A stretch of DNA of 64,000 nucleotides, taken from positions 8,122,001 to 8,186,000 of the forward strand of contig CM114271.1 of the NCBI GenBank assembly GCA_050084515.1, given 5' to 3'. Source of the stretch: Blasia pusilla. Lineage: Eukaryota. The notes under the pieces were generated by a model. It saw only the letters and a list, made by a program, of their open reading frames with translations. It ran no database searches and was not told the DNA's origin. Made by a program: the position numbers and the translations under genes. This document shows positions 1 through 64,000 of the stretch, piece by piece (positions within the stretch are counted from its first letter, which is position 1; each line of letters begins with the position of its first letter).

Positions 1-300
1 GGCCCCGTGCAACCCGTTGGACTACAACGGCTTGCACAAGTTAGGCAGGTTGGGCCCTGTGCGACCCTTCGCAATCCAAAGGTTTGCACAAGCTAGGCAA
101 GATGGACGGGTTGCATGGGCAATCAAGGGCATAACGCCCAAGCACTGCTATCGCAACCCATCGGGCTCTGACGGGTTGTAACTAGCCCACGTGGAACAAG
201 CACCGTAACGGTCCACCGTCACACCAATGGTCAAGTGAAATAACATCGAAAGTATATAAGGACCATTTCCAAGGCTTTTCAGTTTTCCATTCTACGGTTT
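1..300. repeat. Degenerate relic of the palindrome-rich promoter region of the MULE family (diverged subfamily)
   Basis: Decayed palindromes (gcaacccgttggactacaacggcttgc, gcaacccatcgggctctgacgggttg) followed by aaagtatataagg, resembling 17300-18080 (aaagtataaatagg). Confidence 0.45.
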
Positions 301-574
301 TCAGCGCTGCTTTGAACTGCCTTGTTCACACAATTACCAAAATTGCCTTTCTAATTCCTCAGACATTTTGACGGTTGGTCGTTGTCTCTTTAATTGGGGC
401 CCAAAAAGGTTGGTGATGACGGTTTGGATTAAATCAATTTCGTTCAAAGGTAACCACGATTCAAGACTCAAGCACTCCCGCAGCGTTTGATCAAAGCTTC
501 GTGTCTCACCAGGTAATACATGGCCAGCACACAACCCAGGTGAAAATGTTGCTAGTTCCACCAGTTTGGTCCCA

Positions 575-1960
575 TGTAAGAGCTTAGGGCCAGATCAAAA
601 GATCAGATCTACAAGATGTACTCCTTAACAGCTGTAAACCCCACCTCTTTACCTTAAGAGGCTGGAGAAACTCTCTCCACTTCAGTATCACAATCCTATC
701 CTCACCCTACTAACCAAAACTCCTTCCTTTCTCTTGAGTGCTTTGAGTGGAGTGGCCAGTGGAACCCAACAAGCACACTCTACTTAGAAATCACAGTCAA
801 GAATGACCAGGGCAGCATAAGGTCCTCCAATGTGCTGCCTTGGACTAGTTGAATGTACCAAGGACATCCTCTAAAGTACACCCAACTCCTAACCGATCAA
901 GTAGTGCAATCACCTTCTTCTTCTCCTCATACCTTGCTGATCCTTTGTTCTCCCTTCTTGTTCAGGTAGTAGGAGACTTAACAGGCTGAGCCCATGGTCT
1001 TCTACCTATAGGGGACCTCAAGCATGACCCTCTCTCTCTCTCTCCACTCACTAACTCTTATCACTTACCGGACTGAAGTCCAGGTTGTCACACCCGAAGT
1101 AATCATGTGATTGGTGTCAAAGGCCAAGCTTAGGTGGGCGTAACAGCAAGCTTTCCAAGCACACCTTGGTAAAGCACAATCTTGGAACCCAAGCTTGCCT
1201 CCCCCTCTGGTACTGACCTCTTGTCCACTCCCCTGCACTTTTGAATGATTAGTTGAATCAGCTCCAAGAATCTCCCTTCATCAAGCCCTCCCCCAACTCA
1301 TCACTCAATCATGCACATACTCAGATACAGGGCAATGGTGTGAACTCATTTCACAGGGCTACCTCCTGTGTATCACAAAATCAAAGAGTACATGAGAGAC
1401 CTTCTTAGTCTCAGCCCCCTTCAAGCACACTACACACTACCTAGATCTGGGAGCACATAACTTTGCTGGTTAGCTTGGCTCAAGAGATCGAGTGTCTACT
1501 AGCCAACAACATGTATATGCCCGCCTTCAAGCAAACCCAACAGAGTATTTATAAGTGAAGCTGAGAGCCCTCTTCTTCCTTGGGCTTCTCTGGCATTCTG
1601 GGTTCCTACCTTCCTACAAATCTACCTCCCCCTAAGCATCTACTCCAAGGCATCTACTCCCTGAAATTTCTACCTCATCTACTTCTGAACCTGTCCCAAC
1701 TAAAGTCTCTTGAGCAGCATTTCCCAAGCTTGCTTCTTCTCAAGCTGGTTCGAGCTTCCCTTGGATGCTCTTCAGCTCCTCACTTGATCTCATTACTTCC
1801 CTGATGCTCCTCACCTGATCTCATTACTTCCCTGATGCTCTTCAGCTCCTCACCTAATCTCATTACTTCCCTGATGCTCCTCAGCTGATCTCATTTAAAT
1901 TGCAGATTGTGGTTCTAGCTCCTTCTACTCACCTAACTAGAGTCCCAAAAGTATCTAACA
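575..1960 (-). mobile_element. Putative LTR (~1.4 kb)
   Basis: Bounded by TGTAAGA...TCTAACA (TG..CA, imperfect inverted ends). TATAAATA on minus strand near 1545-1552. Lies just downstream of an integrase. No TSD or PPT seen. Confidence 0.4.
1763..1894. repeat. Short tandem repeat (4 units of about 30-40 bp)
   Basis: Repeated ctcctcacctgatctcattacttccctgatg units. Confidence 0.75.
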
Positions 1961-2029
1961 CACATGGGAGCCACTTATGAAGGGGCGCACATAATCCCAG
2001 AGCCAGCTTGCGAACGCCCCGAGAGCATG

Positions 2030-3214
2030 CTAGTTTTGAAAACCATCTTCAATCAGCTGCCCCATGTCATAGTATTTTCTAATCCTCGATCCATTCACTC
2101 TTGCCGGTAATGCTTCCCCATCTAGTGTAGCCAAAGACAAAGAACCATTCTCAAATACTGAGATTACCTGATAAGGCCCAAGCAGATGTGCAGCTTTCTC
2201 GAAACTTTTGGTGTCGACTATCATACATCAAACACCACGTCCCCATCCTTCATGGATCATGCTTTATTCGGTTATCAAACCTCATCTTCCTTTGTTCTTT
2301 GAACCGCCTTGGTCTTCTCTAATCTTCGCCTTACTCTCCTCCTCTAGGGCATCAATCATATCCAACCTGCTATCTATGCCACCTTCAGGTTGGAAGTGCC
2401 CTTCTAGAGTGTGATCAGTCTTCAACTCCAACTCTACTACCGAGAGAGGGTTCTGCCCATACACCAAGAAGTAGGGACTTTTCCCTGTGGTACTCTTCTC
2501 AGTTGTGTTGTAAGCATGGACAGCTGAAGCTAATTTCCTATCCCAATCTGATTTGTGAGCTGCCACTATCTTGGTCAAAATAGCACCAATGATCCCATTG
2601 GCTCTCTCAGTGAGACCATTAGCCTTAGGGTTGTAAGGTGTGGTCAACCTATGCTTGATTCGGTGCTGCTCTGTTATAGCCTGAATCACCTCATTAATGA
2701 AGTGCAAACCTCTATCACTTACTAACTCTCATGGAGCACCAAACCTCATGAGAATATGCTCATACAAGAACCTCCCAGCAGTTTCACCATCATTCTTCCT
2801 TGTGGCCTTAGCTTCCACCCACTTAGTAGCATAATCAGTGGCTAGAATAATGTATCTATTTCTATGGCCCTTACTAGCAAGAGTGATAGGACCAATGAAG
2901 TCAATTCCCCACTTAGCAAAAGGACCCAAAGGGATGATAGGTGTGAGTGGCCAATGATCCTTAATTGAAGGTTTGCTTGGATGTTGGCAAGGGTCACAAC
3001 TTCTAATGTACTTGTGCACATCTCTATGGAGGGTTGGCCACAAGTACCCTGCAGTTCGAATCTTCTTGATGGTGGTCTTCACTCCAAAGTGACCCCCCTT
3101 CTCTCCTGAGTGGAATGTATGCATGATTCTCAGACTTTCTCCCTTACTCACACACCTTCTCAACCTGTCATCTGGTCCAAGTTTGAACAGCACATCCTCG
3201 ATCAATGCATATGG
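2030..3214 (-). pseudogene. Ty3/Gypsy integrase fragment, cut at its 5' side by MULE copy A
   Basis: Zn-binding H..H..CxxC (GHFGVKTT...CDPCQ), core KWGIDFIGP, TTPYNPKANGLTER, GPY motif; in-frame stop near 2729; homologous to ORF 45149-46486. Confidence 0.9.
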
Positions 3215-5589
3215 GGGGGCTGGTATTCTGGCAGGAGAGAGTAAGAGAGGAGAGGAAGAGAGGAAGAGAGGAGAGTCTCTCTTCAAAAAAAGGGGCCAAA
3301 TCCGCCTCCTCTCTTCAAAACTTTTTGACTTATTTGAAATTTTTGTTTGCTTTCAAATTCAGGAAATCTTTAGAAGAGAGTATTTCGTGGTCCACATTTG
3401 GCCCTAAAAAAACCTCCTCTTTCCTGGGGGCGAGAAAAAAGGAGACATCATAAGACCACCCTAAACATTTTTCCATCACTGCCCATGTGAGCCTAAGTTT
3501 CTTAACATTCCCTGTCTCGGTCAACAAAAAGCAAGTGCCCTTGGTATTTTTGTTGAGGACCACCCGGATGGGTACCTCTCTTTGCAGGATTGTTGCCTGC
3601 ATCATGGCCTCCCTAAATTGCCCCATAACCAACTTTTCGCTTCGGTTATGAATGGTGTCTGCTCAAGACCAACTTTCTGAAATGTGAAAAATCAGATCCT
3701 AAGGCTTAAACCGAGAAGTCGCACCTCCCAACCCGTAAGAAAGCTCACCATAAGAAACGAAAGATTTTTAGAAGTGATTTTCTTCCACCCTGCACCCACG
3801 ACGATCTAACGGGTTGGGAATCCGAAATGGCAATCCGAGAGGTAGTAGGAATCCTGCACATCTTAGACAAGAAAAGAAGCCTACAACTGGTTGGACGAAT
3901 GAAGGGGAACGAGCCAAAAGCCAAGAAGCCCGCCACAATGCGCCGGTTGGTCTCACCGGATAGAGTCCGATCACTCAAGCAAATCAACCTGTCGGAATCC
4001 GAGAGGTTGCCTGGAAATGGTTAAAAAGTTGCAGTGGGCAAAAAGCAAAAAGTCGGAATCATACGGGTTGCAGAATTGTAATTCTGATTAGCTAAAAGAA
4101 CACAATCCATAAGTCCAAAAACATATTCCAGAAAACTTTTACAAACACCATTATGGGTTGAAAAAATCTCGTCCTTTATTACCTCCGAAGGAACCTCGGA
4201 AATGTACATTGAACCTAGTCTATGATTTCTTCAGCCTCGTCATCTACAAATTTACTCCTAACTCTCCTCGATGACAGTACCAAAGGAATGTCCTGGGATT
4301 CAAGTGGCTCCTCTGGCCGATTGTAGACGGGGATCGAAAATGTTGGCGAATTCGAGAGCCTTGGCCCCTCCCTAGGTACACCATAACGGTCCCATGTAAC
4401 TTATCTCGAGTCCCACCGCCTTCCTCGGCAATATACCTTGTACGCTCCGCAATGTGACACCCATCCAGTATCAATATCTGCTCCGTCCCCGGTAATACCA
4501 CTATGGCAACCGCACAGGTAGAAGGAATCCAACACGTCTAAGAGAAGAAAAGAAGCCTATGCCTGCCTTTATGAGTTGAGGGGAAGATGCCAAGGGAAGA
4601 AGCCCGCCAGACTGCCTGATCCGAAAGGGTTCGATCAGGCAACTTGTCGGAATCAGACAGGTTGCCTGGAGGTGGTAAAAAGGGTCCAGTGGTCAAAAAG
4701 CGAAAAGTTGAAAGGAGGATAAATCCGACGGGTTGCTTGCAGTGGTCATAAAGTGAAAATTGCAAGCAGGAGAAATCCGACGGGTTGAAAAGTAGAAGAC
4801 CGTGGAGTACATAGATGATCACATTCGAAAAGACAAAATGATCAGCAAACATTTACAAGCACCACCATCGATCAAAAAAATCTTCTACTTTATATCATCC
4901 GAAGAAAGCTCGGAACTATACATTTGATCTATTCTATGAAATCTTTTGCCAAATTATAAAAAAATCCCTACTCCAAACGCTGCAGTCAAGCTGGGTCGTT
5001 GAGTTCTTTGAACTCACTCGTCATCGTTCGAGAGCTCTTGCAAAATCACTTTTGGCCTTGCCCTCCTGATTTTGGGAATCGTTGGAAGTGACGATGGAGT
5101 CACTACCAAGGGTGGCTCTGGAACCGGACCTCTCGGCTTTGGTGGAGAGTTGTACGCCCCAACGAGCCTTTCGTATTCTGCCTTTGCCTCCTTGCAAAGG
5201 TCAAACGATTCGCCTTCCCTCGAGGAGCAGAATGTTCCCGCCACTCGCCAGCGCCCTCGATACTCGCCCCTGAAAGGCCCACTAAGTCGAACACCAAGTC
5301 ACCCGGCCTTGAGCGAGCTCGATGAGCGTTGCATCGTGGTGGCGACATTTCCCTTCATCCCAGAAGTGGGGTACTGTCTTGCATGTAAATTCCCGGGGGG
5401 GAATTGTACAAACTATCTAAGCTGTACCCATCTGAGCATGGATCCACAGGATCCTGGATCTTGAACACTGGAAATTGTGCTCGGGCGAACGGCAAAGACA
5501 CGAGGGAGTGGTCCATCGAAAATCAAGACGAAACAATGTCGAAACTAAAGAAGTCCCTTGAGAAGATTTTCAATAATCGACTTTGATCA

Positions 5590-5950
5590 ACTGCTTGAGT
5601 CCGACGGGTTGTTTTGTCCGGACCAACCCGTCGGAACCCGACGGGTTGCGATTGCTTTTGGGTTTTCCAAGTTGATTTTGGTTTTCGGATGCAACCGTCG
5701 AAGGCGACAGTTGTTACCGCCTAGACGAGCCCATGCTCGCCCGAGAGCAACCGTCGATAGCAACCCGTTGCTATTAGACGGGTTGCATCCAAAACCAAAA
5801 TCAATCGCAACCCGTCGGGTTCCGACGGGTTGCGTACACCGCGTTTTCCTGTGTATGTGGGAAAGATGCAACCCGTCGAAACCGACGGGTTGCTCTCACC
5901 GAGCATGGTCGCTCGAGCCAAAGAACCCGCCGCTTCCGACGGGTTGCTTA
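5590..5950. repeat. 27-bp palindrome array (intron of accessory gene, copy A)
   Basis: Several GCAACCCGTCGGnnnCCGACGGGTTGC variants with irregular spacers. Confidence 0.9.
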
Positions 5951-7919
5951 CGGACAAAAAAAACACAGATTGACTGATTCTACACATCATAACAAGATAA
6001 TTGAAATTATTGTACAGGAATTGAGCCTTACCCGAATTTGACTCGTCGCGGATCGGAGTGGGTACTCGTTTTTGATGATCCACGATTGTGCCGTCCTCCA
6101 CTTTAGCGACCTCTTGACGCACTTGAGGTTGAAGAGCTCGCCCTCGCTCCCTCGGCCAACACCAAGAAGCAGCCCTCGCCACTCGAGATAGGCGTGCGCA
6201 AAGGAGAACAAAAGTGCACTGGTCATAAGTGAGCGCAGATTCCACTCAGTGTACCTCGTCGCCGGATTTTCGCCCCAAAGTCGCAACCCCGAGGGCAGAT
6301 CGGCGATCAAGAGATCCACCGCAACCTCTTCCACCACTACATTCACCGTCCAGGTAGCGTGCCCGTTTCGTTGGAGCTTCCGTCCCAGCGTTGTCAATTT
6401 TTTGATGGCAGTTGTCGACGCTTGAGAATCAAGTCGTTTCGGCTCATCCAAGAAAGAGGTGAATCGAAGGAGGACGCTTGTCCGGTCGTTGTTTGTCTGT
6501 GTCTTCCCAAGGATGATGGGTGTATTCTCCTTGGGACAACCGGGCACCTCTCGCTTCCGCTTCTCCTAGTCGGGGACGGCTTGGTCGGGTTTCTATGACC
6601 TCGGATTTCGTGGCGTTTTCTTCGCCGAGGACCTGGTCCGACCCTCTCTCCTCGCTCGTCCGGACGATTCCGCCTCTGGCCTCTCATCTTCAGGCTCTCT
6701 TTGGGAAGTCTCGGCCTCTGAATTTTTCCCTCCCCTCGCCTTGCCTTTGAGACCCGCTGTGGATTTGTCTTTGGCTATCCGGACCTTGGAAGCCAACTCA
6801 GCTATTGTTGAGTCGTTGAAGTCGAGCCAAATGGGGCAATTCTCCACCTCCCAATCCGACATGTGCTGACCCATCTCCACGTCGTACATGGAGAATGTCT
6901 CTGCATCCGGCGGCGAAGCCCACAATTTCAAGGCTGCCGGTAATTTTCCCCACGTACCTGCGTTCTTACACTGGACGAGGTACCTGAATACCATCCGTTG
7001 GGCAGCTTTTAGTCAAACATTATCGGCCGTTTGCTCCTATAGATCTCGCTTCTTCTTCGCTTGATCCCGTTTGTTACCCTCTACTTCTTCGTCAAGCTCT
7101 GCCTGAGGGAGGACGCAAACCTTGAACATGGTCTTGAATCCAGGGTTCTTGGTTGGCTTGTCGGATGTCGTCGAGCCAAACCTCGTAATCTCAGAACTTT
7201 CAATGTTTGCTTCGGCGGAATGGGCTCTAATCTTCGAGCTCCGCTTGCAAACCGCCCAAAGACGGACTTCGATTACCCGCAACGCGTCCCAGAACGACCA
7301 TTCGCGTAGCCAATGCAAGATCACTGGATCGGACACACCCGGAGGATGGTGTGCCGCCCTCTTGTGGGCCTCGAGCCCTCGAGACTGATTTTCATCGATC
7401 GTATCCTCTGAACTTCGCTAATCCCGGATAACGCATAAAAAAGATGCACGCGATCCGACACTTTCTCCCCAATGTGACCATGCGGATCTTCATCCCTCTT
7501 CCGCCGACGCTTGATAATTGCCTTGAGCTCCTTGTAGAACTCGGACCAAGTTCGGGGTTGAGAATCCGATGTATCGCATCTTGCTCGCCGTGTATTTCGT
7601 TGCGGAAGATACAAAGAACTTGATGAATTTGGCGCCGACGCAGATACCTTCTCCCTCCGCTCGGCTCGATTGCAACGCTTTTCTTCATGGGCCTGTATCT
7701 TTGACCAGCAAAGGATGGTTACGGTGCATCTTGAGAAATAAACTTGTTTGCCCAAGTTTTCTTCTTAATCTGAGCACCCTTTGCAAGCATCCGATTGACG
7801 AGGGCACGCCAAGAACCCTGTACTCTCCCGGGTGCGTCGTAAGCACCTTCCTCACCCGATCGCAGTCTTGGATCCAATGGTGGGTGACATTCCCTTCCGA
7901 TACAATCCTGCACATCCAA

Positions 7920-8600
7920 ACTCAACCCGTCAGGAAATAACATGGGTTCCGCAGAACCCGCCCGGACTCGACGGTCGTTATGACTTCAGGGTCGGATTCT
8001 AGCAACAAGCTAAATGATGCAACCCGTCGGAGTCCGACGGTTTGCATTGAGATTTGCTAATGCCAGGTAAGCAACTCGTCGGACTCCAACGGGTTGTTGG
8101 ACTGCACGCTTTTTCGGATGTTTTTTTAAGATTGCAACTCATCGGACTCCGACGACTTGTTTGATTGAACATAGATTTAACTAGTTTTTGGCCCAAAGCA
8201 AACCGTCGGAGTCCGACGGGTTGCTCGATAGGCCGCCTTGTGAGGTTGTTTTTTAAGAATGCAACTCGTCCAACTCGTTGGGCCAAAAACTAGTTAAATC
8301 TATGTTCAATCAAACAAGTCGTCGGAGTCCGACGAGTTGCACTCTTCAAAAAACATCCTCACAAGGCGGCCTGTCGAGCAACCCATCGGACTCCGACGGT
8401 TTGCTTTGGGCCAAAAACTAGTTAAATCTTTGTTCCATCAAACAAGTCATCGGAGTCCGACGAGTTGCAATCTAAAAAAAACATCCGGAAAAGCGTGCAG
8501 TATAGCAACCCGTCGGAGTCCGACGAGTTGCTTTCTGCCTAAACAAACCTAACCCATTCATCAATCGAGCAACTTGTCGAAGTCCGACGAGTTGCAAAAG
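7920..8600. repeat. 27-bp palindrome array (intron after the ParB exon, copy A)
   Basis: About 10 variants, e.g. 8019-8045 gcaacccgtcggagtccgacggtttgc. Confidence 0.9.
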
Positions 8601-10210
8601 TGTTAAAGATACTCACGTGTTCATGGCATGCATTGCCATCTCCACCGTCGCCATGTGATGAGGGTATGGGTGAAGGACCACTGCCTTCACGCAGAAATGT
8701 GCCTCCAATGAGTTGGGGCGCTCCTCCGCAAACTTGGTCCATGCCATGAACCTATGATTTCCATCCCAGATGAAGAAATGCAGATTCCTCATCCGGCTGA
8801 ATTCCGTGCCCTCAACTTGCCTTCTGAAGTCCTGGTCTCGCATCCTCAAAAATGTGTCGAGATTTTCCAAGTCCTCCTCAGTAACCAAAGCTTGGGTTCC
8901 ATGCTCGTCGTAAGGCTGAACATAGAAGGGAGGAAAGCTGTCCACGTAGGATGTTGTCACCGCCGATTGTTTTAGCTTTGCGATGTCCTCGTCGGACTGT
9001 ATTTCGCGCACGTATTCCATTGTCCTTAATCGGCAGAGTGGAATCCTCGGGCGTTAGGCCTCCATGAGTGCCATCTGCTTTACCACATGTCAGAACCGGG
9101 ACAAGAGGAATAAGCTACACTGAAATCCCAATGAATTGCAATACACATAATTAAAAAAACCCAGAACCTCTCTTACCCGCTCGAAAATGGAGTCGGTTTC
9201 TTGACCAGCTAACTTGTCTGAGACAGGGGCTGGCAAATCGATTGGGAACTCGTCAATCCGATAGAGGTCGATGTCCTCCGCCGGGCTTGGAGTCGAGAAT
9301 GACCGCTCTCCGGCTTCTTCGGCCATGTCCACCATCTCCACGCTGGCGGTCCTCATGACCTCGTCGTCATCGATTTGAATTGGTGTTGTTTCCACTATGT
9401 TGATTGTGTCCCGGACTTCGTGGGGGATATTTCCCGCATCTCAACACTTGCGGTTGGACGGGCTGGGCTATCGTCAATGGCTATCGCTTTTTCCCGCCTC
9501 GCTTTAGCCAATTCTGCCCTCCTCACCGACGCGTCCAGACGCTTCTTCTCTCTCTTTTCATCGGCGATCCTTTTCTTCAAGGCCTGCGACGTCTGGGCCT
9601 CTTTGTTCTGTTTATCTAGCGCCGCTTGAATACGTCTCGCCAGAAGCACTTGGTTGTGCAGCTCCGCTTCCCTTTCCCGCTCCTCGATTTCCTGCTGCCT
9701 AATTTCATTCGCCGAACGAGGCCCAGGAGAAGCTGACGCAGGAGTCCTAATGGACTTGGGAGTGAAGCTCCCAGACTTGTTGGCTTGTGTTTTTTTCCTC
9801 GTCATTTTTGCCGGAAATGCCTCCACCTATGCCCACGACAAATCCCTTGATCAGTCGACTTGCTGATGTCGAGATGGGAGCTCGTCTCACCTTGATGGTT
9901 AGCTCGAATCGTCCCGATACCGCTCGGTCGAACCGTCTCGCTCTCGTTCCCTCCTATCGACTCGCGATGTGTCGCCGCGTGAAATGCCCCTTCATATCTG
10001 ATCAGAAGCTGCGCGGGAGAGTGAGGAGTGAGGACAGAATTGAATGTGTTACAGAATTGGATCCATTGTGTCAGACAATCTCCCCCACCGAATTCATCTT
10101 GTCAGTAAAAATCTGTCAGGAGTATCTGTTTCCTCTTCACTATAAATTAAATATTCTCATTCTCATTCTCATTCTCATTCTCAGTCTCCTCCCGTAGGAA
10201 TCTTCTTGGC

Positions 10211-13200
10211 ATGGATAATTATGTTAAGCTCAGTTGTGGCAGTCATCTGGCGGCCCTTCCTCAATCAGAAATCATTCGACCCCAAGCTCGTGAGTCTTTC
10301 AGAGCAAATGGATGAAAATTTTCATGTCATTCGATTTCTTCTTCAATTGGAACCATCTTTGTATCCAAAGATGTAAGGGTGGAAGGTACGGAAGACATTA
10401 TAGGTGAGACGGTCCAGCCAATAACCTCAGACCGTAAGGTATGGAATCTCCTACCTGTCGCAAATGGTCAATACAGAGTTTACGGCCTGCCCCTGAATTC
10501 GTCTGTTTCCCAAGTAGACGGTCTAGAATTTCCTAGTGCTCCGAGCTCTACGTTTGCAACTCCAAGCTCTGCAGATCCGGCCGACTCCAACCATGACGCC
10601 AGTAACAATGTTGTTTTTCCTGAAGAGATTCCGGATGTTATCAACCTCGAGTGGATCTTTCGGACACCAATCGGGCCCTCTGTCCGCCTACTCGTTCCTC
10701 TTGCGAGTATCAGGCAATAGTTTGCTTTCGTCTCTGCCCTTGAAAATGTTCAAGCGCATCCTTGTCGACGAGTTGCCGCCCACGTACGATGGTAATTGCA
10801 TTTTTGAGTTGCCTCCACTTGCTGCTCCTGCTCAAAAGAAGGATGGAGGACGCCTGAAGGGTATGGACAAAAAGTCTGATTGTCATCGATGGTGCAGGCT
10901 TCAACGGACCAGTGCTTCAATTCCAGATGGTCCTTGGATTGTCTCTCGCCGCCAATGCGTGGGAGCCTTGGAGTGTAGAAGTCCAACATGCCTGTATCTA
11001 GAGCGCAACGGGTGAGTCAATACGTCGCAATTCCCTCCCAAGAATGCAGAAACTCCATATGAGGTCGGTGCCACCATACTGCCGGGAGGCCATCGATGTC
11101 CTCATTGTCAGGCATCGCCCTTCTGCATTGGAGCGTGTCCTGCATACATATTTTTCATTGTCCACGACTTGGGCTCCACGTCAGAGTATACAAGGCTGGC
11201 TGTCCATGTTGGCTCCCACACTCATCCTGTGATCGAAGCAATTCAAAGACACATCAAGGAGGATGTGGCGAAGAAAGTAGCCGAGGTCTTTAGAAACTCT
11301 CCGGGTTCAAAGCCCGGGGTGATCAAGCTCACAACGGCATCACAAATTTGTGAACAATTGCTTGGAATCCCTGGACAGGGCGAGATCACGGCGGTTGAGG
11401 AGAAACAACTCTGGGAAAATCTCGCATTTCTCGCTGATCCTGAATGCTTTGAATTTCTTTGCGTCGATACGAGTTCGGATGGAAAAGACGAAATGGATGC
11501 CATCGCGAGAATCAAGGCCAACTCAGATTTCCATTCATTCAGATATGGCGTTCATGGGCCAAGGAGGCGAGGATCCAGGGCCTATGTCTTCAAAATGTCA
11601 ACCACAGGTCCGTCGAGTGGCCTCGATCTTATAGATCGAATGAGGGAAGGGGAAGATCTTTACGGGAGCTGGGTCAGCTTTGATATTTGCTCTGAGTCTT
11701 TGAACGGATGGTTGACGATGGGTGCTCACGTTTATGACCATGTGGAGAAGGGACTCAAAACTATATTTGTGTGTGAAGTAAAGCGTAAGACGCGTTGGCG
11801 ATTTGAAGATGTCTTTGGTTACTCTTATTGGAGGTGGTGAAGGAAAACAAAAGGCCACCTCCAGAAATTTATGGGTTCATGGCGGACAATGCACAACCTG
11901 GGTGGATTGCTATCCGGGAAGTGTTTTGGGGTGGAGAGGTTCAACCGGAGAGGGAAAGGTCGGATGCTTTCCATTGGCAACTTGATCTCGACCAGTACAC
12001 CAAATCTTGCATCAAGGAGAATAAGAGGACAAAGCATGTCACTCTACTCCAACGCTGCAAGGACAGCAAAACCTTGAAGCATGGCATGGACTACAAGGAA
12101 GAACTTCATGGGTGGTGGAGGAAGCATGCGATTGAGGGGAAGTACAAAGAGTTGTGCTCTTGGTTGAGTTGGTGGACTGTACGTATGAGACAATGGGGAA
12201 ACTTCATGCGGCAGGTGAGTTCACTATTTTGTCTTGTCAAGCTCACGCTGAGAATTATTTGTAAAGTTGTAGCTCAGGGTGAGAAGCGTGGGAATTATAT
12301 GGATTTCAAACCCAAGAAACCAAGCAAGCTGTCGGATGCGACGGGTTGCCCGAGTGTGCAACCCGACGGAAACCGACGGGTTGCCCAAGGGTGCAACCCG
12401 ACGGAAACCAACGGGTTGCATCCAGATGTTTGGTGCAACCCGAGTGTGCAACCCGTCGGGACCCGACGGGTCACAGAGTTGTTCATGGGATGCCTCGGCC
12501 TTGCAACCTGTCGGGTTCCGACGGGTTGTAGTAGGTGGGTTGAAGGTTACAACACGTCGGGACCCGACGGGTCGCAGAGTCGTTCATGGGATGCCTCGGG
12601 CCTGCAACCCGTCTGGTTCCGACAGGTCGCTTATTTCTTTGACTCCTAAGTTATTTTCGTTCCCTTCTAACATTGCCGTCGTTGCAGGGATTGAACGTTC
12701 ATGAAAATGCCCTCTTCCCCAACACAAGTGGAGCAGAAATTGTTCATTCCTCTTGGAGGTTGTCACAAGCATGCCAACGAATTTCACTTGTGGAGGCATG
12801 CTGTCATAAAGGAAAAGGGCCGTCGATCTACGAGCTCTATGTCGTATGGGTATTTTGTGAGATCTCGGTGATGAAAATTGTATGTCGAAGCCTTCAACGG
12901 TGCGTGAATCGAACTCCTTTCGAGCAAGACGTACACATAGGTGGGGATATTCGGTAATGCGGGTTTCAAGACGCCCCATACTGAGATGGTGGTAGAGCAG
13001 TCGAACGAGACTCGTGGAGACCAGATAAGTATCTTGACTTGAGCGGTGAAGAGGCAAAGATCGAGGAACAAATCCGGTGATTGATTTGGATGAGGAAATT
13101 ACACCGCCAGGTATTAGGGGACCGGACCCGTCCCAAATTCGTGATGGAGTTACTTCTCCAAAATCAGTGAATGTTTTATTTCAAAAGCCCTCCGTTGGTG

Positions 13201-14120
13201 GAAGTTTGCGACATCCCGTCACGGGGTGGTTCAACAATATGGGATTCCGGTAATGGAGGTGGATTGCAACCTAAAACCGTGGCATATATCTCGGAGCAAC
13301 CCGGGCGTGGACCCCTGCAGGCAGGATCGATGGCATTAGGAGAGCATGCGGCACTTTCCTAAATAAGAATGCACAAGGACTAGACGACCTCTGCTGGGTT
13401 TTGGGGACTCAAAACCTTTGATCGTTCACGAGGACGAGGGGATCAATTGAAGTACTTCTTCGCCCAAATGAATCTTGCGCTTTCCGGAAGTCTTATCCAC
13501 CGCCATTGGAGCTCCGGGAATACCCCAAGATTTGGCCCATGGCATGAGCACGAATCGCACTCAAGACGAAGTGGACAATCTTACAAGTGCCGGTTTCAGA
13601 CTCGTAGACGGGGGAAGTTCGGAGCATGTTCGCATTACAGAGACCTTTGCATTTTGTATTCAACCCAAGATTGATGTCAACATGTACCCGGAGAAGGTGT
13701 ATGATCTCAATCCATTATTTCTGTTTGAGTCTAGAAATGGGGTGAAGAGAAACAGAATGTGCAAGCCAACGGTGGAGAGAGCAAAGCGAAGTTGCAAAGC
13801 AGACTCGGGAGGCAAAAATGGAGATCATCGCCACGAAAGATGTCTTGAGTGGCAATGGAATAGGAAGGATGTATTGGGTCAGGAACAACACTGTAAATTC
13901 AAGTGTCACAGGGGTGTATGTGGTGCACATCTGTTGCTTTCCCACATGTTCATGTGATGACTTTGTCCAAAGAGAGACAAGTGGCAAAAGGTATTTCCTT
14001 GTAAGCACATGTACTATGTGTTCTTTGGTAGTTTTAAGAGAGTCGGAGGTAGGAGTAGGAATCCACCAACCACCAATTGTCCCTCAAAGAAGTTGAAGTA
14101 TTTTAAACAAACCACTTTGA
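10211..14120 (+). pseudogene. GCM-fold / MULE DDE / SWIM transposase (copy A), intron 12215-12687
   Basis: RQCVGALECRSPTC...CPHC...HVGSHTHP; WVSFD, FMADNA, DAFHW, GAEIVH; C-terminal CSCDDF...C; GTGAGT...TTGCAG intron; stops and frameshifts. Confidence 0.8.
12325..12630. repeat. 27-bp palindrome array within the transposase intron (copy A)
   Basis: gcaacccgacggaaaccgacgggttgc-type units. Confidence 0.85.
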
Positions 14121-14532
14121 GGATGCAAAGGAGGTTTTAGATTGTACTTTTATTTTTTTCTCAACCTTCACTTCGAGCTTGAACTCGATTCAGCCCCGGG
14201 AAAATGGTAGATTATTTGAGACCTTGGATGGAAAAAGTGATTGGTTCCACACTTATGATTCCATGATTTTTCAGTTTTCTAAATTTTGTGCAATTTGCAA
14301 CTCGTCGGACTCGGAGGGGTTGCCAAAATATGGAAGAGGAAAAAAAAACTGTGGGATTGCTTAATATATGAACAAAAAAGTGCAAAAAATTTCAAACAAA
14401 ACTTTCCTCTCTTCAACCCAACATGAAACTCTCTTCAAAAAAGAGTATCTATTTGGTTGACCCTAGTTTCTCTCTCTCCTCTCTCTCTCTCCTCTCTTCC
14501 TCTCTTCCTCTCCTCTTACCGAGTCTGGTTCC

Positions 14533-14735
14533 CAAGGGACTCAAGGACATACTGTGCAAGAGTGCCCCCTTCAACGAGATTTACGTTGGGTACAAGAAGA
14601 CCCATCTATGGAGGAGGGATGGTATCAAGCAGATCAGTGGGAGGGATGCTACGCAGTTCAGGAAATTTCACGGACTAGTGCTCCTCGAAGCTGGATTCTC
14701 CAATATGTACCACATGGGTATGGAGAGCAGAGGCT
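14533..14735 (+). pseudogene. Ty3/Gypsy gag fragment (from mid zinc knuckle onward)
   Basis: GTQGHTVQECPLQRDLRWVQEDPSMEEGWY matches GTQGHTSQECHTQRDLRWIQEDPTIEEGWY of the gag at 48770-49348. Confidence 0.85.
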
Positions 14736-14979
14736 AGAGTTCGGATGTTCCGCTTGGCGCTCGTTTGGTTATGAGGGTCATTGCTCTTGCCTAGTCTTGT
14801 TGGCATGCCTCAACGAGAGATATTTTTTGACATGTTTGTGATGATCTTTAGGAGGAATGGACATTCTCAGCTCCACTTGTGTTGGGGCAAAGGGCATTTT
14901 TGTGAATGTTCAGTCCCTACATAGGAAAAATTATCAATTGATGGAGGGAACGCTAGGTGTTCAACACTTACAAAATGTC

Positions 14980-15590
14980 AAAATCCAACAAGTTGCAAGT
15001 TCTTCAAATCTTAAGTCCTTGTTGGATGTCAACATTCATATTGCAACCCATCGGAATCGGATGGGTTGCAAGCAAGCTACAAGAATAGGGAACAAAATCT
15101 AACTACAACTCGTCGGATTCCGATGGGATGCAAGAAGAATTTAGTTGAAAACAAGAAGCAAACCGTCAATCAGAAGTATGAAGAACATAAGAACTTGCAA
15201 CCAGTCAGATTGTGAGTAATCTACTTGAGAATACTCTGCTTGCAACACGTCAAAATCCGACGAGTTGCAAGCCGTCGGATTCAAACGAGTTGGAAGATTA
15301 AATTTTCAAGATAAGAAGCAACCTGTCGGATTCTGACGGGTTGCAGCCTAAACTTTTTCGCAAAAAAAGTTGCTTGCAATCTGTCGGATTCGTACAAGTT
15401 GCAACCTCACACTTTGAGAAAATGTTGAACTCACCTACCACATAAAGTTTCCCCATTGCCTCATACGGATGGTCCACCAACTGAGCCAAGAACACAACTC
15501 TTTGTATTTCCCCTCAATTGCATGCGTGATGGTTACTCTTACTGTAGGTGGTGAAGGAAAACAAAAGACCTCCTCCTGAAATATATGGCT
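14980..15590. mobile_element. Rearranged fragments of a diverged subfamily of the same MULE
   Basis: Diverged palindromes; minus-strand HAIEGKYKELCSWLSWWTIRMRQWGNFM piece (about 15430-15527) abutting a plus-strand piece homologous to 11817-11880. Confidence 0.7.
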
Positions 15591-17049
15591 TCTTCCCCTT
15601 CCCTCATTCGATCTATAAGATCGAGGCCACTCGACGGACCTTTGGTTGACATTTTGAAGACATAGGCCCTGGATCCCTCGCCTCCTTGGCCCATGAACTG
15701 CCATCTCCGAATGAATGGAAATCTGGAGTTGGCCTTGATTCTGGCGATGGCATCCATTTCGGCCGTCTTTCCATCCGAGTAACTCAGATATCGACGCAAA
15801 GAAATTCGGAAGCATTCAGGATCAGCGAGAAATGCAAGATTTTCCCAGAGTTGTTTCTCCTCAACCGCCGTGATCTCGCCCTGTCCAGGGATTCCAAGCA
15901 ATTGTTCACAAATTTGTGATGCCGTTGTGAGCTTGATCACTCCGGGCTTTGAACCCGGAGAGTTTCTGTAGACCTCGGCTACTTTCTTCGCCACATCCTC
16001 CTTGATGTGTCTTTGAATTGCATCGGTCACAGGATGAGTGTGGGAGCCAACATGGACAGCCAGCCTTGTATACTCTGACGTGGAGCCCAAATCGTGGACA
16101 ATGAAAAATATGTATGCAGGACACGCTCCAACGCAGAAGGGCGATGCCTGACAATGAGGACATCGATGGCCTCCCGACGGTATGATGGCACCGACCTCGT
16201 ATGGAGTTTCTGCATTCTTGGGAGGGAATTGCAACGTATTGAATCGCCCGTTGCGATCTAGATATGGGCATGCTGGACTTCTACACTCCAAGGCTCCCAC
16301 GCATTGGCGGCGGGAGACAATCCAAGGACCATCTGGAATTGAAGCACTGGTCCATTGAAGCCTGCACCATCGATGACAATCTGACTTTCTATCCATACCC
16401 TTCAGGTGTCCTCCATCCTTCTTTTGAGCAGGAGCAGCAAGTGGAGGCAACTCAAAAATGCAATTACCATCGTACGTGGGCGGCAACTCGTCGACAAGAA
16501 TGTGCTTGAACATTTTCAAGGGTAGAGACGAAAGCAAACTATTGCCTGATACTCGCAAGAGGAACGAGTAGGCGGACAGAGGGCCCGATTGGGTCCGACA
16601 GATCCACTGAGGTTGATAACATCCGGAATCTCTTCAGGAAAAGCAACATTGTTACGAGCGTGCGAAGTTGGAGTCAAAGCCGGATCTGCAGAGCTTGGAG
16701 TTGCAAACGTAGAGCTCGGAGCACTAGGAAATTCTAGACCGTCTACTTGGGAAACAAACGAATTCAGGGGCAGGCCGTAAACTCTGTATTGACCATTTGG
16801 TAGAGTTAGGAGATTCCATACTTTACGGTCTGAGGTCACTGGCTGGATTGTCTCACCTATTATGTCTTCCGTACTGTCCACCCTAACATCTTTGGATACA
16901 AAGATGATTCCAATTTGGAGAAGAAATCGAACAGACAGAAAATTTTCATCCACTACTATGAAAGACTCACGAGCTTGGGGTCGAATGATTTCCGATTGAG
17001 GAAGGGCCGCCAGATGACTGCCACAAGTGACCTTAACATAATTATCCAT
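15591..17049 (-). pseudogene. 5' half of GCM/MULE transposase (copy B)
   Basis: MDNYVKVTCGSHL start; 339-aa ORF 15539-16558 with GCM-like Cys/His pattern; truncated before the DDE core. Confidence 0.8.
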
Positions 17050-17101
17050 TCCAAGAAGATTCCAATGGGAGGAGACTGAGAATGACAATGTGAGAATATT
17101 T

Positions 17102-18078
17102 AATTTATAGTGAATAGGAAACAGATACTCCTGACTGATTTTTACTGACAAGATGAATTCGGTGGGTGACATTGTCTGACACAATGGATCCAATTCTATA
17201 ACACATTCAATTCTGTTGCAATATGTTACCGGATTTGGGAAGCAAAGGGTTGCGCATCACACTTGGAACCCGTCGGAGTCCTGGTAACTCAAAAATTACC
17301 CGAAGCTAACTGAAGCCTGCAACCCGTCGGCATCGGACGGGTTGCACGCTTCTACTAAACAATGTCGAAGCGAGCAACCCGTTGCTCTCCAACGAGTTGC
17401 TCGGATACCGCTCCTTCTTGCCCGAAGATGCCGGAGGCGTGCAAATCGTCTGATCCTGACGAGTTCCGCGGGTGCCTCGCCTTTTAGCCCAAAGACGACA
17501 AGGCGTGCAACCCGTCGCCCTCCAACGGGTTGCGCAAGGGCCTCGCCTTGTGGTGCAGCCAACCAGACTCCGACGACTTGCACGGGAAGCCCTCGTTCTT
17601 AACCCTTGATGAGGGAAGCGTACAACCCAACGGTCTCTGATGGATTGCCCAAGATACGTCCCGTTCCCGTCCCAAACACGGCGGAGGCGCGCAACATGTC
17701 GGTCTCCGACGGGTTGCGCAGGTACCTCACGTTCTTTTCCAAAGACGACGGAGGTGCTCAACCCGTTGGTCTCCAATGGGTTGCTCGCACACGTGGCAAC
17801 GTACCCAGGATGGCGGAGGCGCGCAACATGTCGGTCTCCGACGGGTTGCGCGGGTACCTTGCGTTCTTTTCCGAATACGACGGAGGCGCTCAACCCGTCG
17901 GTCTCCGACGGGTTGCTCGCGCACGTGGCGACGTACCCAGGATGGCGGAGCTGCGCAACCTGTCGGACTCCGACGGGTTGCCATTTTTCACGTCCGGATT
18001 TCCGTAACATCCGGCACGTTGCCGTCAAAAGGACGACGGGACCCAACGGTCAGCCCAACGGCTAGAAAAGTATAAATA
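17102..18078. promoter_or_regulatory. Bidirectional promoter region: divergent TATA boxes flanking a palindrome array with a 132-bp higher-order repeat
   Basis: TATAAATT (minus, 17102-17109) faces the transposase; TATAAATA (plus, 18071-18078) faces the accessory gene; gcggag unit recurs at 17681, 17813 and 17945; same layout in copies C and D. Confidence 0.65.
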
Positions 18079-19554
18079 GGGCAGAAATCGCTCATTTCCG
18101 GTTTCTCATTTCTCGATCTTCATTCCTCACTCTCCCGCGCAGCAGCTGATCACATACGAAGGGGCATTTCACACGGCGACACATCGCGAGTCGATAGAAG
18201 GGAACGAGAGCGAGACCGTTCGACGCAACGACAGCGAGACGGTTCGACCGAGCGATCGCGGAATGATTCGAGCTACCCATCAAGGCGATTCGAGCTCCCA
18301 TCTCGACATCAGCAAGGCGACTGATGAAGGGATTCGTCGTGGACATAGGTGGAGGCATTTCCGGAAAAAATGACGAGGAAAAATCACAAGCCAACAAGTC
18401 AGGAGCTTCACTCCGAAGTCCATTAGGACTCTGCGTCGGCTTCTCTTGGGCCTCGTTCGCGAATGAAATTAGGCAGGAAATCGAGGAGCGGAAAGGGAAG
18501 CGGAGATGCACAACCAAGTGCTTCTTGCGAGACGTGTTCAAGAGGCGCTAGATAAAGCGTAAGCAGAGAGGCGGAGACGTCGCAGCCTTGAAGAAAAGGA
18601 TCGCCGGCGAAAGAGAGAAAAGAAGCGTGACGGGGCGTCGGTGAGGAGGGTAGAATTGGCTAAATCAAGGAGGGAAAAAGCGATAGCCATTGCGATAGCC
18701 GAGCCCGCCCAACCGCAAGTGTTGAGATGGGGGAAATGTCCCCACGAAGTCCGGGACACAATCAACATAGTGGAAACACGAAGTTGAAATCGATGACGAC
18801 GAGGTCATGAGGACCGCCAGCGTGGAGATGGTGGACATGGCGAAGAAGCCGGAGAGCGGTCATTTCGACTCAAGCCCGGCGGAGGACATCGACCTCTATC
18901 GGATCGACGAGTTCCCGTCGATTTGCGGCCCTGTCTCGACAAGTTAGTGGTCAAGAAACCGATCCCATTTTCGGCGGGTAAGAGAGGTTCGGGTTTTTTG
19001 AATTATGTGAATTGCAATTCATTGGGATTTCAGTGTAGCTTATTCCTCTTGTCCGGTTCGACGGTGGTGGTAAAGCGGATGGCACTCATGGAGGGCCCAA
19101 CGCCCCGAGGATTCCACTCTGCCGATTGCGGACAATGGAATACGTCCGCGAAATTCAGTCCGACGAGGACATCGCGAAGCTAAAACAATCGGCGGCGACA
19201 ACATCCTACGTCGATAGCTTTCCTCCCTTCTATGTTCAGCCTTACGACGAGCATGGAACCGAAGCTCTGGTTACCGAGGAGGACTTGGAAAAGCTCGACA
19301 CATTCTGGAGGATGCGAGACCAGGATTTCAGAAGGCAAGTTGAGGGCACGGAATTCAGCTGGATGAGGAATCTGCATTTCTTCATCTGGGACGGAAATCA
19401 CAAGTTCATGGCGTGGACCAAGTTTGCAGAGGAGCGGCCCAACTCATTGGAGGCACATTTCTGCGTGAAGGCAATGGTCCTTCATCCATACCCTCATCAC
19501 ATGGCGACGGTGGAGATGGCAATGCATGCCATGAACACGTGAGTATCTTTAACA

Positions 19555-20080
19555 CTTTCGCAACTCGTCGGACTCCGACGAGTTGCTCGATTAATGAATG
19601 GGTTAGGTTTGTTTTTGCCGAAAGCAACTCGTCGGACTCCGACGGGTTGCTCAACTGCACACTTTTTGGATGTTTTTTTAAGATTGCAACTCGTCGGACT
19701 CTGACGACTTGTTTGATTGACCATAGATTTAACTAGTTTTTGGCCCAAAGCAAACCGTCGGAGTCCGACGGGTTGATTTCGCCAAAAATAGTTTCGAGGC
19801 AAGCAACCCGTCGGACTTCGACGGGTTGCTTTGGGGAAAAAACCTTCTAAACCTGCAGTCACTCGAGCAACTCGTCAGAGTCCGACGAGTTGCATTCTTC
19901 AAAAAACATCCTGACAAGGCAGCCTATCGAGCAACCCGTCGGACTCCAACGGTTCACTAACCAGGCATTAGCAAATCTGAATGCAATCCGTCGGACTCCG
20001 ACGGGTTGCATCATTTAGCTCGTTGCTAGAATCCGACCTTGAGCTGTGACGACCCATCCGAGTCCGACAGGTTGCAGGAA
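19555..20080. repeat. 27-bp palindrome array (intron, copy B)
   Basis: e.g. gcaactcgtcggactccgacgagttgc at about 19560. Confidence 0.9.
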
Positions 20081-22209
20081 CCCATGTAATTTCCTGACGG
20101 GTTGAGTTTGGATGTGCAAGATTGTATCGGAGGGGAATGTCACCCACCATTGGATCCAGGACTGCGATCGGGTGAGGAAGGTGCTTACGACGCACCCGGG
20201 AGAGTACAGGGGGTTCTTGGGCGATGCCCTCGTCAATCAGATGCTTGCAAGGGGTGCTCAGATTAAGAAGAAAACTTGGGCAAATAAGTTTATTTCTCAA
20301 GATGCAGCCATAACCATCCTTTGCTGGTCGAAGATACAGGCCGTGAAGAAAAGCGCTGAAGTGGAGCTGGAGCGGAGGGAGAAGGTATCTGCGTCTGAGC
20401 GCGCCAAATTCATCCAAGCTACGATTATCTCAACGAAATACACAGCGAGCAAGATGCAGCCATACATCAGCATTCTCAACCCCGAACTTGGTCTGGAGTT
20501 CTACGAGGAGCTGAAGGCGATTATCAAGCGCCAGCGGAAGAGGGATGAAGATCCGCATGGTCGGATTGGGGAGAAAGTGTCGCTGGATCACGTGCATCCG
20601 TTTGCGTTGTCCGGGATAAGCGAGTTTAGGAGGATACGACTAATGAAAATCAGTCTCGAGGGCTCAGAGGCCCTAGAAGAGGGCGGCACACCATCCTCCG
20701 GATATGTCCGATCCAGTGATCTCGCATTAGCTAGGCGAATGGTCATTCTGGGACGCGGTGCGGGTAATCGGGAAGTCCGTGCTGGACGGTCTGCAAGCGG
20801 AGCTCAGAAGATTAGAGCCAATTCCGTCGGAAGCAAACCTTGAAAGTTCTGGAGATTTCGAGGTTTGGCTCGACGACATCCGGGACAAGCCAACCAAAAA
20901 CCCAGGATTCAAGACCATGTTCAAGGTTTGCGTCCTCCCTCAGGCAGAGCTTGACGAAGTAGAGGGGAACAAACAAGATCAAGCAAAGAAGAAGCGAGAT
21001 CTACAGGAGCAGACGGCCGATTCTGTTCGACTAAAAGCTGCCCAACGGATGGTCTTCAGGTACCTCGTCTAGTGTAAGAACGCAGGTACGTGGGGAAAAT
21101 TACCGGTAGCCTTGAAATTGTGGGCTTCGCCGGCGGATGCAGAGACATTCTCCATGTAAGACGTGGAGATGGGGCAGCACATGTTCGATTGGGAGGTGGA
21201 GAATTGCCCCATTTGGCTCGACTTAAACGACCCTGAAGACATCACGGATAAGGACCTACGAGTGCTTCATGATGCAGTGGCCTCAGGACAAGACGACATC
21301 CCCAATTTCGTCGGCCAAGACTTCTTCGGAGGAGATGCGTAAGAGCAGGCCCACGAGACAGTGAGTTGGCTTCAAAGGTCCGCACAGCCAAAGACAAATC
21401 CACAGCGGGTCTCAAAGGCAAGGCGAGGGGAGGGAAAAATTCAGAGGCCGAGTCTTCCCAAAGAGAGGCTGAAGATTCAAGGCGGAATCGTCCGGACGAG
21501 CGGGGAGAGATTGTCGGACCAGGTCCTCGGCGAAAAAAACGCCACCAGAATCTGAGGTCATAGAAACCCCCACAAGCCGTCCCCAGGCTAGGGAGAAGCG
21601 GAAGCGAGAGGTGCCCGGGTTGTCCCAAGGAGAATACAGCCCATCATCCTTGGGAAGACACAGACAAAAAACGACTCGGACAAGCATCCTCCTTCAATTC
21701 ACTCCTTTACTAGATGAGCTGAAGAGCTTCACTTCTCAAGCGTCGACACCAGCCATCGAAAAATTGACAACGCTGGGACGGAAGCTCCAACAAAACGGGC
21801 ACGCTGCCTGGACGGTGAATGGAGTGGTCGAAGAGGTTGCGGCGGATCTCTTGATCGCCGATCTGCCCTCGGGGTTGCGACTTTGGGGCGAGAATCCGTC
21901 GGACGAGGTACCTGAGTGGAATGTGCCGCTCTCTTATGACCAGATTGCACTTTTGTTCTCCTTTGCATATGCCTATCTGAGTGACAAGGGCTGCTTCTTG
22001 GTGTTGACTGGAGGGAGCGAGGACGAGCTCTTCAACCTCCAGTGCGTCAAGAGGTCGCTAAAGTGGAGGACGGCACAATCGTGGATCATCAAAAACAAGT
22101 ACCCACTCCGATCCGCGACGAGTCAGATTCGGGTAAGGCTCAATTCCTGTACTATAGTTTCAATTATATTTTAATTATGTGTATAATGAGAGTCAATCTG
22201 GGTTTTTTT

Positions 22210-22595
22210 GTCCGTAAGCAACCCGTCGGAAGGCGACGGGTTCTTTGGCTTTAGAGCGACCCATGCTCGGTGCCGAGCAACCCGTCGGTTTCCGACGGGT
22301 TGCATCTTTCCACATACAGGAAAACGCGGTGTACGCAACCCGTCGGAACCCGGCGAGTTGCGCTTGCTTTTGGTTTTTCGGTTGATTTTGGTTTTTGGAT
22401 GCAACCCGCCGATAGCGGCGGGTTGCTCTCAGCAGCATGGGTCGCTCTAGGCCAGCAACCCGTCGCCCTCCGACCGGTTGCTCATGGACAAAATCAACGG
22501 AGCCCAACGGGTTTTTTTCTCCCTGACCAACCCGTCGGAAGGCGACGGGTTGGTCTGGGACAAAACAACCCGTCGGACTCCGACAGGTTGATCCA
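22210..22595. repeat. 27-bp palindrome array (intron between the two MTase-motif exons, copy B)
   Basis: gcaacccgtcggtttccgacgggttgc-type units. Confidence 0.9.
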
Positions 22596-25024
22596 AAGTC
22601 AGTTATTGAAAATGTTCTCAAGCGACTTCTTTAGTTTTCGACATTGTTTCCAGCGTCTTTGATTCTGAGATGGACCACTCCTACGCTCATCGCTTCGTTC
22701 GGCCCGAGCATAATTTCCAGGTGTTCAATGAGGGTGGCTCTGGTCCGGAAGATCGATTCAGGATCCTGTGGATCGATGCTCAGATGGGTACAGCTTAGAT
22801 AGTTTGTACAATTCCCCCCCGGGAATTTACATGCAAGACAATACCCCACTTTTGGGAGGAAGGGAAAAGTTGCCAGCCCTAATGCAAATGCTCATCGAGC
22901 TCTGCTCAAGGCCGGGTGACTTGGTGTTCGACTTAGTGGGACTTTCAGGGGCAAGTATCAAAGGCGCCTGGCAGAGTGGCAGGAATATTCTCTGCCTCGA
23001 GGGAAGGCAGGAACAGTTTGACCTTTGCAAGGAGGCAAAGGCAGAATACGAAAGGCTCGTTGGGGCGTACAACTCTCCACCGAAGCCGAGAGCTTCCGTT
23101 CCAGAGCCACCCTTGGTAGTGACTCCATCGTCACTTCCAACGATTCCCAAAATCAGGAGGGCAAGGCCGAAAGTGATTTTGCAAGAGCTCTCGGACGATG
23201 ACGAGTGCATTCAAAGAACTCAACGACCCAGCTTGACTGTAGCGTTTGGAGTAGGGAGTTTTTTTATAATGAGGCAAAAGATTTCATAGAATAGATCAAA
23301 TGTACAGTTCCGAGCATTTTTCGGATGATATAAAGCAGAAGATTTTTTCGATCGATGGTGGTGCTTGTAAATGTTTGCTGATCATTTTTTGTCTTTTCGA
23401 ATGTGATCGTCTATGTACTCCACAGACTTCTATTTTGCAACCCGTCGGATTTCTCCTGCTTGCAACTTTCACTTTATGACCACTGCAACCCGTCGAGTTT
23501 CTCCTCCTTGCAACTTTTCGCTTTTTGACCACTGCACCCTATTTACCACCTCCAGGAAACCTGTCTAATTCCGACAGGTTGCCTGATCGGACCCTTTCCC
23601 TGTTGGTCCAACTTAAGAGGCAGTCTGGCAGGCTTCTTCCCTTGGCACCTTCCCCTCAACTCGTAAAGGCAGGCGTAGGCTTCTTTTCTTCTCTCAAACG
23701 TGTTGGATTCCTTCTACCTGTGCGGTTGCCATAATGGTATTACCGGGGACGGAGCAGATATTGATACTTGATGGGTGTCACATTGCAGAGCGTACAAGGT
23801 ATACTGCCGAGGAAGGCGGTGGGACTCGAGACAGGTTACATGGGACCGTTATGGTGTACCTAGGGGGGGGGCCAAGGCTCTCAAATTCGCCAACATTTTC
23901 GGTCCCCGTCTACAATCGGCCAGAGGAGCCACTTGAATCCCAGGACATTCCTTTGAAATTGTCACCGAGGAGAGTTAGGAGTAAATTTGTAGATGACGAG
24001 GCTGAAGAAATCATAAACTAGGTGAAATGTACATTTTCGAGGTTCCTTCGGAGGTAATAAAGGACGAGATTTTTTCAACCCATAATGGTGTTTGTAAAAG
24101 TTTGCTGGAGTATGTTTTTGGACTTGTGGATTGTGTTCTTTTAGCTACTCAGAATTACAATTCTGCAACCCGTATGATTCCGACTTTTTGCTTTTTGCCC
24201 ACTGCAACTTTTTAACCATTTCCAGGCAACCTGTCGGATTCCGATAGGTTGGCTGCTTGAGTCATCGGACTCTATCCCGGTGAGACCAACTTCTGGCGCA
24301 TTGTGGCGGGCTTCTTGACTTTTGGCTCGTTCCCCTTCATTCGTCCAACCAGTTGTAGGCTTCTTTTCTTGTCTACGATGTGCAGGATTCCTACTACCTG
24401 TCGGATTGCCATTTCGGATTCCCAACCCGTTAGATCGTCGTGGGTGCAGGGTGGAAGAAAATCACTTCTAAAAATATTTCCTCTCTTATGGTGAGCTTTC
24501 TTACGGGTTGGGAGGGGTGCAGCTTCTCGGTTTCTCAGCCTTAGGATCTGATTTGTTCACATTTCAGAAAGTTGGTCTTGAGCAGACACCATTCATAACC
24601 GGCAGAAAGTTGGTTATGGGGCAATTTAGGGGAGGCCATGATGCAGGCAACAATCCCTGCAAAAAGAGATGTACCCATCCGGGTGGTCCTCCAACAAAAA
24701 TACCAAGGGCACTGCTTTTTTGTTGACCGAGACAGGGAATGTTAAGAAACTTAGGCTCACATGGAGAGTGATGGAAAAATGTTTAGGGTGGTCTTATGAT
24801 GTCTCCTTTTTTCTCGCCCCCAGGAAAGAGGAGGTTTTTTTAGGGCCAAATTTGGACCACTAAATACTCTCTTCTAAAGATTTCCTGAATTTTAAAGCAA
24901 ACAAAAATTTCAAATATGTCAAAAAGTTTTGAAGAGAGGAGGCGGATTTGGCCTTTTTTTTTTAAGAGAGACTCTCCTCTCTTCCTCTCCTCTCTTACTC
25001 TCTCCTGTCAAAATACCTGCCCCC

Positions 25025-25330
25025 AGAACTGCACCATATATTAGGCCGGATAAGTTCCAGCCTTCTTCTAGGATCCTTTTGGGCCGCCAAGTGTACCTTT
25101 AATTCAGCCATTTGCTTCGTCAATTCACTGATGGTGGACTTCTCCCCATATTCTTGGTCTTGCGGGCGGGGCTCATGGACTTGAGGCTCTCCGTCTTCAC
25201 ACTCTTGTCCTTATGTCCTTTCGTTGAGGACAAAGATCATTTTGGGCATCTTGCCCTCTTCTTGCTTTTGCCCTTGGAGTCTTCCTCAGACTCTGAGTCT
25301 TCGCTAGACTTGAGCATTCACGGACAATAT
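25025..25330 (-). pseudogene. Ty3/Gypsy gag fragment ending at the start of a zinc knuckle
   Basis: Minus strand reads AELKVHLAAQKDPRRRLELIRPNIWCSS, matching AELKVHLAAQKDPKRRPGLMRPNFWCST (48770-49348). Confidence 0.85.
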
Positions 25331-25499
25331 TTGGTGTAATTTGCATACATTTTACTTTGTTGTACAAAATTTTGATTGGGTTATTGACATGCCACCGAGT
25401 GACAGTGTCGAGGAATGTAGAGGAGTTGTTGGGCCCATTTGAAGGAGTAGTAGTTCTAGGAAGAAGCAAGCTGATTTGAGGGATTCTTTCACCATCTTA

Positions 25500-27352
25500 G
25501 GAATAAAAGTTGCGAATGACATGTGGGCAAAGTGTTTCTATGAATGTGGAGTACCATTCAACATAGTACCGTAAGATGCTTTCAAAGAAGCAATGTTGGC
25601 AACAACAAAGGTGAAGGGTTACTCAGATCCTAGTTACAATTCGTTGCGCACCACCCTACTTGAGAAACATATGTGGAAGGTGAAGGAAAAGGTGGATGGC
25701 ATATTGGAAAATTTGCGTTTGGGGGCCACGATCATAACGGATTCTTGAACCAATATGAGGAGCGAGTCTTTAGTGAACATAATGGTCTCCTGTCCACAAG
25801 ACGAGGTCATGACTGAGTCGGTAGATACCAAAGGGGAATCCCAAATGGCCGAATGGTTGGCACGTCACATAGAGAGGACTATCATGCGCATCGGTCCAAA
25901 GAATGTGTTGCAACTTATGACAAAAAATGCTAGCAATGAGCGAGCAGCAGGGAAACTTATCAAAGCAAAGTTCCCTCATGTTCTTTGGGGTGGATGCGTA
26001 TCACATTCTCTTGATCTAGTCTGCGAAGAATGGGGTAAATGGCCTTGGGTGGACAAGCTTTTTGCACAAGCTTGTGAGATGGTAGTATTTGTGAAGACTA
26101 GAACTTGGGTGATGGCCAAATTTATGGAAACCAATCCAATGAAGAGACGATTTTTGCTTCTTGCAAATACACGCTTTGCAAAATTTTTTATCATGTTGGG
26201 ATGCATCTTAGAATTGAGGGAGGCGTTCTACACCATGGTTGCCACCAATGCTTTTAGGGAGTATTTCAATGGCAGGGATGCGAGGCAAAGGGAGAAGGCA
26301 CAAGAGATTGAGACTACTCTCGCCAATCACGATTTTTGGATGGAGGGTGAAGAGTTGTTTGCTGCGGCTCAACCAACTATTATTTTGTTGAGAGAGTGTG
26401 ATGGTCATAAAGCAATGATTGGGCATATTTATCGCCGTATTTTTTAATGATGGAAGAGACTCGTTCTTTTCCTGTAACTCCATGGCCCAGTGTGGGCAGA
26501 AGGCATCACCATTATTTTGTCACAATTTCTAGAGCTATAGAGATGGTCAATGTTATTTCTAGGCGGTGGGCACTTATCCACAACAAGTTACATGCAATAG
26601 CCTACATTCTCGCCCCTTAAAATCTTCTTGATAGTGTTGAAGACGTCACTTCAAATGCTAAGTGCATGAGAGATTTCAAACAATATCTGAAACTTTATGC
26701 AATAGGAGTGCATGGCCTCAATGTAACTAAGGCTAGTTCTTATGTGACAACTTGCTTGCGAGAGTTGGGCAATATTGTGAACCATCAGGAAATATTTGTG
26801 GATGAATTTGGTAGGGAAGTTTTTTATTCTCTTATTCCCTTTGATTGATGGAGCATGCATAGTCAAGGTGCACCAATATTGCGCTCTATGACTATGTCCA
26901 TATTAGCACAAGTGGTTTCATCTTCTTCAGTGGAGAGAAATTGGAGTAGTTATGGTTCCATCCACAATAAGGACAAGAATAAATTGACCAAAGAGCGTGC
27001 CAGGGATTTGGTTTACATCTACACAAACTCAAGATTTGGAGATAAGGGTGTTTCTCGAAAATCAAGACAAGCGCTCTTATACGAGCAATACTTTTCAGAA
27101 TGGGATGGACAAGAACAAGCTAGAAGGGTTGTAGAAGATGGCAGTGAATCTATCTTGCATGCAAGAAACCGTGATAGTAATCATGAAGATAACCTTGACT
27201 TGCAAGATAAGGACCTAGAGGAGGTGGATGTGATATGTGGAATTCATGGCATCGAAGGAAGAGAGGATACTCATATTGGCAACACTAAAATTTTTGATTC
27301 CGAGGGGCTTGGAAGAGAAGAAGATGACGTTGAAATGGAACATTGGATTTGA
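25500..27352 (+). pseudogene. hAT-superfamily transposase (DUF659-type core + hAT C-terminal dimerisation domain)
   Basis: FYECGVPFN, TIITDS*TN, GPKNVLQLMT, WGGCVSHSLDL, TRF, SSSSVERNWSSYGSIHNK..N.L..ERA..LVYIYTN; stops and frameshifts. Confidence 0.85.
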
Positions 27353-27697
27353 GAGCACCAAGAAGAGCAACAACAGAGGACTTCAAGCAAAGCCAATCTG
27401 CCCAACACTTCTCCTAACACGACTTATGATCCTCAGATTTTTGCACCAATAGGAGTTCAGAATTATTCCACCGAGTCTAGTGAACCTTTATGGGATACTC
27501 CTCCACAATCTTTGAGCGCTAAAATGGTGGACTTAGTTGATGAGCCTAATAATAATGATGTTCTCATATCTATGGTTCCAAACTCTCAACCCATCAATCA
27601 TGGCATGGATAGTTCATACATTTCCTCCGATGATGAAACAATTACAATAGGAACTCATCGTCGATCCACCCGACTTCAAACTATTGAGCCGCCAAAT

Positions 27698-28118
27698 TGT
27701 TGGATTGTCAATATCCACTTCTCTGAGCACCATTAATCTGATCGGCCCCCTTGTATGAGGACAAGCCTAGATTGATGGTTCCGACTTAGACGTCGAAGGA
27801 GTCATAGTAATATGACGTAGGTGGTTTCAGGAATAGCGTTACTAGGATTATCTAACCCTAGATTGCATCAGGGTGCGGCGCACCTTGATGCAATTTTTTT
27901 ATTAATAGAAACGAAGAAAAATAGGTTAAAAAAACCCTAGTTTCTCGAGTAGTGAAATAGTCGGAAGCCGCAGCGGTAGCGCATTCTCGTATGTCGAGTT
28001 ATCTCCATGTTTAGGTTCCATCGAAGCTCTTGTGTGAGCGCACGGACGGACTAGGCCACTTTGTATCTCTAAGTTTTGTAAAGATTTCAGTGATTTCGTC
28101 ACTTTCTGTTTACTCACA
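27698..28118. mobile_element. Solo LTR with 5-bp TSD CAAAT
   Basis: TGTTGG...CTCACA flanked by caaat (27693-27697 and 28119-28123); same family as 36378-36823. Confidence 0.9.
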
Positions 28119-28329
28119 CAAATTACTGCTTACATCTTAATCCACCAGACCCAACCATAGACCTAGACTAGAGGAGTAATAACAAAATTTAGTGAGATGG
28201 ATTAGTTGATATTTGTAGCAAACTTGTATTGTGTTGACTATTGTAATAATGTCATTTTTATGACATTCCTTTTTATATACTTCTCGCTAATAAAGCATTT
28301 ATTTTTACATTGAAGGTGAAATTGGTAAG

Positions 28330-28907
28330 TGTGATTTTTTAGCTCGTGGTCACAACTCCATTTTGCTCAAAAATTTGCAAGAATGCTACAAACGCAACTT
28401 GGGAAAGTTGGACATGATGAAAAATGAAAAAACCTTCTTTCCATTGAAGGTTTAATGGTTCGGGGCCAAAAGGTACATATTTATGAGGTTTACCTCACAA
28501 CTCCATTTTGGTTGAAACTTGGCAAGAGTGGAATAGGAACCTTGGAAACCATGTAGAAAAACTTTCACCTCAAGATGGGAAAGTAAGACAAGGTGAAAAA
28601 TGAAAAAACCTTATTTTGATAGAAGGTCTGATGGTTCGGGTCCAAAAAGGAGTTAAAAAGTTTTGAGCTTTTGCTCACACCTTCATTTTGCCTAAAACTT
28701 GGCAAGTGCTAGGGTCACCTTGGGGACCATGTTGGCCAAATTTCAGCTCAAGATGACAAATTTGGACAAGATGAAAAATAGAAAAACCTTATTTTTATTG
28801 AAGGTCTAATAATTCGGGTCCAAAAATGAGTTAGAAATTTTTTAGCTTTTGCTCACAAATTCATTTTTCCTGAAACTTGGCAAGAGTGCTAGGGTCACCT
28901 TGGGGAC
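28330..28907. repeat. ~180-bp tandem repeat, left part
   Basis: cttggcaag recurs at 28518, 28698 and 28876; interrupted by MULE copy C. Confidence 0.85.
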
Positions 28908-29998
28908 GGGGGCTGGTATTCTGGCAGGAGAGAGTAAGAGAGGAGAGGAAGAGAGGAAGAGAGGAAGAGAGGAGAGTCTCTCTTAAAAAAAAAGGGCCAA
29001 ATCCGCCTCCTCTCTTCAAAACTTTTTGACATATTTGAAATTTTTGTTCGCTTTCAAATTCAGGAAATCTTTAGAAGAGAGTAGGTAGTGGTCCACATTT
29101 GGCCCTAAGAAAACCTCCTTTTTCCTGGGGGAAAAAAAAAAGTAGACATCATAAGACCACTACAAACATTTTTCCATCACTCTCCATGTGAGCCTAAGTT
29201 TCTTAACATTACCTGTCTCGGTCTACAAAAAGCAGTGCCCATGGGTATTTTTGTTGGAGGACCACCCGGATGCCAACCTCTCTTTTGCGAGGATTGTTGC
29301 TGCATCATGGCCTCCTGATTGCCCCATAACCAACTTTCTGTTGGTTACTAATGGTGTCTGCTCAAGACCAACTTTGTGAAATGTGAACACATGAGAGGAT
29401 AATTGAACCAAAAGATTGTTAGCTGTCTGGAGTAAAGAGGAACTGATGTCCCTTCATTCAGATCCTAAAGCTAAGAAACCGAGAAGCTGCACCCCTCCCA
29501 ACCCGTAAGAAAGCTCACCATAAGAAAGGAAAAGATTTTTAGAAGTGATTTTCTTCCACCCTGCACCCACGAAAATCTAACAGGTTGGGAATCCGAAATG
29601 GAAATCCGACAGGTAGTAGGAATCCTGCACATCTTAGACAAGAAAAGAAGCCTACAATTGGTTTGACAAATGTAGGGGAACGAGCCAAAATTTAAGAAGC
29701 CCGCCACAGTGCCTCAGAAGTTGGTCTCACAGGGAAAGAGTCCAATCACTCAAGCAGTCAACGTGTCGGAATCCGACAGGTTGCTTGGAAATGGTTAAAA
29801 GGTTGCAGTGGGCAAAAAGCAAAAATTTGCAACCCGTCGGAATCATACGGGTTGCAAAATTGTAATTCTGAGTAGCTAAAAGAACACAATCCACAAGTCC
29901 AAAAAAATATTCCAGCAAACTTTTACAAACACCATTATGGGTTGAAAAAATCTCGTCCTTTATTACCTCCGAAGGAACCTCGGAAATGTACATTTGAC

Positions 29999-32900
29999 CT
30001 AGTCTATGATTTCTTCGGCCTCGTCATCTACAAATTTATTCCTAACTCTCCTCGGTGACAGTACAAAAGGAATGTCCTGGGATACAAGTGGCTCCTCTGG
30101 CCGATTGTAGATGGGGATCGAAAATGTTGGCGAATTCGAGAGCCTTGGCCCCCCCCTAGGTACGCCATAACGGTCCCATGTAACCTGATTTGAGTCCCAC
30201 CGCCTTCCTTGGCAGTATACCTTGTACGCTCTGCAATGTGACACCCATCCAGTATCAATATGTGCTCCGTCCTTGGTAAGACCATTATGGCAATCGCACA
30301 AGTAGTAGGAATCCAACACGTCTGAGAGAAGAAAAGAAGCCTACGGCTGCCTTTACGAGTTGAGGGGAAGCTGCCAAGGGAAGAAGCCAGCCAGATTGCC
30401 CCTTAAGTTGGACCAATAGGGAAAGAGTCTGATCAGGCAACCTGTCGGAATCCGACAGGTTGCGTGGAAGTGGTAAAAAGGTAGTATCGTCAAAAAGTGA
30501 AAAGTTGCAAGCAGGAGAAATCCGACGGGTTGCAAAATAGAAGTCCGCGGAGTACATAGACGATCACATTCGAAAAGACATAAAAAATGTTCAGCAAAAT
30601 TTTACAACCACCACCATCGTTCGAAAAAATCATCGCCTTTATATCATCCGAAAAAAGCTCGGAACTGTACATTTGATCTATTCTATGAAATCTTTTGCCT
30701 CATCATCAAATAACTCCCTACTCCAAACGCTGCAGTCAAGCTGGGTCCTTGAGTTCTTTGAACTCACTCGTTATCGTCCGAGAGCTCTTGCAATATTACT
30801 TTTGGCCTTGCCCTCCCGATTTTCGGAATCGTTGGATGTGACGATGGAGTCACTACCAATGGTGGGTCTGGAACCGGAGCTCTCGGCTTCGGTGGAGAGT
30901 TGTATGCCCCAACGAGCCTTTTGTATTCTACCTTTGCCTCCTTGCAAATATCAAACAATTCTTGCCTTCCCTCGAGGCAGAGAATGTTCCTGCCACTCTG
31001 CCATGCGCCTTTGATACTTGCCACTGAAAGTCCCACTAAGTCGAACACCAAGTCACCCGGCCTTGAGCAGAGCTCGATGAGCGTTTGCATCAGGGCTGGT
31101 GACTTTTTTCTTCCTCCCATAAGTGGGGTACCGTCTTGCATGTAAATTCCGAGGGGGGGATTGTACAAACTATCTAAGCTGTACCCATCTGAGCATGGAT
31201 CCACATGATCCCAGATCTTGAACACCTGGAAATTGTGCTCGGGCCGAACGAAGTAGTAAACGTAGGAGTGGTCCATCTGTAAAGAAGCACGTTGGAAACA
31301 ATGTCAGCAACCTGGCATAATGTGTAACACGTCATCAAAGAAGTCGGCTTGACCCTAAAGAAATTTTTTCCATTACTAACTTTGGAGCAACCTGTCGGAG
31401 TCCGACGGGTTGTTTTTTCCCTGACCAACCCGTCGGAAGGCGACGGGTTGCTGGCCTAAAGCAGCCCATGCTCGGCTGCGAGCAACCCGTCGCTTTCCGA
31501 CAGGTTCCAACTTTCCGGAAACACAAGGAAAAACCAAAAGCAACTGCAACCCGTCGGGTTCTGTCGGAGTCCGACGGGTTGCTTTGGGCCAAAAACTTAC
31601 TAAACTTGTGGCCAGTCAAACAACTCGTCGGAGTCCGACGAGTTGCTTTCGGAAAAAAATAACCTAACCCATTCATCAATCGAGCAATTCGTCGGAGTCC
31701 GACGAGTTGCGTTTGGCCAAAAGCATCCCAACAACAGTGCCGACCCAAACAACTTGTTGGAGTCCGACGGTTTGCAGCAAGAAGATACTTACGTGTTCAT
31801 GGCATGCATTGCCATCTCCACCGTCGCCATGTGATGAGGGAATGGATGAAGGACGACTGCCTTCACGCAAAAATGTGCCTCCAAGGAGTTGGGCCGCTGC
31901 TCTGCAAACTTTGTCCATGCCATGAACCTGTGATTTCCATCCCAGATGAAGACATGCAAATTCCTCATCCAACTGAATTCCGTGCCCTCTACTTGCCTTC
32001 TGAAATCCTGGTCTCTCATCCTCCAGAATGTGTCGAGCTTTTCCAAGTCCTCCTCCATAACCAGGGCTTGGGTTCCATGCTCATCGTAAGGCTGAACATA
32101 GAAGGGAGGGAAGTTGTCGACGTAGGATGCTGTCGACGCTGATTGTTTTAGCTTCGCGATATCCTCGTCGGACTGAATTTCGCTGACATATTCCATTGTC
32201 CGCAATCGACAGAGTGGAATTCTTGGGGCGTTGTGGCCCTCCATCAGTGCCATCTGCTTTACCACCTGTCAGAACCGGGACAAGATCAATAAGCTACACT
32301 GAATTGCCAATGAATTGCAAGATGGGCCTTCATATAATTCAAAAAACCCTGATCCTCTCTTACCCGCCCGAAAATTGGGTCGATTTCTTGACCAACCAAC
32401 TTGTCCGAGATAGCAGCTGGCAAATCGACTGGGAACTCGTTAATCCGATAGAGGTCGATGTCTTCGGCCGGGCTTGGAGACGAGAATGACCGCTCTCCGG
32501 CTTCTTCGGCTTCTTCGGCAATGTCCGCCATCTCCACGGTGGCGGTCGTCATGACCTCATTGTCCGTGATTTGAACTTCTCGCGTTTCCGCTATGTTGAT
32601 TGTGTCCCCAGACTTCATGGGGGACATTTCCAGCATCTCAATACTTTTGGTTGGACGGGAAGGGTTGTCGTCAATGGCTATCGCTTTTTCCCTCCTCGCT
32701 TTAGCCAATTCTGCTCTCCTCACCGACGCGTCTAGACGCTTCTTTTCTCTCTTTTCGTCGGCGATCCTTTTCTTCAAGGCCTGCGACGTCTCAGCCTCTG
32801 CGTTCTATCTATCAAGCGTCTCGCAAGAAGCTTGTGGTTGTGCATCTCTGCTTCCCTTTCCCACTCCTCGATTTCCTGCTGCCTAATTTCATTTGCCGAA

Positions 32901-33067
32901 CGATGCTTTGGAGATGTTGACGCAGGAGTCCTAATGGACTTCGGAGTGAAGCTCCCAGACTTAGTTGCTTGAACTTTTTTCCTCGTCATTTTTTCCGGAA
33001 TTGCTTGATCAAACGCCTTGCTGATGTCGAGATGAGTTGCCTTGATGGGAAGCTCGAATTGTCTCAT
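29999..33067 (-). pseudogene. ParB-MTase accessory gene, copy C, central exon(s) deleted
   Basis: Keeps IWDGNHRFMAW (31789-32265) and LIELCSRPGDLVFDL (30764-31276); the DLPSG exon is missing, with two palindrome introns fused at about 31560. Confidence 0.7.
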
Positions 33068-33319
33068 GATCGTTCAGGCAAACCGTCTCGCTCTCGTTCG
33101 GTTGTACCGTCTCGCTCTTGTTCCCTCGTATCGACTCGCAATGACTCGCCGTGTGAAACGCCCCTTGCTATCTGATCAGCTGCTGCGTAGGAGAGAGAGG
33201 AATTGAGATCGCGAAATGAGAAACCGGAAATGAGCGATTTCTTTCCTATTTATACTTTTCTAGCCGTTGGGTCCCGTCGTCCTTCCGACGGCGACGTGCC
33301 GGCCGTTACGGAAGTCCGG

Positions 33320-34090
33320 ACGTGAAAAATGGCAACCCGTCGGAGTCCGACAAGTTGCGTGCCTCCGCCTTCCTGGGAAGATAACGCAAGGTGCGCGAGC
33401 AACCCGTCGGAGACCGACGGGTTGAGCGCCTCCGCCGTTTTCGGACAAGAACGCGAGGTACCCGCGCAACCCGTCGGAGACCGACAGGTTGCGTGCCTTC
33501 GCCGTCTTCGGACAAGAACGGGGCGTACCCGCGCAACCCGTCGGAGACCGACATGTTGCGCGCCTCCGCCATCTTCGGAAAAGAACGGGATGTACCCGTG
33601 CAATCCGTCGGAGACCGTTGGGTTGCACGCTTCCCTCGTCAAGGGTTAACAACACGGGCTTCCCGTGCAACTTGTCGGAGTCCGACAGGTTGCACGCTTC
33701 CTTCATGTAAGAAAAGCAAGGCGAGGCCCTTGCGCAACCTGTTGGAGGGAGACGGGTTGCACGCCTCGCCGTCTTTGGGCAAGAAGGTGCGGCACCCGCG
33801 GAGCTCGTCAGAAACACACGTTTTGCACGGTTCCTTCATGTAAGTGTTACACCGTGAGATAATTGGGCAACCCGTCTGATGCCGACGGGTTGCAAGCCTC
33901 TGGCATCTTCGGGCAAGAAGGAGCGGTATCTGAGCAACTCATCGGAGAGCGACGGGTTGCCACCTTCGATCATGTTTGCGTTTGAAGGTAAGGCAGAAGC
34001 GTGCAACCCGTCCGAAGCCGACGGGTTGCAGGCTTTGCTTAGCTTGGGTTAATTGTTGAGTTACCTGGACTCCGACGGGTTCCAACAATC
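33320..34090. repeat. Palindrome array in the bidirectional promoter (copy C)
   Basis: gcaacccgtcggagaccgacgggttg units. Confidence 0.85.
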
Positions 34091-34281
34091 CTGCTTCCCA
34101 AATCCGGTAACACATTGCAATAGAATTGGATCCATTGTGTTAGACAATTTCACCTACCAAACTTCATCTTGTCAGTAAAAATCTGTCATGAGTATCTGTT
34201 TTCCTATTCACTATAAATTAAAAATTCTCATTCTCATTCTCTTTCTCATTCTCACCCTCCTCCGGTACGAAATTTCTGGGA

Positions 34282-37200
34282 ATGGATAATTATGTGAAGC
34301 TCACTTGTGGCAGTCATCTGACGGCCCTTCCTCAATCAGAAATCGTTCGACCGCAAGCTCGTGAGTCTTTCATAGCAGTGGATGAAAATTTTCTCTCTGT
34401 TCGATTTCTTCTCCAAATTGGAATCATCTTTGTATCCAAAGATATTAGGGTGGGTGCTACGGAAGACATAATAGGTGAGACATTCCAGCCAGTGTGACTC
34501 TGAGACCATAAAGTATGGAATCTCCTACCTCTAGCAAATGGTCAATACAGAGTTTACGGCCTGCCCCTGAATTCGTCTGTTTCCCAAGTAGATGGTCAAG
34601 AATTTCCTAGTGCACCGAGCTCTACCTTTGCAACTCCTAGCTCAGTAGATCCAGCTTTGACTCCAACTTCACACGCTCGTAACAATGTTGTTCTTCTTGA
34701 AGAGATTCCGGATGTTATCAACCTCAGTGGATCTGTCGGACACCAACCGGGCCCTCTGTCCGCCTACTCGTTCCTCTTGTGAGTATCAGGCAATAGTTTG
34801 CTTTCGTCTCTGGCCTTGAAAATGTTCAAGCACATTCTTGTCGACGAGATGCCGTCCACGTATGATGGTAATTGCATTTTTGAGTTGCCTTTACTTGCTG
34901 CTCCTGCTCAAAAGAAAGATGGAGGACACCTGAAGGGTATGGACAGAAAGTCTGATTGTCATCGATGGTGCACGCTTCAACAGACTAGTGCTTCAATTCC
35001 AGATGGTCCTTGGATTGTCTCCCACCGCCAATGCGTGGGAGCCTTGGAGTGTAGAAGTCCAGCATGCCCGTATCAAGAGTGCAACGGGCGAGTCAATACG
35101 TCGCAATTCCCCCCCAAGAATGCAGAAACTCCATACGAGGTCGGTGCCACCATACCGCCGGGAGGCCATCGATGTCCTCATTGTCAGGCATCGCCCTTCT
35201 TATCGCCCTTCTTCGTTGGAGCATGTCCTGCATACATATTTGTCGTTGTCCACGACTTGGGCTCCACGTCAGAGTACACAAGGCTGGCAGTTCATGTTGG
35301 CTCCTACACTCATCCTGTGACCGATGCAATTGAGAGACACATCAAGGAGGATGTGGCGAAGAAAGTTGCCGAGGTCTAGAGAAACTCTCCGGGTTCAAAG
35401 CCCGGGGTGATCAAGCTCACAACGGCATCACAAATTTGTGAACAATTGCTTGGAATCCCTGGATAGGGCGAGATCACGGTGGCTGAGGAGAAACAACTCT
35501 GGGAAAATCTCGCATTTCTCGCTGATCCTGAATGCTTCCGGAATTTGTTGGTCAAATACGAGTTCTGGATGGAAAGACGGCCGAAATGGATGCCATCGCC
35601 AGAATCAAGGCCAACTCCATATTTCCATTCATTCAGAGATGGCAGTTCATGGGCCAAGGAGGCGAGGGATCCAGGGCCTATGTCTTCAAAATGTCAACCA
35701 CAGGTCCGTCGAGTGGCCTCGATCTTATAGATCAAATGAGGGAAGGGGAAGATCTTTCGGCGGTGGGTAAGCTTTGATATTTGCTCAGAGTCTTTGAACG
35801 GATGGTTGACGATGGGTGCTCACGTTTATGACCATGTGGAGAAGGGACTCAAAACTATATTTGTGTGTGAAGTAAAGGCAAAAGACGTTGGCAGTTTGAA
35901 GATGTGTTGGTTACTCTTATTGGAGGTGGTGAAGGAAAACAAAAGGCCACCTCCGGAAATTTATGGGTTCATGACGGACAATGCACAACCTGGGTGGATT
36001 GCTATCCGAGAAGTGTTCTGGAGTGAAGATGTTCAACCGGATAGGGAAAGGTCGGATGCTTTCCATTGGCAACAGTCTGTGACCCGATACACCAAATCTT
36101 GCATCAAGGAGAATAAGAGTACAGAGCATGTCACTCTACTCCAACGCTGCAAGGACAACAAAACCTTGAAGCAGGCCATGGAATGTCAGGAAGAACTTCA
36201 TGGGTGGTGGAGGAAGCAGGCGATTGAGGGGAAGTACAAAGAGTTGTGCTCTTGGTTGAGTTGGTGGACTGTACGCATGAGACAATGGGGAAACTTCATG
36301 CGGCAGGTGAGTTCACTATTTTGTCTTGTCAAGCTCACGCTGAGAATTGTTTGAAAAGTTGCAGCTCAAGTTGAGAATATTGGATTCTCAACATCCACTC
36401 CTCTGAGCACCATTGATTTGATCGGCCCCCTTGTATGAGGAGAAGCCTAGATCAATGGTTCCGACTTAGACGTCGAAGGAGTCATAGTAATATGACGTAG
36501 GTGGTTTACGGAGTAGCGTTACTAGGTTTATCTAACCCTATATTGCATCAGGGTGCAGGGCACCCTGATGCAATATAGGGTTAGATAAACCTAGTAAAAT
36601 TTTTCTATTAATAGAAACGAAGAAAAATAGGTAAAAACCCTAGTTTTCCCGAGTAGTCAAATAGTCGGGAGCCGCAGTGGTAGCACATTCTCGTATGTCG
36701 AGTTATCTCCCAGTTCAGGTTCCATAGAAGCTCTTCTGTGAGCGCACGGACGGACTAGGCCACTTTGTATCTCTAAGTTTTTGTAAAGATTTTAGTGATT
36801 TAGTCACTTTTTGTTTTCTCACAGAGAAGCGTGGGAACTATAGGGATTTCAAACCGAAGAAACCAAGCAAGTTGTCGGATGTGACGGGTTGCCTGATTGT
36901 GCAACCCGACAAAAACCGACGGGTTGCCCGAGTGTGCAACCCGATGGAAACCGACGGGTTGCATCCAGAATTTTGGTGCAACCCGAGTGTGCAACCTGAC
37001 GGAAACCGACGGGTCGCAGATTCGTTCATGGGATGCCTCGGCCTTGCAACCTGTCTGGTTCCGACAGGTAGCTTATGTCTTTGACTACTGAGTTATTTTC
37101 GTTCCCTTCTAACATTGCCGTCGTTGCAGGGATTGAACGTTCATGAAAATGCCCTCTGCCCCAACACAAGTGGAGCAGAAAGTGTTCATTCCTCTTGGAG

Positions 37201-38628
37201 GTCGTCACAAGCATGCAAACGAATTTCACTTGTGGAGGCATGCCAACAAGACTAGGCAAGAGCAATGCTACAGTCTGCAGCATCCCATATCTTCCTCACA
37301 AAAGGCATAACAAAAGGAAGGGGGCCATCGATCTACGAGCTCTATGTTAGGGCGGCTGTGAGATCTGGTGATGAAAAAATGTATGTGGAAGCCTTCAACC
37401 GGTGCGTAGCTGGAACTCCCCTTGAGCAAGACGTACACATTGGTGGGGATATTTGTGGGTAGGTTTCAAGACGTCCCATACAAATGGTGGTAGAGCAGTC
37501 CGAGCGAGACTCGTGGAGACCAGATAAGTATCTTGACTTCAGGCAGATGAAGAGGCAGCATCAAGGAACGAATCCGATGATTGATTTGGATGAGGAAATT
37601 ACGCCGCCCAAGTATTCGGGGACCCCGGACCCGTCCCAAATCCGTGATGGAGTTACTTCTCCAAAATCAGTGAATGTTTTATTTCAAAAGCGCTCTGTTA
37701 TTGGAAGTTTGCAACATCCTGTCACTGGGGTGGTTCAACAATATGGGATTCCGGTAATGGAGGTGGATTGCAACCTAAAACCGTGGCATATATCTCGGAG
37801 CAACCCAGGAGGTGGACCCACTTGCAGGGCAGGATCTGATGGCATTAGGAGAGCATGCGGCACTTTCCTAAATAAGAACTCTACAAGGACTGGACGACCA
37901 CTGCCTAGGTTTTGGGGACTCAAAACCTTTGATCGTTTCACAAGGACCGGGGATCAATTGAAGTACTTCTTCTGCCCAAATGAATCTTGCGCTTTCCGGA
38001 AGTCTTATTCGGCTGCCATTGGAGCTCAGGAATACCCCACGATTTGGCCCATTGTCGCAGTACGAACTCCATCGAAGACGAAGTGGACAATCTTACAAGT
38101 CTTTGGTTTGGACTCGAGCGGAGGAAGTTCAAAGTATGTTCAAAGATTCATGAGACCTTCGCATTTTGTATTCAACCCAAGATTGATGTCAACATGTACC
38201 CGGAGAAGGTGGATGATCTCAATCCACTATTTTTGTTTGAGTCTAGAAATGGGGTGAAGAGAAACATAATGTGTAGGCCAACGGTGGAGAGAGCAAAGCG
38301 AATTGCATCAGCTCGGGAGGCAAAAATGGAGATCATCGCCACGAAAGATGTCTTGAGTGGCAATGGAATAGGAAGGATGTACTGGGTCAGGAACAACACT
38401 GTAAATTCAAATGTCACAGGGGTGTATGTGGTGCACATATGTTGCTTTCCCACATGTTCATGTGATGACTTTGTCCAAAGAGAGACAAGTGGCAAAAGGT
38501 ATTTCCCTTGTAAGCACATGTACTATGTGTTGCTGGTAGTTTTAAGAGAGTCGGAGGTAGGAGTAGGAATCCACCAACCAATTCTGTCCCTCAAAGAAGT
38601 GCGAAGTATTTTAAACAAACCACTTTGA
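34282..38628 (+). pseudogene. GCM-fold / MULE DDE / SWIM transposase (copy C), intron 36307-37129
   Basis: MDNYVKLTCG start; QCVGALECRSPAC..CPHC..HVGSYTHP; FMTDNA; DAFHWQQ; NTSGAESVH; SWIM CSCDDFVQRETSGKRYFPCKH; nonsense changes. Confidence 0.85.
36378..36823. mobile_element. Solo LTR with 5-bp TSD GAGAA, inserted in the transposase intron
   Basis: TATTGG (TG>TA)...CTCACA; gagaa at 36373-36377 and 36824-36828; absent from copy A at the same site. Confidence 0.92.
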
Positions 38629-39031
38629 GGATGCAAAATGAGGTTTTAGATTGTACTTTTATTTTTCCTGAACCTTGAGTTTGAGCTTGAACTCTATTCA
38701 GCCCGGGGCAAATGATAGATTTTTTCCAGACCTTGGATGGAAAAAGTGATTGGTTCCACACTTATGATTCCATTGATTTTTCAGTTTTGTATATTTTGTG
38801 CAATTTGCAACCGGTCGAACTGAGATGGGTTGCCAAAATATGGAAGAGAAAAAAAAATGTGGGAGTGCTTAATAACTGAACAAAAAAGTGCAAAAAAATT
38901 CACAAAAAAAGTTTCCTCTCTTCAAAAAAAAGTATCTATTTCGGTTGAGGGTAGTTTCCTCTCTCCTCTCTTCCTCTCTCCTCTCTCCTCTCTCCTCTCT
39001 TCCTCTCTTCCTCTCCTCTTATCGCACCTCC

Positions 39032-39700
39032 CTTGGGGACCATGTGGGACAAATTTCAGCTTAAGATGACAAAGTTAGACAAGATGAAAAATGAAAAAAC
39101 CTTATTTTGGTAGAAGGTCTGATGGTTCGGGTCCAAAAAGAAGTTAGAAAATTTTGAGCTTTTGCTCACAACTTCAATTTTCCTAAAACTTGGCAAGAGT
39201 GCTAGGGTCACCTTGAGGACCATGTTGGCCAAATTTCAGCTTAAGATGAAAAATTTGGACAAGATGAAAAAGGAAAAAACCTTATTTTGAGATCTGATGG
39301 TTCGGGTCCAAAAAGGAGTTAGTAATTTTTGAGCTTTTTCTCACAACTCCATTTTGATTGAAACTTGGTAAGAGTGTTATATGCACCTTGAGGACCACGT
39401 GGGCTAAATTTCAGCTCAAGATGACAAAGTTGAACAAGATGAAAAATGGAAAAAACCTTATTTTGATAGTAGGTTTGATGGTTCGGGTCCAAAATGGACT
39501 TGCGGCTTTTTGAGCTTGTGGTCCCAACTCCATTTTACTTTAAACTTGGCAAGAGTGCTAGATGTACCTTGGAGACCACGTAGGCTAAATTTTAGCTCAA
39601 GATGGAAATGTTGGACAAGATATCCGGTTAAAGATCTTTTTTTTCATTCAAGGTTATCTACTCCAGGTCCAAAAGGTCATTTTAAACTTAATTTGGGATG
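39032..39700. repeat. ~180-bp tandem repeat, right part
   Basis: cttgg(c/t)aag recurs at 39189, 39364 and 39545; in phase with the left part. Confidence 0.85.
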
Positions 39701-40519
39701 AGACTTTTCCAGAGTGATAGATGTTACTTGGGGACCATCTGCACTATTCTATAAAATGTTAGAAGAGTTCTTACATTTCACTCTTGTAAGTAATTACATT
39801 CTTCCAATCAAATGTAAATGATATCCTACTCCCTAGAATAAATTCATCCTTCCATAAAATTCAAACCAAATCTATTCATTCTCCATTGAAATTCAATTTC
39901 CCTTTCCATTACATATGAATCAAGGCACCTCTGAATTTCTTTATCGAAAATTTTAAAATCTATAAAAATTTAGTAATACTTATATTCACCTATTATATTA
40001 TTAAATAAAAAAATGAATTAATAAGTAAATTTGGTTTTCTATTCCACCCAAGTCCCCTTCAAATTCTACCCTATGCAATATTGTTCACTAAAAAAAGTTC
40101 ATACATTATTTTCCTTTACAATTCAATTCAAACATATATTTTCCTTCATTAATTTTGGAAAAAAATTCATCCCTTTTCCAATCCCCATCTTTCAATAATT
40201 AAGAGAAAATCGCTTATTTTGATGAGTTAGTAATTTTTAGGAATTAGTAATAAAAAAATTAATTTATATCAAAAAAATCATTCAATTATGGTATCTTCCA
40301 CCTTATCCAAGGATTTATAACCCAAGAGAAAAATTTCATCCATTTCATGAACTCACTTTATGGACAACATTCGTGATCGGCTCACATTCACAAGTTTCCT
40401 TAGTGGAATATTTTGAATTTTTTGAAAACGTCTTACAACAAATGAGGAGTACCCCACAAAACATGTGGATTGACAGGAGCCTAATACTTATGTACATTAC
40501 AAAGATATAAATACCAACT

Positions 40520-43500
40520 CATTCTCTCCAAAATGACCCAACTCCTTGTGGGCATGATGCACCAAACGTGCTCTCTGCAAAGAATGAGGCACTACACGCA
40601 CTCTACCATCCTCCCACACTCGCAACACATGTGTGCCCTCCCACTAGAACGGTCTGGCTTGCTGTAGGATCCGATCCCGCTGTCTAGCACCCATTGTGCT
40701 GGCGACGCTCCTAGTACGTATGTACTCCAAGACCACTCCATCGTTGTGAATGTCTCGGCCACCTATCGTCTCCTCACCGGCCTCTGGATCTAAGGACTCT
40801 CCATCAGATCTCGCCATCAAAGTCTCAGCAATCGGGCTCTCCATAGCCAACAAGCCCAAATAGGTTGACGCATGCTATCCTTGCACCAACTCCTCATCAC
40901 TCTTACCATGCCAATATGCTCTAGTCGTATCTTGCTGACTCAAGCATGGGTTACAGCTCAAACCATCTGCATCCTGGTTGAGCGTCCCAAGTCTATGCAC
41001 CACTTGGAAGTCATACTCCTGCAATAAAAGAGCCCACCTCGCAAGCTTCCTTGTAAGCTTGTTGGACTCCATCAACCACTTAAGTGGTTGATAATCAATA
41101 ATGATGGTAAAGGGATTGCCGAATAGATAACATCTAAAATGTGCGACAACTCACACTGCAGCCAAGCACTCACCCTCATACGAGCTATACTTTGCCTCTC
41201 CAGCATTGTTCGAGCGCTAGCGTAAGCCACCACGAACTCTCTACCATCATCATCATGTTGGGTGAGCACGGCTCCGAGCCCCAACATGCTCCAATCGATA
41301 TGCACCTAGAAAGGATGCCCCCTGATTGGTCTCCTCAATATGGGTACGAACGTCAATCTGTCCTTGAGCATCAGAAATGCTCTCTCTTGCTCATCCTCCT
41401 AGTGCCACTCTTGATCCACCTTGGTCATCAAGATTAGCGGCTTCGCAATCAAACTGAAATCCTTGATATAACGTCGATAGAAGTTTGCCAATCCCATGAA
41501 TGCACAAACTTGACTCACATCTGTAGGGCGTGGAATGCGTGAAATAGCCTCTACGTTTGTCTCTTGCACACCAAGGCCTCCTAGGTATATCGTATGATCC
41601 AAGAACTCAATTTGGCCATAGAAGAACTTGCACTTGCCTGGATGTAGCTTCAGCCCATGTAACTGCAATCGTCAAAATACCTCCTCTAGATGTCGCTCAT
41701 GCTCCTCAACCGTGGCGCCAAAGACAACGATATCCTTAATATAACAACTAGCAAAATCTAGACCTGCCAAGATCCTATCTATGACCCTCTCAAACTCAGC
41801 CGGGGCATTCTTTAACCCGAATGGTAAGAACCGCCACTTGTACAAACAATCCTTCCCGTGAGGATCGATGCCCCAAAATATCCTCTTCTGCCTGTCCTCC
41901 AATGTGATAGGCAGCCGATGGTATGTGGCTCGCAAATCCAATGAACTAAAGACCTTTGCATGCCCAATCGCATCAAAGATATCCTCAGGGATGGGCATGG
42001 CATACCTATTGGACTTCGTCTACCGATTGATAGGTCGGTAATCTCCATACATCCGCCTATCTGTCTAGTTGCCATGCACATCCTTTTTGGCAAGCATGAC
42101 TCCAACCAAGTCTTGGCTCCTACTCTGAATTAGAGCCCTCTCCATGTCAATGTACTTGTATGGTCGTCGAAAGATCGGCGTGTCACTTGAAAACTCAATG
42201 CGGATCCTTGGACCCTTCAGCGTACCCAAATCATGCATACTAATGCAAAACAACTCCTATAACTCCTAAGGAATTGGTGTATCCGGCGCCGCTCTCCTCC
42301 TATCAACTTAGGGCCCATATCTAGCTCCCAAGTCTCCATCGTGACTATGGTAGGACTCTCCGGCGCGAGTGTCAGTGGTTGCTATGGTGCAACCCTGTCT
42401 CGGAAAATAGAACTCTCATCTCCACATACAGTACCCGGAACCACACTCAATGTTGTGGCTATCATCTCCAGGCGTACCTGCAAAACATCCCAAGAAGTCC
42501 AAGGGTGTCTCTCCCGATCACCCCTGGTGTGTTGATCTTCTCGGGTCTCGCCCCCAACTACTGCCTCAACCGTCTCGGTAGGCATGGTGCTCACCAACGC
42601 AACAACTGTGATCTGTCGCATCCTCAAACGATGCTGCTCAGGTACTCCTCAACTAAAAATCCATGTCAAGTAGTTCACGTCTATTGCCTGACCCAAGACA
42701 TGACGTCGTGATGCCTCCGATAGTGATGGTATTGCCATCACTCCTGTGGGGAATCCCATTGCTCGCTCTCGCTGATCAAGATTGGGCTCCACCAACCTCT
42801 ATACTTGGTCATCCTAAACCAAGCCAGGTCTGGCTTCCTTGAATGCATAGGAAGCGGGAAAACTCACCAATGTGGGAAAGGCTGCCCGTGGCCTGCCAAT
42901 CTTGTTGACCATAGTGAACAGAGGTCGATCATCTAGCCTCACTACGTGTGATCGACGGCCTAGATCCAATATAGAATCCACCAACAAATGCGCTCCACTC
43001 TCACATATGCCCTCCGTAACACCTTGTGTGGTACCAAGTTGGTCCACCAAAGATACGGGCGATGTGCTTGTGAACCCACACTCGCCGCATCTAACAACAT
43101 TGTGAGGCTGATCAATGCGCACACCTAATGTGCACTCGTCATCACGCAGGATCTCGAATTGCCCAAAATTGGCACATTCTCCAAAATGTATGTTGGAGAA
43201 CGAGGTTGATACTCACGTAAATGTCGCAAGATCCGCATCATCTCCCAAAACAACCTAGATTGAGTGTCAGCTAACCCGCTACCTCGTCTAGCACTCGATT
43301 GGCCTTGATACGGCCAACCAGCAATGACCAAGTCGATGGTCCCTACCAGCTCCAAGTCCTGCGCCCCCAACAATGAATTGTCCCTCGATAGGGAACTCGG
43401 GTAACCCTGAATGGCGGATGCAGAAAACAAGTCGAGGAAATGGAGGCGTAACAGCGCCACATGGTGAAGTGAAGCGGGCCTCGCAACATCATCAATCTCC

Positions 43501-45060
43501 ACATATAGGTATTGTTGCACGCGCACTCCAGCGTGCAAAACAGCAGCTAACCTAGTGCTGATCCCTCCAAAGAGATCCAACACCCAAATACCCTTCTCTG
43601 GGATGCACCACACAATCGGGGTGGTGTCCAAAGGGGTCATAGCAGCACTCGTGCCTACATGGGATTCCTGTGATCCGTCACACTCTAGTGCAAACGTCTC
43701 GCTCCATGCGGTTTGCACATGCTCAGTGGCTAAGCGTCAAAGCTCCTCAATTGAGCCCCAAAGCGGCAGCTCTCCTCCACGGACTGATGTGGCTACCATG
43801 ACACTACTCTGCATAGAAATGTCAGGAATGGGATTATCCTCTCCATGTCCCTCAATCAAATCATTAGGCCAAGTGATGGCACTGCTAAATGCTACTAAGG
43901 TCGCCATCTCTCTTGGCCGTCGCTCGCTCACTGCACCTGTGAATCGAATGGGTAATGAGCTAAGGCACCCATCACCTCACTGCCATCCTGTAGGACGGTG
44001 ATTCCTCCTAGTAATCCAGGGAAAACCCCATCTGGTATAACACTGCTCCACCAACCAAGATGTCGTAGGACTCTACATCAATCATTATCACCTTGGCTCG
44101 CACCACGGACTCATATGTAGGATGTCCCGGGCGAATCCTCACCACGACCTCTTGTTAGGTGATATATTTTGTGGAACTCGCTCCACCCAAGGATGTCTGT
44201 ATCCGTAATGGACAAAGCTCCACATCGGCTCTCGTCAAGCCCAATCCTCTGAATGACGCTTTCCCCAACATTAGGGGTTGCGCTCTTGAATCCAACAAGA
44301 CACGCTGCGGACTAAAAGCTCTGCCTCATGGACTCACCAACTGGAAGACCTCTCCCCAGTTATCTAGCAAAACAACACCAGGAGAAGCCATGGCATGCTC
44401 TATTGCGGGTCTAGCGGGCATCTCCGCCATCCAAGCAGCTAGAGCCTGCCATGAATCTGACGTGGATGGCCCAAGCATCCGCTCCAAGGGTAGGTCCATC
44501 ACCTCCTCTGCAATCACCTCTGAACGTGATGCAGGAACTCCAACTCCATGCTCACATAGCGTAGCGGCGAGCCAAAAAACCTTGGCGGGCGCACCTCCCA
44601 ACGTCATAACATCAGAAGCAGAAAATAAAGGAGCGCGATACATAACGGTGGCCGCCCCCAACAACATGCTCGACATATGCCCCTCCTGAGCATCAACAAT
44701 AGAAGTTTTCGGATTCACTTCTCCCATCGCCCTCCGTGCTTGCACACCAACAACATCACCAACTCTCTAGGAACTCTGATCAGGCTCCATCGATGGGAGC
44801 CTCATCGCTTCGGACAACGTGAAAGACTGAGGAAGCCTAGTCTATTTCCTGGCTTCCCCTCACTGTGGATCCAACTCTGCGGCTGGTCCACACGTCACAA
44901 CTTCTGTGGCCTCCATCTGGGCAACCCCTCACATCCAACCAGGATCCTCCATATCTTTGGTTGCTCCATATGATGTCGATGCCATGGATGTGGCATCGAG
45001 TAACCTCAATGCCATAGCGAAAAATCTGCTCTTGTAGCTACTGTATCTTAGCAGCCATCC
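40520..45060 (-). mobile_element. Decayed Ty3/Gypsy internal region ordered (gag)-PR-DNMT-RT-RNaseH-(INT start)
   Basis: RVLLDSRAQPL (protease, about 44275-44310); C5-MTase; RT (PFGLKNAPAEF, CYIKDIVVF); RNase H (DWSMLGLGAVLTQ, KLARWALLLQEYDF); HAHKELGHFG; no LTRs seen. Confidence 0.85.
42660..43600 (-). pseudogene. C5-cytosine DNA methyltransferase domain embedded in the retrotransposon polyprotein
   Basis: Motif I VLDLFGGI, II VEID, IV IDLVIAGWP(Y)Q, VI YILENV, IX ERAMGFP, X RRHVLGQAID; motif VIII not found (deletion or frameshift near 43125). Confidence 0.88.
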
Positions 45061-45164
45061 CTATCACCTACCATCATTGGTTGATGAAGAAATTGCAATG
45101 ACGGTGGCGGCAAAACCAAAGTACGTGGTGGCGGTGCAAGTTAGAGAATCAACGATGGTCGTGG

Positions 45165-46486
45165 GTATACTTTGTAGTAACCTTCTCAGCTGTTCGGTAT
45201 GCCCACAATGCCGCGGCGATTTTCATGTCCCAATCATAGGAATACGTTACCGTCAATCGATTCAATATCCGGCACATCAAGCCGTTAGATTTTTCCGTCA
45301 ACCCGTTGGCTTTAGGGTTGTAGGGCGTGGTTTTCCGATGCTTAATGAGAAAGTGGGAAGTGAGAGACTCAATAGTGTTGTTTAAGAAGTGAGTGCCACG
45401 ATCACTTACTAATTCCAATGGGCAGCCATACCGAGTGATAATCATCTCGTATAAAAATTTGGCCACTGCTTCACTATCATCTTTTCGCGTGGCCACCGCC
45501 TCAACCATCTTAGTACAATAGTCGATGGCTATGAGAATATACTTCCGCCGTGTTTGGCGAGTAGCGGGGGAGATAGGGCCCACAAAGTCAATACCCCATT
45601 TTTCAAAAGGAGCTAGGGACATGGTGGGTACCAAAGGCCACCGCGAGGTTGTCTTTGGTCGACCTGCTCTTTGACTGGCATCACAACTCTGGATAAAGTT
45701 ACCTACATCTTTGTACATAGTTGGCCACCAATAACGTGCCGCCAAGATTTTCTTAACGGTATTTTTTACCGCATAGTGTCCACTAGAATCAGTCGTATGC
45801 ATGGCTCTAATGACGTGGGGGATTTCTTCTGCTTCCAAGCATCGTCGATACTCTTCATCTGCACCTAATTTGAATAGGATCCCCTCACATATCTCATATG
45901 GTCCTATCTTATGTAAGAAAACTGCTCGTTCCTCCGGTGTTATAGGGGCAAGAAGTTGCAGAGTAATTAAAAAATGTAAAATATCCTCATAAAAAGATTG
46001 GCACAACCGATCCTCCGTGATCTGGAACAGGTCTTCGTCGGGAAAGGTATCATCGACGGATTGTGTGAGGTCCGCGTTCGTCATCCTCAACCGGGAAAGA
46101 AAATCTGCATTGGTATGAACCTTGTCGGCACGGGTAACGACATTGAATGTGAATTCTTGGAGCAGCAAGATCCATCGCGCAATACGACCTGACAAGTTTG
46201 CCTTCACCATTAATGGTCTGAGTGCGAAATGATCGACAAATTCGTACCCTAATAAATAGTGTCGGAACTTTTTACACAAGAAGACCATGCCTAGCAACTC
46301 TCGTTCGATAGTTGTATATTTTTGTTCCGCTGAAGATAGTTTCTGGCCGGCGTAGTTAACCGGAAAGTCATGTTTGTTTTCATCCAGTTGGCTGAGCACC
46401 ATTCCAATGGCAAACGAGGATGTGTCCACATATACGTGGAAGGGTTTGGTCCAATCAGGGGACCTTAGTACAGGAGCCATTTGCAA
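45165..46486 (-). pseudogene. RNase H + integrase
   Basis: VYVDTSSFAIGMVL, YTTIERELLG, GRIARWILLLQEF, GHY..CDASQ, KWGIDFVGP, LVSDRGTHF, NGLTE. Confidence 0.92.
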
Positions 46487-47500
46487 TGCCCTCTTTAAAG
46501 CGTCAAATGCCGCTTGGCAAGGTGGAGTCCACTCCCATTCGGTAGCTTTTTAAAGTAATGCAGTAAGAGCTCCTGCTTTTACCGCATAATCTCTAATAAA
46601 CCGTCGATAGTATCCGACGTGTCCCAAGAATCCTCTCAATTCTCGGAGATTTGTGGGTGGTTCCAATGCGACGATAATATCCACCTTGGCCTTGTCGACT
46701 TCAATTCCTTGAGCCGACACTCTGTGTCCCAACAAAATCCCTTGTTTCATAGCAATATACGATTTTTCCGGATGAAGGGACAAATGCACTTCGCGACAAC
46801 AAGCGAGGGTTAATTCTAATTTTCCAAGTGTTCGGCCTCTGTATTGAAGATACAAAAATCGTCCAAGAAAATTTCAACAAACTTCCGCAGATACTCTTGG
46901 AAGATGGAGATCATCATTCGTTGGAAGGTAGCTGGGGCATTGCATAACCCAAAGGGCATCACGCGATACGCAAAAGTTCCCTTGTCCGTGGTGAAAGTGG
47001 TGAGGGGGCGATCTTTTTCCCGTATGGATACCTGGTTATAACCCGAGTATCCATCCAAAAAAGTATAACGTTCGTGGCCGGAAACTTTATCCAAAATACT
47101 ATCAGTGAAAGGTAGGGGGTGATGGTCCTTTAAGGTGGCCGCATTCAATTTCCGATAATCCTGGCACACTCTAATTTTTCACGTTTGTTTTTTGGGTACA
47201 ATCACAATGGGAGACACCCACTCGCTACTTAACACCGGATAAATTATTCCTGCCCCGAGACGCTGGTCGATCTCGTCCTTGACTAACAATGAGTACTTCG
47301 GGTTGAGGCGATACTGCCTCATTCGTATCGGGACCACACCTTCTTTTAGGTCAATTCGGTGTTCACCATACCATGCTGGAATACCTGTCATTTCATCCAT
47401 GGAGTATGCAAACACATCCAAATACTCAAACAATAATCTTTTATACTTCATGAGTTCAGTGGGAGACAAATCCGCCGAGAGGCGTAGAGACTTCTGACCT
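46487..47500 (-). pseudogene. Reverse transcriptase (frameshifted)
   Basis: SEWVSPIVIVPKK, CQDYRKLN, LDGYSGYNQV, MPFGLCNAPATFQR, FLDD, LRGFLGHVGYYRRFI. Confidence 0.93.
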
Positions 47501-47636
47501 GTAATTAAGACCTGTATGTAGTCCTTTTCTTGAACCATACTTTTTGTAAACTGGAATGTGCTATGACCCATCTTCTCTTCTTCTCGGGTCGACATCTGTT
47601 TGCTAGGTATCGACTCCTTGTCTATTTCGTAACATT

Positions 47637-48344
47637 CTAAATAATACACATTGGACGAGGTTGCTCTTGATCTGACGTATAGCCTTCGTCGGTCGGTGGC
47701 GTTTCTCCTTGGGGTGGTCGTGATTTCCACGACAACTTGATGAGCCACTTGGAGACCTGGTCCGGAGCTTGGAATGTGAAACGTCGCCTTTTCCAATCCG
47801 TAGTCACTCTCGCACCATACAGCCACGGTCTTCCAATGAGCAAAGGATAGCCAGTGGTTGTTAGGGTTTGCAAGACTAAGTAGTCCAACAGAAATAGCAC
47901 CCCCCCAAGCATGGTCGGGATCTGAGTGAGCTGTCCTAGGGGTTGCTTCCAAGACTTATCCGCAAACCGCAGATACTTCTCGGTGGGCTCGTACTCCGTA
48001 TACCCTAGTGCCCGAGCTGTCTGTTCTGTCATAATGTTAATTCCGCTTCCTGCGTCAATGGGAACCTTCTTAATGGCGTGTCCCTCAATCTCCACCTCTA
48101 CCTCTGGTGCTCCCAAGTCTTCCACTTGGATACGGAACAGCTCCACTACTGGTAGATGCTTTGCAGACTTCTTGGGTTTTTTACGGCTTATCTTCCATTG
48201 TTGCAAAATTTTGCCGTACACCGGGTTATCCATTAATAATTGCAGCAGGGTTATACTGGCCGGGGTTGACGCCATGTCCCTGAGTAAGTCGTAGGCTTCT
48301 AAGACCAGCGGTGACGTCGCGATGGCTTGCACTGCCGGAGCCAT
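47637..48344 (-). pseudogene. Retropepsin aspartic protease region
   Basis: VPIDAGSGINIM and LLIGRPWL motifs. Confidence 0.88.
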
Positions 48345-48769
48345 TCCGGTTCTCGTCTTCTATGTGGTCTGCCTCCCTTTTGGTCCCTGGTCGTGATGCA
48401 CTTGAGCCCGAACCTGGTCTTTGATATCCTGATGGAAGTACTTAGGTGACTTCGATCGAAGGCCGGGTCAACATCGCCTTTTAAGATGGCCTTCCCGGCA
48501 CGGAAGGCGCCGAAAATTTTCGTCTTGGGGTCCTTAGCTTCGCGCAAAGACGAAGCACCTTTCCTTGCCTTGGGGGTCCCCGCGGTCTGACTCTTGGACC
48601 TCGTGGTGACAGCCAGAACGGTTTCTTAGAACTCCTTGGGCCAGTCCGATGATTCTTCGGCGGCCGCTCTGTTTGAGTCTTCCTCCTTGATAGTGACTCG
48701 CCTTGGCCTGGGGGACCCTAACTCTTCCACTCGGACGAGTTGCACATTTATGTCATTCTTGGACTCTAG

Positions 48770-50088
48770 TTAGGCTGTTGGGGTGTTGACATATTTTACC
48801 AACAACCGCGGAACCTTGGGCTCCGGGCATTCCACTGCAGTGTGCCCGCCCTTCTTGCAATTTCCGCACAAGGGATTGAGTCCTACTAGCCGCTTTGGAT
48901 TTGGGCAATTATTAGCCCAATGGTCAACTGCCCCGCAATTATAACAACAATTCCTTTTTATGGGTGGCGTGAAGGCCGCCACGCCCATAATCTGTCTTAG
49001 AGGTCTGTGTTCCCCGTATTCCGGAGGCACATATCGGGTGATCCAACTTTGTCCGGGATTTGGTGGTGGCACACCTTGGATTGCATAGCACCCTTCCCAC
49101 TGTTCGGGTTCATACCACCCTTCTTCTATAGTGGGATCTTCCTGGATCCAACGTAAATCCCTCTGAGTATGGCATTCCTGGGAAGTATGCCCTTGGGTTC
49201 CGCAAGTACTGCACCAGAAGTTGGGCCTCATCAGACCTGGTCGTCTTTTGGGGTCCTTCTGGGCCGCCAGATGTACCTTCAATTCTGCCGTTTGCTTACT
49301 TAGCTCTTCCATGGCCGACTTTCCGGCCTTCCTTGCTGTCCCCCTCACTAGACTTTCCGACTGTTGGGGAAGGTGCTTTGTGGGTCAGGTTTTCCTTCGA
49401 TGCTTGGGAGAGTGGTGGCGCCTACTTTTTCTTTTCCGTTTAGATTTTAAATCTTTTTTAGAGTCCGAGGACTCCGAAGTATCCCCCATAGAGGACTCCG
49501 TGTCTGTGGAAGACGCTTCGTCCTCCAACGAAGCACTAGTTTGCGACGAACCTCGTCGTTGGTGACGCCGTCTTCGTGTTTTACGGGACTTCTCTGAGTC
49601 TTCGTACGCCTCTACGGAGGCTATGACTGCTTCCAAGGAATCTCGTTGGCCCTCGCCCGGCAAGATCGGTCCATTTCTTTGGGCCGATCGACACGAACCA
49701 ATCTACCAATTGCGAGGTAGTAGTGTGTTCCAGTTTATTCACCAGGCTTCGAAACCTTTGTATGTATTCCCGAAGATTTTCCTTCTTTTTACGTTTCAAG
49801 TTGCGAAGCTTTGTAAGAAGCCTGTCCTCAAACTCCAGGTCGTGGAACTCATGTAGGAAGGACTCCAATACCCTTTTCCATGTTTCCGTGACGTCCGCTC
49901 TGAGACCCTCGTACCACTGGCTTGCTCGCTTCTTGAGCAGGCAAGGAAAGACTCGCAACAAATCCTCCTCTGAGCCTTCCCCATTTGCCTTGGCTACATG
50001 GGTAAATTCAAGCACAAAGTTGTCCACTCATCTCGCCGTCCCCCGGCAAAGGTGGGGTACCTTAGCAGCATCTTCTTAGTATTGGCCA
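48770..50088 (-). pseudogene. Gag with three CCHC zinc knuckles (frameshifted)
   Basis: Retrotrans-gag-like RASQWY...ENLREYIQRF; CSTCGTQGHTSQEC, CYNCGAVDHWANNC, CGNCKKGGHTAVEC. Confidence 0.88.
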
Positions 50089-50840
50089 TAGGGAATTCTC
50101 TGCTACTGGGTCCCGGGCTTGATGCTTGGGAGGGAGGAGGTAGCGGCTTCACTCTAGTTGATTTGGTCAGCTCCGCGTCCCCCGACTCCCCAAAGGGGTC
50201 CCAGGTTGACTCTTCGTCCGACTGCAAACTGGAAGGGGACGTAGTGGAGAGTTTGTTCTTGTCTCTCTTCTTGCTCTTGGGCTTCGTGCGAAGACCAAGA
50301 CCAGGAGACAGCCTAGGCGGTCTCCAAGCCGGGTGATCTTCTTGTTGCTTACTGCGTCGATCGGCTCGCTGATCTCTCGAAGAGAGCCGGGAGCCTTCCA
50401 TGAGTCCCTTCTGGGATTCGGGAGCTTGCTTCCGCACCCACGGTCGCAACAAGGTAGGGGTCCATGGAGGGAAATTAAATGTTTCTACTTCCTAAGCCTA
50501 GAGGAGTGTGCCAGGTGCTCTTAATCTTCCTGCCAGGTTTTCCTCCCATAAACAGAAGTATCGGGTCATCACCAAGTACAACTGACGTTCATGGGCGGAG
50601 CACCATTCGGCGACTGGTTTATTGACAAGACTAATTAATTGTTCTATCTTTTCTAGCACCAATGCACCAATGCAGCAAATCGGTTGTTATCTTCCTTCAT
50701 CCATTGTCTGAGGGGGATAGCTAGAGATAGCAGATGGTCTTCAGTAAGAACTAGCTGGTTGGGTCTTCTAGGAGACGAGGCTTCTTTCCCCGCTCCCGGA
50801 TTCCCCATGTGTCTCTCTCCCTTTTCAGCAAAGAATATGA

Positions 50841-50858
50841 TCCCTGGCAGTGGCGCCA
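50841..50858 (-). other. Putative primer-binding site
   Basis: Minus strand ctttt-TGGCGCCACTGCCAGGGA, similar to the TGGCGCCGTTGCCGGGGA PBS of plant Athila-like elements; upstream of gag. Confidence 0.65.
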
Positions 50859-50864
50859 AAAAGT

Positions 50865-52300
50865 TTCTTGCTATATGTCATGTACAAGAGTTTCTATTTT
50901 ACAGTCGTTTTAATAAGTTCGATCCCCAAGAGGATCATTGTTTGATGAAAAGAGAGTTCGAAATTACAATTCTGTTGTAATAGTTGTATTTAAATGTGTA
51001 TGAGTTATATTCAATGTCTTATCAATATCTTTGGATCTTTCTTAGTACCAAAGGATCTTTTCTCAATTCTCTCTAGTGGAATTGACAGCATGCTCAGGTA
51101 GATTTCCTGTCGACATCAAGAAACCTCACGGAGACCTCAACATGAAAGCTCGCTTCTCCTACTTTCGGAACTCAATCCGGCTCGGTAGGCTACTCTCTGT
51201 CAAACAGATTTCCTACAACTCATGTTGATTATTTCATTGATGAGACAGGTTTGCCTGATTCACAATTCACTCTGCAGACCCAAAAAGAATACTTTGACAT
51301 AAGCATTGCACATCAGAATAAATGAATGATTGCTTTACTACTCCATCAAGAATGAGAAAGCTTCAAAGTGTATACAAGCTCGAGAGGGTACTACTCCCTT
51401 GCTTGGACCATTCCTACAACATAAGGACTTTGTAAGAGAATGATGATTATGGCTTCTATCTTGTTTCTTAAATACTCGCTGGAGTAGGAGTGATCCAAAG
51501 ATTCGAAGCGTTCTTGATGAAGCTAGTGTCTCTTCACTATTTCTAACTACCTAGATCTATGGCTCTCTTAGTTTTTCCTACGATTCCTGTGAATCCGCAA
51601 CACAAAACTGTCCTAACTACCAATTTGATACAAAGGGTTGCGCGCCCTTTCCTAGTCTAACTGTTCTAACATACGTCGCTTAAAATCACAGTCATTCTTA
51701 GCTTCGCTTCGCTGGACTTCATGAGGACGAAGCACTCCATGCTTGGTCCTTATTTCAAGTGCTTCGTGCTTCGCGCTTTGTACAAGAGCAAAGTACTTCT
51801 TTCTCCTTTTCTTCCTGCTTCGTTATGTTTCGTTATATAGAGAAGCACTTCGTAGACAGAGCTTTGTTGAGCTCCATTCAACTTCGTTCTGAGTCTTGAG
51901 ACTTCATTATTGCATTTTCCTCTCCTCCAAGGCAAATCCTTGATCTTCCATCTCTCTGCCTTGTCCCAAGAGCTTCGTGATTCACTTTAATTTTACTCAT
52001 TCTTCCTCATAATAATAAATAATCATAATCAAAATCATAATGTACAAGAGTCTTCGTTGATAAAAAGATATATTCTTCAAGAGTACAAAATTGTGGGTAT
52101 CACATGCTGCCAAATCCCAGACATTCGAAAAAATAATAAGCTCCAAAGCTTCCTCTCTTTGGGTATACCTACAATATCCCGTTCCCTCTCCCAAGTTCTC
52201 TCCACGATAATATATGCTTGTAGGTTATCTCCTTGGATCTTGACCTATTATAGGGGCTCAAGAGCCACTCCCCAAAGTGGAAGATCAACTATACTTCTAT
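50865..52300 (-). mobile_element. Probable 5' LTR of the 45165-50860 element (outer boundary uncertain)
   Basis: Non-coding sequence adjacent to the PBS; no second LTR in the window to confirm. Confidence 0.4.
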
Positions 52301-52689
52301 TAGAAATTCATCCAAAATTGAAAGTTTATCTATATACCTTCAAATGAGCCAAGACGCCGAATTTGAACTTCACGGTAGTTTAAGGAGAAAATGTGTTCCA
52401 AAACGCCAAATAGCACCGCAATAATTAAAAAATCCATGTTGTGCTTTGAATGCAACTTTAACCCTCTTCATTCTTTCTTATGTAGGCCAACTCACTGCCC
52501 CATGAGCCACCTCTACAAATGCATTGATAACTCTCCCAACAATGTGCATTGTAGTTCACTTCTTGCTATTAAAGAGCTCGCCAATCCCCAATAGTTGATC
52601 CCTTGTACCAAGATGGCATAACAAAATTAGGAAGGTGGGTAGACATAACAAAAGTAGGGGAAGAATGGAAAGTTACATCGCAATCAGCA

Positions 52690-55077
52690 GGGGGCTGGTA
52701 TTCTGACGGGAGAGAGGAGAGTCTCTCTTCAAAAAAAGGGGCCAAATCCCTAATCTCTCTTCAAAACTTTATTCACTTTTTGAGGTTTCTCCCCTACTTC
52801 AAATGCAAGAAATTTTTAAAAGTGAGTAAGAAGTGCACCACTTTGGGTGAAAAACTAACCACATTTTCTCAGACCAAGATGTGAAGATAGAAATGTTAAT
52901 GTCAACAATTAATCATGAAAGTTAATGAGAGTTCATAATCTCTCTCCTGATAGAGACACCAACCCACCATCATCAATGAATTTATAGGTGGATTTACTAA
53001 TAAAAACCACTTTGAAAATACGCTACAATGTTGAACCTGTGTTAGGAAATACGCTATAGTGGGCTCTTTATCCAAGACTCCCACCCTCATCCCTAACACT
53101 TCGTGGAAATCTAACAACCAGTCATGACAGACTTGTGATTCCGACGGGACTACAATGAAGGAAACGAGAAGGAGGAGGCTGGGAGTTGCAAAGCATGAAT
53201 TGAAAATTAGGGTAATAAATTGTAAAAAATGGCCATGTTATTCATTTCCGTAAGGGAATTATAGTACCGAAGCTTGCAACCTTTGAGAAAAACAAATTTT
53301 CCAGAAGTATGCTTTGAAGGAAATGGGGGAGCGAGAGGAAACGATGTTAGCATTCTTCCCATGTTGCATACCATCTTCCAAAGTTTTGGAAACTTCACAT
53401 CCATTTGAAGAAGGATCTTGACAAGTGGTTGTATTCTGCTCTGCAACCCATCAGACTTCGACAAGTTGGAAGATATAACAAATCCATGGTGCGAACGAAA
53501 ACAAAATCATTAAAAGCGCTTGCAACCTGTCGGAATCCGACATCTTGCAAGCACTATCTTTTTTGTCTTTATCTTCCAACCCGTCGGAATACAACAGGTT
53601 GCAAGTTAAAGACAAAAAAGACAAAGTTGTTACCAAGGTTTTCCTCTCACAAGTTTGAACCTGTGCAACCCATTTGAATCAGACTTGTTGCAAGATGTGG
53701 CATCAATCAAGAAGATGTTCCTAGAGTCACCTTAGAGTAGGCATGCATGAAAGAGCTGGGCTAGTATTGTGGCAGATTTCATGAGTGTACTGGAGGATGT
53801 CAAAAGTGGAAGATGCAAAAGAGCCAAATCAAGAATAGAAAACCCAAAAAATGAAACGATGAGAAGGAAATCAACTAGATTCATGCAACTTTTCAGATTA
53901 AGAGCCAATCAACCAGAGTCATGCAACCTGTCGGAATCCGTGAAGTTATAGGAATCCAAGAGATCTCAAAAATAATGTGTTAGAGAAGAATGGTTGGAAG
54001 ATAATGGGGGAAGGAGGAGAAATTGAAGAAGCTTTCCAGAATGCTTGAAAGGATGGACTAACAGGAAAAGAAAATCACTCAAGCAGCCAGCCTCTCGAAA
54101 TCTAACAGGTTGCCTGACTAGATGATAGAAAAAGGGGTTAAAAAAGGTTGCAAGAGAGTTTCGGTTGTAACTTCGTCAACCTGGTCTACAAATATCACAA
54201 GACACGAGAATTTGTGCATACATCTTTAGTCATCCAAGTTCCATTTTTGGCTTGCAACGTGTTGACGTCCGACGAGTTCACAGAAACAAAATCACATACC
54301 ATTTAAGTCAATCAAGAAAACTTACAAACATGCTCCAGAGGGGAGAAATTTGAAGAGAAGAAACAATTTCAACTCTTACAACCTGTCAAAATTGGACAAG
54401 TTGCAAACTTGGTCCTCGGTTTGCAACCCATTGGAATCCAACATGTTGCAAACCTGGTCCAAGACCTGCAACTTGTCGGAATCTGACAAGTTGCAAACAT
54501 GGTCCATGGTTTCCAACCCGTCGGAATTCGACAGGTTGCAAACCTGATGGAAGGTCTACAACTTGTCTGGATCCGACAAGTTGCTTGGTCCTTGCTTTGC
54601 AACCCGTTGGAATCCAACAGGCTGCAAACTTGGGCTCTGGATGCAATCCGTCGGAATCCAACAGGTTGCAAACTTGGGCCGTGGTTTGCAACCCGTCGGA
54701 ATCCAACAAGTTGCAAAATTTTCCGTGGTTTGCAACCCGTCAAAATTCGACGGGTTGTAAAATAAAGACCATCTGGTAGAGATATCAAGACACAATCAAG
54801 AACGAGCTTGACCAGACATAGAAGCACAACAATTCATAAACTCTTCAAAAACCATCGGTGTAGGAAAATCATAAGTCCTTTATTGCATCCGAGGAAAACT
54901 TGGAAATTTACATTTCCTCTAGTCTATAATTTTTTTCATCCGTGTCATCTACAAATTTACTCCTAACTCTCTCAGGTTCTTGTACAAAAGGAATGTCTTG
55001 GGATACAAGTGGCTCCTCTAGCTGATTGTAGATGGGGATTGAGAATGTAGGGAAATTTGAGAGCCTTGGGCCCCCCC
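52690..55077 (+). mobile_element. Left arm of a diverged MULE subfamily (copy E), interrupted by copy D
   Basis: Same terminus GGGGGCTGGTATTCTGACGGGAGAGAGGAGAGTCTCTCTTCAAAAAAAGGGGCCAAATCC; palindrome variants; 54850-55077 homologous to 4145-4372. Confidence 0.8.
54375..54760. repeat. Near-tandem palindrome array (about 40-46 bp period) in copy E
   Basis: tgcaacccgtcggaatccaacaagttgca-type units with 12-18 bp spacers. Confidence 0.85.
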
Positions 55078-56097
55078 GGGGGCTAGTATTATGACAGGAG
55101 AGAGTAAGAGAGGAGAGGAAGAGAGGAAGAGAGGAGAGTCTCTCTTAAAGAAAAAAGGCCAAATCTGCCTCCTCTCTTCAAAACTTTTTGACATATTTGA
55201 AATTTTTTTTGCTTTAAAATTCAGGAAATCTTTAGAAGAGAGTATTTAGTGGTCCACATTTGGCCCTAAAAAAACCTCCTCTTTCCTGGGGGCGAGAAAA
55301 AATGAGACATCATAAGACCACCCTAAACATTTTTCCATCACTCTCCATGTGAGCCTAAGTTTCTTAACATTCCCTGTCTCGGTCAACAAAAAGCAGTGCC
55401 CTTGGTATTTTTGTTGGAGGACCACCCGGATGGGTACCTCTCTTTTTGCAGGGATTGTTGCCTGCATCATGGACTCCCCTAAATTACCCCATAACCAACT
55501 TTCTGTCGGTTATGAATGATGTCTGCTCAAGACCAACTTTCTGAAATGTGAACAAATCAGATCCTAAGGCTGAGAAAACGAGAAGCTGCACCCCTCCCAA
55601 CCCGTAAGAAAGCTCACCATAAGAAAGGAAAAGATTTTTAGAAGTGATTTTCTTCCACCCTGCACCCACGACGATCTAACGGGTTGGGAATCCGAAATGG
55701 CAATCCGACAGGTAGTAGGAATCCTGCACATCTTAGACAAGAAAACAAGCCTAGAACTGGTTGGACGAATGAAGGGGAACGAGCCAAAAGTCAAGAAGCC
55801 CGCCACAATGCGTCAGAAGTTGGTCTCACAGGGATAGAGTCCGATCACTCAAGCAGTCAACCTGTCGGAATCCGACAGGTTGCTTGGAAATGGTTAAAAA
55901 GTTGCAGTGGGCATAAAGCAAAAAGTTGCAACCCGTCGGAATCATACGGGTTGCAGAATTGTAATTCTGAGTAGCTAAAAGAACACAATCCACAAGTCCA
56001 AAAACATATTCCAGCAAACTTTTACAAACACCATTATGGGTTGGAAAAATCTAGTCCTTAATTACCTCCGAAGGAACCTCGGAAATGTACATTTCAC

Positions 56098-59000
56098 CTA
56101 GTCTATGATTTCTTCAGCATCGTCATCTACAAATTTACTCCTAACTCTCCTCGGTGACACTACCAAAGGAATGTCCTGGGATTCAAGTGGCTCCTCTGGC
56201 CGATTGTAGACGGGGATCGAAAATGTTGGCGAATTCAAGAGCCTTGGCCCCCCCCTAGGTACACCATAACGGTCCCATGTAACCTGTCTCGAGTCCCACC
56301 GCCTTCCTCGGCAGTATACCTTGTACGCTCTGCAATGTGACACCCATCCAATATCAATATCTGCTCCGTCCTTGGTAATACCACTATGGCAACCGCACAG
56401 GTAGAAGGAATCCAACACGTCTGAGAGAAGAAAAGAAGCCTCGCGCCGCTTTTACGAGTTGAGGGAAGGTGCCAAGGGAAGAAGCCCGCCAGATCGCTCG
56501 ATCCGAAAGGGTCGATCGGCAACTGTCGGAATCGACAGTTGCCTGGAGGTGGTAAAAAGGGTCTAGTGGTCAAAAAGCGAAAAGTTGCAAGGAGGAGAAA
56601 TCCGACGGGTTGCAGTGGTCATAAAGTGAAAATTGCAAGCAGGAGAAATCCGACGGGTTGCAAAGTAGAAGACCGTGGAGTACATAGACGATCACATTCG
56701 AAAAGACAAAATGATCAGCAAACATTTACAAGCACCACCATCGATCGAAAAAATCTTCTGCTTTATATCATCCGAAAAAAGCTCGGAACTGTATATTTGA
56801 TCTATTCTATGAAATCTTTTGCCAAATTATCAAAAAACTTCCTACTCCGAACGCTGCAGTCAAGCTGGGTTGTTGAGTTCTTTGAACTCACTCGTCATCG
56901 TCCGAGAGCTCTTGCAAAATCACTTTCGGCCTTGCCCTCCCGATTTTGGGAATCGTTGGAAGTGACGATGGAGTCACTACCAAGGGTGGCTCTGGAACCG
57001 GAGCTCTCGGCTTTGGTGGAGAGTTGTACGCCCCAACGAGCCTTTTGTATTCTGCCTTTGCCTCCTTGTAAAGGTCAAACAGTTCCTGCCTTCCCTTGAG
57101 GCAGAGAATGTTCCTGCCACTCTGCCAGGCGCCTCTGATACTCGCCCCTGAAAGGCCCACTAAGTCGAACACCAAGTCACCCGGCCTTGAGCAGAGCACA
57201 TGAGCGTTTGCATCAGGGCTGGCAACTTTTCCCTTCCTCCCAGAAGTGGGGTACTGTCTTGCATGTAAATTCCCGGGGGGGAATTGTACAAACTATCTAA
57301 GTTGTACCCATCTGAGCATGGATCCACAGGATCCTGGATCTTGAACACCTGGAAATTGTGCTCGGGCGAACGGCAAAGCGACACGAGGGAGTGGTCCATC
57401 CAGTAAATCAGACGAAACAATGTCAGAAACTAAAGAAGTCGCCTTGAGAAGATTTTCAATAACTGACTTTGGATCAACCTGTCGGAGTCCGACGGATTGT
57501 TTTGTCCCGGACCAACCCGTCGGAACCCGACGGGTTGCAGTTGCTTTTGGGTTTTCCAAGTTGATTTTGGTTTTCGGATGCAACCCGTCGGAAGGCGACG
57601 GGTTTTGGCCTCAGACCAGCCCATGCTCGCCTGAGCAACCGCCGATAGCAACCCGTCGCTATTAGGCGGGTTGCATCAAAACAAAATCAGCGCAACCCGT
57701 CGGGTTCCGGCGGGTTGCGTGTACACCGCGTTTTCCCTGTGTATGTGGGAAAGATGCAACCCGTCGGAAACCGATGGGTTGCTCTTAGCCGAGCATGGGC
57801 TGCTCTAAGCCAGCAACCCGTCGCCTTCCGACGGGTTGCTCACGGACAAAAAAAACCCAGATTGACTCTCATTCTACACATCATTATAAGATAATTGAAA
57901 TTATTGTACATGAATTGAGCCTTACCCGAATCTCACTCGTCGCGGATCGGAGTGGATACTCATTTTTTATGATCCACGATTGTGCCGTCCTCCACTTTAG
58001 CGACCTCTTGACGCACTGGAGGTTGAAGAGCTCGTCCTCGCTCCCTCCAATCAACACCAAGAAGCAGCCCCTGTCACTCAGATAGGCGTCTGCAAAGGAG
58101 AACAAAAGTGCAATCTGGTCATAAGTGAGCGGCAGATTCCACTCAGGTACCTCGTCCGCCGGATTTTCGCCCCAAAGTTGCAACCCCGAGGGCACATCGG
58201 CGATCAAGAGATCCACCGCAACCTCTTCCACCACTCCATTCACCGTCCAAGCAGCGTGCCCGTTTCGTTGGAGCTTCCTTCCCAGCGTTGTCAATTTTTC
58301 GATGGCAGTTGTTGACGCTTGAGAAGCGAAGTCGTTTCACTCATCCGATAAAGAAAGAGGTGAATCAAGGAGGACGCTTGTCCGGTCGTTGTTTGTCTGT
58401 GTCTTCCCAAGGATGATGGGCTGTATTCTCCTTGGGGCAACCCGGGCACCTCTCGCTTCCGCTTCTCCCAGTCTGGGGACGGCTTGTCGGGGTTTCTATG
58501 ACCTCGGATTCTGGTGGCGTTTTCTTCGCCGAGGACCTGGTCCGACCCTCTCTCCCTGCTCGTCCGGACGATTCCGCCTCTCGCCTCTCATCTTCAGGCT
58601 CTCTTTGGGAAGTCTCGGCCTCTGAATTTTTCCCTCCCCTCGCCTTGCCTTTGAGACCTTGTGGATTTGTCTTTGGCTGTCCGGACCTTGGAAGCCAACT
58701 CGGTGTCTCGTGGGCTGCTCTTCTGCATCTCCTCCGAAGAAGTCTTCAGGCTGGACGAAATTGGGGATGTCGTCTTGTCCTGAGGCCACTGCATCATGAA
58801 GCACTCGTAAGTCCTTATCCGTGATGTCTTCAGGGTCGTTGAAGTCGAGCCAAATGGGGCAATTCTCCACCTCCCAATCCGACATGTGCTGACCCATCTC
58901 CACGACGTACATGGAGAATGTCTCTGCATCCGGCGGCGAAGCCCACAATTTCAAGGCTGCCGGTAATTTTCCCCACGTACCTGCGTTCTTACACTGGACG

Positions 59001-61895
59001 AGGTACCTGAATACCATCCATTGGGCAGCCTTTAGTCGGACATTATCGGCCGTCTGCTCCTGTAGATCTCGCTTCTTCTTCGCTTGATCCCGTTTGTTAC
59101 CCTCTACTTCTTCGTCAAGCTTTGCCTGAGGGAGGACGCAAACCTTGAACATGGTCTTGAATCCAGGGTTCTTGGTTGGCTTGTCCCGGATGTCGTCGAG
59201 CCAAACCTCATAATCTCCAGAACTTTCAAGGTTTGCTTCCGGCGGAATGGGCTCTAATCTTCTGAGCTCCGCTTGCACCGTCCAAAGACGGACTTCGATT
59301 ACCGCAACGCGCCCGGAACGACCATTCGCGTAGCCAATGCGAGATCATCGGATCGGACACACCGGAGGATGGTGTGCCGCCCTCTTCGGGCCTCTCGAGC
59401 CCTCGGGGCGATTTTCATCGGTCGTATCCTCTTGAACTCGCTAATCCCGGATAACGCAAAACGATGCACGCGATCCGGCGACACTTTCTCCCCAATCCGA
59501 CCATGCGGATCTTCATCCCTCTTCGGCCGACGCTTGATAATCGCCTTGAGCTCCTTGTAGAACTCGGACCAAGTTCGGGGTTGAGAATCTTGATGTATCG
59601 CGCATCTTGCTCGCCGTGTATTTTGTTGCAGCGAATCAAAGAACTTGATGAATTTGGCGCGCTCGAGGCAGATACCTTCTCCCTCCGCTCGGCTCGATTA
59701 ACGCTTTTCTTGGCCTGTATCTTCGACCAGCAAAGGATGGTTCTGTTGCATCTTGAGAAATAAACTTGTTCGCCCAAGTTTTTCTTCTTAATCTAAGCAC
59801 CCTTTGCAAGCATCGATTGACGAGGGCATCGCCAAGAACCCCAGTACTCTCCGGGTGCGTCGTAGCACCTTCCTCACCCGATCGCGATCCTGGATCCAAT
59901 GGTCGGTGACATTCCCCTCCGATACAATCCCGCACATCCAAACTCAACCCGTCAGGAAATTACATGGGTTCCTGCAACCCGTCGGACTCCGACGGGTCGC
60001 GTAAATCAGGGTCGGATTCTAGCAACAAGCTAAATGATGCAACCCGTCGGAGTCCGACGGTTTGCATTGAGATTTGCTAATGCCAGGTAAGCAACTCGTC
60101 GGACTCCGACCGGTTGCTGGACTGCACGCTTTCTCGGATGTTTTTAAGATTGCAACTCGCCGGACTCCGGCGGGTTCCGGATCGCACGCTTTTTTCGGAT
60201 GTTTTTAAGATTGCAACTTCGTCGGACTCGGCGACTTGTTTGATTGAACATAGATTTCACTAGTTTTTGGCCCAAAGCAAACCGTCGGAGTCCGACGGGT
60301 TGCTCGATAGGCCGCCTTGTGAGGTTGTTTTTTTAAGAATGCAACTCGTCGGACTCCGACGAGTTGCTCGAGTGACTGCAGTTTAGAAGATTTTTGCCCC
60401 AAAGCAACCCGTCGGACTCCGACGGGTTGCACTCTTCAAAAAACATCCTCACAAGGCGGCCTATCGAGCAACCTGTCGGACTCCGACGGTTTGCTTTGGG
60501 CCAAAAACTAGTTAAATCTATGTTCCATCAAACAAGTCGTCGGAGTCCGACGAGTTGCAATCTTAAAAAAACATCCGGAAAAGCGTGCAGTCTAGCAACC
60601 CATCGGAGTCCGACGAGTTGCTTTCTGCCTAAACAAACCTAACCCATTCATCAATCGAGCAACTCGTCGGAGTCCGACGAGTTGCGAAAGTGTTAAAGAT
60701 ACTCACGTGTTCATGGCATGCATTGCCATCTCCACCGTCGCCATGTGATGAGGGTATGGGTGAAGGACCACTGCCTTCACGCAGAAATGTGCCTCCAATG
60801 AGTTGGGGCGCTCCTCCGCAAACTTGGTCCACGCCATGAACCTGTGATTTCCATCCCGAGATGAAGAAATGCGATTCCTCATCCGGCTGAATTCCGTGCC
60901 CTCAACTTGCCTTTCAAGTCTGGTCTCGCATCCTCGAATGTGTCAAGATTTTCCAAGTCCTCCTCGGTAACGAGCTTGGGTTCCATGCTCGTCGAAGGCT
61001 GAACATAGAAGGGAGGAAAGTGCCCACGAGGGGATCTTTGTCGCGGCCGATTATTTTAGCTTTGCGATGTCCTCGTCGGACTGTATTTCGCGCACGTATT
61101 CCATTGTCCTTAATCGGCAGAGGGGCGTTGTGGCCCTCCATGAGTGCCATCTGCTTTACCACATGTCAGAACCGGGACAAGAGGAATAAGGTGCACTAAA
61201 ATCCCAATGAATTGCAATTCACATAATTAAAAAAACCGAGAACCTCTCTTACCCGCTCGAAAATGGAGTCGGTTTCTTGACCAGCTAACTTGTCTGAGAC
61301 AGGGGCTGGCAAATCGACCGGGAACTCATCGATCCAATAGAGGTCAATGTCCTCCGCCGGGCTTGGAGTCGAGAATGACCGCTCTCCGGCTTCTTCGGCC
61401 ATGTCCACCATCTCCACGCTGGCGGTCCTCATGACCTCGTCGTCATCGATTTGAACTGGTGTTGTTTCCACTATGTTGATTGTGTCCCCGGACTTCGTGG
61501 GGGACATTTCCCGCATCTCAACACTTGCTATTGGACGAGCTGGGCTATCGTCAATGGCTATCGCTTTTTCCCGCCCGCTTTAGCCCAGTCGCCCTCCTCA
61601 CGCGGCGCCCAGGCGCTTCTTTTCTCTCTTTTCATCGGCGATCCTTTTCTTCAAGGCCTGCGGCGTCTCGGCCTCTTCGTTCGTTTATCTAGCGCCGCTT
61701 GAACACGTCTCGCCGAAGCACTTGGTTGTGCATCTCCGCTTCCCTTTCCGCTCCTCGATTTCCTGCTTTGCCTAATTTCATTCGCGAACGAGGCCAGGAG
61801 AAGCGACGCAGAGTCCTAATGGACTTGGGAGTGAAGCTCCCAGACTTGTTGGCTTGTGTTTTTTTCCTCGTCATTTTTGCCGGAAATGCCTCCAC
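56098..61895 (-). pseudogene. ParB-MTase accessory gene (copy D)
   Basis: DLLIADVPSG (57884-58294), CSRPGDLVFDLVGLSGASIRGAWQSGRNILCL (56888-57199), frameshifted ParB exon at about 60710-61165. Confidence 0.7.
59970..60690. repeat. 27-bp palindrome array (intron, copy D)
   Basis: Perfect palindrome GCAACCCGTCGGA-C-TCCGACGGGTTGC at 60404-60430. Confidence 0.92.
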
Positions 61896-62239
61896 CTATG
61901 TCCACGACAAATCCCTTGATCAGTCGCCTTGCTGATGTCGAGATGGGAGCTCGTCTCGCCTTGATGGTTAGCTCGAATCGTCCCGATATCGTTCGGTCGA
62001 ACCGTCTCGCTCTCGTTCCCTCCTATCGACTCGCGATGTGTCGCCGCGTGAAGTGCCCCTTCGTATCTGATCAGCTGCTGCGCGGGAGAGTGAGGAGTGA
62101 GGAATGAAGATCACGAAATGAGAAACCGGAAATGAGCGATTTCTGCCCTATTTATACTTTTCTAGCCGTTGGGCTGACCGTTGGGTCCCGTCGTCCTTTT
62201 GACGGCGACGTGCCGGATGTTACGGAAGTCCGAATGTGA

Positions 62240-62965
62240 AAAATCGCAACCCGTTGGAGTCCAACAAGTTGCGCGGCTCCGCCATCTTGTGTCCGTCGCC
62301 ACGTGCGCGAGCAACCCGTCGGAGACCGACGGGTTGAGCGGCTCCGTCGTCTTCGGAAAAGAACGCGAGGTTCCCGCGCAACCCGTCGGAGACCGACATG
62401 TTGCGCGCCTCCGCCATCCTGGGTACGTCGCCACGTGCGCAAGCAACCCGTCAGAGACCGACAGGTTGAGTGCCTCCGTCGTCTTCGGAAAACAACGCGA
62501 GGTACCCGCGCAACCTGTCGGAGCCCGACATGTTGCGCGCCTCCGCCGTGTTTGGGACGGGAACTGGACGTTTCTTGGGCAATCCGTCGGAGACCGTTGG
62601 GTTGCACGCTTCCCTCATCGAGGGTTAGGAACGAGGGCTTCCCGTGCAAGTCGTCGGAGTCTGGCTGGCTGCACCACAAGGCGAGTCCCTTGCGCAACCC
62701 GTTAGAGGGCAACGGGTTGCACGCCTCGCCTCTTTGGGCTAAAAGGCGACGCACCCGCGGAACTCGAAGAGAACAGACGGTTTGCACGCCTCCGGCATCT
62801 TCGGGCAAGAAGGATCGGTATCCAAGCAACTCGTCGGAGAGCGACGGGTTGCTCACTTTGACAATGTTTAGCAGAAGCCTGCAACCCGTCCGATGCCGAC
62901 TGGTTGCAGGCTTCGGTTAGCTTCGGGTAATTTCGGAGTTACCACGACTCCGACGGGTTCCAAGT
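62240..62965. repeat. Palindrome array in the bidirectional promoter (copy D)
   Basis: gcaacccgtcggagaccgacgggttg units between the two TATA boxes. Confidence 0.85.
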
Positions 62966-63173
62966 GTGATGCGCAACCCTCTGCTTCCCAAATCCGGTAA
63001 CATATTGCAACAGAATTGAATGTGTTACGGTGGATCCATTGTGTCGACAATGTCACCCACCGAATTCATCTTGTCGGTAAAAAAATGTCAGAGTATCTGT
63101 TTCCTATTCACTATAAATTAAATATTCTCATTCTCATTCTCATTCTCGTCTCCTCCCGTTGGAATCTTCTTGA

Positions 63174-64000
63174 ATGGATAATTATGTTAAGCTCACTTGT
63201 GGCGGTCATCCGTGCCCTTCCTCAATCGGAAATCATTCGACCCCAAGCTCGTGAGTCTTTCATAGTAGTGGATGAAAATTTTCTGTCTGTTCGATTTCTT
63301 CTTCAAATTGGAACCATCTTTGTATCCAAAGATGTTAGGGTGGACGGTACGGAAGACATAATAGGTGAGATGGCCCAGCCAGTGACCTCAGACCGTAAAG
63401 TATGGAATCTCCTACCTCTACCAAATGGTCAATACAGAGTTTACGGCCTGCCCCTGAATTCGTCTGTTTCCCAAGTAGACGGTCTAGAATTTCCTAGTGC
63501 TCCAAGCTCTACGTTTGCAACTCCAAGCTCTGCAGATCCGGCTTCGACTCCAACTTTGCACGCTCGTGACAATGTTGTTTTTCCAGAAGAGATTCCGGAT
63601 GTTATCAACCTCAGTGGATCTGTCAGGCACCAATCGAGCCCTCTGTCCGCCTACTCTTTCCTCTTGCGAGTATCAGGCAATAGTTTGCTTTCGTCTCTGC
63701 CCTTGAAAATGTTCAAGCACATTCTTGTTGACGAGCTGCCGCCCACGTACGATGGTAATTGCATTTTTGAGTTGCCTCCACTTGCTGCTCATGCTCAAAA
63801 GAAGGATGGAGGATGCCTGAAGGGTATGGACAAAAAGTCTGATTGTCATGGATGGTGCAGGCTTCAACGGACCAGTGCTTCCATCCCAGATGGTCCTTGG
63901 ATTGTCTCCCGCCGCCAATGCGTGGGAGCCTTGGAGTGTAGAAGTCCAGCATGCCCGTATCTAGAGCGCAACGGGCGAGTCAATACGTCGCAATTCCCCC
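63174..64000 (+). pseudogene. 5' part of GCM/MULE transposase (copy D), cut by the window end
   Basis: MDNYVKLTCG start; matches copy A 10211-11040. Confidence 0.8.

Follow-up and report, generated by a model that had tools for sequence, protein, structure and literature searches.

Proteins that combine a ParB-like domain with a DNA methyltransferase have been described from algal transposons. In Ectocarpus, the element Sola1 (Sola1-1_Ec32) encodes, opposite its transposase, a 1104-aa protein of this kind, and its suggested role is to bind the transposon that encodes it and to modify it (PMC12477816). In the red-algal Plavaka elements, PF01555 is found in PAG2, which also has SET, and ParB homology is found in PAG3, which also has a 2OG oxygenase and is adjoined by tandem inverted-repeat arrays (bioRxiv 10.1101/2025.02.11.637652). 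Green-algal cases are attributed to Iyer et al. 2011 in the algal-transposon literature. According to two further papers, domains of the ParB superfamily are NTPases and/or non-specific nickases (PMC5512222, PMC4619093); Bacillus cereus Bce_0392 is a ParB-methylase with a DNA-nicking ParB domain (PMC5512222), DGQHR domains are marked by the motifs QR, DGQHR and FxxxN, and sulfiredoxins by the signature F(G/S)GCHR with its catalytic Cys (PMC4619093). The locus analysed here, in a 64-kb stretch of DNA (hereafter the window), probably belongs in this company: we think it probable that the domain under study is the ParB/Srx-superfamily N-terminus of a PF01555-bearing transposon accessory protein of the algal type, whose intron-containing gene diverges from that of a MULE-like transposase. 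When compared by the description of their architecture, it shares with the algal proteins the presence of both domains in a single protein of some 1,100 aa, the location of the gene in a large DNA transposon, where it and the transposase occupy opposite strands, and the tandem inverted-repeat arrays beside the gene. It differs in the host lineage, which is land-plant-like to judge from the relatives in a liverwort and in ferns, in the carrier, which is MULE-like here whereas it is Sola1 or Plavaka (EnSpm) in the algae, and, with respect to Plavaka, in that both domains lie in one protein and are not split between PAG2 and PAG3. Because a PF01555 domain is predicted in the same protein, it would fall in the accessory class described from algae, and since ParB-like and methyltransferase proteins have already been reported there, it would be a new land-plant, MULE-borne member. 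A literature search that covered mostly papers outside subscription found this protein unreported in land plants or MULEs.

In element copy A, the domain is encoded on the minus strand by an exon of 461 nt (9077-8617), which starts in phase 0, runs to 2 nt into a codon and has GT-AG borders as read in the sequence. This stretch is a real, conserved coding exon for a domain of likely ParB/sulfiredoxin fold, and its content of IPLCRL, VR and, at the splice donor, AMHAMN agrees with the preliminary description. The open frame (minus, 9053-8613, 146 aa and a stop; translation RPRIPLCRLRTMEYVREI...FFIWDGNHRFMAW...AMHAMNT) carries along its length the motifs IPLCRL, VR, FIWDGNHRFMAW and AMHAMN. The codons for I4-P-L-C-R8 to V15-R16 (9006..9044, minus) correspond to the N-terminal strand and a 'box I-like' VR pair, and those for D97-G-N-H-R101 (8751..8765, minus) to a GxxR-type signature at the N-terminus of model helix 99-111; the literal GxxRxxA is G98-N-H-R101-F-M-A104. 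The upstream intron (9176-9078) has the donor GAGCGG/GTAAGA and the acceptor AAAG/CAG, the donor of the domain exon is AACAC/GTGAGT at 8617/8616 (GTAAGT in copy C), and the next exon begins at 7907, preceded by TGTGCAG/G. Read across this junction, ...AMHAMNT/IVSEGNVTHHWIQDCDR is collinear with AMHNLNASSHATVQYDWIQDAER of liverwort proteins. In the intron between the two exons (7908..8616, minus), a 27-bp palindrome occurs nine times at 8019-8599 with a spacing of about 64 bp. That the domain lies on its own exon within a DNA transposon, as had been proposed, is borne out by the multi-intron gene, the splice sites and the element copies. The explanation as a chance ORF was rejected on the splice sites, the 109 relatives and dN/dS values of 0.08-0.13. 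The gene of copy A is damaged: an in-frame TAA (9056-9054) lies three codons upstream of PRIPLC, position 69 is L instead of the W found in 66 of 68 relatives, and the downstream exons are frameshifted. The word 'intact' used earlier therefore fits the motif, which is a literal GxxRxxA in copy A, and not the gene, which is broken.

By tblastn, the window contains four copies of the domain exon; the three already noticed (A, B and C) were all found, and a fourth, D, has to be added. Next to copy A (9053-8616, 100% identity), copy B (19105..19539, plus, 95% identity) reads DGNHK, in agreement with the R-to-K exchange noticed there before; its phase does not match that from the upstream exon and the acceptor that follows has CAA in place of CAG, and of the four copies it has the best-preserved downstream exons. 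Copy C (31792..32226, minus, 92% identity) reads DGNHR in a frame open from the acceptor onward and is without the stretch equivalent to 5517-8386 of copy A, in which the helical and methylase motif-IV exons lie. The motif string that had been given for copies A and C holds for A, whereas C reads VFIWDGNHRFMAW, with V for the first F. Copy D (60706..61137, minus, 68% identity) is degraded by stops and a frameshift. Among copies A, B and C, dN/dS amounts to 0.09, 0.08 and 0.13 with zero indels in 435 nt, values (0.08-0.13) that indicate strong purifying selection on the domain exon. Each of the four copies is defective and falls short of encoding the whole protein, and the signal of purifying selection stems from their active ancestors.

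Two AlphaFold models, one of the copy A domain (AF2; pLDDT 88.9, pTM 0.83) and one of a liverwort homologue (pLDDT 80.8), were compared with known structures using Foldseek. In the copy A model, strand 93-95 is followed by helix 99-111 bearing G98-N-H-R101, as in the ParB/Srx superfamily, whose alpha+beta core carries a GxxR-type motif where a helix begins behind a beta-strand. The best match of this model in the PDB is Noc (7ol9, E 2.3e-3, prob 1.00), and its further top neighbours are ParB-CDP (6sdk), ParB-CTPgammaS (7bnr), Srx, KorB, PadC, SbnI, a serine kinase, 1vk1 and 2hwj, the last of which we take to be a member of the ParB/Srx superfamily; the top families of the liverwort model are identical. 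In the viral structure library BFVD, the neighbours are ParB-like nuclease, ParB/Srx, phage DNA methylase and DndB-like proteins (TMq up to 0.54), among them DndB-like proteins of giant viruses as well as the DNA methylase of Mycobacterium phage Vincenzo and a putative modification methylase. The TM-scores of the structural matches are modest (TMq 0.36-0.48 against the PDB, about 0.4-0.54 overall), and no match at E<=1e-3 was obtained for either model in the PDB or BFVD. The fold expected in the preliminary description was recovered, with ParB, Noc, KorB, sulfiredoxin and ParB-like nuclease ranked first for both models, and because the matches are to almost nothing but these families, with a best E of 2e-3, the modelled domain is likely a member of the ParB/Srx superfamily. 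It resembles the ParB, Noc and KorB clamps in the strand-GxxR-helix core and in the N-terminal I-P-x-x-x-L strand and differs from them in having no PF02195 match, a single Arg and no ParB C-terminal dimerisation domain. In the liverwort model, the core is followed by helices (164-261), and 236-260 columns could be aligned by Foldseek with the ParB N-domain and HTH at an rmsd of about 17 A (E 0.035-0.2).

Searching 1.84 billion representatives gave 109 relatives at E<=1e-3, and those with names come only from the liverwort Riccia sorocarpa and two Adiantum species, which are ferns. Riccia has dozens of paralogues, many of them fragments, 7 additional fern proteins have 714-1008 aa, and Adiantum nelumboides has 6 proteins of the family. 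Such a distribution makes the location in a plant nucleus, as supposed before, likely. Prokaryotic relatives of the domain were not recovered in the protein searches, which included the 1.84 billion representatives; the horizontal origin suggested earlier is plausible on the basis of the prokaryote- or phage-type architecture. [DE]GNHR is found in 89 of the 109 relatives and the exact DGNHR in 78. Among the 68 full-length domains, the signature columns are kept in 63 (G98), 67 (N99), 65 (H100) and 61 (R101), and other columns are conserved to a similar extent (P5 66, L6 67, C7 67, R16 63, W105 64, N145 64); A104 of the GxxRxxA is kept in just 42. The signature persists across the diverged subfamilies from liverwort to ferns, as the preliminary description would have it.

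PF02195 (ParBc) had no match to the window exon at E<=10 and matched 0 of 51 family members at E<=1, and no sequence search reached the curated cut-off of any ParB-clan family. The single-sequence search of the PDB returned 0 matches and the profile search 2 irrelevant ones (E 0.062 and 0.67). Below the curated cut-offs, TIGR03187 (DGQHR) matched 4 of the 51 members (best E 0.001), PF14072 (DndB) 2 (best E 0.066) and TIGR04172 1, none of the three models matching the window's own exon. Weak matches were also given by DUF1015 (4/51) and phrog_1033, a phage 'ParB-like partition protein' (9/51), and with PADLOC by PD-Lambda-5_A (3/51, best E 0.012) and PsyrA (1/51). The arginine patch of ParB CTPases (box II, GERRxRA) is not matched by (D/E)-G-N-H-R-x-x-A/x, where R101 is the sole Arg and is preceded by N-H. 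At the places of boxes I (QPR) and III (ENLQR), which in ParB hold the residues for phosphate binding and hydrolysis, V15-R16 and A-M-H-x-x-N145 are found by eye. Judged from these motifs, the signature of (D/E)GNHR, VR and MxxxN looks closer to the DGQHR/DndB/DUF262 (GmrS) domains than to ParB CTPases. Both have DG(N/Q)HR as a pentapeptide that follows a beta-strand, with an xR pair on its upstream side (VR here, QR there) and hydrophobic-xxx-N on its downstream side (MxxxN and FxxxN, respectively). On the other hand, the family has Asn for Gln and does not reach the cut-offs of those family models, its partner is methylase-like whereas theirs is an HNH nuclease or the Dnd context, and it is a eukaryotic protein whose gene has introns.

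Judged from the relatives, the domain would be the N-terminal part of a protein of roughly 1,100-1,200 aa. Full-length relatives have 864-1,207 aa, and copy B, from its ParB exon through its last exon, can be aligned with liverwort proteins of 1191 and 1207 aa. The predicted order is the ParB/Srx-like domain, a long helical region (about 600 aa) and a C-terminal domain similar to PF01555 beta-class DNA methyltransferases. In copy B (plus strand), the exons of the helical middle region (20118..21339) correspond in order to residues ~320-700 in the liverwort proteins, the methylase motif-IV-like exon (21689..22171) reads ...LLIADLPSGLRLW..., and the motif-I-like exon (22732..23120) reads PGDLVFDLVGLSGAS and covers PF01555 positions 168-220 of 221, the match of PF01555 to the window at 22732-23286 having an E of 9.6e-4. 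The counterpart of the motif-IV-like exon in copy A (5993-6472, minus) is frameshifted, as is that of the motif-I-like exon (5104-5459, minus), which in copy C lies at 30854-31216 (minus). PF01555 gave 26.2 bits in P0110 against a cut-off of 26.7 (E 9.4e-6), and its threshold was exceeded by 4 of 26 liverwort homologues. Canonical PF01555 proteins have (D/S)PP(Y/F/W) as motif IV and FxGxG as SAM motif I. In the family, SAM motif I is present (IDFAGGWGAT, LELGSGTG, DLVGLSGAS), and motif IV is D[LM][PS][ST]G in the liverwort, fern and window sequences (DLP[ST]G); since this stands in place of (D/S)PP(Y/F/W), base methylation may not occur. The order of a ParB-like domain and then a beta-class amino-methylase is also that of bacterial and phage ParB-methylases such as Bce_0392, which differ from the present protein in that about 600 aa of helical sequence lie between the domains here, motif IV is DLP[ST]G, and similarity to their N-domains is undetectable in sequence. 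With the liverwort methylase-domain protein as query, the phage collection returned three records over a 56-aa stretch at E 6e-3, which gave no lead to a donor; the one inspected, from phage Lrm1, is a 252-aa methylase without a ParB domain. The PF01555-like C-terminus was absent from the preliminary description.

Copy A of the element (3215..14520, plus) is about 11.3 kb long and has GA-rich imperfect inverted repeats at its ends. Copy B (25024-15591) is reversed and truncated, copy C extends from 28907 to ~39020, and copy D from 55078 to beyond 64000. In copy A, the helper gene, which encodes the ParB-like protein, runs on the minus strand from 9826 to ~4850, and the gene for the MULE-like transposase (10316..14140, plus) diverges from it; this layout, with the helper gene opposite the transposase, is the same in all four copies. 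Several transposase exons show CxC...HxH and CxC...CxH zinc-finger patterns by eye, and the embedding of the transposase scores 0.91 to PF10551 MULE clusters (Atlas). As judged from these embedding scores of 0.91 and the motifs seen by eye, the carrier looks like a Mutator-type (MULE-like) transposon. Elements of this type are characterised by a DDE transposase, long TIRs and a target-site duplication of 9-11 bp. No Pfam match at E<=0.01 was found inside the element among the 61 ORFs of >=80 aa in 2500-15500, where the sole relevant match is the integrase of a flanking retrotransposon, and a search for longer proteins homologous to the transposase ORF 11016-11837 found none. The palindrome (12-nt arms, 3-nt centre) is arrayed in non-coding parts of the element, including further introns and the bidirectional promoter region, and 122 copies of it were counted in the window, compared with 0 in 10 shuffles.

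The preliminary description had seen in the domain a possible CTP- or NTP-gated clamp or switch. As a true CTPase of the ParB type, it would bind CTP, dimerise N-to-N, clamp at a parS-like palindrome and slide on the element. The CTP- and CDP-bound N-domains of ParB and Noc among the top structural neighbours, the literal GxxRxxA of copy A, the palindrome arrays adjoining the gene within the element and the helices at the place of the ParB HTH all speak for such a reading. However, the CTPase reading was not supported, and we regard it as quite unlikely: PF02195 matches 0/51 members at E<=1, GERRxRA is reduced to G-N-H-R with one Arg, AMHxxN stands, by eye, where ParB box III (ENLQR) would be, a methylase-like C-terminus replaces the dimerisation domain, and VR, DGNHR and MxxxN parallel the QR, DGQHR and FxxxN of DGQHR domains. 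A canonical ParB was rejected on the absence of PF02195 and an arginine patch of one Arg. The same domain could also be an NTP-regulated, sequence-non-specific nickase or DNase, which would nick element or target DNA in transposition or open DNA for the methylase. Its architecture is that of the bacterial ParB-methylase with a DNA-nicking ParB domain (PMC5512222), nicking or DNase activity is reported for Bce_0392, Osa, GmrS and the Pyrococcus ParB-like nuclease, 1vk1 and phage proteins with a 'ParB-like nuclease domain' are among the structural matches, and the invariant Cys7, His100, Arg101 and Asn145 could make an active site. Yet no acidic metal-binding residue other than D/E97 occurs in the nearly invariant columns and the nuclease activity of ParB-fold domains is in general weakly characterised; we consider this explanation unlikely.

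Sulfiredoxin structures also occur among the Foldseek matches (TMt up to 0.63), which would suit a sulfinic-acid reductase of the sulfiredoxin type or a captured host redox gene, but the position of the catalytic Cys of F(G/S)GCHR is Asn99 in 67 of 68 domains, and the domain is fused to a protein of about 1,000 aa with a methylase-like end. With Asn99 at that position in 67/68 domains, a sulfiredoxin was rejected, and we give this origin next to no chance. MULEs are known to capture host genes. The gene might accordingly be a Pack-MULE fragment of a host gene with a cellular function, its presence in the element being incidental; against this stand the multi-copy homologues per genome (dozens of Riccia paralogues, 6 Adiantum nelumboides proteins), the same place opposite the transposase in all four element copies, and the same arrangement described in algal transposons, which make it very improbable.

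For the preferred reading, an accessory protein of the transposon, we assume that the ParB-like domain together with the helices that follow it might tether the protein to the DNA of its own element, the best candidate sites being the arrays of the 27-bp palindrome that lie in the adjacent intron, further introns and the region of the bidirectional promoter. A nucleoside triphosphate could be bound by the conserved pocket residues (PLCR, VR, DGNHR and N145) and may then switch the engagement with DNA or drive nicking, and the methylase-like domain would act on element DNA or chromatin, leading to self-marking or anti-silencing. In its most far-reaching form, this would be an analogue of ParB-parS in a land-plant nucleus, in which an NTP-gated module loads at the palindromes of the introns and the bidirectional promoter and spreads or clamps along the element, carrying with it the non-canonical DLP[ST]G methyltransferase that marks element DNA or chromatin, a picture that we consider quite unlikely. 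Proteins by which transposons might bind and chemically mark their own DNA have been noticed only recently, and to date in algae; if the preferred reading is true, land-plant lineages and a Mutator-type carrier have to be added to this class. Two questions are raised: whether, in a eukaryotic nucleus, a ParB-fold domain serves as a nucleotide switch, and what the substrate is of a PF01555 domain in which DLP[ST]G replaces DPPY. The family is suited to experiments, having at least 109 members, strong purifying selection, a defined predicted pocket (PLCR, VR, (D/E)GNHR, N) and a candidate DNA target in the palindrome arrays adjoining the gene. As to the borders of the elements, no direct repeat was found around copy A, and copy C is flanked by the 10-bp direct repeat CCTTGGGGAC.

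The flagged stretch is a conserved, selected and spliced exon for a ParB/Srx-fold domain that is fused to a PF01555-like domain, and its gene sits in a transposon that also encodes, in the opposite direction, a MULE-like transposase and carries palindrome arrays alongside the gene. In element copy A, the exon carries a minus-strand ORF (9053-8613) of 146 codons followed by a stop (RPRIPLCRLRTMEYVREI...HFFIWDGNHRFMAW...VEMAMHAMNT; residues are numbered along it), where the literal GxxRxxA motif is G98-N-H-R101-F-M-A104. The upstream intron (9176-9078, minus strand) has the donor GAGCGG/GTAAGA and the acceptor AAAG/CAG, the exon (9077-8617, minus strand) ends at the 3' border AACAC/GTGAGT (GTAAGT in copy C), both its splice sites being canonical, and the next exon starts at 7907 on the same strand (acceptor TGTGCAG/G). 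Across this splice, ...AMHAMNT/IVSEGNVTHHWIQDCDR lines up collinearly with AMHNLNASSHATVQYDWIQDAER in liverwort proteins. The splice sites bounding 9077-8617 thus bear out the preliminary description in placing the domain on its own exon, and the coordinates it proposed (8613-9080) are correct within a few bases. It had counted three copies, but tblastn gives four, namely copy A (9053-8616, 100% identity, motif FFIWDGNHRFMAW), copy B (19105-19539, 95%, motif DGNHK), copy C (32226-31792, 92%, motif VFIWDGNHRFMAW) and copy D (61137-60706, 68%, with stops and a frameshift). Over 435 nt, pairs among copies A, B and C differ at 24-43 nucleotides with zero indels, and their dN/dS values are 0.09, 0.08 and 0.13. 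Therefore, the exon was under purifying selection in the lineages ancestral to copies A-C.

Copy B is matched in tblastn by liverwort proteins 1191 and 1207 aa long, over the ParB exon (19105-19539), the helical exons (20121-21276) and the last exons (21548-22018 and 22828-23109). Helices totalling about 600 aa join the ParB/Srx domain to the PF01555-like domain. For the C-terminal part, the match to PF01555 (N6_N4_Mtase) scores 26.2 bits in the homologue P0110 (cut-off 26.7; E 9.4e-6), reaches E 9.6e-4 in the window ORF 22732-23286, and is above threshold in 4 of 26 liverwort homologues, some of which are named 'DNA methylase N-4/N-6 domain-containing' in UniRef. SAM motif I can be made out as IDFAGGWGAT, as LELGSGTG in ferns and as DLVGLSGAS in the window, whereas motif IV reads D[LM][PS][ST]G in the liverwort, fern and window (21689-22171, plus strand) sequences and not (D/S)PP(Y/F/W) as in PF01555 enzymes. 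This conserved non-canonical catalytic loop suggests another substrate or a non-catalytic role; judged from its motifs, the methylase-like domain is conserved and may perhaps be no conventional base amino-methylase. In the liverwort model, helices 164-261 lie behind the ParB/Srx core, and Foldseek superposes them loosely on the HTH of ParB constructs (rmsd about 17 Å, E 0.035-0.2), so that they are at most a candidate HTH. Some gene models fuse pieces of the family to foreign domains, plant peroxidase PF00141 and retrotransposon gag PF03732 (liverwort P0146, 361 aa; fern P0157, 714 aa), and these are probably annotation chimeras spanning adjacent repeats.

Among 1.84 billion representatives, HMMER picked out 109 relatives at E<=1e-3, led by one with E 1.6e-21 and 38% identity, and seven more, all from ferns, came from a profile search restricted to long proteins. 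The only named relatives belong to Riccia sorocarpa, a liverwort, and to two ferns, Adiantum nelumboides and A. capillus-veneris, so that a land-plant-like nuclear genome is likely. Against Pfam, the flagged exon gave no ParB-clan match, and the PDB sequence and profile searches returned nothing relevant. When the 51 members of the family alignment were scanned singly at E<=1, all matches were sub-threshold and the recurring ones were all ParB-clan or ParB-named: DUF1015 was matched by four members (best E 0.0056), DndB by two, TIGR03187 DGQHR by four (best E 0.001) and phrog_1033 'ParB-like partition protein' by nine (best E 0.0027). TIGR04172 was matched by one member, and PF02195 ParBc by none of the 51 at this threshold. 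The AlphaFold2 model from this alignment (pLDDT 88.9, pTM 0.83) leads from a strand (93-95) into a helix (99-111) that opens with N-H-R. Among the Foldseek matches listed against the PDB are Noc 7ol9 (E 2.3e-3, prob 1.00), ParB with CDP or CTPgammaS (6sdk, 7bnr, 7bnk, 7bm8), KorB, PadC, sulfiredoxins, SbnI, free serine kinase, 1vk1 and 2hwj. These families came back with a second model (pLDDT 80.8), built for a liverwort homologue of 275 aa, and the matches in the viral structure library were ParB-like nuclease and ParB/Srx proteins, DNA methylases from phages (two) and giant-virus proteins resembling DndB. In the Foldseek searches of the domain models, no match reached E<=1e-3 and the query-normalised TM-scores were 0.36-0.54. 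The neighbours of the two predicted models, with these modest scores, uphold the ParB/Srx fold proposed earlier, and on the models the domain very probably belongs to this superfamily.

Of the 109 relatives, 78 have exactly DGNHR and 11 have EGNHR in its place, the other 20 being single-residue variants or fragments without the region. In the full-length set of 68 domains (67 of 116 proteins covering profile positions 8-135, plus copy A), the conserved columns are P5 (66), L6 (67), C7 (67), R8 (59), V15 (64), R16 (63), Y36 (67), F76 (68), G98 (63), N99 (67), H100 (65), R101 (61), W105 (64) and N145 (64), while A104 is weakly kept (42). These columns give the family signature IPLCR...VR...(D/E)GNHRxxxW...MxxxN. 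Cys7 in the first strand (IPLCR; window 9033-9035, minus strand) outlasts most of the GxxR motif in conservation, and to our knowledge has no counterpart in ParB or DGQHR motif descriptions. Sulfiredoxin chemistry is excluded, the position of the catalytic Cys being Asn here.

The boxes of ParB CTPases are GERRxRA and ENLQR, from which the family signature departs. Of the ParB CTPase reading in the preliminary description the fold stands, but the CTPase step exceeds the evidence, and a true CTP-gated clamp is quite improbable, even with nucleotide-bound ParB among the structural neighbours. The signature has a closer parallel in DGQHR domains, defined by a QR pair, DGQHR and FxxxN (PMC4619093), to which VR, (D/E)GNHR and MxxxN correspond here; DUF262/GmrS domains, which are described as binding and hydrolysing NTPs, have these motifs too (PMC4619093). 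We lean towards the ParB-like domain being an NTP-dependent DNA-engagement module of some sort (a CTP-gated clamp would be one form of it), in which the conserved pocket would bind NTP, the N-terminal region would engage the palindromes of its own element and the C-terminal domain would mark the element. The ParB domain of the bacterial ParB-methylase Bce_0392 is reported to nick DNA (PMC5512222), and an NTP-regulated nickase is a less likely alternative to the engagement module; another role, or a passive tether, takes up the remaining probability.

Accessory proteins of the same kind are described in algae. The 21.5-kb Sola1 family of Ectocarpus encodes a 1104-aa ParB-like and DNA methyltransferase protein opposite the transposase, which is proposed to bind the element it comes from and to modify it (PMC12477816), and in Plavaka of the red alga Bostrychia, PAG2 combines PF01555 with SET and PAG3 combines ParB homology with a 2OG oxygenase, tandem inverted-repeat arrays adjoining PAG3 (bioRxiv 10.1101/2025.02.11.637652). 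No report of the present protein in land plants or MULEs was found in the literature, most subscription journals lying outside the search. To this accessory-protein class, known from algae, it adds a new member from land plants. Its domain order is common to bacterial and phage ParB-methylases, and eukaryotic methylase clades are reported to derive from phage ParB-terminase-locus methylases (PMC4738411). None of the 109 + 7 matches is prokaryotic by name, and six of the 20 clusters looked up are Riccia. On the architecture of the protein, a prokaryotic or phage origin by horizontal transfer is plausible.

The host element is about 11 kb long and self-comparison of the window places copy A at 3215 to ~14520, copy B, reversed and truncated, at 25024-15591, copy C at 28907 to ~39020 and copy D from 55078 to past the window end. 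The copies have sharp left ends, and their termini carry GA-rich imperfect inverted repeats. In copy A, the gene with the flagged exon runs from ~9826 down to ~4850 (minus strand) and a second, divergent gene occupies 10316-14140 (plus strand). Two ORFs of the latter score 0.91 against PF10551 MULE clusters in the protein atlas, with FLYWCH, FAR1 and ZSWIM clusters ranking below; they contain CxC...HxH and CxC...CxH patterns read by eye and have no Pfam match at E<=0.01. Copy C sits between 10-bp direct repeats; for copy A none was found. Because the assignment combines atlas scores and by-eye motifs without a Pfam match, with a direct repeat at copy C alone, we term the element MULE-like, short of a proven MULE. 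All four of its copies in the window are defective. In copy A, an in-frame TAA stands at 9056-9054, position 69 is L, where 66 of the 68 domains have W, and the helical and methylase exons are frameshifted. Besides DGNHK, copy B has a mismatched upstream reading phase and CAA instead of CAG at the next acceptor; copy C is without the equivalent of copy A 5517-8386, and the ParB exon of copy D is degraded.

The 27-bp palindrome GCAACCCGTCGG-NNN-CCGACGGGTTGC, whose 12-nt arms are conserved around a variable centre of 3 nt, has 122 copies in the window (<=6 mismatches) versus 0 in each of 10 shuffles, and is spaced at 55-67 bp in arrays. Nine copies about 64 bp apart lie at 8019-8599, in the intron that follows the ParB exon, and arrays are also present in other non-coding parts of the element (among them 12358-12630 and 5623-5833). 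An inter-gene stretch of about 900 bp, present in copies B (17216-18106), C (33201-34122) and D (62103-63010) but absent from A (around 10034-10043), carries an array with the variant core GTCGGAGACCGAC (17319-17981, 33332-34029 and 62246-62907). Further arrays fall outside the four copies (9-179, 15043-15344 and 53522-54758); therefore, the repeat may be one that non-autonomous relatives carry as well, or that of a distinct repeat family.

The remainder of the window is other transposons (Ty3/gypsy, hAT). The left end of copy A (3215) cuts a Ty3/gypsy-type integrase ORF (2285-3298, minus strand; Integrase_H2C2 E 2.2e-14), of which the right flank (14480-15600) holds no clean continuation. A hAT transposase remnant lies between copies B and C (25749-27349, plus strand; DUF659 E 9.6e-25, hAT dimerisation E 9.7e-8), and 45152-50027 (minus strand) is taken up by a Ty3/gypsy retrotransposon whose ORFs cover gag, zinc knuckle, RT, RNase H and integrase. 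In addition, a C-5 cytosine DNA methylase ORF (43128-43736, minus strand; PF00145 E 9.5e-8, 32.3 bits vs a cut-off of 22) has a reverse-transcriptase ORF (41675-42019, minus strand; RVT_1 E 8.5e-14) some 1 kb away, and may be a C5-methylase borne by a retroelement or a piece of a host DNMT.

Follow-up and report, generated by a model that had tools for sequence, protein, structure and literature searches.

A conserved, probably impaired methyltransferase-fold module in an accessory protein of a mobile element from a liverwort-type genome

We describe a conserved and probably impaired methyltransferase-fold module that belongs to an accessory protein of a mobile element. The module occupies positions 21845-23000 of the window (the whole 64-kb stretch of DNA analysed here, from a liverwort-type genome), is split over two exons, and makes up the C-terminal domain of the protein. 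We are highly confident that the domain is truly homologous to the beta-class DNA methyltransferases of prokaryotes and phages. No aromatic residue is present in its motif IV to stack on the flipped base, hence the usual methyl transfer is most likely absent; judged from its motifs, the domain appears on balance to be catalytically impaired.

The module is carried by a repeated mobile element of ~10 kb. Self-BLAST recovered four copies in the window, in both orientations and 86-92% alike (Table 1), which share a common terminus, GGGGGCTGGTATTCTGGCAGG, at 3215, 25024, 28908 and 55078 and have unrelated flanks. A search for the element's second end, for inverted terminal repeats and for target-site duplications found none of them. 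As befits an accessory gene, the methyltransferase-like gene lies inside the repeated unit, next to a putative transposase-like gene, and relatives carry it in many copies. Profile searches of eight ORFs matched no transposase family; a match to the SWIM zinc finger (E = 0.013, 15.5 bits, under the 19.6 cut-off) was weak, and a WRKY/FLYWCH-like Cys/His pattern may be present. The original prediction had considered a module domesticated by the transposon; that it is element-borne holds, and accessory gene of the element is the better term. All four copies of the gene in the window are pseudogenes and none encodes an intact domain: copies A and D carry frameshifts, the motif IV exon is deleted from copy C, and a 26-nt insertion in the second exon of copy B shifts the frame so that its two motif blocks are not in one frame.

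Table 1. Features of the element and of its methyltransferase-like gene, in window coordinates.
Feature	Position	Strand	Basis or remark
Element copy A	3215 to about 14520	inverted	self-BLAST
Element copy B	15591..25024	+	self-BLAST
Element copy C	28908 to about 39020	inverted	self-BLAST
Element copy D	55078 to window end	inverted	self-BLAST
Upstream exon of gene, includes FFIWDGNHKFMAW	19135..19538	+	homologous to N-terminus of Riccia P0031 and P0029
Middle exons of gene	20120..21342	+	open frames 20106-20843, 20731-21072, 21160-21342
Exon for N-terminal half of domain, motifs IV to VIII, copy B	21473..22132	+	ORF 21473-22174
Motif IV region, DLLIADLPSG	21845..21874	+	codons GAT CTC TTG ATC GCC GAT CTG CCC TCG GGG
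Predicted intron splitting the domain, 537 nt	22133..22669	+	copy alignment, Riccia models
Second exon of domain	22670..23207	+	copy alignment
Copy B-specific 26-nt insertion	about 22729..22754	+	absent from A, C and D
Motif X / I / II block, EKLPALMQMLIELCSRPGDLVFDLVGLSGASIKGAWQSGRNILCLE	22864..23000	+	in ORF 22732-23289
Copy C intact second exon, 170 codons then TGA	30767..31276	-	copy alignment; PF01555 E 0.0069

The domain closes a large accessory protein that is encoded by several exons and has about 900 residues or more. The upstream exon is joined to the middle exons in RNA (19538 to 20120; seven reads, three runs), with the frame kept. Within the middle exons copy B changes frame without clear introns, so it is probably frameshifted there too; RNA reads of transcribed relatives show small indels near 20423-20432 relative to copy B, and the last open frame (21160-21342, EVENCPIW) matches Riccia P0016 (E = 5e-6). 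Position 21473 is the limit of an open frame, and likeness to relatives sets in near 21680.

The two motif blocks had been predicted to be spliced in frame. GTAAG at 22133 is invariant in the DNA alignment of the copies, and AG at 22668-22669, ahead of ATGGACC, is present in copies B and C and lost in A (CG) and D (GG). Both exon ends flanking the intron are in phase 0. Riccia P0005 and P0016 cross the equivalent junction, and P0001 and P0002 end reading into it; the 22132/22670 junction was not seen among the reads of three RNA runs. In-frame splicing is therefore supported indirectly, by splice signals, phase and the Riccia annotation, copy B itself being frameshifted. The intron contains six copies of a 23-bp palindrome. 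The second exon begins with a strand ahead of motif X and a variable region, continues through motifs X, I and II, and closes with a proline-rich tail and an acidic end. An ancestral TGA stop (A, C and D) is TGC in copy B, which consequently reads on to 23289. RNA reads that enter at 22761 have upstream sequence without the 26-nt insertion (6 reads, X20; 8 reads, X21), and the second-exon product of copy C matches Riccia P0016 at E = 2e-12 (BLASTP).

For the C-terminal half, homology to PF01555, the beta-class N6/N4 amino-methyltransferases, has good support. The C-terminal block of copy B matches positions 168-220 of 221 of the Pfam profile (E = 9.6e-4, 19.6 bits) and the copy C second exon matches with 16.8 bits (E = 0.0069), neither piece reaching the gathering score of 26.7 bits. 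All four matches in a search of PDB sequences at E ≤ 10 are beta-class adenine methyltransferases, named M.RsrI or DpnA (the motif X / I / II block against M.RsrI, E = 0.029), and all four matching PHROG families are methyltransferases (best 3.9e-4; the copy C exon also gives four). Against four phage enzymes, the family's C half aligned at E = 8.4e-11 (hhalign). The tail follows motif IV, which is the beta order, as had been predicted.

Three lines support homology of the domain as a whole: a collinear profile alignment, fold searches with a liverwort relative, and the folding of the window's two halves as separate chains. The product of exon 21473..22132 gave ten matches at E ≤ 0.001 (best 1.6e-13) in a phmmer search of 1.84 billion representatives, and the family includes 29 Riccia sorocarpa proteins on at least six different contigs. 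Ten of the 16 Riccia relatives scanned match PF01555 at E ≤ 0.01; three pass the 26.7-bit cut-off (31.7, 27.6 and 27.0), and P0026 matches positions 16-217 of 221. With P0019 as the tblastn query, 45 phage records were found at E ≤ 1, and 18 of the 20 listed fall under annotated methyltransferases. The family profile aligned with four phage beta-class enzymes, which were taken from the best tblastn matches of a family member and are not an independent sample, at a probability of 97.0% and E = 8.4e-11 over 188 collinear columns (hhalign; query 74-280 on template 23-239 of 252), and placed DLPeG on DIPY; reversed and five column-shuffled controls gave E values of 0.16-0.95. Profile searches had been proposed as the check on this homology, and methyltransferases are what they return. 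The N half alone reached E = 0.011 (all rows) or 3.8e-4 (nine rows) against phage methyltransferases, at the expected place, with hhalign probabilities of 3.8-36%. A search of PDB sequences with the Riccia family profile gave a single weak match (E = 0.65). The half with motifs IV to VIII lies ahead of X, I and II, collinear with known members, that is, in the beta permutation. Most structural motifs are retained: the strand that leads into motif IV; the P-x-W-N loop; D-x-G-C together with a hydrophobic strand; in motif I, the GD-hhh-D strand; and, behind strand 2, the acidic residue of motif II.

The AlphaFold2 model of Riccia P0005, a relative sharing about 26% identity with the protein encoded in the window, is of low confidence (pLDDT 47.6, pTM 0.50). 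Foldseek placed it best on CcrM (E = 8.6e-10), and the matches listed were all DNA or RNA amino-methyltransferases. VIA-align gave M.MboIIA (Z 11.7, rmsd 3.9, 190 aligned) and CcrM (Z 11.7, rmsd 3.8, 195 aligned); all 50 matches listed are amino-methyltransferases, with M.RsrI and M.PvuII among the fold-search partners, in agreement with the fold and class originally predicted. We also folded the copy B exon-1 product and the copy C exon-2 product as two chains with S-adenosylmethionine, which scored 0.65 against 0.02 for the best control; among solved complexes, 51 of 78 reach the mark applied, as do 2 of 108 mismatched pairs. The runs shared at least 58% of contacts, the partner pLDDT was at least 55, and the tightest contacts joined ADLLI, the strand ahead of DLPSG, to DLVFD, the motif I strand. 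Since the two chains are the halves of a fold already known, the pass may reflect the predictor's memory of solved methyltransferases, and as a modelling result it shows likeness to the methyltransferase fold. The models thus place strand 4 beside strand 1, as in a class-I fold, within the limits set by model confidence and possible memory.

Upon direct reading, the motif IV-like DLLIADLPSG was found where the original prediction had placed it. Its DLPS takes the place of the catalytic tetrad (D/N/S)PP(Y/F/W), and the PF01555 form of motif IV, (D/N/S)-P-P-(Y/F/W), is absent from the window. Serine replaces the aromatic residue in copies A, B and D (D reads DVPSG), as had been noted for the three copies that keep this exon. 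We tallied motif IV over 23 family rows from the window, Riccia sorocarpa, R. fluitans and further assemblies: position 1 is D in all 23, position 2 is L, M, I or V in all 23 and never proline, position 3 is P in 22, position 4 is never aromatic (0/23), and position 5 is G in 19. Rows that share D-[LMIV]-P-x-x are only 20-34% identical to the window, so the degeneracy predates the copies, as predicted; being common to the entire family, the unusual motif points to a selected state and not to decay of copies. The motif IV exon alone gave no significant match in Pfam, NCBIfam, PHROGs or PDB. hhalign aligned the region on DIPY of Lactobacillus phage Lrm1 gp43, and because annotated phage relatives carry DIPY, position 2 need not be proline. 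The motif I loop reads VGLSV in copy C and VGLSG in the three others, hence F-x-G-x-G is replaced in all four copies of the window, again as predicted. Twelve of 14 rows of the Riccia branch have G-G-W-G in motif I, which indicates that the cofactor loop is kept there.

The original prediction left the choice between a divergent active enzyme and a dead binding module, and from the motifs we lean to the latter. In (D/N)PP(Y/F) enzymes, catalysis drops by orders of magnitude once the aromatic residue is replaced. Were the domain instead an active DNA or RNA amino-methyltransferase whose motif IV is non-canonical, writing 6mA or 4mC on element or host DNA, another residue, for example the invariant Trp of the V-P-x-W-N loop, would have to stack the base; we hold this to be unlikely, if well worth entertaining. 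Conservation covers the motif IV Asp and one Pro, the strand of motif I and the acid of motif II, and strong conservation of DLPSG would be expected of an active site as well. The D-I-P-Y of annotated phage relatives, in which position 2 tolerates change, the G-G-W-G of 12/14 Riccia rows and the kept motif II acid could together make for an active enzyme with an unusual pocket. Against this, none of the 23 rows has an aromatic residue at position 4, and the first Gly of G-x-G is Leu in the window's branch (VGLSG). Liverworts do use 4mC made by beta-class enzymes, but those enzymes, MpDN4MT1a/b of Marchantia polymorpha, have a canonical TSPPY, according to the preprint (bioRxiv 10.1101/2021.02.12.428880).

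The module probably still folds and may still bind S-adenosylmethionine and DNA. It could serve the element by binding DNA or cofactor, possibly as a dimer partner, as METTL14 is beside METTL3. A further reading, which we rate as improbable, is that of a transposon pseudo-methyltransferase in epigenetic conflict, shielding the element from host DNA methylation or redirecting it. The target of the N-terminal domain would be the arrays of 23-bp CG-rich palindromes in the element itself, where the conserved but non-catalytic fold would clamp or flip bases; alternatively, the protein might pair with or titrate a host beta-class enzyme, for example the liverwort 4mC writer DN4MT1. Such an anti-silencing factor would be of a kind undescribed in land plants.

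We think it very likely that the family is under selection. A check of dN/dS, proposed with the original prediction, gave values below 1 in eight of nine pairs of window copies (0.27-0.84) and 1.46 for the A-D pair; these values rest on 7-33 changes per class, and the copy A rows are disturbed by frameshifts. Across 15 Riccia paralogues, 19 columns are invariant. RNA reads aligned from three runs (70, 153 and 103) have the first mate mostly on the minus strand, which fits plus-sense RNA in most stranded libraries; none of the aligned reads was at least 99% identical to copy B, and related copies elsewhere in the genome are transcribed at a low level. Neutral decay of a once canonical enzyme gene, leaving the family functionless for element and host, would accord with four broken copies that are 86-92% alike and with the A-D ratio. 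It is nevertheless very improbable given the low dN/dS of the other pairs, the columns invariant among the Riccia paralogues, the transcribed relatives, and a motif IV form and many columns common to proteins 20-34% identical, two Riccia species included. Chance or convergence on a generic Rossmann-like nucleotide-binding stretch is close to refuted: single-sequence matches of the window's pieces all fall under the usual thresholds, the N half has no match of its own and the AlphaFold model is of low confidence, but the profile-profile E value (8.4e-11 versus 0.16-0.95 for controls), the 3/16 relatives above the Pfam cut-off, one of them across nearly the whole profile, the weak matches from four libraries, all on one family at one place, and fold searches that return only permuted amino-methyltransferases all argue against it.

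The domain thus shares with M.RsrI, M.MboIIA, CcrM, M.PvuII and the phage enzymes the order of motifs IV-VIII, variable region, X, I and II, the 188-column alignment, the fold of the relative's model, the GD-hhh-D strand, the acidic motif II residue and the P-x-W loop; in Lrm1-type phage enzymes such as gp43, too, the second residue of motif IV is not proline (DIPY). Unlike beta-class enzymes, it lacks the motif IV aromatic residue, has the first Gly of FxGxG replaced in the window's branch, and sits in two exons at the end of a long protein in a eukaryotic repeat, under the Pfam cut-off.

PF01555 transposon accessory genes have already been reported in red algae: as described in a preprint, Plavaka, Mutator and Zisupton transposons carry PAG2 (PF01555 + SET) and PAG3 (ParB-like + 2OG oxygenase) (bioRxiv 10.1101/2025.02.11.637652). 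Compared by that description, both systems are large DNA transposons with a PF01555 accessory gene, internal inverted-repeat arrays, mostly degenerate copies and low transcription; the host is liverwort-type here and red algal there, and neither a SET nor a 2OG domain was found in the window's accessory gene. MpDN4MT1a/b, from the plant group of the window's nearest relatives, and the bdelloid rotifer N4CMT, a canonical 4mC writer of bacterial origin encoded by a host gene (PMC8885841, PMC10406627), are likewise beta-class amino-methyltransferase folds in eukaryotes, and the Adineta N4CMT structure 8s9m is among the fold matches of the P0005 model (Z 9.7). By contrast, as far as those sources describe them, they are host genes of shown activity, whereas the window's family is multi-copy, element-borne and lacks the motif. 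DIRS1 retrotransposons bear an inactive methyltransferase domain (PMC4738411). Like METTL14 and the present module, that domain conserves the fold although its strand-4 motif is disrupted, a state that selection has maintained. METTL14 and DIRS1 belong to other superfamily clades, and the window's family is not known to have a partner enzyme such as METTL3; METTL3-METTL14 structures are among the fold matches of the P0005 model, and functional likeness to METTL14 or DIRS1 may be inferred by analogy only.

Among plants, only liverworts have a proven 4mC system whose writers are beta-class enzymes of bacterial origin. A further branch of this fold, carried by an element in many copies, bears on the routes by which such genes reach eukaryotic genomes and multiply there, and it extends the methyltransferase-bearing transposon accessory genes of red algae to a land-plant-type genome. 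Its non-canonical, selected motif bears on the origin of pseudo-enzymes from DNA methyltransferases and on whether transposons carry tools to read or counter host DNA marks. A caution for annotators is that the labels 'DNA methylase N-4/N-6 domain' and 'trimethylguanosine synthase' on Riccia proteins mark transposon genes with an altered active site.

For the N-terminal domain, a ParB/sulfiredoxin-like reading was considered and is unsupported by any profile or fold match. Searches of Pfam, NCBIfam, PHROGs and PDB and a phage tblastn returned no match for the domain, and its model (pLDDT 44.4) gave no fold match. The ESM Atlas offered a lead in one cluster at 0.94, with ParB_N on 11% of members. 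We noted that the window has DGNHK and P0031 has DGNHR, which may be compared with a DGxHR-type motif.

The window, eukaryotic in style with multi-exon genes, holds four copies (A–D) of a ~10 kb unit that are 86-92% alike. All four have the terminus GGGGGCTGGTATTCTGGCAGG in common, and the adjoining flanks are unrelated. We call the unit a transposon because it is repeated within the window, its copies share one terminus beside unrelated flanks, and its relatives are multi-copy. The element's second end and inverted terminal repeats were looked for and not found, and an inverted counterpart of the shared terminus is absent from the far ends of copies A and C. The terminal sequence occurs a fifth time (2 mismatches) 2.4 kb before copy D, perhaps as a solo end, perhaps as a fragment. 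Divergent from the accessory gene lies a second gene, cut off at 15591 in copy B, which presumably encodes a transposase and gave a sub-threshold Pfam match to a SWIM zinc finger (E = 0.013). Classification of the element as a MULE found no backing, eight open frames giving no match to a Pfam transposase family.

Features of the repeated element and its accessory gene in the window
Feature	Position	Strand	Remarks
Copy A	3215 to about 14520	inverted	four small indels in first domain exon; seven in second, besides absence of B's insertion
Copy B	15591-25024	+	holds the domain studied; first exon intact, second frameshifted
Copy C	28908 to about 39020	inverted	first exon deleted, second intact
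Copy D	55078 to window end	inverted	first exon with 1-nt deletion and 4-nt insertion, second with 1-nt deletion
Terminal sequence, fifth occurrence	52690-52714	+	
Second gene, copy A	10300-14100	+	Cys/His-rich N-terminal stretches
Second gene, copy C	34200-38630	+	Cys/His-rich N-terminal stretches
Second gene, copy B	15539-17256	-	Cys/His-rich N-terminal stretches
N-terminal exon, accessory gene	19135-19538	+	...WDGNHKFMAW...
DLLIADLPSG (motif IV-like)	21845-21874	+	within open frame 21473-22174
End of first domain exon	22132		phase 0, then GTAAG
Start of second domain exon	22670		opens with ATGGACCAC
26-nt insertion, copy B	about 22729-22754		frame shift
Motif X/I/II block EKLPALMQMLIELCSRPGDLVFDLVGLSGASIKGAWQSGRNILCLE	22864-23000	+	within frame 22732-23289
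Accessory-gene stop	23205-23207	+	TGA in A, C, D; TGC in B, frame extended to 23289
Second exon, copy C	30767-31276	-	intact 170-codon frame ending TGA
Palindrome arrays, copy B	17321-17979, 19562-20007, 22220-22589		
Palindrome arrays, corresponding places in A, C, D	e.g. 33334-34027 and 59976-60683		
Palindromes outside element copies	11-177, 14299-15342, 53578-54756		few
Tandem repeats between the two genes	33265-33800, 62244-62576, 17680-17981		67 nt (132 nt in B), one palindrome unit each

In copy B, both elements of the original prediction of a beta-class amino-methyltransferase fold, a motif IV-like DLLIADLPSG and a downstream motif I/II block, were read as claimed, on two exons. The GTAAG after the first exon is invariant across all copies, while the second exon is preceded by AG in B and C, CG in A, and GG in D. 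Past the site of B's insertion, this second exon runs uninterrupted in A, C, and D (MDHSY...FQVFKIQDPVDPCSDGYSLDSLYNSPPGIYMQD...REKLPALMQ...). We rejected an intron of 50 nt at 22788-22837, which would bring copy B back into frame, because A, C, and D are uninterrupted without the 26-nt insertion, and because the RNA reads that begin to match at 22761 lack it in their upstream letters. An intact domain is encoded by none of the four copies in the window; these copies are relics. The prediction that the two motif blocks share one frame has indirect support: both halves stand in single Riccia proteins (P0005 and P0016, one cluster), collinear with the window's gene, but copy B itself is frameshifted.

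With the C-terminal half, all libraries that matched agreed on methyltransferases and on their position in the sequence, each match being weak. The profile search, which if empty was to have counted against the original prediction, did match PF01555 at profile positions 168-220 of 221, with scores under the cut-off of 26.7 bits; copy B gave E = 9.6e-4 and copy C 0.0069. PDB sequences gave four matches in all at E ≤ 10, with M.RsrI (0.029) and DpnA-named enzymes (0.56), and the four PHROGs families matched in all were every one methyltransferases (E = 3.9e-4 to 0.16). NCBIfam gave no match for the four pieces searched. The motif IV exon alone found no match in Pfam, NCBIfam, PHROGs, or PDB, and word-indexed protein searches with it returned no relatives among longer or near-length proteins. 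A HMMER pass with this exon over 1.84 billion representatives recovered 10 proteins at E ≤ 0.001, the named ones from Riccia sorocarpa and R. fluitans; one, P0006 (756 aa, repetitive), was left out of all alignments as a low-complexity match, and two others stop exactly at the exon junction, reading into the intron. The EVENCPIW exon and the second exon of the window matched the collinear Riccia protein at E = 5e-6 and 2e-12, respectively. We counted 29 paralogues in R. sorocarpa; the contigs that carry them have six or more different lengths. PF01555 was matched at E ≤ 0.01 in 10 of the 16 scanned and above the cut-off in three, one of which spans profile positions 16-217 of 221. We noted that P0016, P0020, P0022, P0027, P0028, P0030, and other Riccia members bear the public name 'Trimethylguanosine synthase'; Pfam found PF01555 and nothing else in the proteins so named that were scanned, and the name is apparently an error of automated labelling.

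Against phages, tblastn of the related protein P0019 gave 45 records at E ≤ 1, with 18 of the best 20 under annotated methyltransferases. We aligned a 24-row family alignment, in which the window's two exon products were separate rows, with four phage enzymes from named records by hhalign. The whole domain scored a probability of 97.0% and E = 8.4e-11 over 188 columns in order, a result flattered by references drawn from a family member's own matches, though the margin is still large: one reversed and five shuffled controls gave E = 0.16-0.95. DLPeG was paired with DIPY, and the GD-ividf-ggwg stretch with GD-vid-gsg. The C half alone reached the same E as the whole domain; the N half alone fell in the expected place at E = 0.011, improving to 3.8e-4 when the family was limited to the nine rows closest to the window. 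The closest phage matches are the enzymes of Lrm1, IPP65, and Javan597. These small methyltransferases, annotated as adenine-specific, have D-I-P-Y rather than D-P-P-Y in motif IV. A profile of 15 Riccia proteins gave one weak row among PDB sequences (E = 0.65), and when the family alignment was run against viral contigs, none of 48 pattern matches was confirmed.

An AlphaFold2 model of P0005, built with 15 Riccia sequences, was of low confidence (pLDDT 47.6, pTM 0.50). With this model, Foldseek found CcrM at E = 8.6e-10, and the matches listed were all permuted amino-methyltransferases. VIA-align gave Z = 11.7 to both M.MboIIA (rmsd 3.9, 190 aligned) and CcrM (rmsd 3.8, 195 aligned), followed by M.PvuII (10.8), M.RsrI (10.4), and rotifer N4CMT (9.7). 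The window's own letters were assessed in a two-chain fold test that combined the exon-1 product of copy B, the exon-2 product of copy C, and SAM. It scored 0.65 against 0.02 for the best control. Among 78 solved complexes 51 attained that mark, as did 2 among 108 mismatched pairs; contact agreement between runs was at least 58% and partner pLDDT at least 55. The tightest contacts joined ADLLI, the strand before DLPSG, to DLVFD, the motif I strand, corresponding to the pairing of strands 4 and 1 that is a feature of class-I methyltransferases. The test shows likeness to the methyltransferase fold, and for halves of a known fold such a pass may stem from the predictor's memory of solved structures. 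Together with the collinear hhalign columns, the Foldseek and VIA matches uphold the fold with motif IV before motif I, and we hold this assignment to be very probably correct.

The altered motifs were as the original prediction described. Motif IV has Ser instead of the aromatic residue at position 4 in the three copies that keep this exon (A and B, and D with DVPSG), C being without it; motif I is VGLSV in C and VGLSG in the other three. Across 23 rows that are 20-34% identical to the window and not independent (14 are Riccia paralogues), position 1 is Asp in 23, position 2 is L/M/I/V and never Pro in 23, position 3 is Pro in 22, and position 5 is Gly in 19; position 4 is aromatic in none, in keeping with the claim that the changes predate copy decay. 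LDLPSG, the window's own form, is the common one in Riccia. Of the 14 Riccia rows, 12 have G-G-W-G as motif I; the window's branch has V-G-L-S-G. Among nine pairs of window copies, compared on small counts, eight gave a dN/dS of 0.27-0.84 and the remaining pair 1.46. The tally and these ratios indicate that the altered motif is ancestral and that its changes are old and conserved; the frameshifts and deletions are a later layer of decay. Most Riccia rows and the window (CLEG) retain the acidic residue that follows strand 2. That the domain is active in some odd way, with Asp and Pro of motif IV kept and its aromatic residue gone, we predict to be unlikely. Going by the motifs, catalysis is probably impaired and binding retained.

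Compared with canonical beta-class enzymes, the family has the same fold and motif order, whereas motifs IV and I differ. Inactive methyltransferase domains have been described in mobile elements (DIRS1), as have inactive partners such as METTL14 (PMC4738411). The 4mC writers of Marchantia are host genes with TSPPY (bioRxiv 10.1101/2021.02.12.428880). Our literature search found no account of such a gene in liverworts. In red algae, a preprint describes Plavaka, Mutator, and Zisupton elements whose accessory gene PAG2 combines PF01555 with SET and whose PAG3 combines a ParB-like domain with a 2OG oxygenase (bioRxiv 10.1101/2025.02.11.637652). Methyltransferase-bearing accessory genes are thus already known from red-algal elements, and the window family is a variant of that kind of gene. 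According to the preprint, the red-algal accessory genes adjoin inverted-repeat arrays, and inverted-repeat or palindrome arrays are common to those elements and ours. Here, a 23-bp CG-rich palindrome, AACCCGTCG-N5-CGACGGGTT, occurs 102 times in the window at up to 3 mismatches versus 0 expected, in arrays spaced at about 64-67 nt that occupy introns of the element and the stretch separating the accessory gene from the second gene.

The N-terminal exon of the accessory gene is homologous to the start of Riccia proteins P0031 and P0029, and its DGNHK corresponds to DGNHR in P0031. This motif recalls ParB/sulfiredoxin-like domains, and prokaryotic ParB-methyltransferase fusions exist. For this exon, Pfam, PHROGs, NCBIfam, and PDB sequences lent the ParB-like reading no support, phage tblastn gave one row (E = 10), and an AlphaFold model (pLDDT 44.4) reached a best Foldseek E of 0.53 and a best VIA wide Z of 3.8. 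Its sole backing is an ESM Atlas match, and we treat it as a lead.

Three RNA runs (2026, same species label) were used, air-metagenome and other small-share runs being left aside; they aligned 70, 153, and 103 reads, and for most of these the first mate mapped to the minus strand. Nearly all reads were 90-95% identical and none reached 99% identity to copy B; hence they come from related copies, not copy B. The joint 22132/22670 was not seen at the depth of 1-3 there. Seven reads joined two upstream exons (19538 to 20120) with the frame kept; on the letters of B, this joint is bounded by GT..AA, or by TG..AG if the cut is moved one place along.

What the first reader, a model, noticed from the sequence alone, without database searches (positions are those of the whole stretch)
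42660..43600. Ty3/Gypsy retrotransposon with a C5-DNA methyltransferase between protease and RT
Seen: C5-MTase motifs I, II, IV, VI, IX and X lie on the same strand and in line between the protease (DSRA, from DSGA) and RT. The catalytic PC reads PY, one G>A change away. Established: DNMT-carrying retrotransposons have been reported in Symbiodinium dinoflagellates and charophyte algae. Inference: if the host is a land plant, this extends that phenomenon; the enzyme might methylate the element's own cDNA. This copy is dead.
Basis: partly seen in the sequence, partly recalled or inferred. Interest (0 to 1): 0.75.

Follow-up and report, generated by a model that had tools for sequence, protein, structure and literature searches.

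The report
Dead gypsy retrotransposon carrying a DNA methyltransferase
This is a broken, truncated copy of a jumping gene whose family carries its own DNA-methylating enzyme, and intact-looking relatives sit unremarked in the genomes of liverworts and peat mosses.

Summary
On the minus strand, about 45018-40527, lies a fragment of a Ty3/gypsy retrotransposon. Its order is protease, Dnmt3-type C5 DNA methyltransferase, reverse transcriptase, RNase H, start of integrase.

The copy is dead:
- 21 in-frame stops and at least 4 frame changes.
- Protease DSGA reads DSRA, methyltransferase PCQ reads PYQ, RT YIDD reads YIKD.
- Both ends are cut off and no LTRs are left.

The methyltransferase is not a chance insertion:
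- The fragment is collinear with gene models from Marchantia polymorpha, Calypogeia fissa and Sphagnum, and with uninterrupted polyproteins (CCHC-PR-DNMT-RT-RH-INT-PHD) from Closterium and unnamed contigs.
- The methyltransferase and RT trees put it in the same bryophyte clade.
- The two domains have diverged in step (68.5% against 67.7% between Marchantia and Calypogeia).

A family profile matches DNMT3A/3C/3B far better than DRM2, bacterial enzymes or DNMT2.

The host is probably a liverwort; this is inferred from transposon relatives only.

The kind is known from Klebsormidium (de Mendoza 2018). My literature searches found no description of liverwort or moss members, although public gene models exist. 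I rate it a new member of a known kind, of moderate interest. Methylation of the element's own cDNA remains an inference.

The parts
40527..45018 (-). Whole surviving fragment of the DNMT-bearing Ty3/gypsy element ('G1'): C-terminal part of gag/pre-protease region, PR, DNMT, RT, RNase H, first residues of integrase. Cut off at both ends, no LTRs.
   Evidence: tblastn collinearity with Marchantia, Calypogeia, Sphagnum, Closterium and unnamed polyproteins. 21 in-frame stops across six collinear segments. Self-comparison shows no LTR pair.
43987..45018 (-). Region upstream of the DNMT, with the aspartic protease. The active-site motif reads DSRA (LLDSRAQP, 44298-44275) where relatives read DSGA. 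It holds 7 in-frame stops.
   Evidence: Alignment with 13 relatives. tblastn to P0011 residues 99-197, which overlap that protein's Pfam protease hit. No direct Pfam hit in the window.
43620..44018 (-). Conserved linker of unknown function between PR and DNMT (GWQxGDG...PVRF...WP.DLLEG...PLW), shared with the bryophyte relatives and P0006.
   Evidence: Alignment. No Pfam family in the window or in P0290 and P0285.
42643..43619 (-). Dnmt3-type C5 cytosine methyltransferase domain, not rearranged. Motifs: I 43580-43557, IV 43322-43296 (PYQ in place of PCQ), VI 43190-43170, VIII 43076-43035, IX 42882-42841, X 42705-42673. Broken by stops at 43127-5, 42816-4, 42801-799 and 42651-49 and by a frame change near 42990.
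   Evidence: Pfam PF00145 E 9.5e-8. tblastn. Alignment. Coordinates. PDB: DNMT3A is the best hit.
42251..42642 (-). Linker between DNMT and RT, conserved with the Marchantia, Calypogeia and Sphagnum models. There is a frame change near 42245.
   Evidence: tblastn segments 42987-42484 and 42336-42241. Alignment.
41216..42250 (-). Reverse transcriptase, 57% identical to Marchantia MARPO_0091s0058. The catalytic motif reads YIKD (41746-41720) where 6 of the 8 relatives scanned show YIDD. It holds 5 in-frame stops.
   Evidence: Pfam PF00078 E 8.5e-14. tblastn. Motif check. RT tree.
40647..41213 (-). RNase H domain.
   Evidence: Pfam PF17917 E 3.3e-12 and PF17919. tblastn to P0298 residues 1032-1190.
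40527..40646 (-). First residues of the integrase zinc-binding (HHCC) region, where homology stops. The element is truncated at its 3' end and AT-rich unrelated DNA follows.
   Evidence: tblastn to P0082 up to residue 1913, inside its Integrase_H2C2 hit at 1895-1949. Translation.
45019..45163 (.). Junction interval. The 5'-truncated G1 abuts the 3'-truncated integrase of a second, unrelated gypsy element (G2). Residues 1 to about 345 of the relatives (gag) have no counterpart anywhere in the window.
   Evidence: G2 homology ends at 45164, which is residue 1315 of 1454 of Riccia P0162. G1 homology starts at 45018.

Best explanation
The locus is a decayed, doubly truncated copy of a Ty3/gypsy LTR retrotransposon lineage. 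Its Gag-Pol polyprotein carries a Dnmt3-type C5 cytosine methyltransferase between protease and reverse transcriptase. Full-length relatives read CCHC-PR-DNMT-RT-RNaseH-INT-PHD finger.

Shown here:
- the domain order;
- the Dnmt3-like character of the domain;
- its conservation and co-divergence with RT across liverwort, moss, Closterium and unnamed relatives;
- the inactivation of this copy.

Inferred for intact family members: the methyltransferase is made as part of Pol inside the particle where reverse transcription occurs. It methylates the element's newly made cDNA, or DNA at the integration site, de novo. The new copy therefore arrives already carrying the host's methylation mark. The C-terminal PHD finger of the integrase would read histone tails to steer integration.

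This copy does none of this; it is a fossil. The host is most likely a liverwort, inferred from transposon relatives only.
For: Identity and order
- Pfam hits for DNMT, RT and RNase H lie on one strand.
- The fragment is collinear with P0082 residues 965-1913 and with 20+ other proteins.
- Uninterrupted polyproteins have CCHC/PR-DNMT-RT-RH-INT(-PHD): P0082, P0364, P0369, P0385 and Closterium NIES-53 P0383.

The DNMT is an integral part, not an insertion
- Four Marchantia models (P0298, P0299, P0305, P0329) and Sphagnum fallax P0307 run from DNMT into RT.
- In the careful DNMT tree of 35 rows, G1 sits in a clade of 8 with Calypogeia, Sphagnum and 4 Marchantia rows (95/92).
- In the RT tree of 117 rows, G1 sits in a clade of 4 with Marchantia P0298 and Calypogeia P0326 (99).
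- DNMT and RT-RH identities track each other: Marchantia against Calypogeia 68.5 vs 67.7%, against Closterium 41.3 vs 41.9%, against P0082 40.8 vs 42.9%, against Scenedesmus 37.1 vs 38.2%.
- No repeat bounds the domain.

Constraint on catalysis in relatives
- The PCQ Cys and the ENV Glu are invariant in 50 of 50 aligned proteins.

Dnmt3 type
- The family profile against PDB gives DNMT3A 3e-28, DNMT3C 6e-26, DNMT3B 6e-25, tobacco DRM 6e-16, DRM2 6e-13, M.HaeIII/HhaI about 4e-9 and DNMT2 1e-6.
- The motif order is not rearranged.

This copy is dead
- 21 stops and at least 4 frame changes; DSRA, PYQ and YIKD at the three active sites.

Host
- 18 of 18 named hits among 29 are bryophyte proteins.
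- G2's RT is sister to a Riccia sorocarpa protein (97).

Mechanism precedent
- A DIRS-borne Dnmt3 from Symbiodinium methylated CG de novo in yeast, and the authors proposed cDNA self-methylation (PMC5890265, passages).
Against: - No LTRs, target-site duplication, primer-binding site or gag N-terminus survive, so the copy cannot be shown to be a complete LTR element.
- The protease is not recognised by Pfam here or in the 2 close relatives scanned at E<=1.
- The host is not identified. The best named relatives are only 53-63% identical, or 71% over the RT columns kept in the tree.
- No Klebsormidium DNMT-bearing sequence was among my hits, so the relation to the published KnitGypsy-Dnmt3 is untested. 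Only Klebsormidium RTs without a DNMT in the model were seen.
- No named host DNMT3 or DRM sequences were in the trees, which are unrooted. 'Dnmt3-type' therefore rests on PDB ranking alone.
- No activity data exist for this family. The Klebsormidium element's DNMT gave no methylation in yeast, reported as inconclusive.
- The lower CpG o/e in G1 (0.65 against 0.85 in G2) fits host methylation of an old copy as well as it fits self-methylation.
Confidence: 0.85

Rival explanations
1. Chance chimera: a host DNMT3-like gene fragment, or another mobile element carrying it, landed inside an ordinary gypsy element in this one copy.
For: The region is a nest of broken transposons with abrupt junctions. 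This copy has no intact ORF linking the domains.
Against: - The same PR-linker-DNMT-linker-RT order, including both linkers, recurs in Marchantia, Calypogeia, Sphagnum, Closterium and unnamed contigs, some as single uninterrupted ORFs.
- The DNMT and RT trees agree.
- No duplication or inverted repeat flanks the domain.
Confidence: 0.02
2. The host is not a land plant but a streptophyte alga or another green organism absent from the protein sets. The window would then not extend the phenomenon to land plants.
For: - No host gene, tRNA or Rfam RNA is in the window.
- The closest named relatives are only 53-63% identical.
- In the quick 99-row tree G1 branched outside the other 13 members of the bryophyte clade.
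Against: - 18 of 18 named hits to the DNMT ORF are bryophyte proteins. Closterium relatives are only 32-38% identical.
- In the careful tree G1 lies within the bryophyte clade (95/92).
- Two independent transposon families, G1 and G2, both have liverwort nearest named relatives.
- Whatever this host is, the family exists in land plants.
Confidence: 0.1
3. Same element, different job. In intact members the DNMT does not methylate the element's own cDNA. It might instead methylate host DNA near insertions or genome-wide, act on RNA, or restrain the element's own copy number to the benefit of host and element.
For: - The 2018 authors list these alternatives and could not detect DNA methylation by the Klebsormidium gypsy DNMT in yeast.
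- Elements without a DNMT also transpose in the same genomes.
- The PHD finger suggests chromatin-directed action after entry into the nucleus.
Against: - All DNA-methyltransferase motifs, including the target-recognition side (VIII-X), are conserved, with invariant catalytic Cys and Glu.
- Nothing here separates cDNA from chromosomal DNA as the substrate.
Confidence: 0.3

Closest known systems
KnitGypsy-Dnmt3 of Klebsormidium nitens (de Mendoza et al. 2018, Nat Commun 9:1341, PMC5890265)
   Same: A Dnmt3-type, non-rearranged C5-MTase sits inside the Pol polyprotein of a Gypsy LTR retrotransposon in a streptophyte, and the key catalytic residues are conserved in intact copies (passages read). 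Klebsormidium RTs fall in the same 95-row RT clade as all DNMT-bearing elements in my tree.
   Different: The host here is probably a liverwort. The position of the DNMT in the Klebsormidium polyprotein is not stated in the text I read, because the figure is not held. No Klebsormidium DNMT sequence was available to me, so common descent is untested. The window copy is dead and truncated.
Bryophyte gene models carrying the same module (e.g. Marchantia polymorpha Mp_4g09160, Mp_8g17980, MARPO_0091s0058; Calypogeia fissa; Sphagnum fallax and S. troendelagicum)
   Same: They share the gag-PR-linker-DNMT-linker-RT(-RH) order. Identity to the window is 42-59% over the DNMT ORF and 57% over RT, and they fall in the same DNMT and RT clades.
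   Different: They are annotated only as hypothetical proteins, CCHC-type domain proteins or DNA (cytosine-5-)-methyltransferase. 6 of the 7 such models shown in the alignment keep PCQ. The terminal branches of the Marchantia rows are very short, which suggests recent copies.
SymbioDIRS-Dnmt3 and SymbioLINE-Dnmt of Symbiodinium (same paper)
   Same: A retrotransposon-borne C5-MTase. The DIRS one is Dnmt3-type and methylates CG de novo in yeast.
   Different: These are different retrotransposon classes (DIRS with a tyrosine recombinase, and LINE), the host is a dinoflagellate, and the acquisition was independent according to the authors.
Animal DNMT3A/3B/3C and plant DRM2
   Same: The catalytic fold family and motif set are shared. 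DNMT3A is the best solved match (3e-28) and DRM2 a weaker one (6e-13).
   Different: There is no PWWP/ADD or UBA domain. The enzyme is embedded in a retroelement polyprotein, and it is not circularly permuted as DRM is.
Chromoviruses (Ty3/gypsy with an integrase C-terminal chromodomain) and the 'EpiLTR' elements of a 2026 preprint (doi 10.64898/2026.05.21.726589)
   Same: A chromatin-reader module sits at the integrase C-terminus, and epigenetic enzymes are borne by LTR elements (passages read).
   Different: Full-length relatives here end in a PHD finger, not a chromodomain. The EpiLTR DNMT is reported as sister to DNMT4 and placed at the 3' end of pol, together with a Dam-type adenine MTase.

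Membership tests
Ty3/gypsy LTR retrotransposon | Reverse transcriptase and RNase H of the Ty3/gypsy type | tested here: met
   PF00078 E 8.5e-14 and PF17917 E 3.3e-12. The close relative P0082 matches the Ty3 Gag-Pol structure 7q5b at 2.3e-91.
Ty3/gypsy LTR retrotransposon | Domain order PR-RT-RH-INT on one strand | tested here: met
   PR 44298-44275, RT 42250-41216, RH 41213-40647, INT start 40646-40527, with the DNMT inserted between PR and RT.
Ty3/gypsy LTR retrotransposon | Flanking long terminal repeats with a target-site duplication | tested here: not met
   No direct repeat pair flanks 40527-45018. Both ends are truncated. This is a statement about this copy, not about the family.
Ty3/gypsy LTR retrotransposon | gag with a CCHC zinc knuckle | tested here: not met
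   Residues 1 to about 345 of relatives have no counterpart in the window. Relatives P0082, P0383 and P0385 have zf-CCHC.
C5 cytosine DNA methyltransferase, Dnmt3 type | Motifs I, IV, VI, VIII, IX, X in canonical (not permuted) order | tested here: met
   Alignment and coordinates. PF00145 E 9.5e-8.
C5 cytosine DNA methyltransferase, Dnmt3 type | Catalytic Cys in motif IV (PCQ) and an open reading frame | tested here: not met
   The window reads PYQ, and the domain has 4 stops and a frame change. The Cys is invariant in 50 of 50 aligned relatives. The window copy is therefore a pseudogene of the family.
C5 cytosine DNA methyltransferase, Dnmt3 type | Closer to DNMT3 than to DNMT1, DNMT2, DRM or bacterial enzymes | tested here: inconclusive
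   Profile against PDB: DNMT3A 3e-28, then DRM 6e-16, M.HaeIII 4e-9 and DNMT2 1e-6, with DNMT1 not among the best 60.
C5 cytosine DNA methyltransferase, Dnmt3 type | Methyl transfer to DNA | not testable with these tools
   This needs an enzyme assay on an intact relative.
DRM (domains-rearranged methyltransferase) | Circularly permuted motif order (VI-X before I-IV) | tested here: not met
   The motif order runs I to X, so it is not a DRM.
Gypsy-Dnmt3 retrotransposons (KnitGypsy-Dnmt3) | [quoted passage not shown] | tested here: met
   Collinearity of the window copy, plus uninterrupted ORFs in relatives P0082, P0364, P0369, P0383 and P0385.
Gypsy-Dnmt3 retrotransposons (KnitGypsy-Dnmt3) | Common descent with the Klebsormidium elements | not tested
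   No Klebsormidium DNMT-bearing protein was among the hits. Only the Klebsormidium RT-RH-INT(-PHD) models P0349, P0372 and P0381 were, and they lie in the same broad RT clade.

The most novel reading that the evidence does not exclude
The dead copy is a fossil of an old Ty3/gypsy clade of the green lineage that carries a Dnmt3-type methyltransferase and, in full-length members, a PHD-finger integrase.

The clade comes in two layouts. PR-DNMT-RT is found in Closterium, liverworts and Sphagnum. RT-RH-DNMT-INT-PHD is found in Scenedesmus, Pleodorina and Volvox. All of these share one RT clade.

Its land-plant members appear undescribed. They are multi-copy and keep every catalytic residue in the model liverwort Marchantia polymorpha. 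They may therefore be active, transposon-encoded de novo methyltransferases in a genetically tractable land plant.
Probability: 0.4. Interest if true: 0.6.

Novelty: new member of a known kind. Interest (0 to 1): 0.4.

Why it matters
Cytosine methylation is the host's main weapon against transposons, so a transposon that carries its own de novo methyltransferase is a paradox. So far it has been studied only in a dinoflagellate and one charophyte alga, neither of them easy to manipulate.

This window's copy is itself inert. Following it showed that the same module sits in liverwort and peat-moss genomes, including Marchantia polymorpha, where transformation, knock-outs and methylome profiling are routine. 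That would make two questions testable in a land plant: whether such elements methylate their own cDNA, and what they gain from it.

The module's conservation in step with RT argues that it does something for the element.

Tried and rejected
There is no fold comparison; I used a profile search of PDB sequences instead.
- **Pfam on the protease:** no hit in the window or in the 2 close relatives scanned at E<=1.
- **Host identification:** no tRNA, no Rfam family, and no host gene among 108 ORFs of 110 aa or more, which gave only transposon domains. No eukaryotic genome collection was on hand, so intact sister copies in the host could not be sought.
- **Gag of G1 upstream of the neighbouring element G2:** no tblastn match. 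G2 is therefore not nested inside G1.
- **Insertion signatures around the DNMT:** only 12-19 nt chance-level repeats.
- **Plus-strand ORFs over the locus:** no family reached its Pfam cut-off.
  - Searches found no paper naming a liverwort or moss DNMT-bearing retrotransposon.
  - One search was badly designed and uninformative.
  - The supplement of PMC12344493 could not be read.
  - The one held supplement of PMC5890265 lists Physcomitrella and Selaginella but neither Marchantia nor Sphagnum.
  - Subscription papers, for example the Marchantia genome paper and reviews of Marchantia methylation, were not searchable, so an existing mention cannot be excluded.


Full report
**What is in the sequence**

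On the minus strand, the ORF 43736-43128 (203 aa) carries FGG (motif I), PYQ (motif IV position) and ENV (motif VI). It matches Pfam PF00145 at E 9.5e-8.

- A three-frame translation, tblastn with relatives and an alignment show that the domain continues through an in-frame stop into motif VIII (GSQAHRPYLWWTNL).
- After a frame change near 42990 it continues into motifs IX and X.
- Upstream, the protease reads LLDSRAQP where 6 of the 7 closest (bryophyte-clade) relatives that cover the site read LLDSGAQP.
- Downstream come RT (PF00078, E 8.5e-14) and RNase H (PF17917, E 3.3e-12), then the first residues of the integrase zinc-binding region, where homology stops at about 40527.
- The plus strand holds no recognisable domain.

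**State of the copy**

- Across the six collinear segments from 45018 to 40527 there are 21 in-frame stops and at least four frame changes.
- Three catalytic motifs are altered: PR DSGA to DSRA, DNMT PCQ to PYQ, and RT YIDD to YIKD (6 of the 8 relatives scanned show YIDD).
- Residues 1 to about 345 of relatives (gag) have no counterpart, and most of the integrase is missing.
- At the 5' side the fragment abuts, within 45019-45163, the truncated integrase of a second gypsy element, G2.
- No LTR pair exists.
- CpG o/e is 0.65 in this fragment against 0.85 in G2 and 0.81 in the window. TG+CA o/e is 1.29 against 1.00 and 1.08. This fits long exposure to methylation-driven deamination but does not say who methylated it.

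**Is the DNMT an integral part or an accident?**

*Breadth of relatives.* A full HMMER scan of 1.84 billion representatives with the 203-aa ORF gave 835 hits at E<=1e-3, and many of the best 150 are proteins of 1000-3200 aa. Pfam scans of these and a custom HMM give the following for the 104 stored proteins with a near-complete domain (not de-duplicated):

| Layout | Proteins |
|---|---|
| DNMT before RT | 23 |
| DNMT after RT-RNase H | 35 |
| No RT in the model | 46 |

*Uninterrupted polyproteins.* These read CCHC and/or PR, then DNMT-RT-RH-INT, two of them ending in a PHD finger: P0082, P0364, P0369, P0385 and Closterium sp. NIES-53 P0383.

*Collinearity.* The window fragment is collinear with them and, at higher identity, with bryophyte gene models. 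RT is 57% identical to Marchantia MARPO_0091s0058 and the DNMT 47-59%.

*Trees.*
- In a careful IQ-TREE of 35 DNMT domains, chosen by me from the 99, the window sits in a clade of 8 with Calypogeia, Sphagnum fallax, four Marchantia rows and one unnamed row (95/92). All 11 RT-before-DNMT rows form one side of a branch (97/93).
- In a quick tree of 117 RT domains it sits in a clade of 4 with Marchantia P0298 and Calypogeia P0326 (99). All DNMT-bearing elements share one 95-row clade (100). G2 lies in the other clade next to Riccia. For that tree I dropped six near-duplicates, and RT hits under 33% identity except seven G2-like rows.

*Co-divergence.* DNMT and RT-RH have diverged in step:

| Marchantia compared with | DNMT identity (%) | RT-RH identity (%) |
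|---|---|---|
| Calypogeia | 68.5 | 67.7 |
| Closterium | 41.3 | 41.9 |
| P0082 | 40.8 | 42.9 |
| Scenedesmus | 37.1 | 38.2 |

*Catalytic residues and flanks.* The catalytic Cys and the ENV Glu are invariant in 50 of 50 aligned proteins. No duplication or inverted repeat brackets the domain.

Together these results reject a chance chimera and indicate purifying selection on the methyltransferase.

**What kind of methyltransferase**

- The window ORF alone finds DNMT3A as its best solved relative (E 1e-4).
- A profile of 50 family members gives DNMT3A 3e-28, DNMT3C 6e-26, DNMT3B 6e-25, tobacco DRM 6e-16, Arabidopsis DRM2 6e-13, M.HaeIII/HhaI about 4e-9 and DNMT2 1e-6.
- The motif order is not permuted, so it is not a DRM.
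- I could not build a phylogeny with named reference families or a fold. 'Dnmt3-type' therefore rests on this ranking.

**Host**

- The window holds only transposons, no tRNA and no Rfam family.
- Of 29 proteins found with the DNMT ORF among longer proteins, 18 carry names, and all 18 are from bryophytes: 14 Marchantia polymorpha, 2 Calypogeia fissa, 1 Sphagnum troendelagicum and 1 S. fallax.
- G2's best named relatives are Riccia sorocarpa (63%), then Marchantia (45%).
- A liverwort is the most likely host, but this is an inference from transposon kinship.

**How it probably works**

Shown: the architecture, the conservation and the Dnmt3 likeness.

Inferred: in intact members the enzyme is translated within Pol and is present where cDNA is made. 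It methylates that cDNA or the integration site de novo. The PHD finger on the integrase reads histone tails.

The precedent is de Mendoza et al. 2018 (PMC5890265; passages read). A DIRS-borne Dnmt3 methylated CG in yeast and the authors proposed cDNA self-methylation. The Klebsormidium gypsy DNMT showed no activity in that assay, which they call inconclusive. Alternative roles (host DNA, RNA, self-restraint) cannot be excluded.

**Comparison with what is known, and novelty**

- Gypsy elements carrying Dnmt3 are known from Klebsormidium nitens.
- Later texts speak of 'streptophytes' (PMC12344493, passages; preprint 10.64898/2026.05.21.726589, passages).
- The one held supplementary file of the 2018 paper lists Physcomitrella and Selaginella but does not mention Marchantia or Sphagnum.
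- Nine searches found no paper describing such elements in liverworts or mosses, nor any paper citing five of the Marchantia gene identifiers. Subscription literature and unreadable supplements may hold a mention.
- The gene models themselves are public.

I therefore class this as a new member of a known kind. The window copy is an ordinary dead fossil. The lead worth keeping is the family's presence, with intact catalytic residues and very short terminal branches, in Marchantia polymorpha.

Noticed in passing
3215-14521 (+), 25024-15591 (-), 28908-39024 (+), 55078-64000 (+): Four copies of a mobile element of about 11.3 kb. They share a sharp common end (GGGGGCTGGTATT...), have GA-rich terminal inverted repeats, and have different flanks in each copy. 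One ORF has a weak SWIM zinc-finger hit (E 0.013, below cut-off), and another has a weak FAR1/ZSWIM lead from the protein atlas. It is probably a large Mutator-like DNA transposon.
   Followed up: partly
22732-23286 (+) and 30767-31303 (-), inside two copies of the large element: An ORF resembles the C-terminal SAM-binding part of N6/N4 DNA methyltransferases: PF01555 at E 9.6e-4 and 6.3e-3, both below cut-off; best PDB match M.RsrI at E 0.029; all nearest atlas clusters are PF01555 at score 0.92. The FxGxG motif is degenerate. A second, unrelated methyltransferase-like remnant on a mobile element in the same window is curious. I recall that liverworts own a bacterial-type N4-cytosine methyltransferase, which is cited in PMC12344493.
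   Followed up: partly
45164-50491 (-): A second Ty3/gypsy element (G2) with gag, CCHC, PR, RT, RNase H and integrase, and no DNMT. It has long ORFs (466 aa) but several frame changes, and it is cut off at residue 1315 of 1454 of its Riccia relative. Its RT is sister to a Riccia sorocarpa protein.
   Followed up: partly
2066-3214 (-): An integrase fragment of a third gypsy element (46% identical to Riccia P0162 residues 1070-1454). It is cut exactly where copy A of the large element begins, so that element inserted into it.
   Followed up: no
25749-27349 (+): A hAT-type transposase remnant: DUF659 at E 9.6e-25 and the hAT dimerisation domain at E 9.7e-8.
   Followed up: no
28400-28907 and 39031-39674; 33265-33962 and 62244-62854: A satellite of about 178 bp is split by copy C of the large element, which sits inside the array. 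A 67-bp tandem repeat lies inside the large element itself.
   Followed up: no
public protein sets, not the window (P0039, P0060, P0071 Scenedesmus, P0411 Pleodorina, P0414 Volvox; P0056 Closterium; P0033, P0109): DNMT-bearing LTR elements are much more widespread than the two published cases. A second layout, RT-RH-DNMT-INT-PHD, occurs in chlorophytes. Closterium has a Copia-type polyprotein with a DNMT. Other proteins combine a C5-DNMT with a Dam-type adenine methyltransferase. The two gypsy layouts share one RT clade.
   Followed up: partly
40527-45018: CpG is depleted and TG+CA enriched in the DNMT-bearing fragment compared with the neighbouring gypsy element and the window as a whole: CpG o/e 0.65 against 0.85 and 0.81; TG+CA o/e 1.29 against 1.00 and 1.08.
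   Followed up: no

Follow-up and report, generated by a model that had tools for sequence, protein, structure and literature searches.

The current analysis establishes that a 27-bp palindrome, GCAACCCGTCGGA-N-TCCGACGGGTTGC, is a real feature of a 64-kb window of Blasia pusilla DNA (the window being the whole stretch that was analyzed) and that, within this window, it is specific to a single transposon family. A ~10.1-kb DDE transposon is present in four copies that are ~90% identical to one another, and these contain all 108 of the palindromic cores found inside elements; the core is probably a recognition or hairpin element acting at the level of DNA. Our preferred reading, which is drawn from sequence comparison and held tentatively at a probability of roughly 0.4, is that the cores constitute the conserved part of family-specific repeat-spacer cassettes and could serve as multi-copy cis-recognition sites for a protein encoded by the element itself.

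When up to 3 mismatches are allowed, the window contains 65 matches to the core, compared to 0 in 100 shuffled sequences (0 expected). At 6 mismatches or fewer, there are 128 non-overlapping 27-mers in the whole window, 23, 27, 26, and 32 of which are located in copies A, B, C, and D, respectively, in keeping with the first-pass annotation's estimate of dozens per element. The other 20 belong to older fragments or unassigned flanks. The sole perfect core is the one originally reported at 60404–60430, and the arm variants named at that time are likewise present (GCAACTCG..CGAGTTGC at 19560 and 60341; GCAACCTG..CAGGTTGC at 30437). The edges of the core are sharp, with information contents of at most 0.26 bits in the flanks, 0.84–1.93 bits at core positions, and 0.07 bits at the center. 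Half-sites are spaced by 15 (27 bp) in 88 of 91 pairs and by 14 in the other 3, which upholds the claim of a constant length. The accompanying claim of one to three free central bases reduces mainly to a single free base, because position 13 is A in 106/127 cores and position 15 is T in 96/127, both still fairly conserved. The dyad is therefore one of two 12–13-bp arms flanking one free base, a potential 12-bp-stem hairpin with a predicted DNA folding energy of -15.2 kcal/mol (z = -7.2). Nearly all of the 26 non-central positions are conserved, the weakest being methylatable C/G; such near-uniformity suggests copying by descent over a pattern of protein contacts and is counted against the recognition-site reading. 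A scan of metagenome contigs with the core motif returned 0 matches.

The host element is probably Mutator-like, a DDE DNA transposon of one high-copy family. Copy C (28907..39031, + strand) is the sole complete copy at ~10.1 kb and is inserted in a ~180-bp satellite unit. It is flanked by a 9–10-bp target-site duplication, (C)CTTGGGGAC, which lies in the ~8–11-bp range of MULEs and could be checked in this one copy of the four; satellite units are uninterrupted across the joined flanks. The terminal repeats of copy C are GA-rich and complementary over ~35–60 bp, with imperfections at the very tips. Copy A (3215..14530, + strand) has an approximate right end, and no target duplication was recognized there. 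Copy B (15591..25024, - strand) is in inverted orientation and breaks off inside the transposase gene, while copy D (55078..64000, + strand) has its transposase gene cut by the window end. In copy A, the transposase gene (10611..12226, + strand) encodes a DDE-like part and, N-terminally, one rich in Cys/His. At E≤1e-3, 115 relatives were found, those with names coming from liverworts, and the alignment, read by eye, has a D..D(FMAD)..CxxH layout. Atlas leads point to MULE/ZSWIM clusters at 0.84–0.89. The MULE DDE domain (Pfam PF10551) was not matched, nor was any Pfam family by the window ORFs or 14+6 relatives, even at E≤10, and a word-index search for the transposase family returned no match. 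The second gene is divergent from the transposase gene and is best preserved in copy B (19039..23289, + strand), which retains a first large exon at 19039–19542 and an exon at 22732–23289, the latter with the SAM-binding part of a beta-class N6/N4 DNA methyltransferase-like domain. Its introns are filled by core arrays.

It is evident that the cores avoid coding DNA. Coding-like segments account for 40% of the element length, and none of the 108 cores overlap them, whereas ~43 would be expected at random. Clustering in introns and intergenic DNA rather than exons, as first described, is thus borne out. Nor does the motif occur in unrelated DNA of the window, 21,266 bp of which contain 0 cores. 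Each element has five to six clusters, all in non-coding DNA: three lie in introns of the second gene or in gaps between its exons, and others between the divergent genes and just past the transposase reading frame. The subterminal placement originally proposed holds only loosely. A single core is located ~190–220 bp from the right element end (14297, 38807), but the left cluster begins ~770 bp from the left end and the GA-rich terminal repeats contain neither cores nor half-sites. Terminal repeats are where transposases must bind, and the location of the cores outside of them is a point against the preferred reading.

The arrays, to which no strand is assigned, differ in their periods (45, 55, 64, and 67 bp). 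The array of copy D that was initially singled out (59974..60685) contains 11 cores at ~64-bp spacing, starting at 59974, 60039, 60091, 60152, 60277, 60341, 60404, 60468, 60532, 60595, and 60659, with an additional decayed core near 60215. Its spacers are of several types, part of them in inverted order, and its core-spacer units form a long inverted repeat (60089..60623) with arms at 60229–60368 and 60403–60542 (93% complementary) and outer arms at 60089–60145 and 60567–60623 (91%). This inverted structure is common to copies A, B, and D. Between the divergent transposase and second genes of copy D, an intergenic array (62246..62907) carries 10 cores with a ~67-bp period; its orthologues are found at 33332–34029 in copy C and 17319–17981 in copy B, and it is deleted in copy A at ~10034–10043. 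A 7-core cluster of copy D (57474..57839) is located between second-gene exons 57884–58336 and 56888–57292, with orthologues at 5623–5833 (A), 22218–22591 (B), and 31387–31508 (C). The left-part cores of copy D (55857..56661; cores at 55857, 55928, 56587, and 56635) have the center AAT and correspond to 3984–4788 (A), 23437–24252 (B), and 29758–30533 (C). In copy A, a ~55-bp array of 6 cores (12358..12630) follows closely on the last residue with transposase homology (12226) and precedes more homologous pieces (12679–12795, 13229–13774); its copy C orthologue is at 36901–37072. An older fragment of the same family contains 11 more strongly decayed cores (53443..54758) with 3–6 mismatches, 7 of them in an array with a ~45-bp period. 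Positions 54838–55077 of this fragment are ~80% identical to copy D 56016–56255, and copy D adjoins or sits inside it. Where units were gained or lost between copies, the breakpoints lie inside cores. Entire arrays can be absent from a copy, as copy A is without the intergenic array and copy C without several units. This is weak evidence against function, since those copies may be dead.

One of the key features of the arrays is the contrast between cores and spacers. Core identity exceeds spacer identity within every array (0.78–0.87 vs 0.31–0.70), and in an orientation-aware comparison the cores were more alike in 124 of 146 unit pairs, with a core mean of 0.75 where spacers were at random level. 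Between orthologous copies, the picture is quite different. In 16 gap-free core-spacer-core blocks, cores diverge by 7.9% and spacers by 8.5% (p=0.69); an apparent between-copy spacer excess (14.2% vs 8.5% for cores) was rejected as inflation by misaligned units. Because spacers are not hypermutable after insertion, the core-spacer contrast must have arisen in the active lineage. Neither cores nor exons exhibit constraint between the four copies, which for this reason cannot directly reveal selection. With regard to the wider family, we searched 80 loci (870 kb) of distant transposase relatives collected with a single-protein query. These loci contain no core at ≤5 mismatches, no recurring palindrome, and no 12-mer occurring at least 4 times in both orientations, so the motif is not conserved across the transposase family at large.

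Under the preferred reading, in which the cores are recognized by an element-encoded protein, several suppositions can be made regarding their behavior. The core would act at the DNA level, its dyad being able to extrude as a 12-bp-stem hairpin. In the active lineage, cores would be kept alike as spacers drift to near-random similarity, arrays would grow, shrink, and invert through exchange between cores, and the two arms would be partly co-corrected by templating inside the palindrome. Presumably, the protein senses the palindromic pattern, candidate binders being the second-gene product or the transposase through its Cys/His-rich N-terminal domain, and its role may be to regulate the divergent promoter, to build the transposition complex, or both. 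In favor of this reading are the abundance, family specificity, fixed length, sharp edges, and hairpin stability of the core, its exclusion from coding-like DNA, the splicing-out of the flagged array, the core-spacer contrast, the breakpoints inside cores, the inverted duplication, the mirror-specific double changes, and the lack of an RNA-sense bias, with the MULE Muta1 (see below) as a precedent. Counted against this reading are the imperfection of ancestral cores described below, the missing arrays, the absence of the motif from the 80 related loci, and the lack of constraint between copies.

The first-pass annotation had proposed that the arms often change together and that symmetric deamination or arm conversion might account for part of this. 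Mirror-position double changes number 41 by manual count (19.6 expected) and 39 by tool (20.3±3.6 expected; slid controls 10–22), so arm substitutions are not independent. Mirror pairs were observed 35 times versus 13.8 expected, whereas non-mirror pairs at the same hot positions are near expectation (51 vs 55.8), and this mirror-specific excess rejects a simple null of heterogeneous deamination. The signal resides entirely in C>T/G>A changes at the pairs 6/22, 7/21, and 10/18. Joint change of the arms is therefore real, ~2-fold above chance and specific to mirror positions, although many of the both-arm variants are orthologous or paralogous copies of a few events. Symmetry and spacing were also said to be maintained. 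The fixed length and the dyad agree with this, but net pairing does not, being barely above chance (83.8% of cells vs 83.0% when shuffled). The inferred ancestral cores were already imperfect: 181 cells were mismatched against 989 paired, or ~2 of the 13 pairs in a core. Restoring changes make up 14 of 22 changes at mismatched cells, in line with a transition-rich null, and their direction is ambiguous because 8 of the 14 occur in copy C, the outgroup. Two of five event-level complementary doubles (8314 in A, 33667 in C) were set aside, as they look like misaligned paralogues. Three doubles, T10/A18 at 62246, 17784, and 17400, are clean and lineage-specific, and the copies bearing them are decaying, with exons under no constraint; this points to hairpin-templated correction of the arms rather than selection, in line with the arm conversion suggested earlier. 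Quasipalindrome template-switch mutation is an established mechanism that perfects imperfect palindromes by copying one arm from the other. It fits the T10/A18 doubles in single decaying copies and explains the symmetry of the core, but not the sequence shared across different arrays. If the core were read as duplex DNA by a dimeric protein, covarying arms would not be expected, since a mirror-image double change spoils both half-sites. Covariation therefore argues for a hairpin or cruciform state and not a parS-type duplex site. Of the structures initially considered, the DNA hairpin or cruciform is thus supported, an RNA hairpin is not (see wobble counts below), and parS is a lead only.

Many of these observations would also be expected if the core were a neutral, self-propagating hairpin minisatellite that spreads wherever coding constraint is lacking and is of no benefit to the element, a possible and only somewhat less likely alternative. 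In this scenario, the core stalls replication, which leads to slippage, unequal exchange, strand switching, and short-tract conversion between cores; concerted evolution would keep the cores alike and quasipalindrome correction would keep the arms alike. The breakpoints within cores, the differing array periods, the inverted duplication of one array, the clean doubles born in decaying copies, the near-chance net pairing, a conservation profile that tracks mutability, the missing motif in relatives, and the copies that dispense with arrays are all consistent with it. However, conversion over 27 bp would have to hold cores at ~0.75–0.87 identity while adjoining spacers drop to random level, and 27 bp of homology is a poor recombination substrate. 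Likewise, the seeding of one core at 5–6 separate places with unrelated spacers is left unexplained.

An unlikely alternative is that the arrays function in RNA, with pre-mRNA hairpins and the ~535-nt intronic inverted repeat yielding dsRNA and small RNAs that silence all copies. Mu killer reportedly operates in this manner, its inverted-repeat RNA being diced to small RNAs that silence copies. The flagged array is indeed transcribed and spliced, as an RNA joint at 59928->60706 (which could be off by 1; supported by 2+3+2 reads from the three runs X19–X21, first mate on +) together with splice-site alignment defines a 777-nt second-gene intron (59930..60706, - strand) spanning the entire array in copy D. 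Read on the minus strand, its splice sites in copy A are the canonical GT..AG pair; in copy D the donor GT is intact and the acceptor is mutated to GG. The predicted fold of this intron is exceptionally stable (-512 kcal/mol vs -243±8 for shuffles, z = -34), with 140-nt arms, and the inverted structure recurs in three copies. Against an RNA-level role, the inverted repeat is present in one array only, and single cores yield 12-bp stems, which are too short for dicing. There is also no preference for G.U over A.C cells in either the second-gene sense (32 vs 36) or the transposase sense (7 vs 10), and there is no clear sign that the intergenic array is transcribed (depth ~0 in bins 62230–62825). 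RNA depth is ~0 in bin 57462–57759 of the copy D 7-core cluster. A search of the whole window with Rfam covariance models gave 0 matches at the gathering score. A separate joint, 56375->56879 (6+8+1 reads), was dropped as an intron given its non-canonical TA..GT ends on copy D; splicing in a diverged copy or a deletion could have produced it.

It is quite improbable, though worth stating, that the second protein has the cores as its cognate sites, with the arrays as a sopC/parS-like or methylation-marked platform. This bacterial/phage-type protein would combine a ParB-like N-terminal part with a beta-class N6/N4 methyltransferase-like domain, and the arrays might then mark or organize element DNA, or escape or attract host silencing. 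The SAM-binding part of the methyltransferase-like domain is in exon 22732–23289. By eye, a DLLIAD[LV]PSG stretch stands in place of the DPPY-type motif; a search with the exon that carries this stretch gave no match. The ParB-like lead for exon 19039–19542 comes from atlas neighbors at 0.94–0.96, including one cluster with ParB_N in 11% of its members. Searches of this exon against Pfam, PHROGs, NCBIfam, and PDB sequences found no match, and its AlphaFold model (pLDDT 34.7) is unusable for fold comparison. It has one 34%-identical relative, which is without Pfam families, and the relatives in L058–L060 hold stops. The center of the consensus core is GANTC, with the free base as N; GANTC is the target of CcrM/HinfI-type enzymes of the same beta class. 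GANTC is carried by 62 of 128 cores and serves here as a lead only; elsewhere, it is not enriched (255 observed vs 249 expected).

Nested insertion of a tiny palindromic or foldback element (a micro-MITE with the arms as terminal repeats, later amplified locally) is highly improbable: it would suit the discrete 27-bp unit with its sharp edges and unrelated flanks, the larger foldback-like structure, and RNA reads from elsewhere in the genome that join cores to foreign flanks (loose ends at 60326 and 60371), but the ≤0.26-bit flanks of individual cores contain no target-site duplication or repeated dinucleotide, all window cores are tied to one family, the foreign flanks resemble the flagged array's own spacer type, and we know of no 27-bp eukaryotic mobile element.

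If a protein does recognize the cores, the cis-sites of this DNA transposon would extend across introns and a divergent promoter instead of being confined to its ends, offering a handle on the self-regulation of a large, high-copy bryophyte element. The methyltransferase-like second gene bears separately on how DNA methylases of bacterial type have spread in eukaryotes (compare PMC4738411). The lineage-specific mirror changes may document hairpin-templated correction of arms in the nuclear genome of a eukaryote, a process that could be measured over thousands of copies. If the cores are instead neutral, they would show cleanly how a single palindromic core can seed several minisatellites as well as a long intronic hairpin, and would mark a route from transposon to satellite and small-RNA triggers.

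Several known systems have parallels with the Blasia arrays. The bacterial centromere arrays sopC of plasmid F and parS are composed of tandem units with a palindromic core, much like the tandem palindromic cores found here beside a second gene that gives a ParB-like hint. They differ in that the present host is a eukaryotic transposon with no ParA gene noticed among the ORFs viewed and with a ParB fold and HTH that are at most putative; as discussed above, covarying arms are also not expected of a duplex parS site. Foldback-type structures and TE-internal minisatellites, which seed satellites, share the tandem subrepeats, long inverted repeats, and variable copy number, whereas here the inverted repeat is internal, within an intron, and not terminal, and one core is found across arrays with unrelated spacers. 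Among DNA transposons with reiterated short motifs, En/Spm has 12-bp TnpA motifs and Ac has hexamers. The same arrangement of a short motif repeated many times inside the element is found in the MULE Muta1, whose transposase, in the portion of the study considered here, binds tandem subterminal repeats, with more copies giving more binding and a restored palindromic pattern in the terminal motif raising binding (PMC5499845). Such motifs are 10–12 bp and reside within the terminal 150–300 bp. In contrast, the Blasia core, a candidate binding site, is 27 bp and does not enter or adjoin the two terminal repeats as transposase-binding subterminal repeats do, being positioned instead in introns, the intergenic promoter region, and 0.8–1.6 kb from the left end. 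Lastly, Arabidopsis SIRC are likewise short repeats separated by diverse spacers and are common in mobile elements, and the part of that report considered here links them to MITE internal structure (PMC10342631). SIRC repeats are described as direct and genome-wide, whereas the Blasia repeat is a palindrome belonging, within the window, to one autonomous element family.

The palindromic cores carried by this transposon are best regarded, with a probability of roughly 0.4, as a DNA-level cis-element arranged in repeat-spacer cassettes and most likely recognised by a protein of the element itself. This reading is based upon the fixed size and sharp edges of the core, its conservation over that of the spacers separating one core from the next, its position in the divergent promoter and in introns, and the precedent of Muta1. 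Between 59970 and 60690, 11 copies of GCAACCCGTCGGA-N-TCCGACGGGTTGC recur at a spacing of about 64 bp, and the sole perfect core in the window is found at 60404-60430. The repeated 27-bp palindrome reported by the first-pass annotation is amply borne out, with 65 matches in the window at ≤3 mismatches versus none in 100 dinucleotide-preserving shuffles; at ≤6 mismatches, there are 128 non-overlapping 27-mers. Left and right half-sites occur 124 and 123 times, respectively, at ≤2 mismatches, and the spacing of the 91 paired half-sites is 15 in 88 cases and 14 in three. Information content ranges from 0.84 to 1.93 bits across the core positions, falls to 0.07 at the central base, and is ≤0.26 at all flanking positions, which defines the core as a discrete 27-bp unit. 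The consensus centre (positions 12-16, e.g. 60415-60419) reads GANTC, N being the free base; 62 of the 128 cores have this centre, and elsewhere the pentamer shows no enrichment (255 observed vs 249 expected). CcrM/HinfI-type enzymes, which target GANTC, belong to the methylase class represented by the second gene, the divergent partner of the transposase gene.

Self-comparison of the window reveals four copies of one element with mutual identities of 88-94%: copy A (3215-~14530, forward), copy B (25024-15591, inverted and truncated), copy C (28907-39031, forward) and copy D (55078-64000, forward, interrupted by the end of the window). Copy C inserted cleanly into one unit of a ~180-bp tandem satellite, which it splits into 28400-28907 and 39031-39621 with a target duplication of 9-10 bp; once its flanks are joined, the satellite units continue uninterrupted across the junction, yielding a clean empty-site reading. 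The element ends are imperfect, GA-rich inverted repeats devoid of any core. The transposase gene product combines a Cys/His-rich part with a DDE-like part. A library of 1.8 billion proteins contains 115 relatives of it at E≤1e-3, the best being 32-36% identical and the four named ones coming from two liverworts. Neither the transposase nor its relatives matched a Pfam family, and the designation "Mutator-like" rests on target-duplication length, language-model neighbours and motif layout judged by eye. Summed read depth over the element is very high in a DNA run of the organism, and RNA reads over its exons are thin. Two relatives (P0056 and P0043) match the N-terminal part of the transposase, skip the DDE part and resume downstream of the 55-bp array (12679-12795 and 13229-13774 in copy A; 37121-37417 and 37733-38056 in copy C). 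Judging from these alignments, the gene may possess an alternative C-terminal exon set and encode two products. One gene giving two products is a feature of En/Spm. Separately, three reads of one RNA run join 58242 to 63243, skipping 5000 bases with CC..CC ends, and could stem from a transcribed deleted derivative copy.

Copies A, B, C and D carry 23, 27, 26 and 32 cores, respectively, and none of these 108 overlaps a coding-like segment, whereas ~43 would be expected at random, as such segments make up 40% of the elements. The flagged array, the core cluster of copy D at 59974-60685, is evidently an intron, since all three RNA runs contain a joint from 59928 to 60706 in second-gene orientation (2, 3 and 2 reads) and, allowing a 1-base shift, minus-strand GT..AG sites are present in copy A, the acceptor being mutated in copy D. 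The non-coding placement noticed at first pass is thereby confirmed. The two divergent genes flank the 67-bp array, and the 55-bp array directly follows the transposase reading frame. Another 20 cores lie outside the four copies: 11 at 53443-54758, in an older same-family fragment adjoining copy D (~80% identical in unique sequence); six at 15043-15402, beside short fragments of the element family; and three decayed ones (4-6 mismatches) at 9-179, at the window start, which lack recognisable similarity to copies A-D and probably belong to a further fragment of the family that the window edge truncates. No core occurs in the 21,266 bp of the window that are unrelated to the element, a result that bears, for this window, on the initial concern that the motif might be equally common in unrelated repeats. 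Ty3/gypsy-type retrotransposon remains at 40000-50500, with an RT-RNase H and integrase ORF (45149-46549, minus strand), and at 2729-3352, with an integrase zinc-binding domain (minus strand), are without a core, as is a DUF659 (hAT-associated) ORF at 25749-26447. At 60326-60371, RNA reads (5, 13-15 and 5-7 from the respective runs) match only a single core and a few flanking bases, then run on into foreign sequence resembling the flagged-array spacer type; their orientation is opposite to that of the second gene. Elsewhere in the genome, a related core-spacer array is more highly transcribed than the element exons.

Between orthologous copies, the cores are not maintained: divergence in 16 gap-free blocks is 7.9% for cores and 8.5% for spacers (p=0.69). 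The fixed length and dyad symmetry behind the early suggestion of maintenance are real. Within arrays, units compared with one another exhibit 78-87% core identity versus 31-70% spacer identity; core identity is the higher in 124 of 146 unit pairs, with spacers compared in both orientations, and even where spacer identity drops to the random level (0.48), cores still average 0.75. Core and spacer of a unit were duplicated together, and spacers do not mutate unusually fast after insertion; the contrast must therefore date from the active lineage, through either selection on cores or homogenisation limited to them. The best surviving alternative to a cis-element, doubtful in itself and nearly as likely, is a self-propagating hairpin minisatellite undergoing neutral, concerted evolution. 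It accounts well for array instability, but leaves the core-only conservation unexplained. Unit-number differences between copies have their breakpoints inside cores, and part of the flagged array consists of an inverted duplication whose 140-nt arms are 93% complementary.

The minisatellite also accounts well for mirror changes, i.e. those at matching positions of the two arms. The covariation check proposed at first pass indicates coupling: 41 complementary both-arm changes among 128 instances versus 19.6 expected from arm shuffling, a value reached in 0 of 5000 shuffles. A pair-counting tool gave 39 versus 20.3±3.6 (0/500), and slid partners gave 10-22. Pairs 6/22, 7/21 and 10/18 account for the whole excess, through C>T/G>A changes: 35 are observed at mirror pairs versus 13.8 expected, but 51 versus 55.8 when these hot positions are combined with non-mirror partners; this specificity excludes uneven methylation among units as the explanation. 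The excess recurs within each subset (observed/expected: copy A 8/3.9, B 8/3.1, C 6/4.5, D 8/3.2, other cores 11/6.2); orthology and tandem duplication link the core instances, so the independent events are few. Paired cells amount to 83.8% versus 83.0% after shuffling, and the ancestral cores, as inferred, already had mismatches in 181 of 1170 cells. Changes at orthologous sites comprise 61 single ones that break a pair, 14 "restoring" ones (8 ambiguous in direction) and 5 complementary doubles versus 1.25 expected (p=0.007); two of these 5 doubles are probably misaligned paralogues. All three clean doubles are T10/A18 (62246 in copy D, 17784 and 17400 in copy B), each in a single copy. Exons of these copies have diverged like non-coding DNA (6.6-9.0% vs 5.8-9.6%), indicating that the doubles arose in decaying copies, and the mirror changes thus point to a mutational process copying one arm from the other rather than to selection. 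This favours the arm conversion that the first-pass annotation had entertained, while its parS-like duplex dimer site is unsupported as stated, since such a site does not predict arm covariation.

Readings of the cores at the RNA level or as micro-MITEs are weaker. The intron RNA does fold computationally into a hairpin of ~535 nt (z = -34); G.U cells are no commoner than A.C cells in the RNA sense (32 vs 36), and no Rfam family was matched. A single core as DNA folds to a 12-bp stem (-15.2 kcal/mol), and the symmetry of the cores is strand-blind, which fits a DNA-level property.

As a source of candidate proteins of the element, the second gene lies on the strand opposite to the transposase gene (copy B, 19039-23289, plus; copy D, 55900-62100, minus). 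Its exon at 22732-23289 in copy B encodes the SAM-binding part of a beta-class N6/N4 DNA methyltransferase, matching phage DNA-methyltransferase families in PHROGs (phrog_6952, E=9e-6; phrog_3008, E=2.6e-5), Pfam N6_N4_Mtase below threshold (E=9.6e-4) and M.RsrI weakly (E=0.029), while the first large exon offers only a ParB-like hint. An exon upstream of 22732-23289, read by eye, has DLLIAD[LV]PSG where a DPPY-type motif is expected, suggesting that the methylase domain may be inactive. Eukaryotic adenine methylases with links to phage ParB loci are the subject of one study (PMC4738411). A bacterial/phage-type methylase module inside a bryophyte-like DNA transposon merits separate study.

The core motif is absent both from a metagenome contig collection and from 80 loci (870 kb) encoding distant transposase relatives; no other palindrome recurs in these loci either, and in three of them a decayed sequence related to the first large exon of the second gene lies upstream, on the opposite strand. 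The cores are a family-specific acquisition. In the literature searched, no palindromic core of this kind is described for bryophytes or for Mutator-like elements. A close parallel to the proposed cis-element is the MULE Muta1, in which tandem repeats and a palindromic pattern govern transposase binding (PMC5499845), providing a precedent for recognition of the cores by an element protein.
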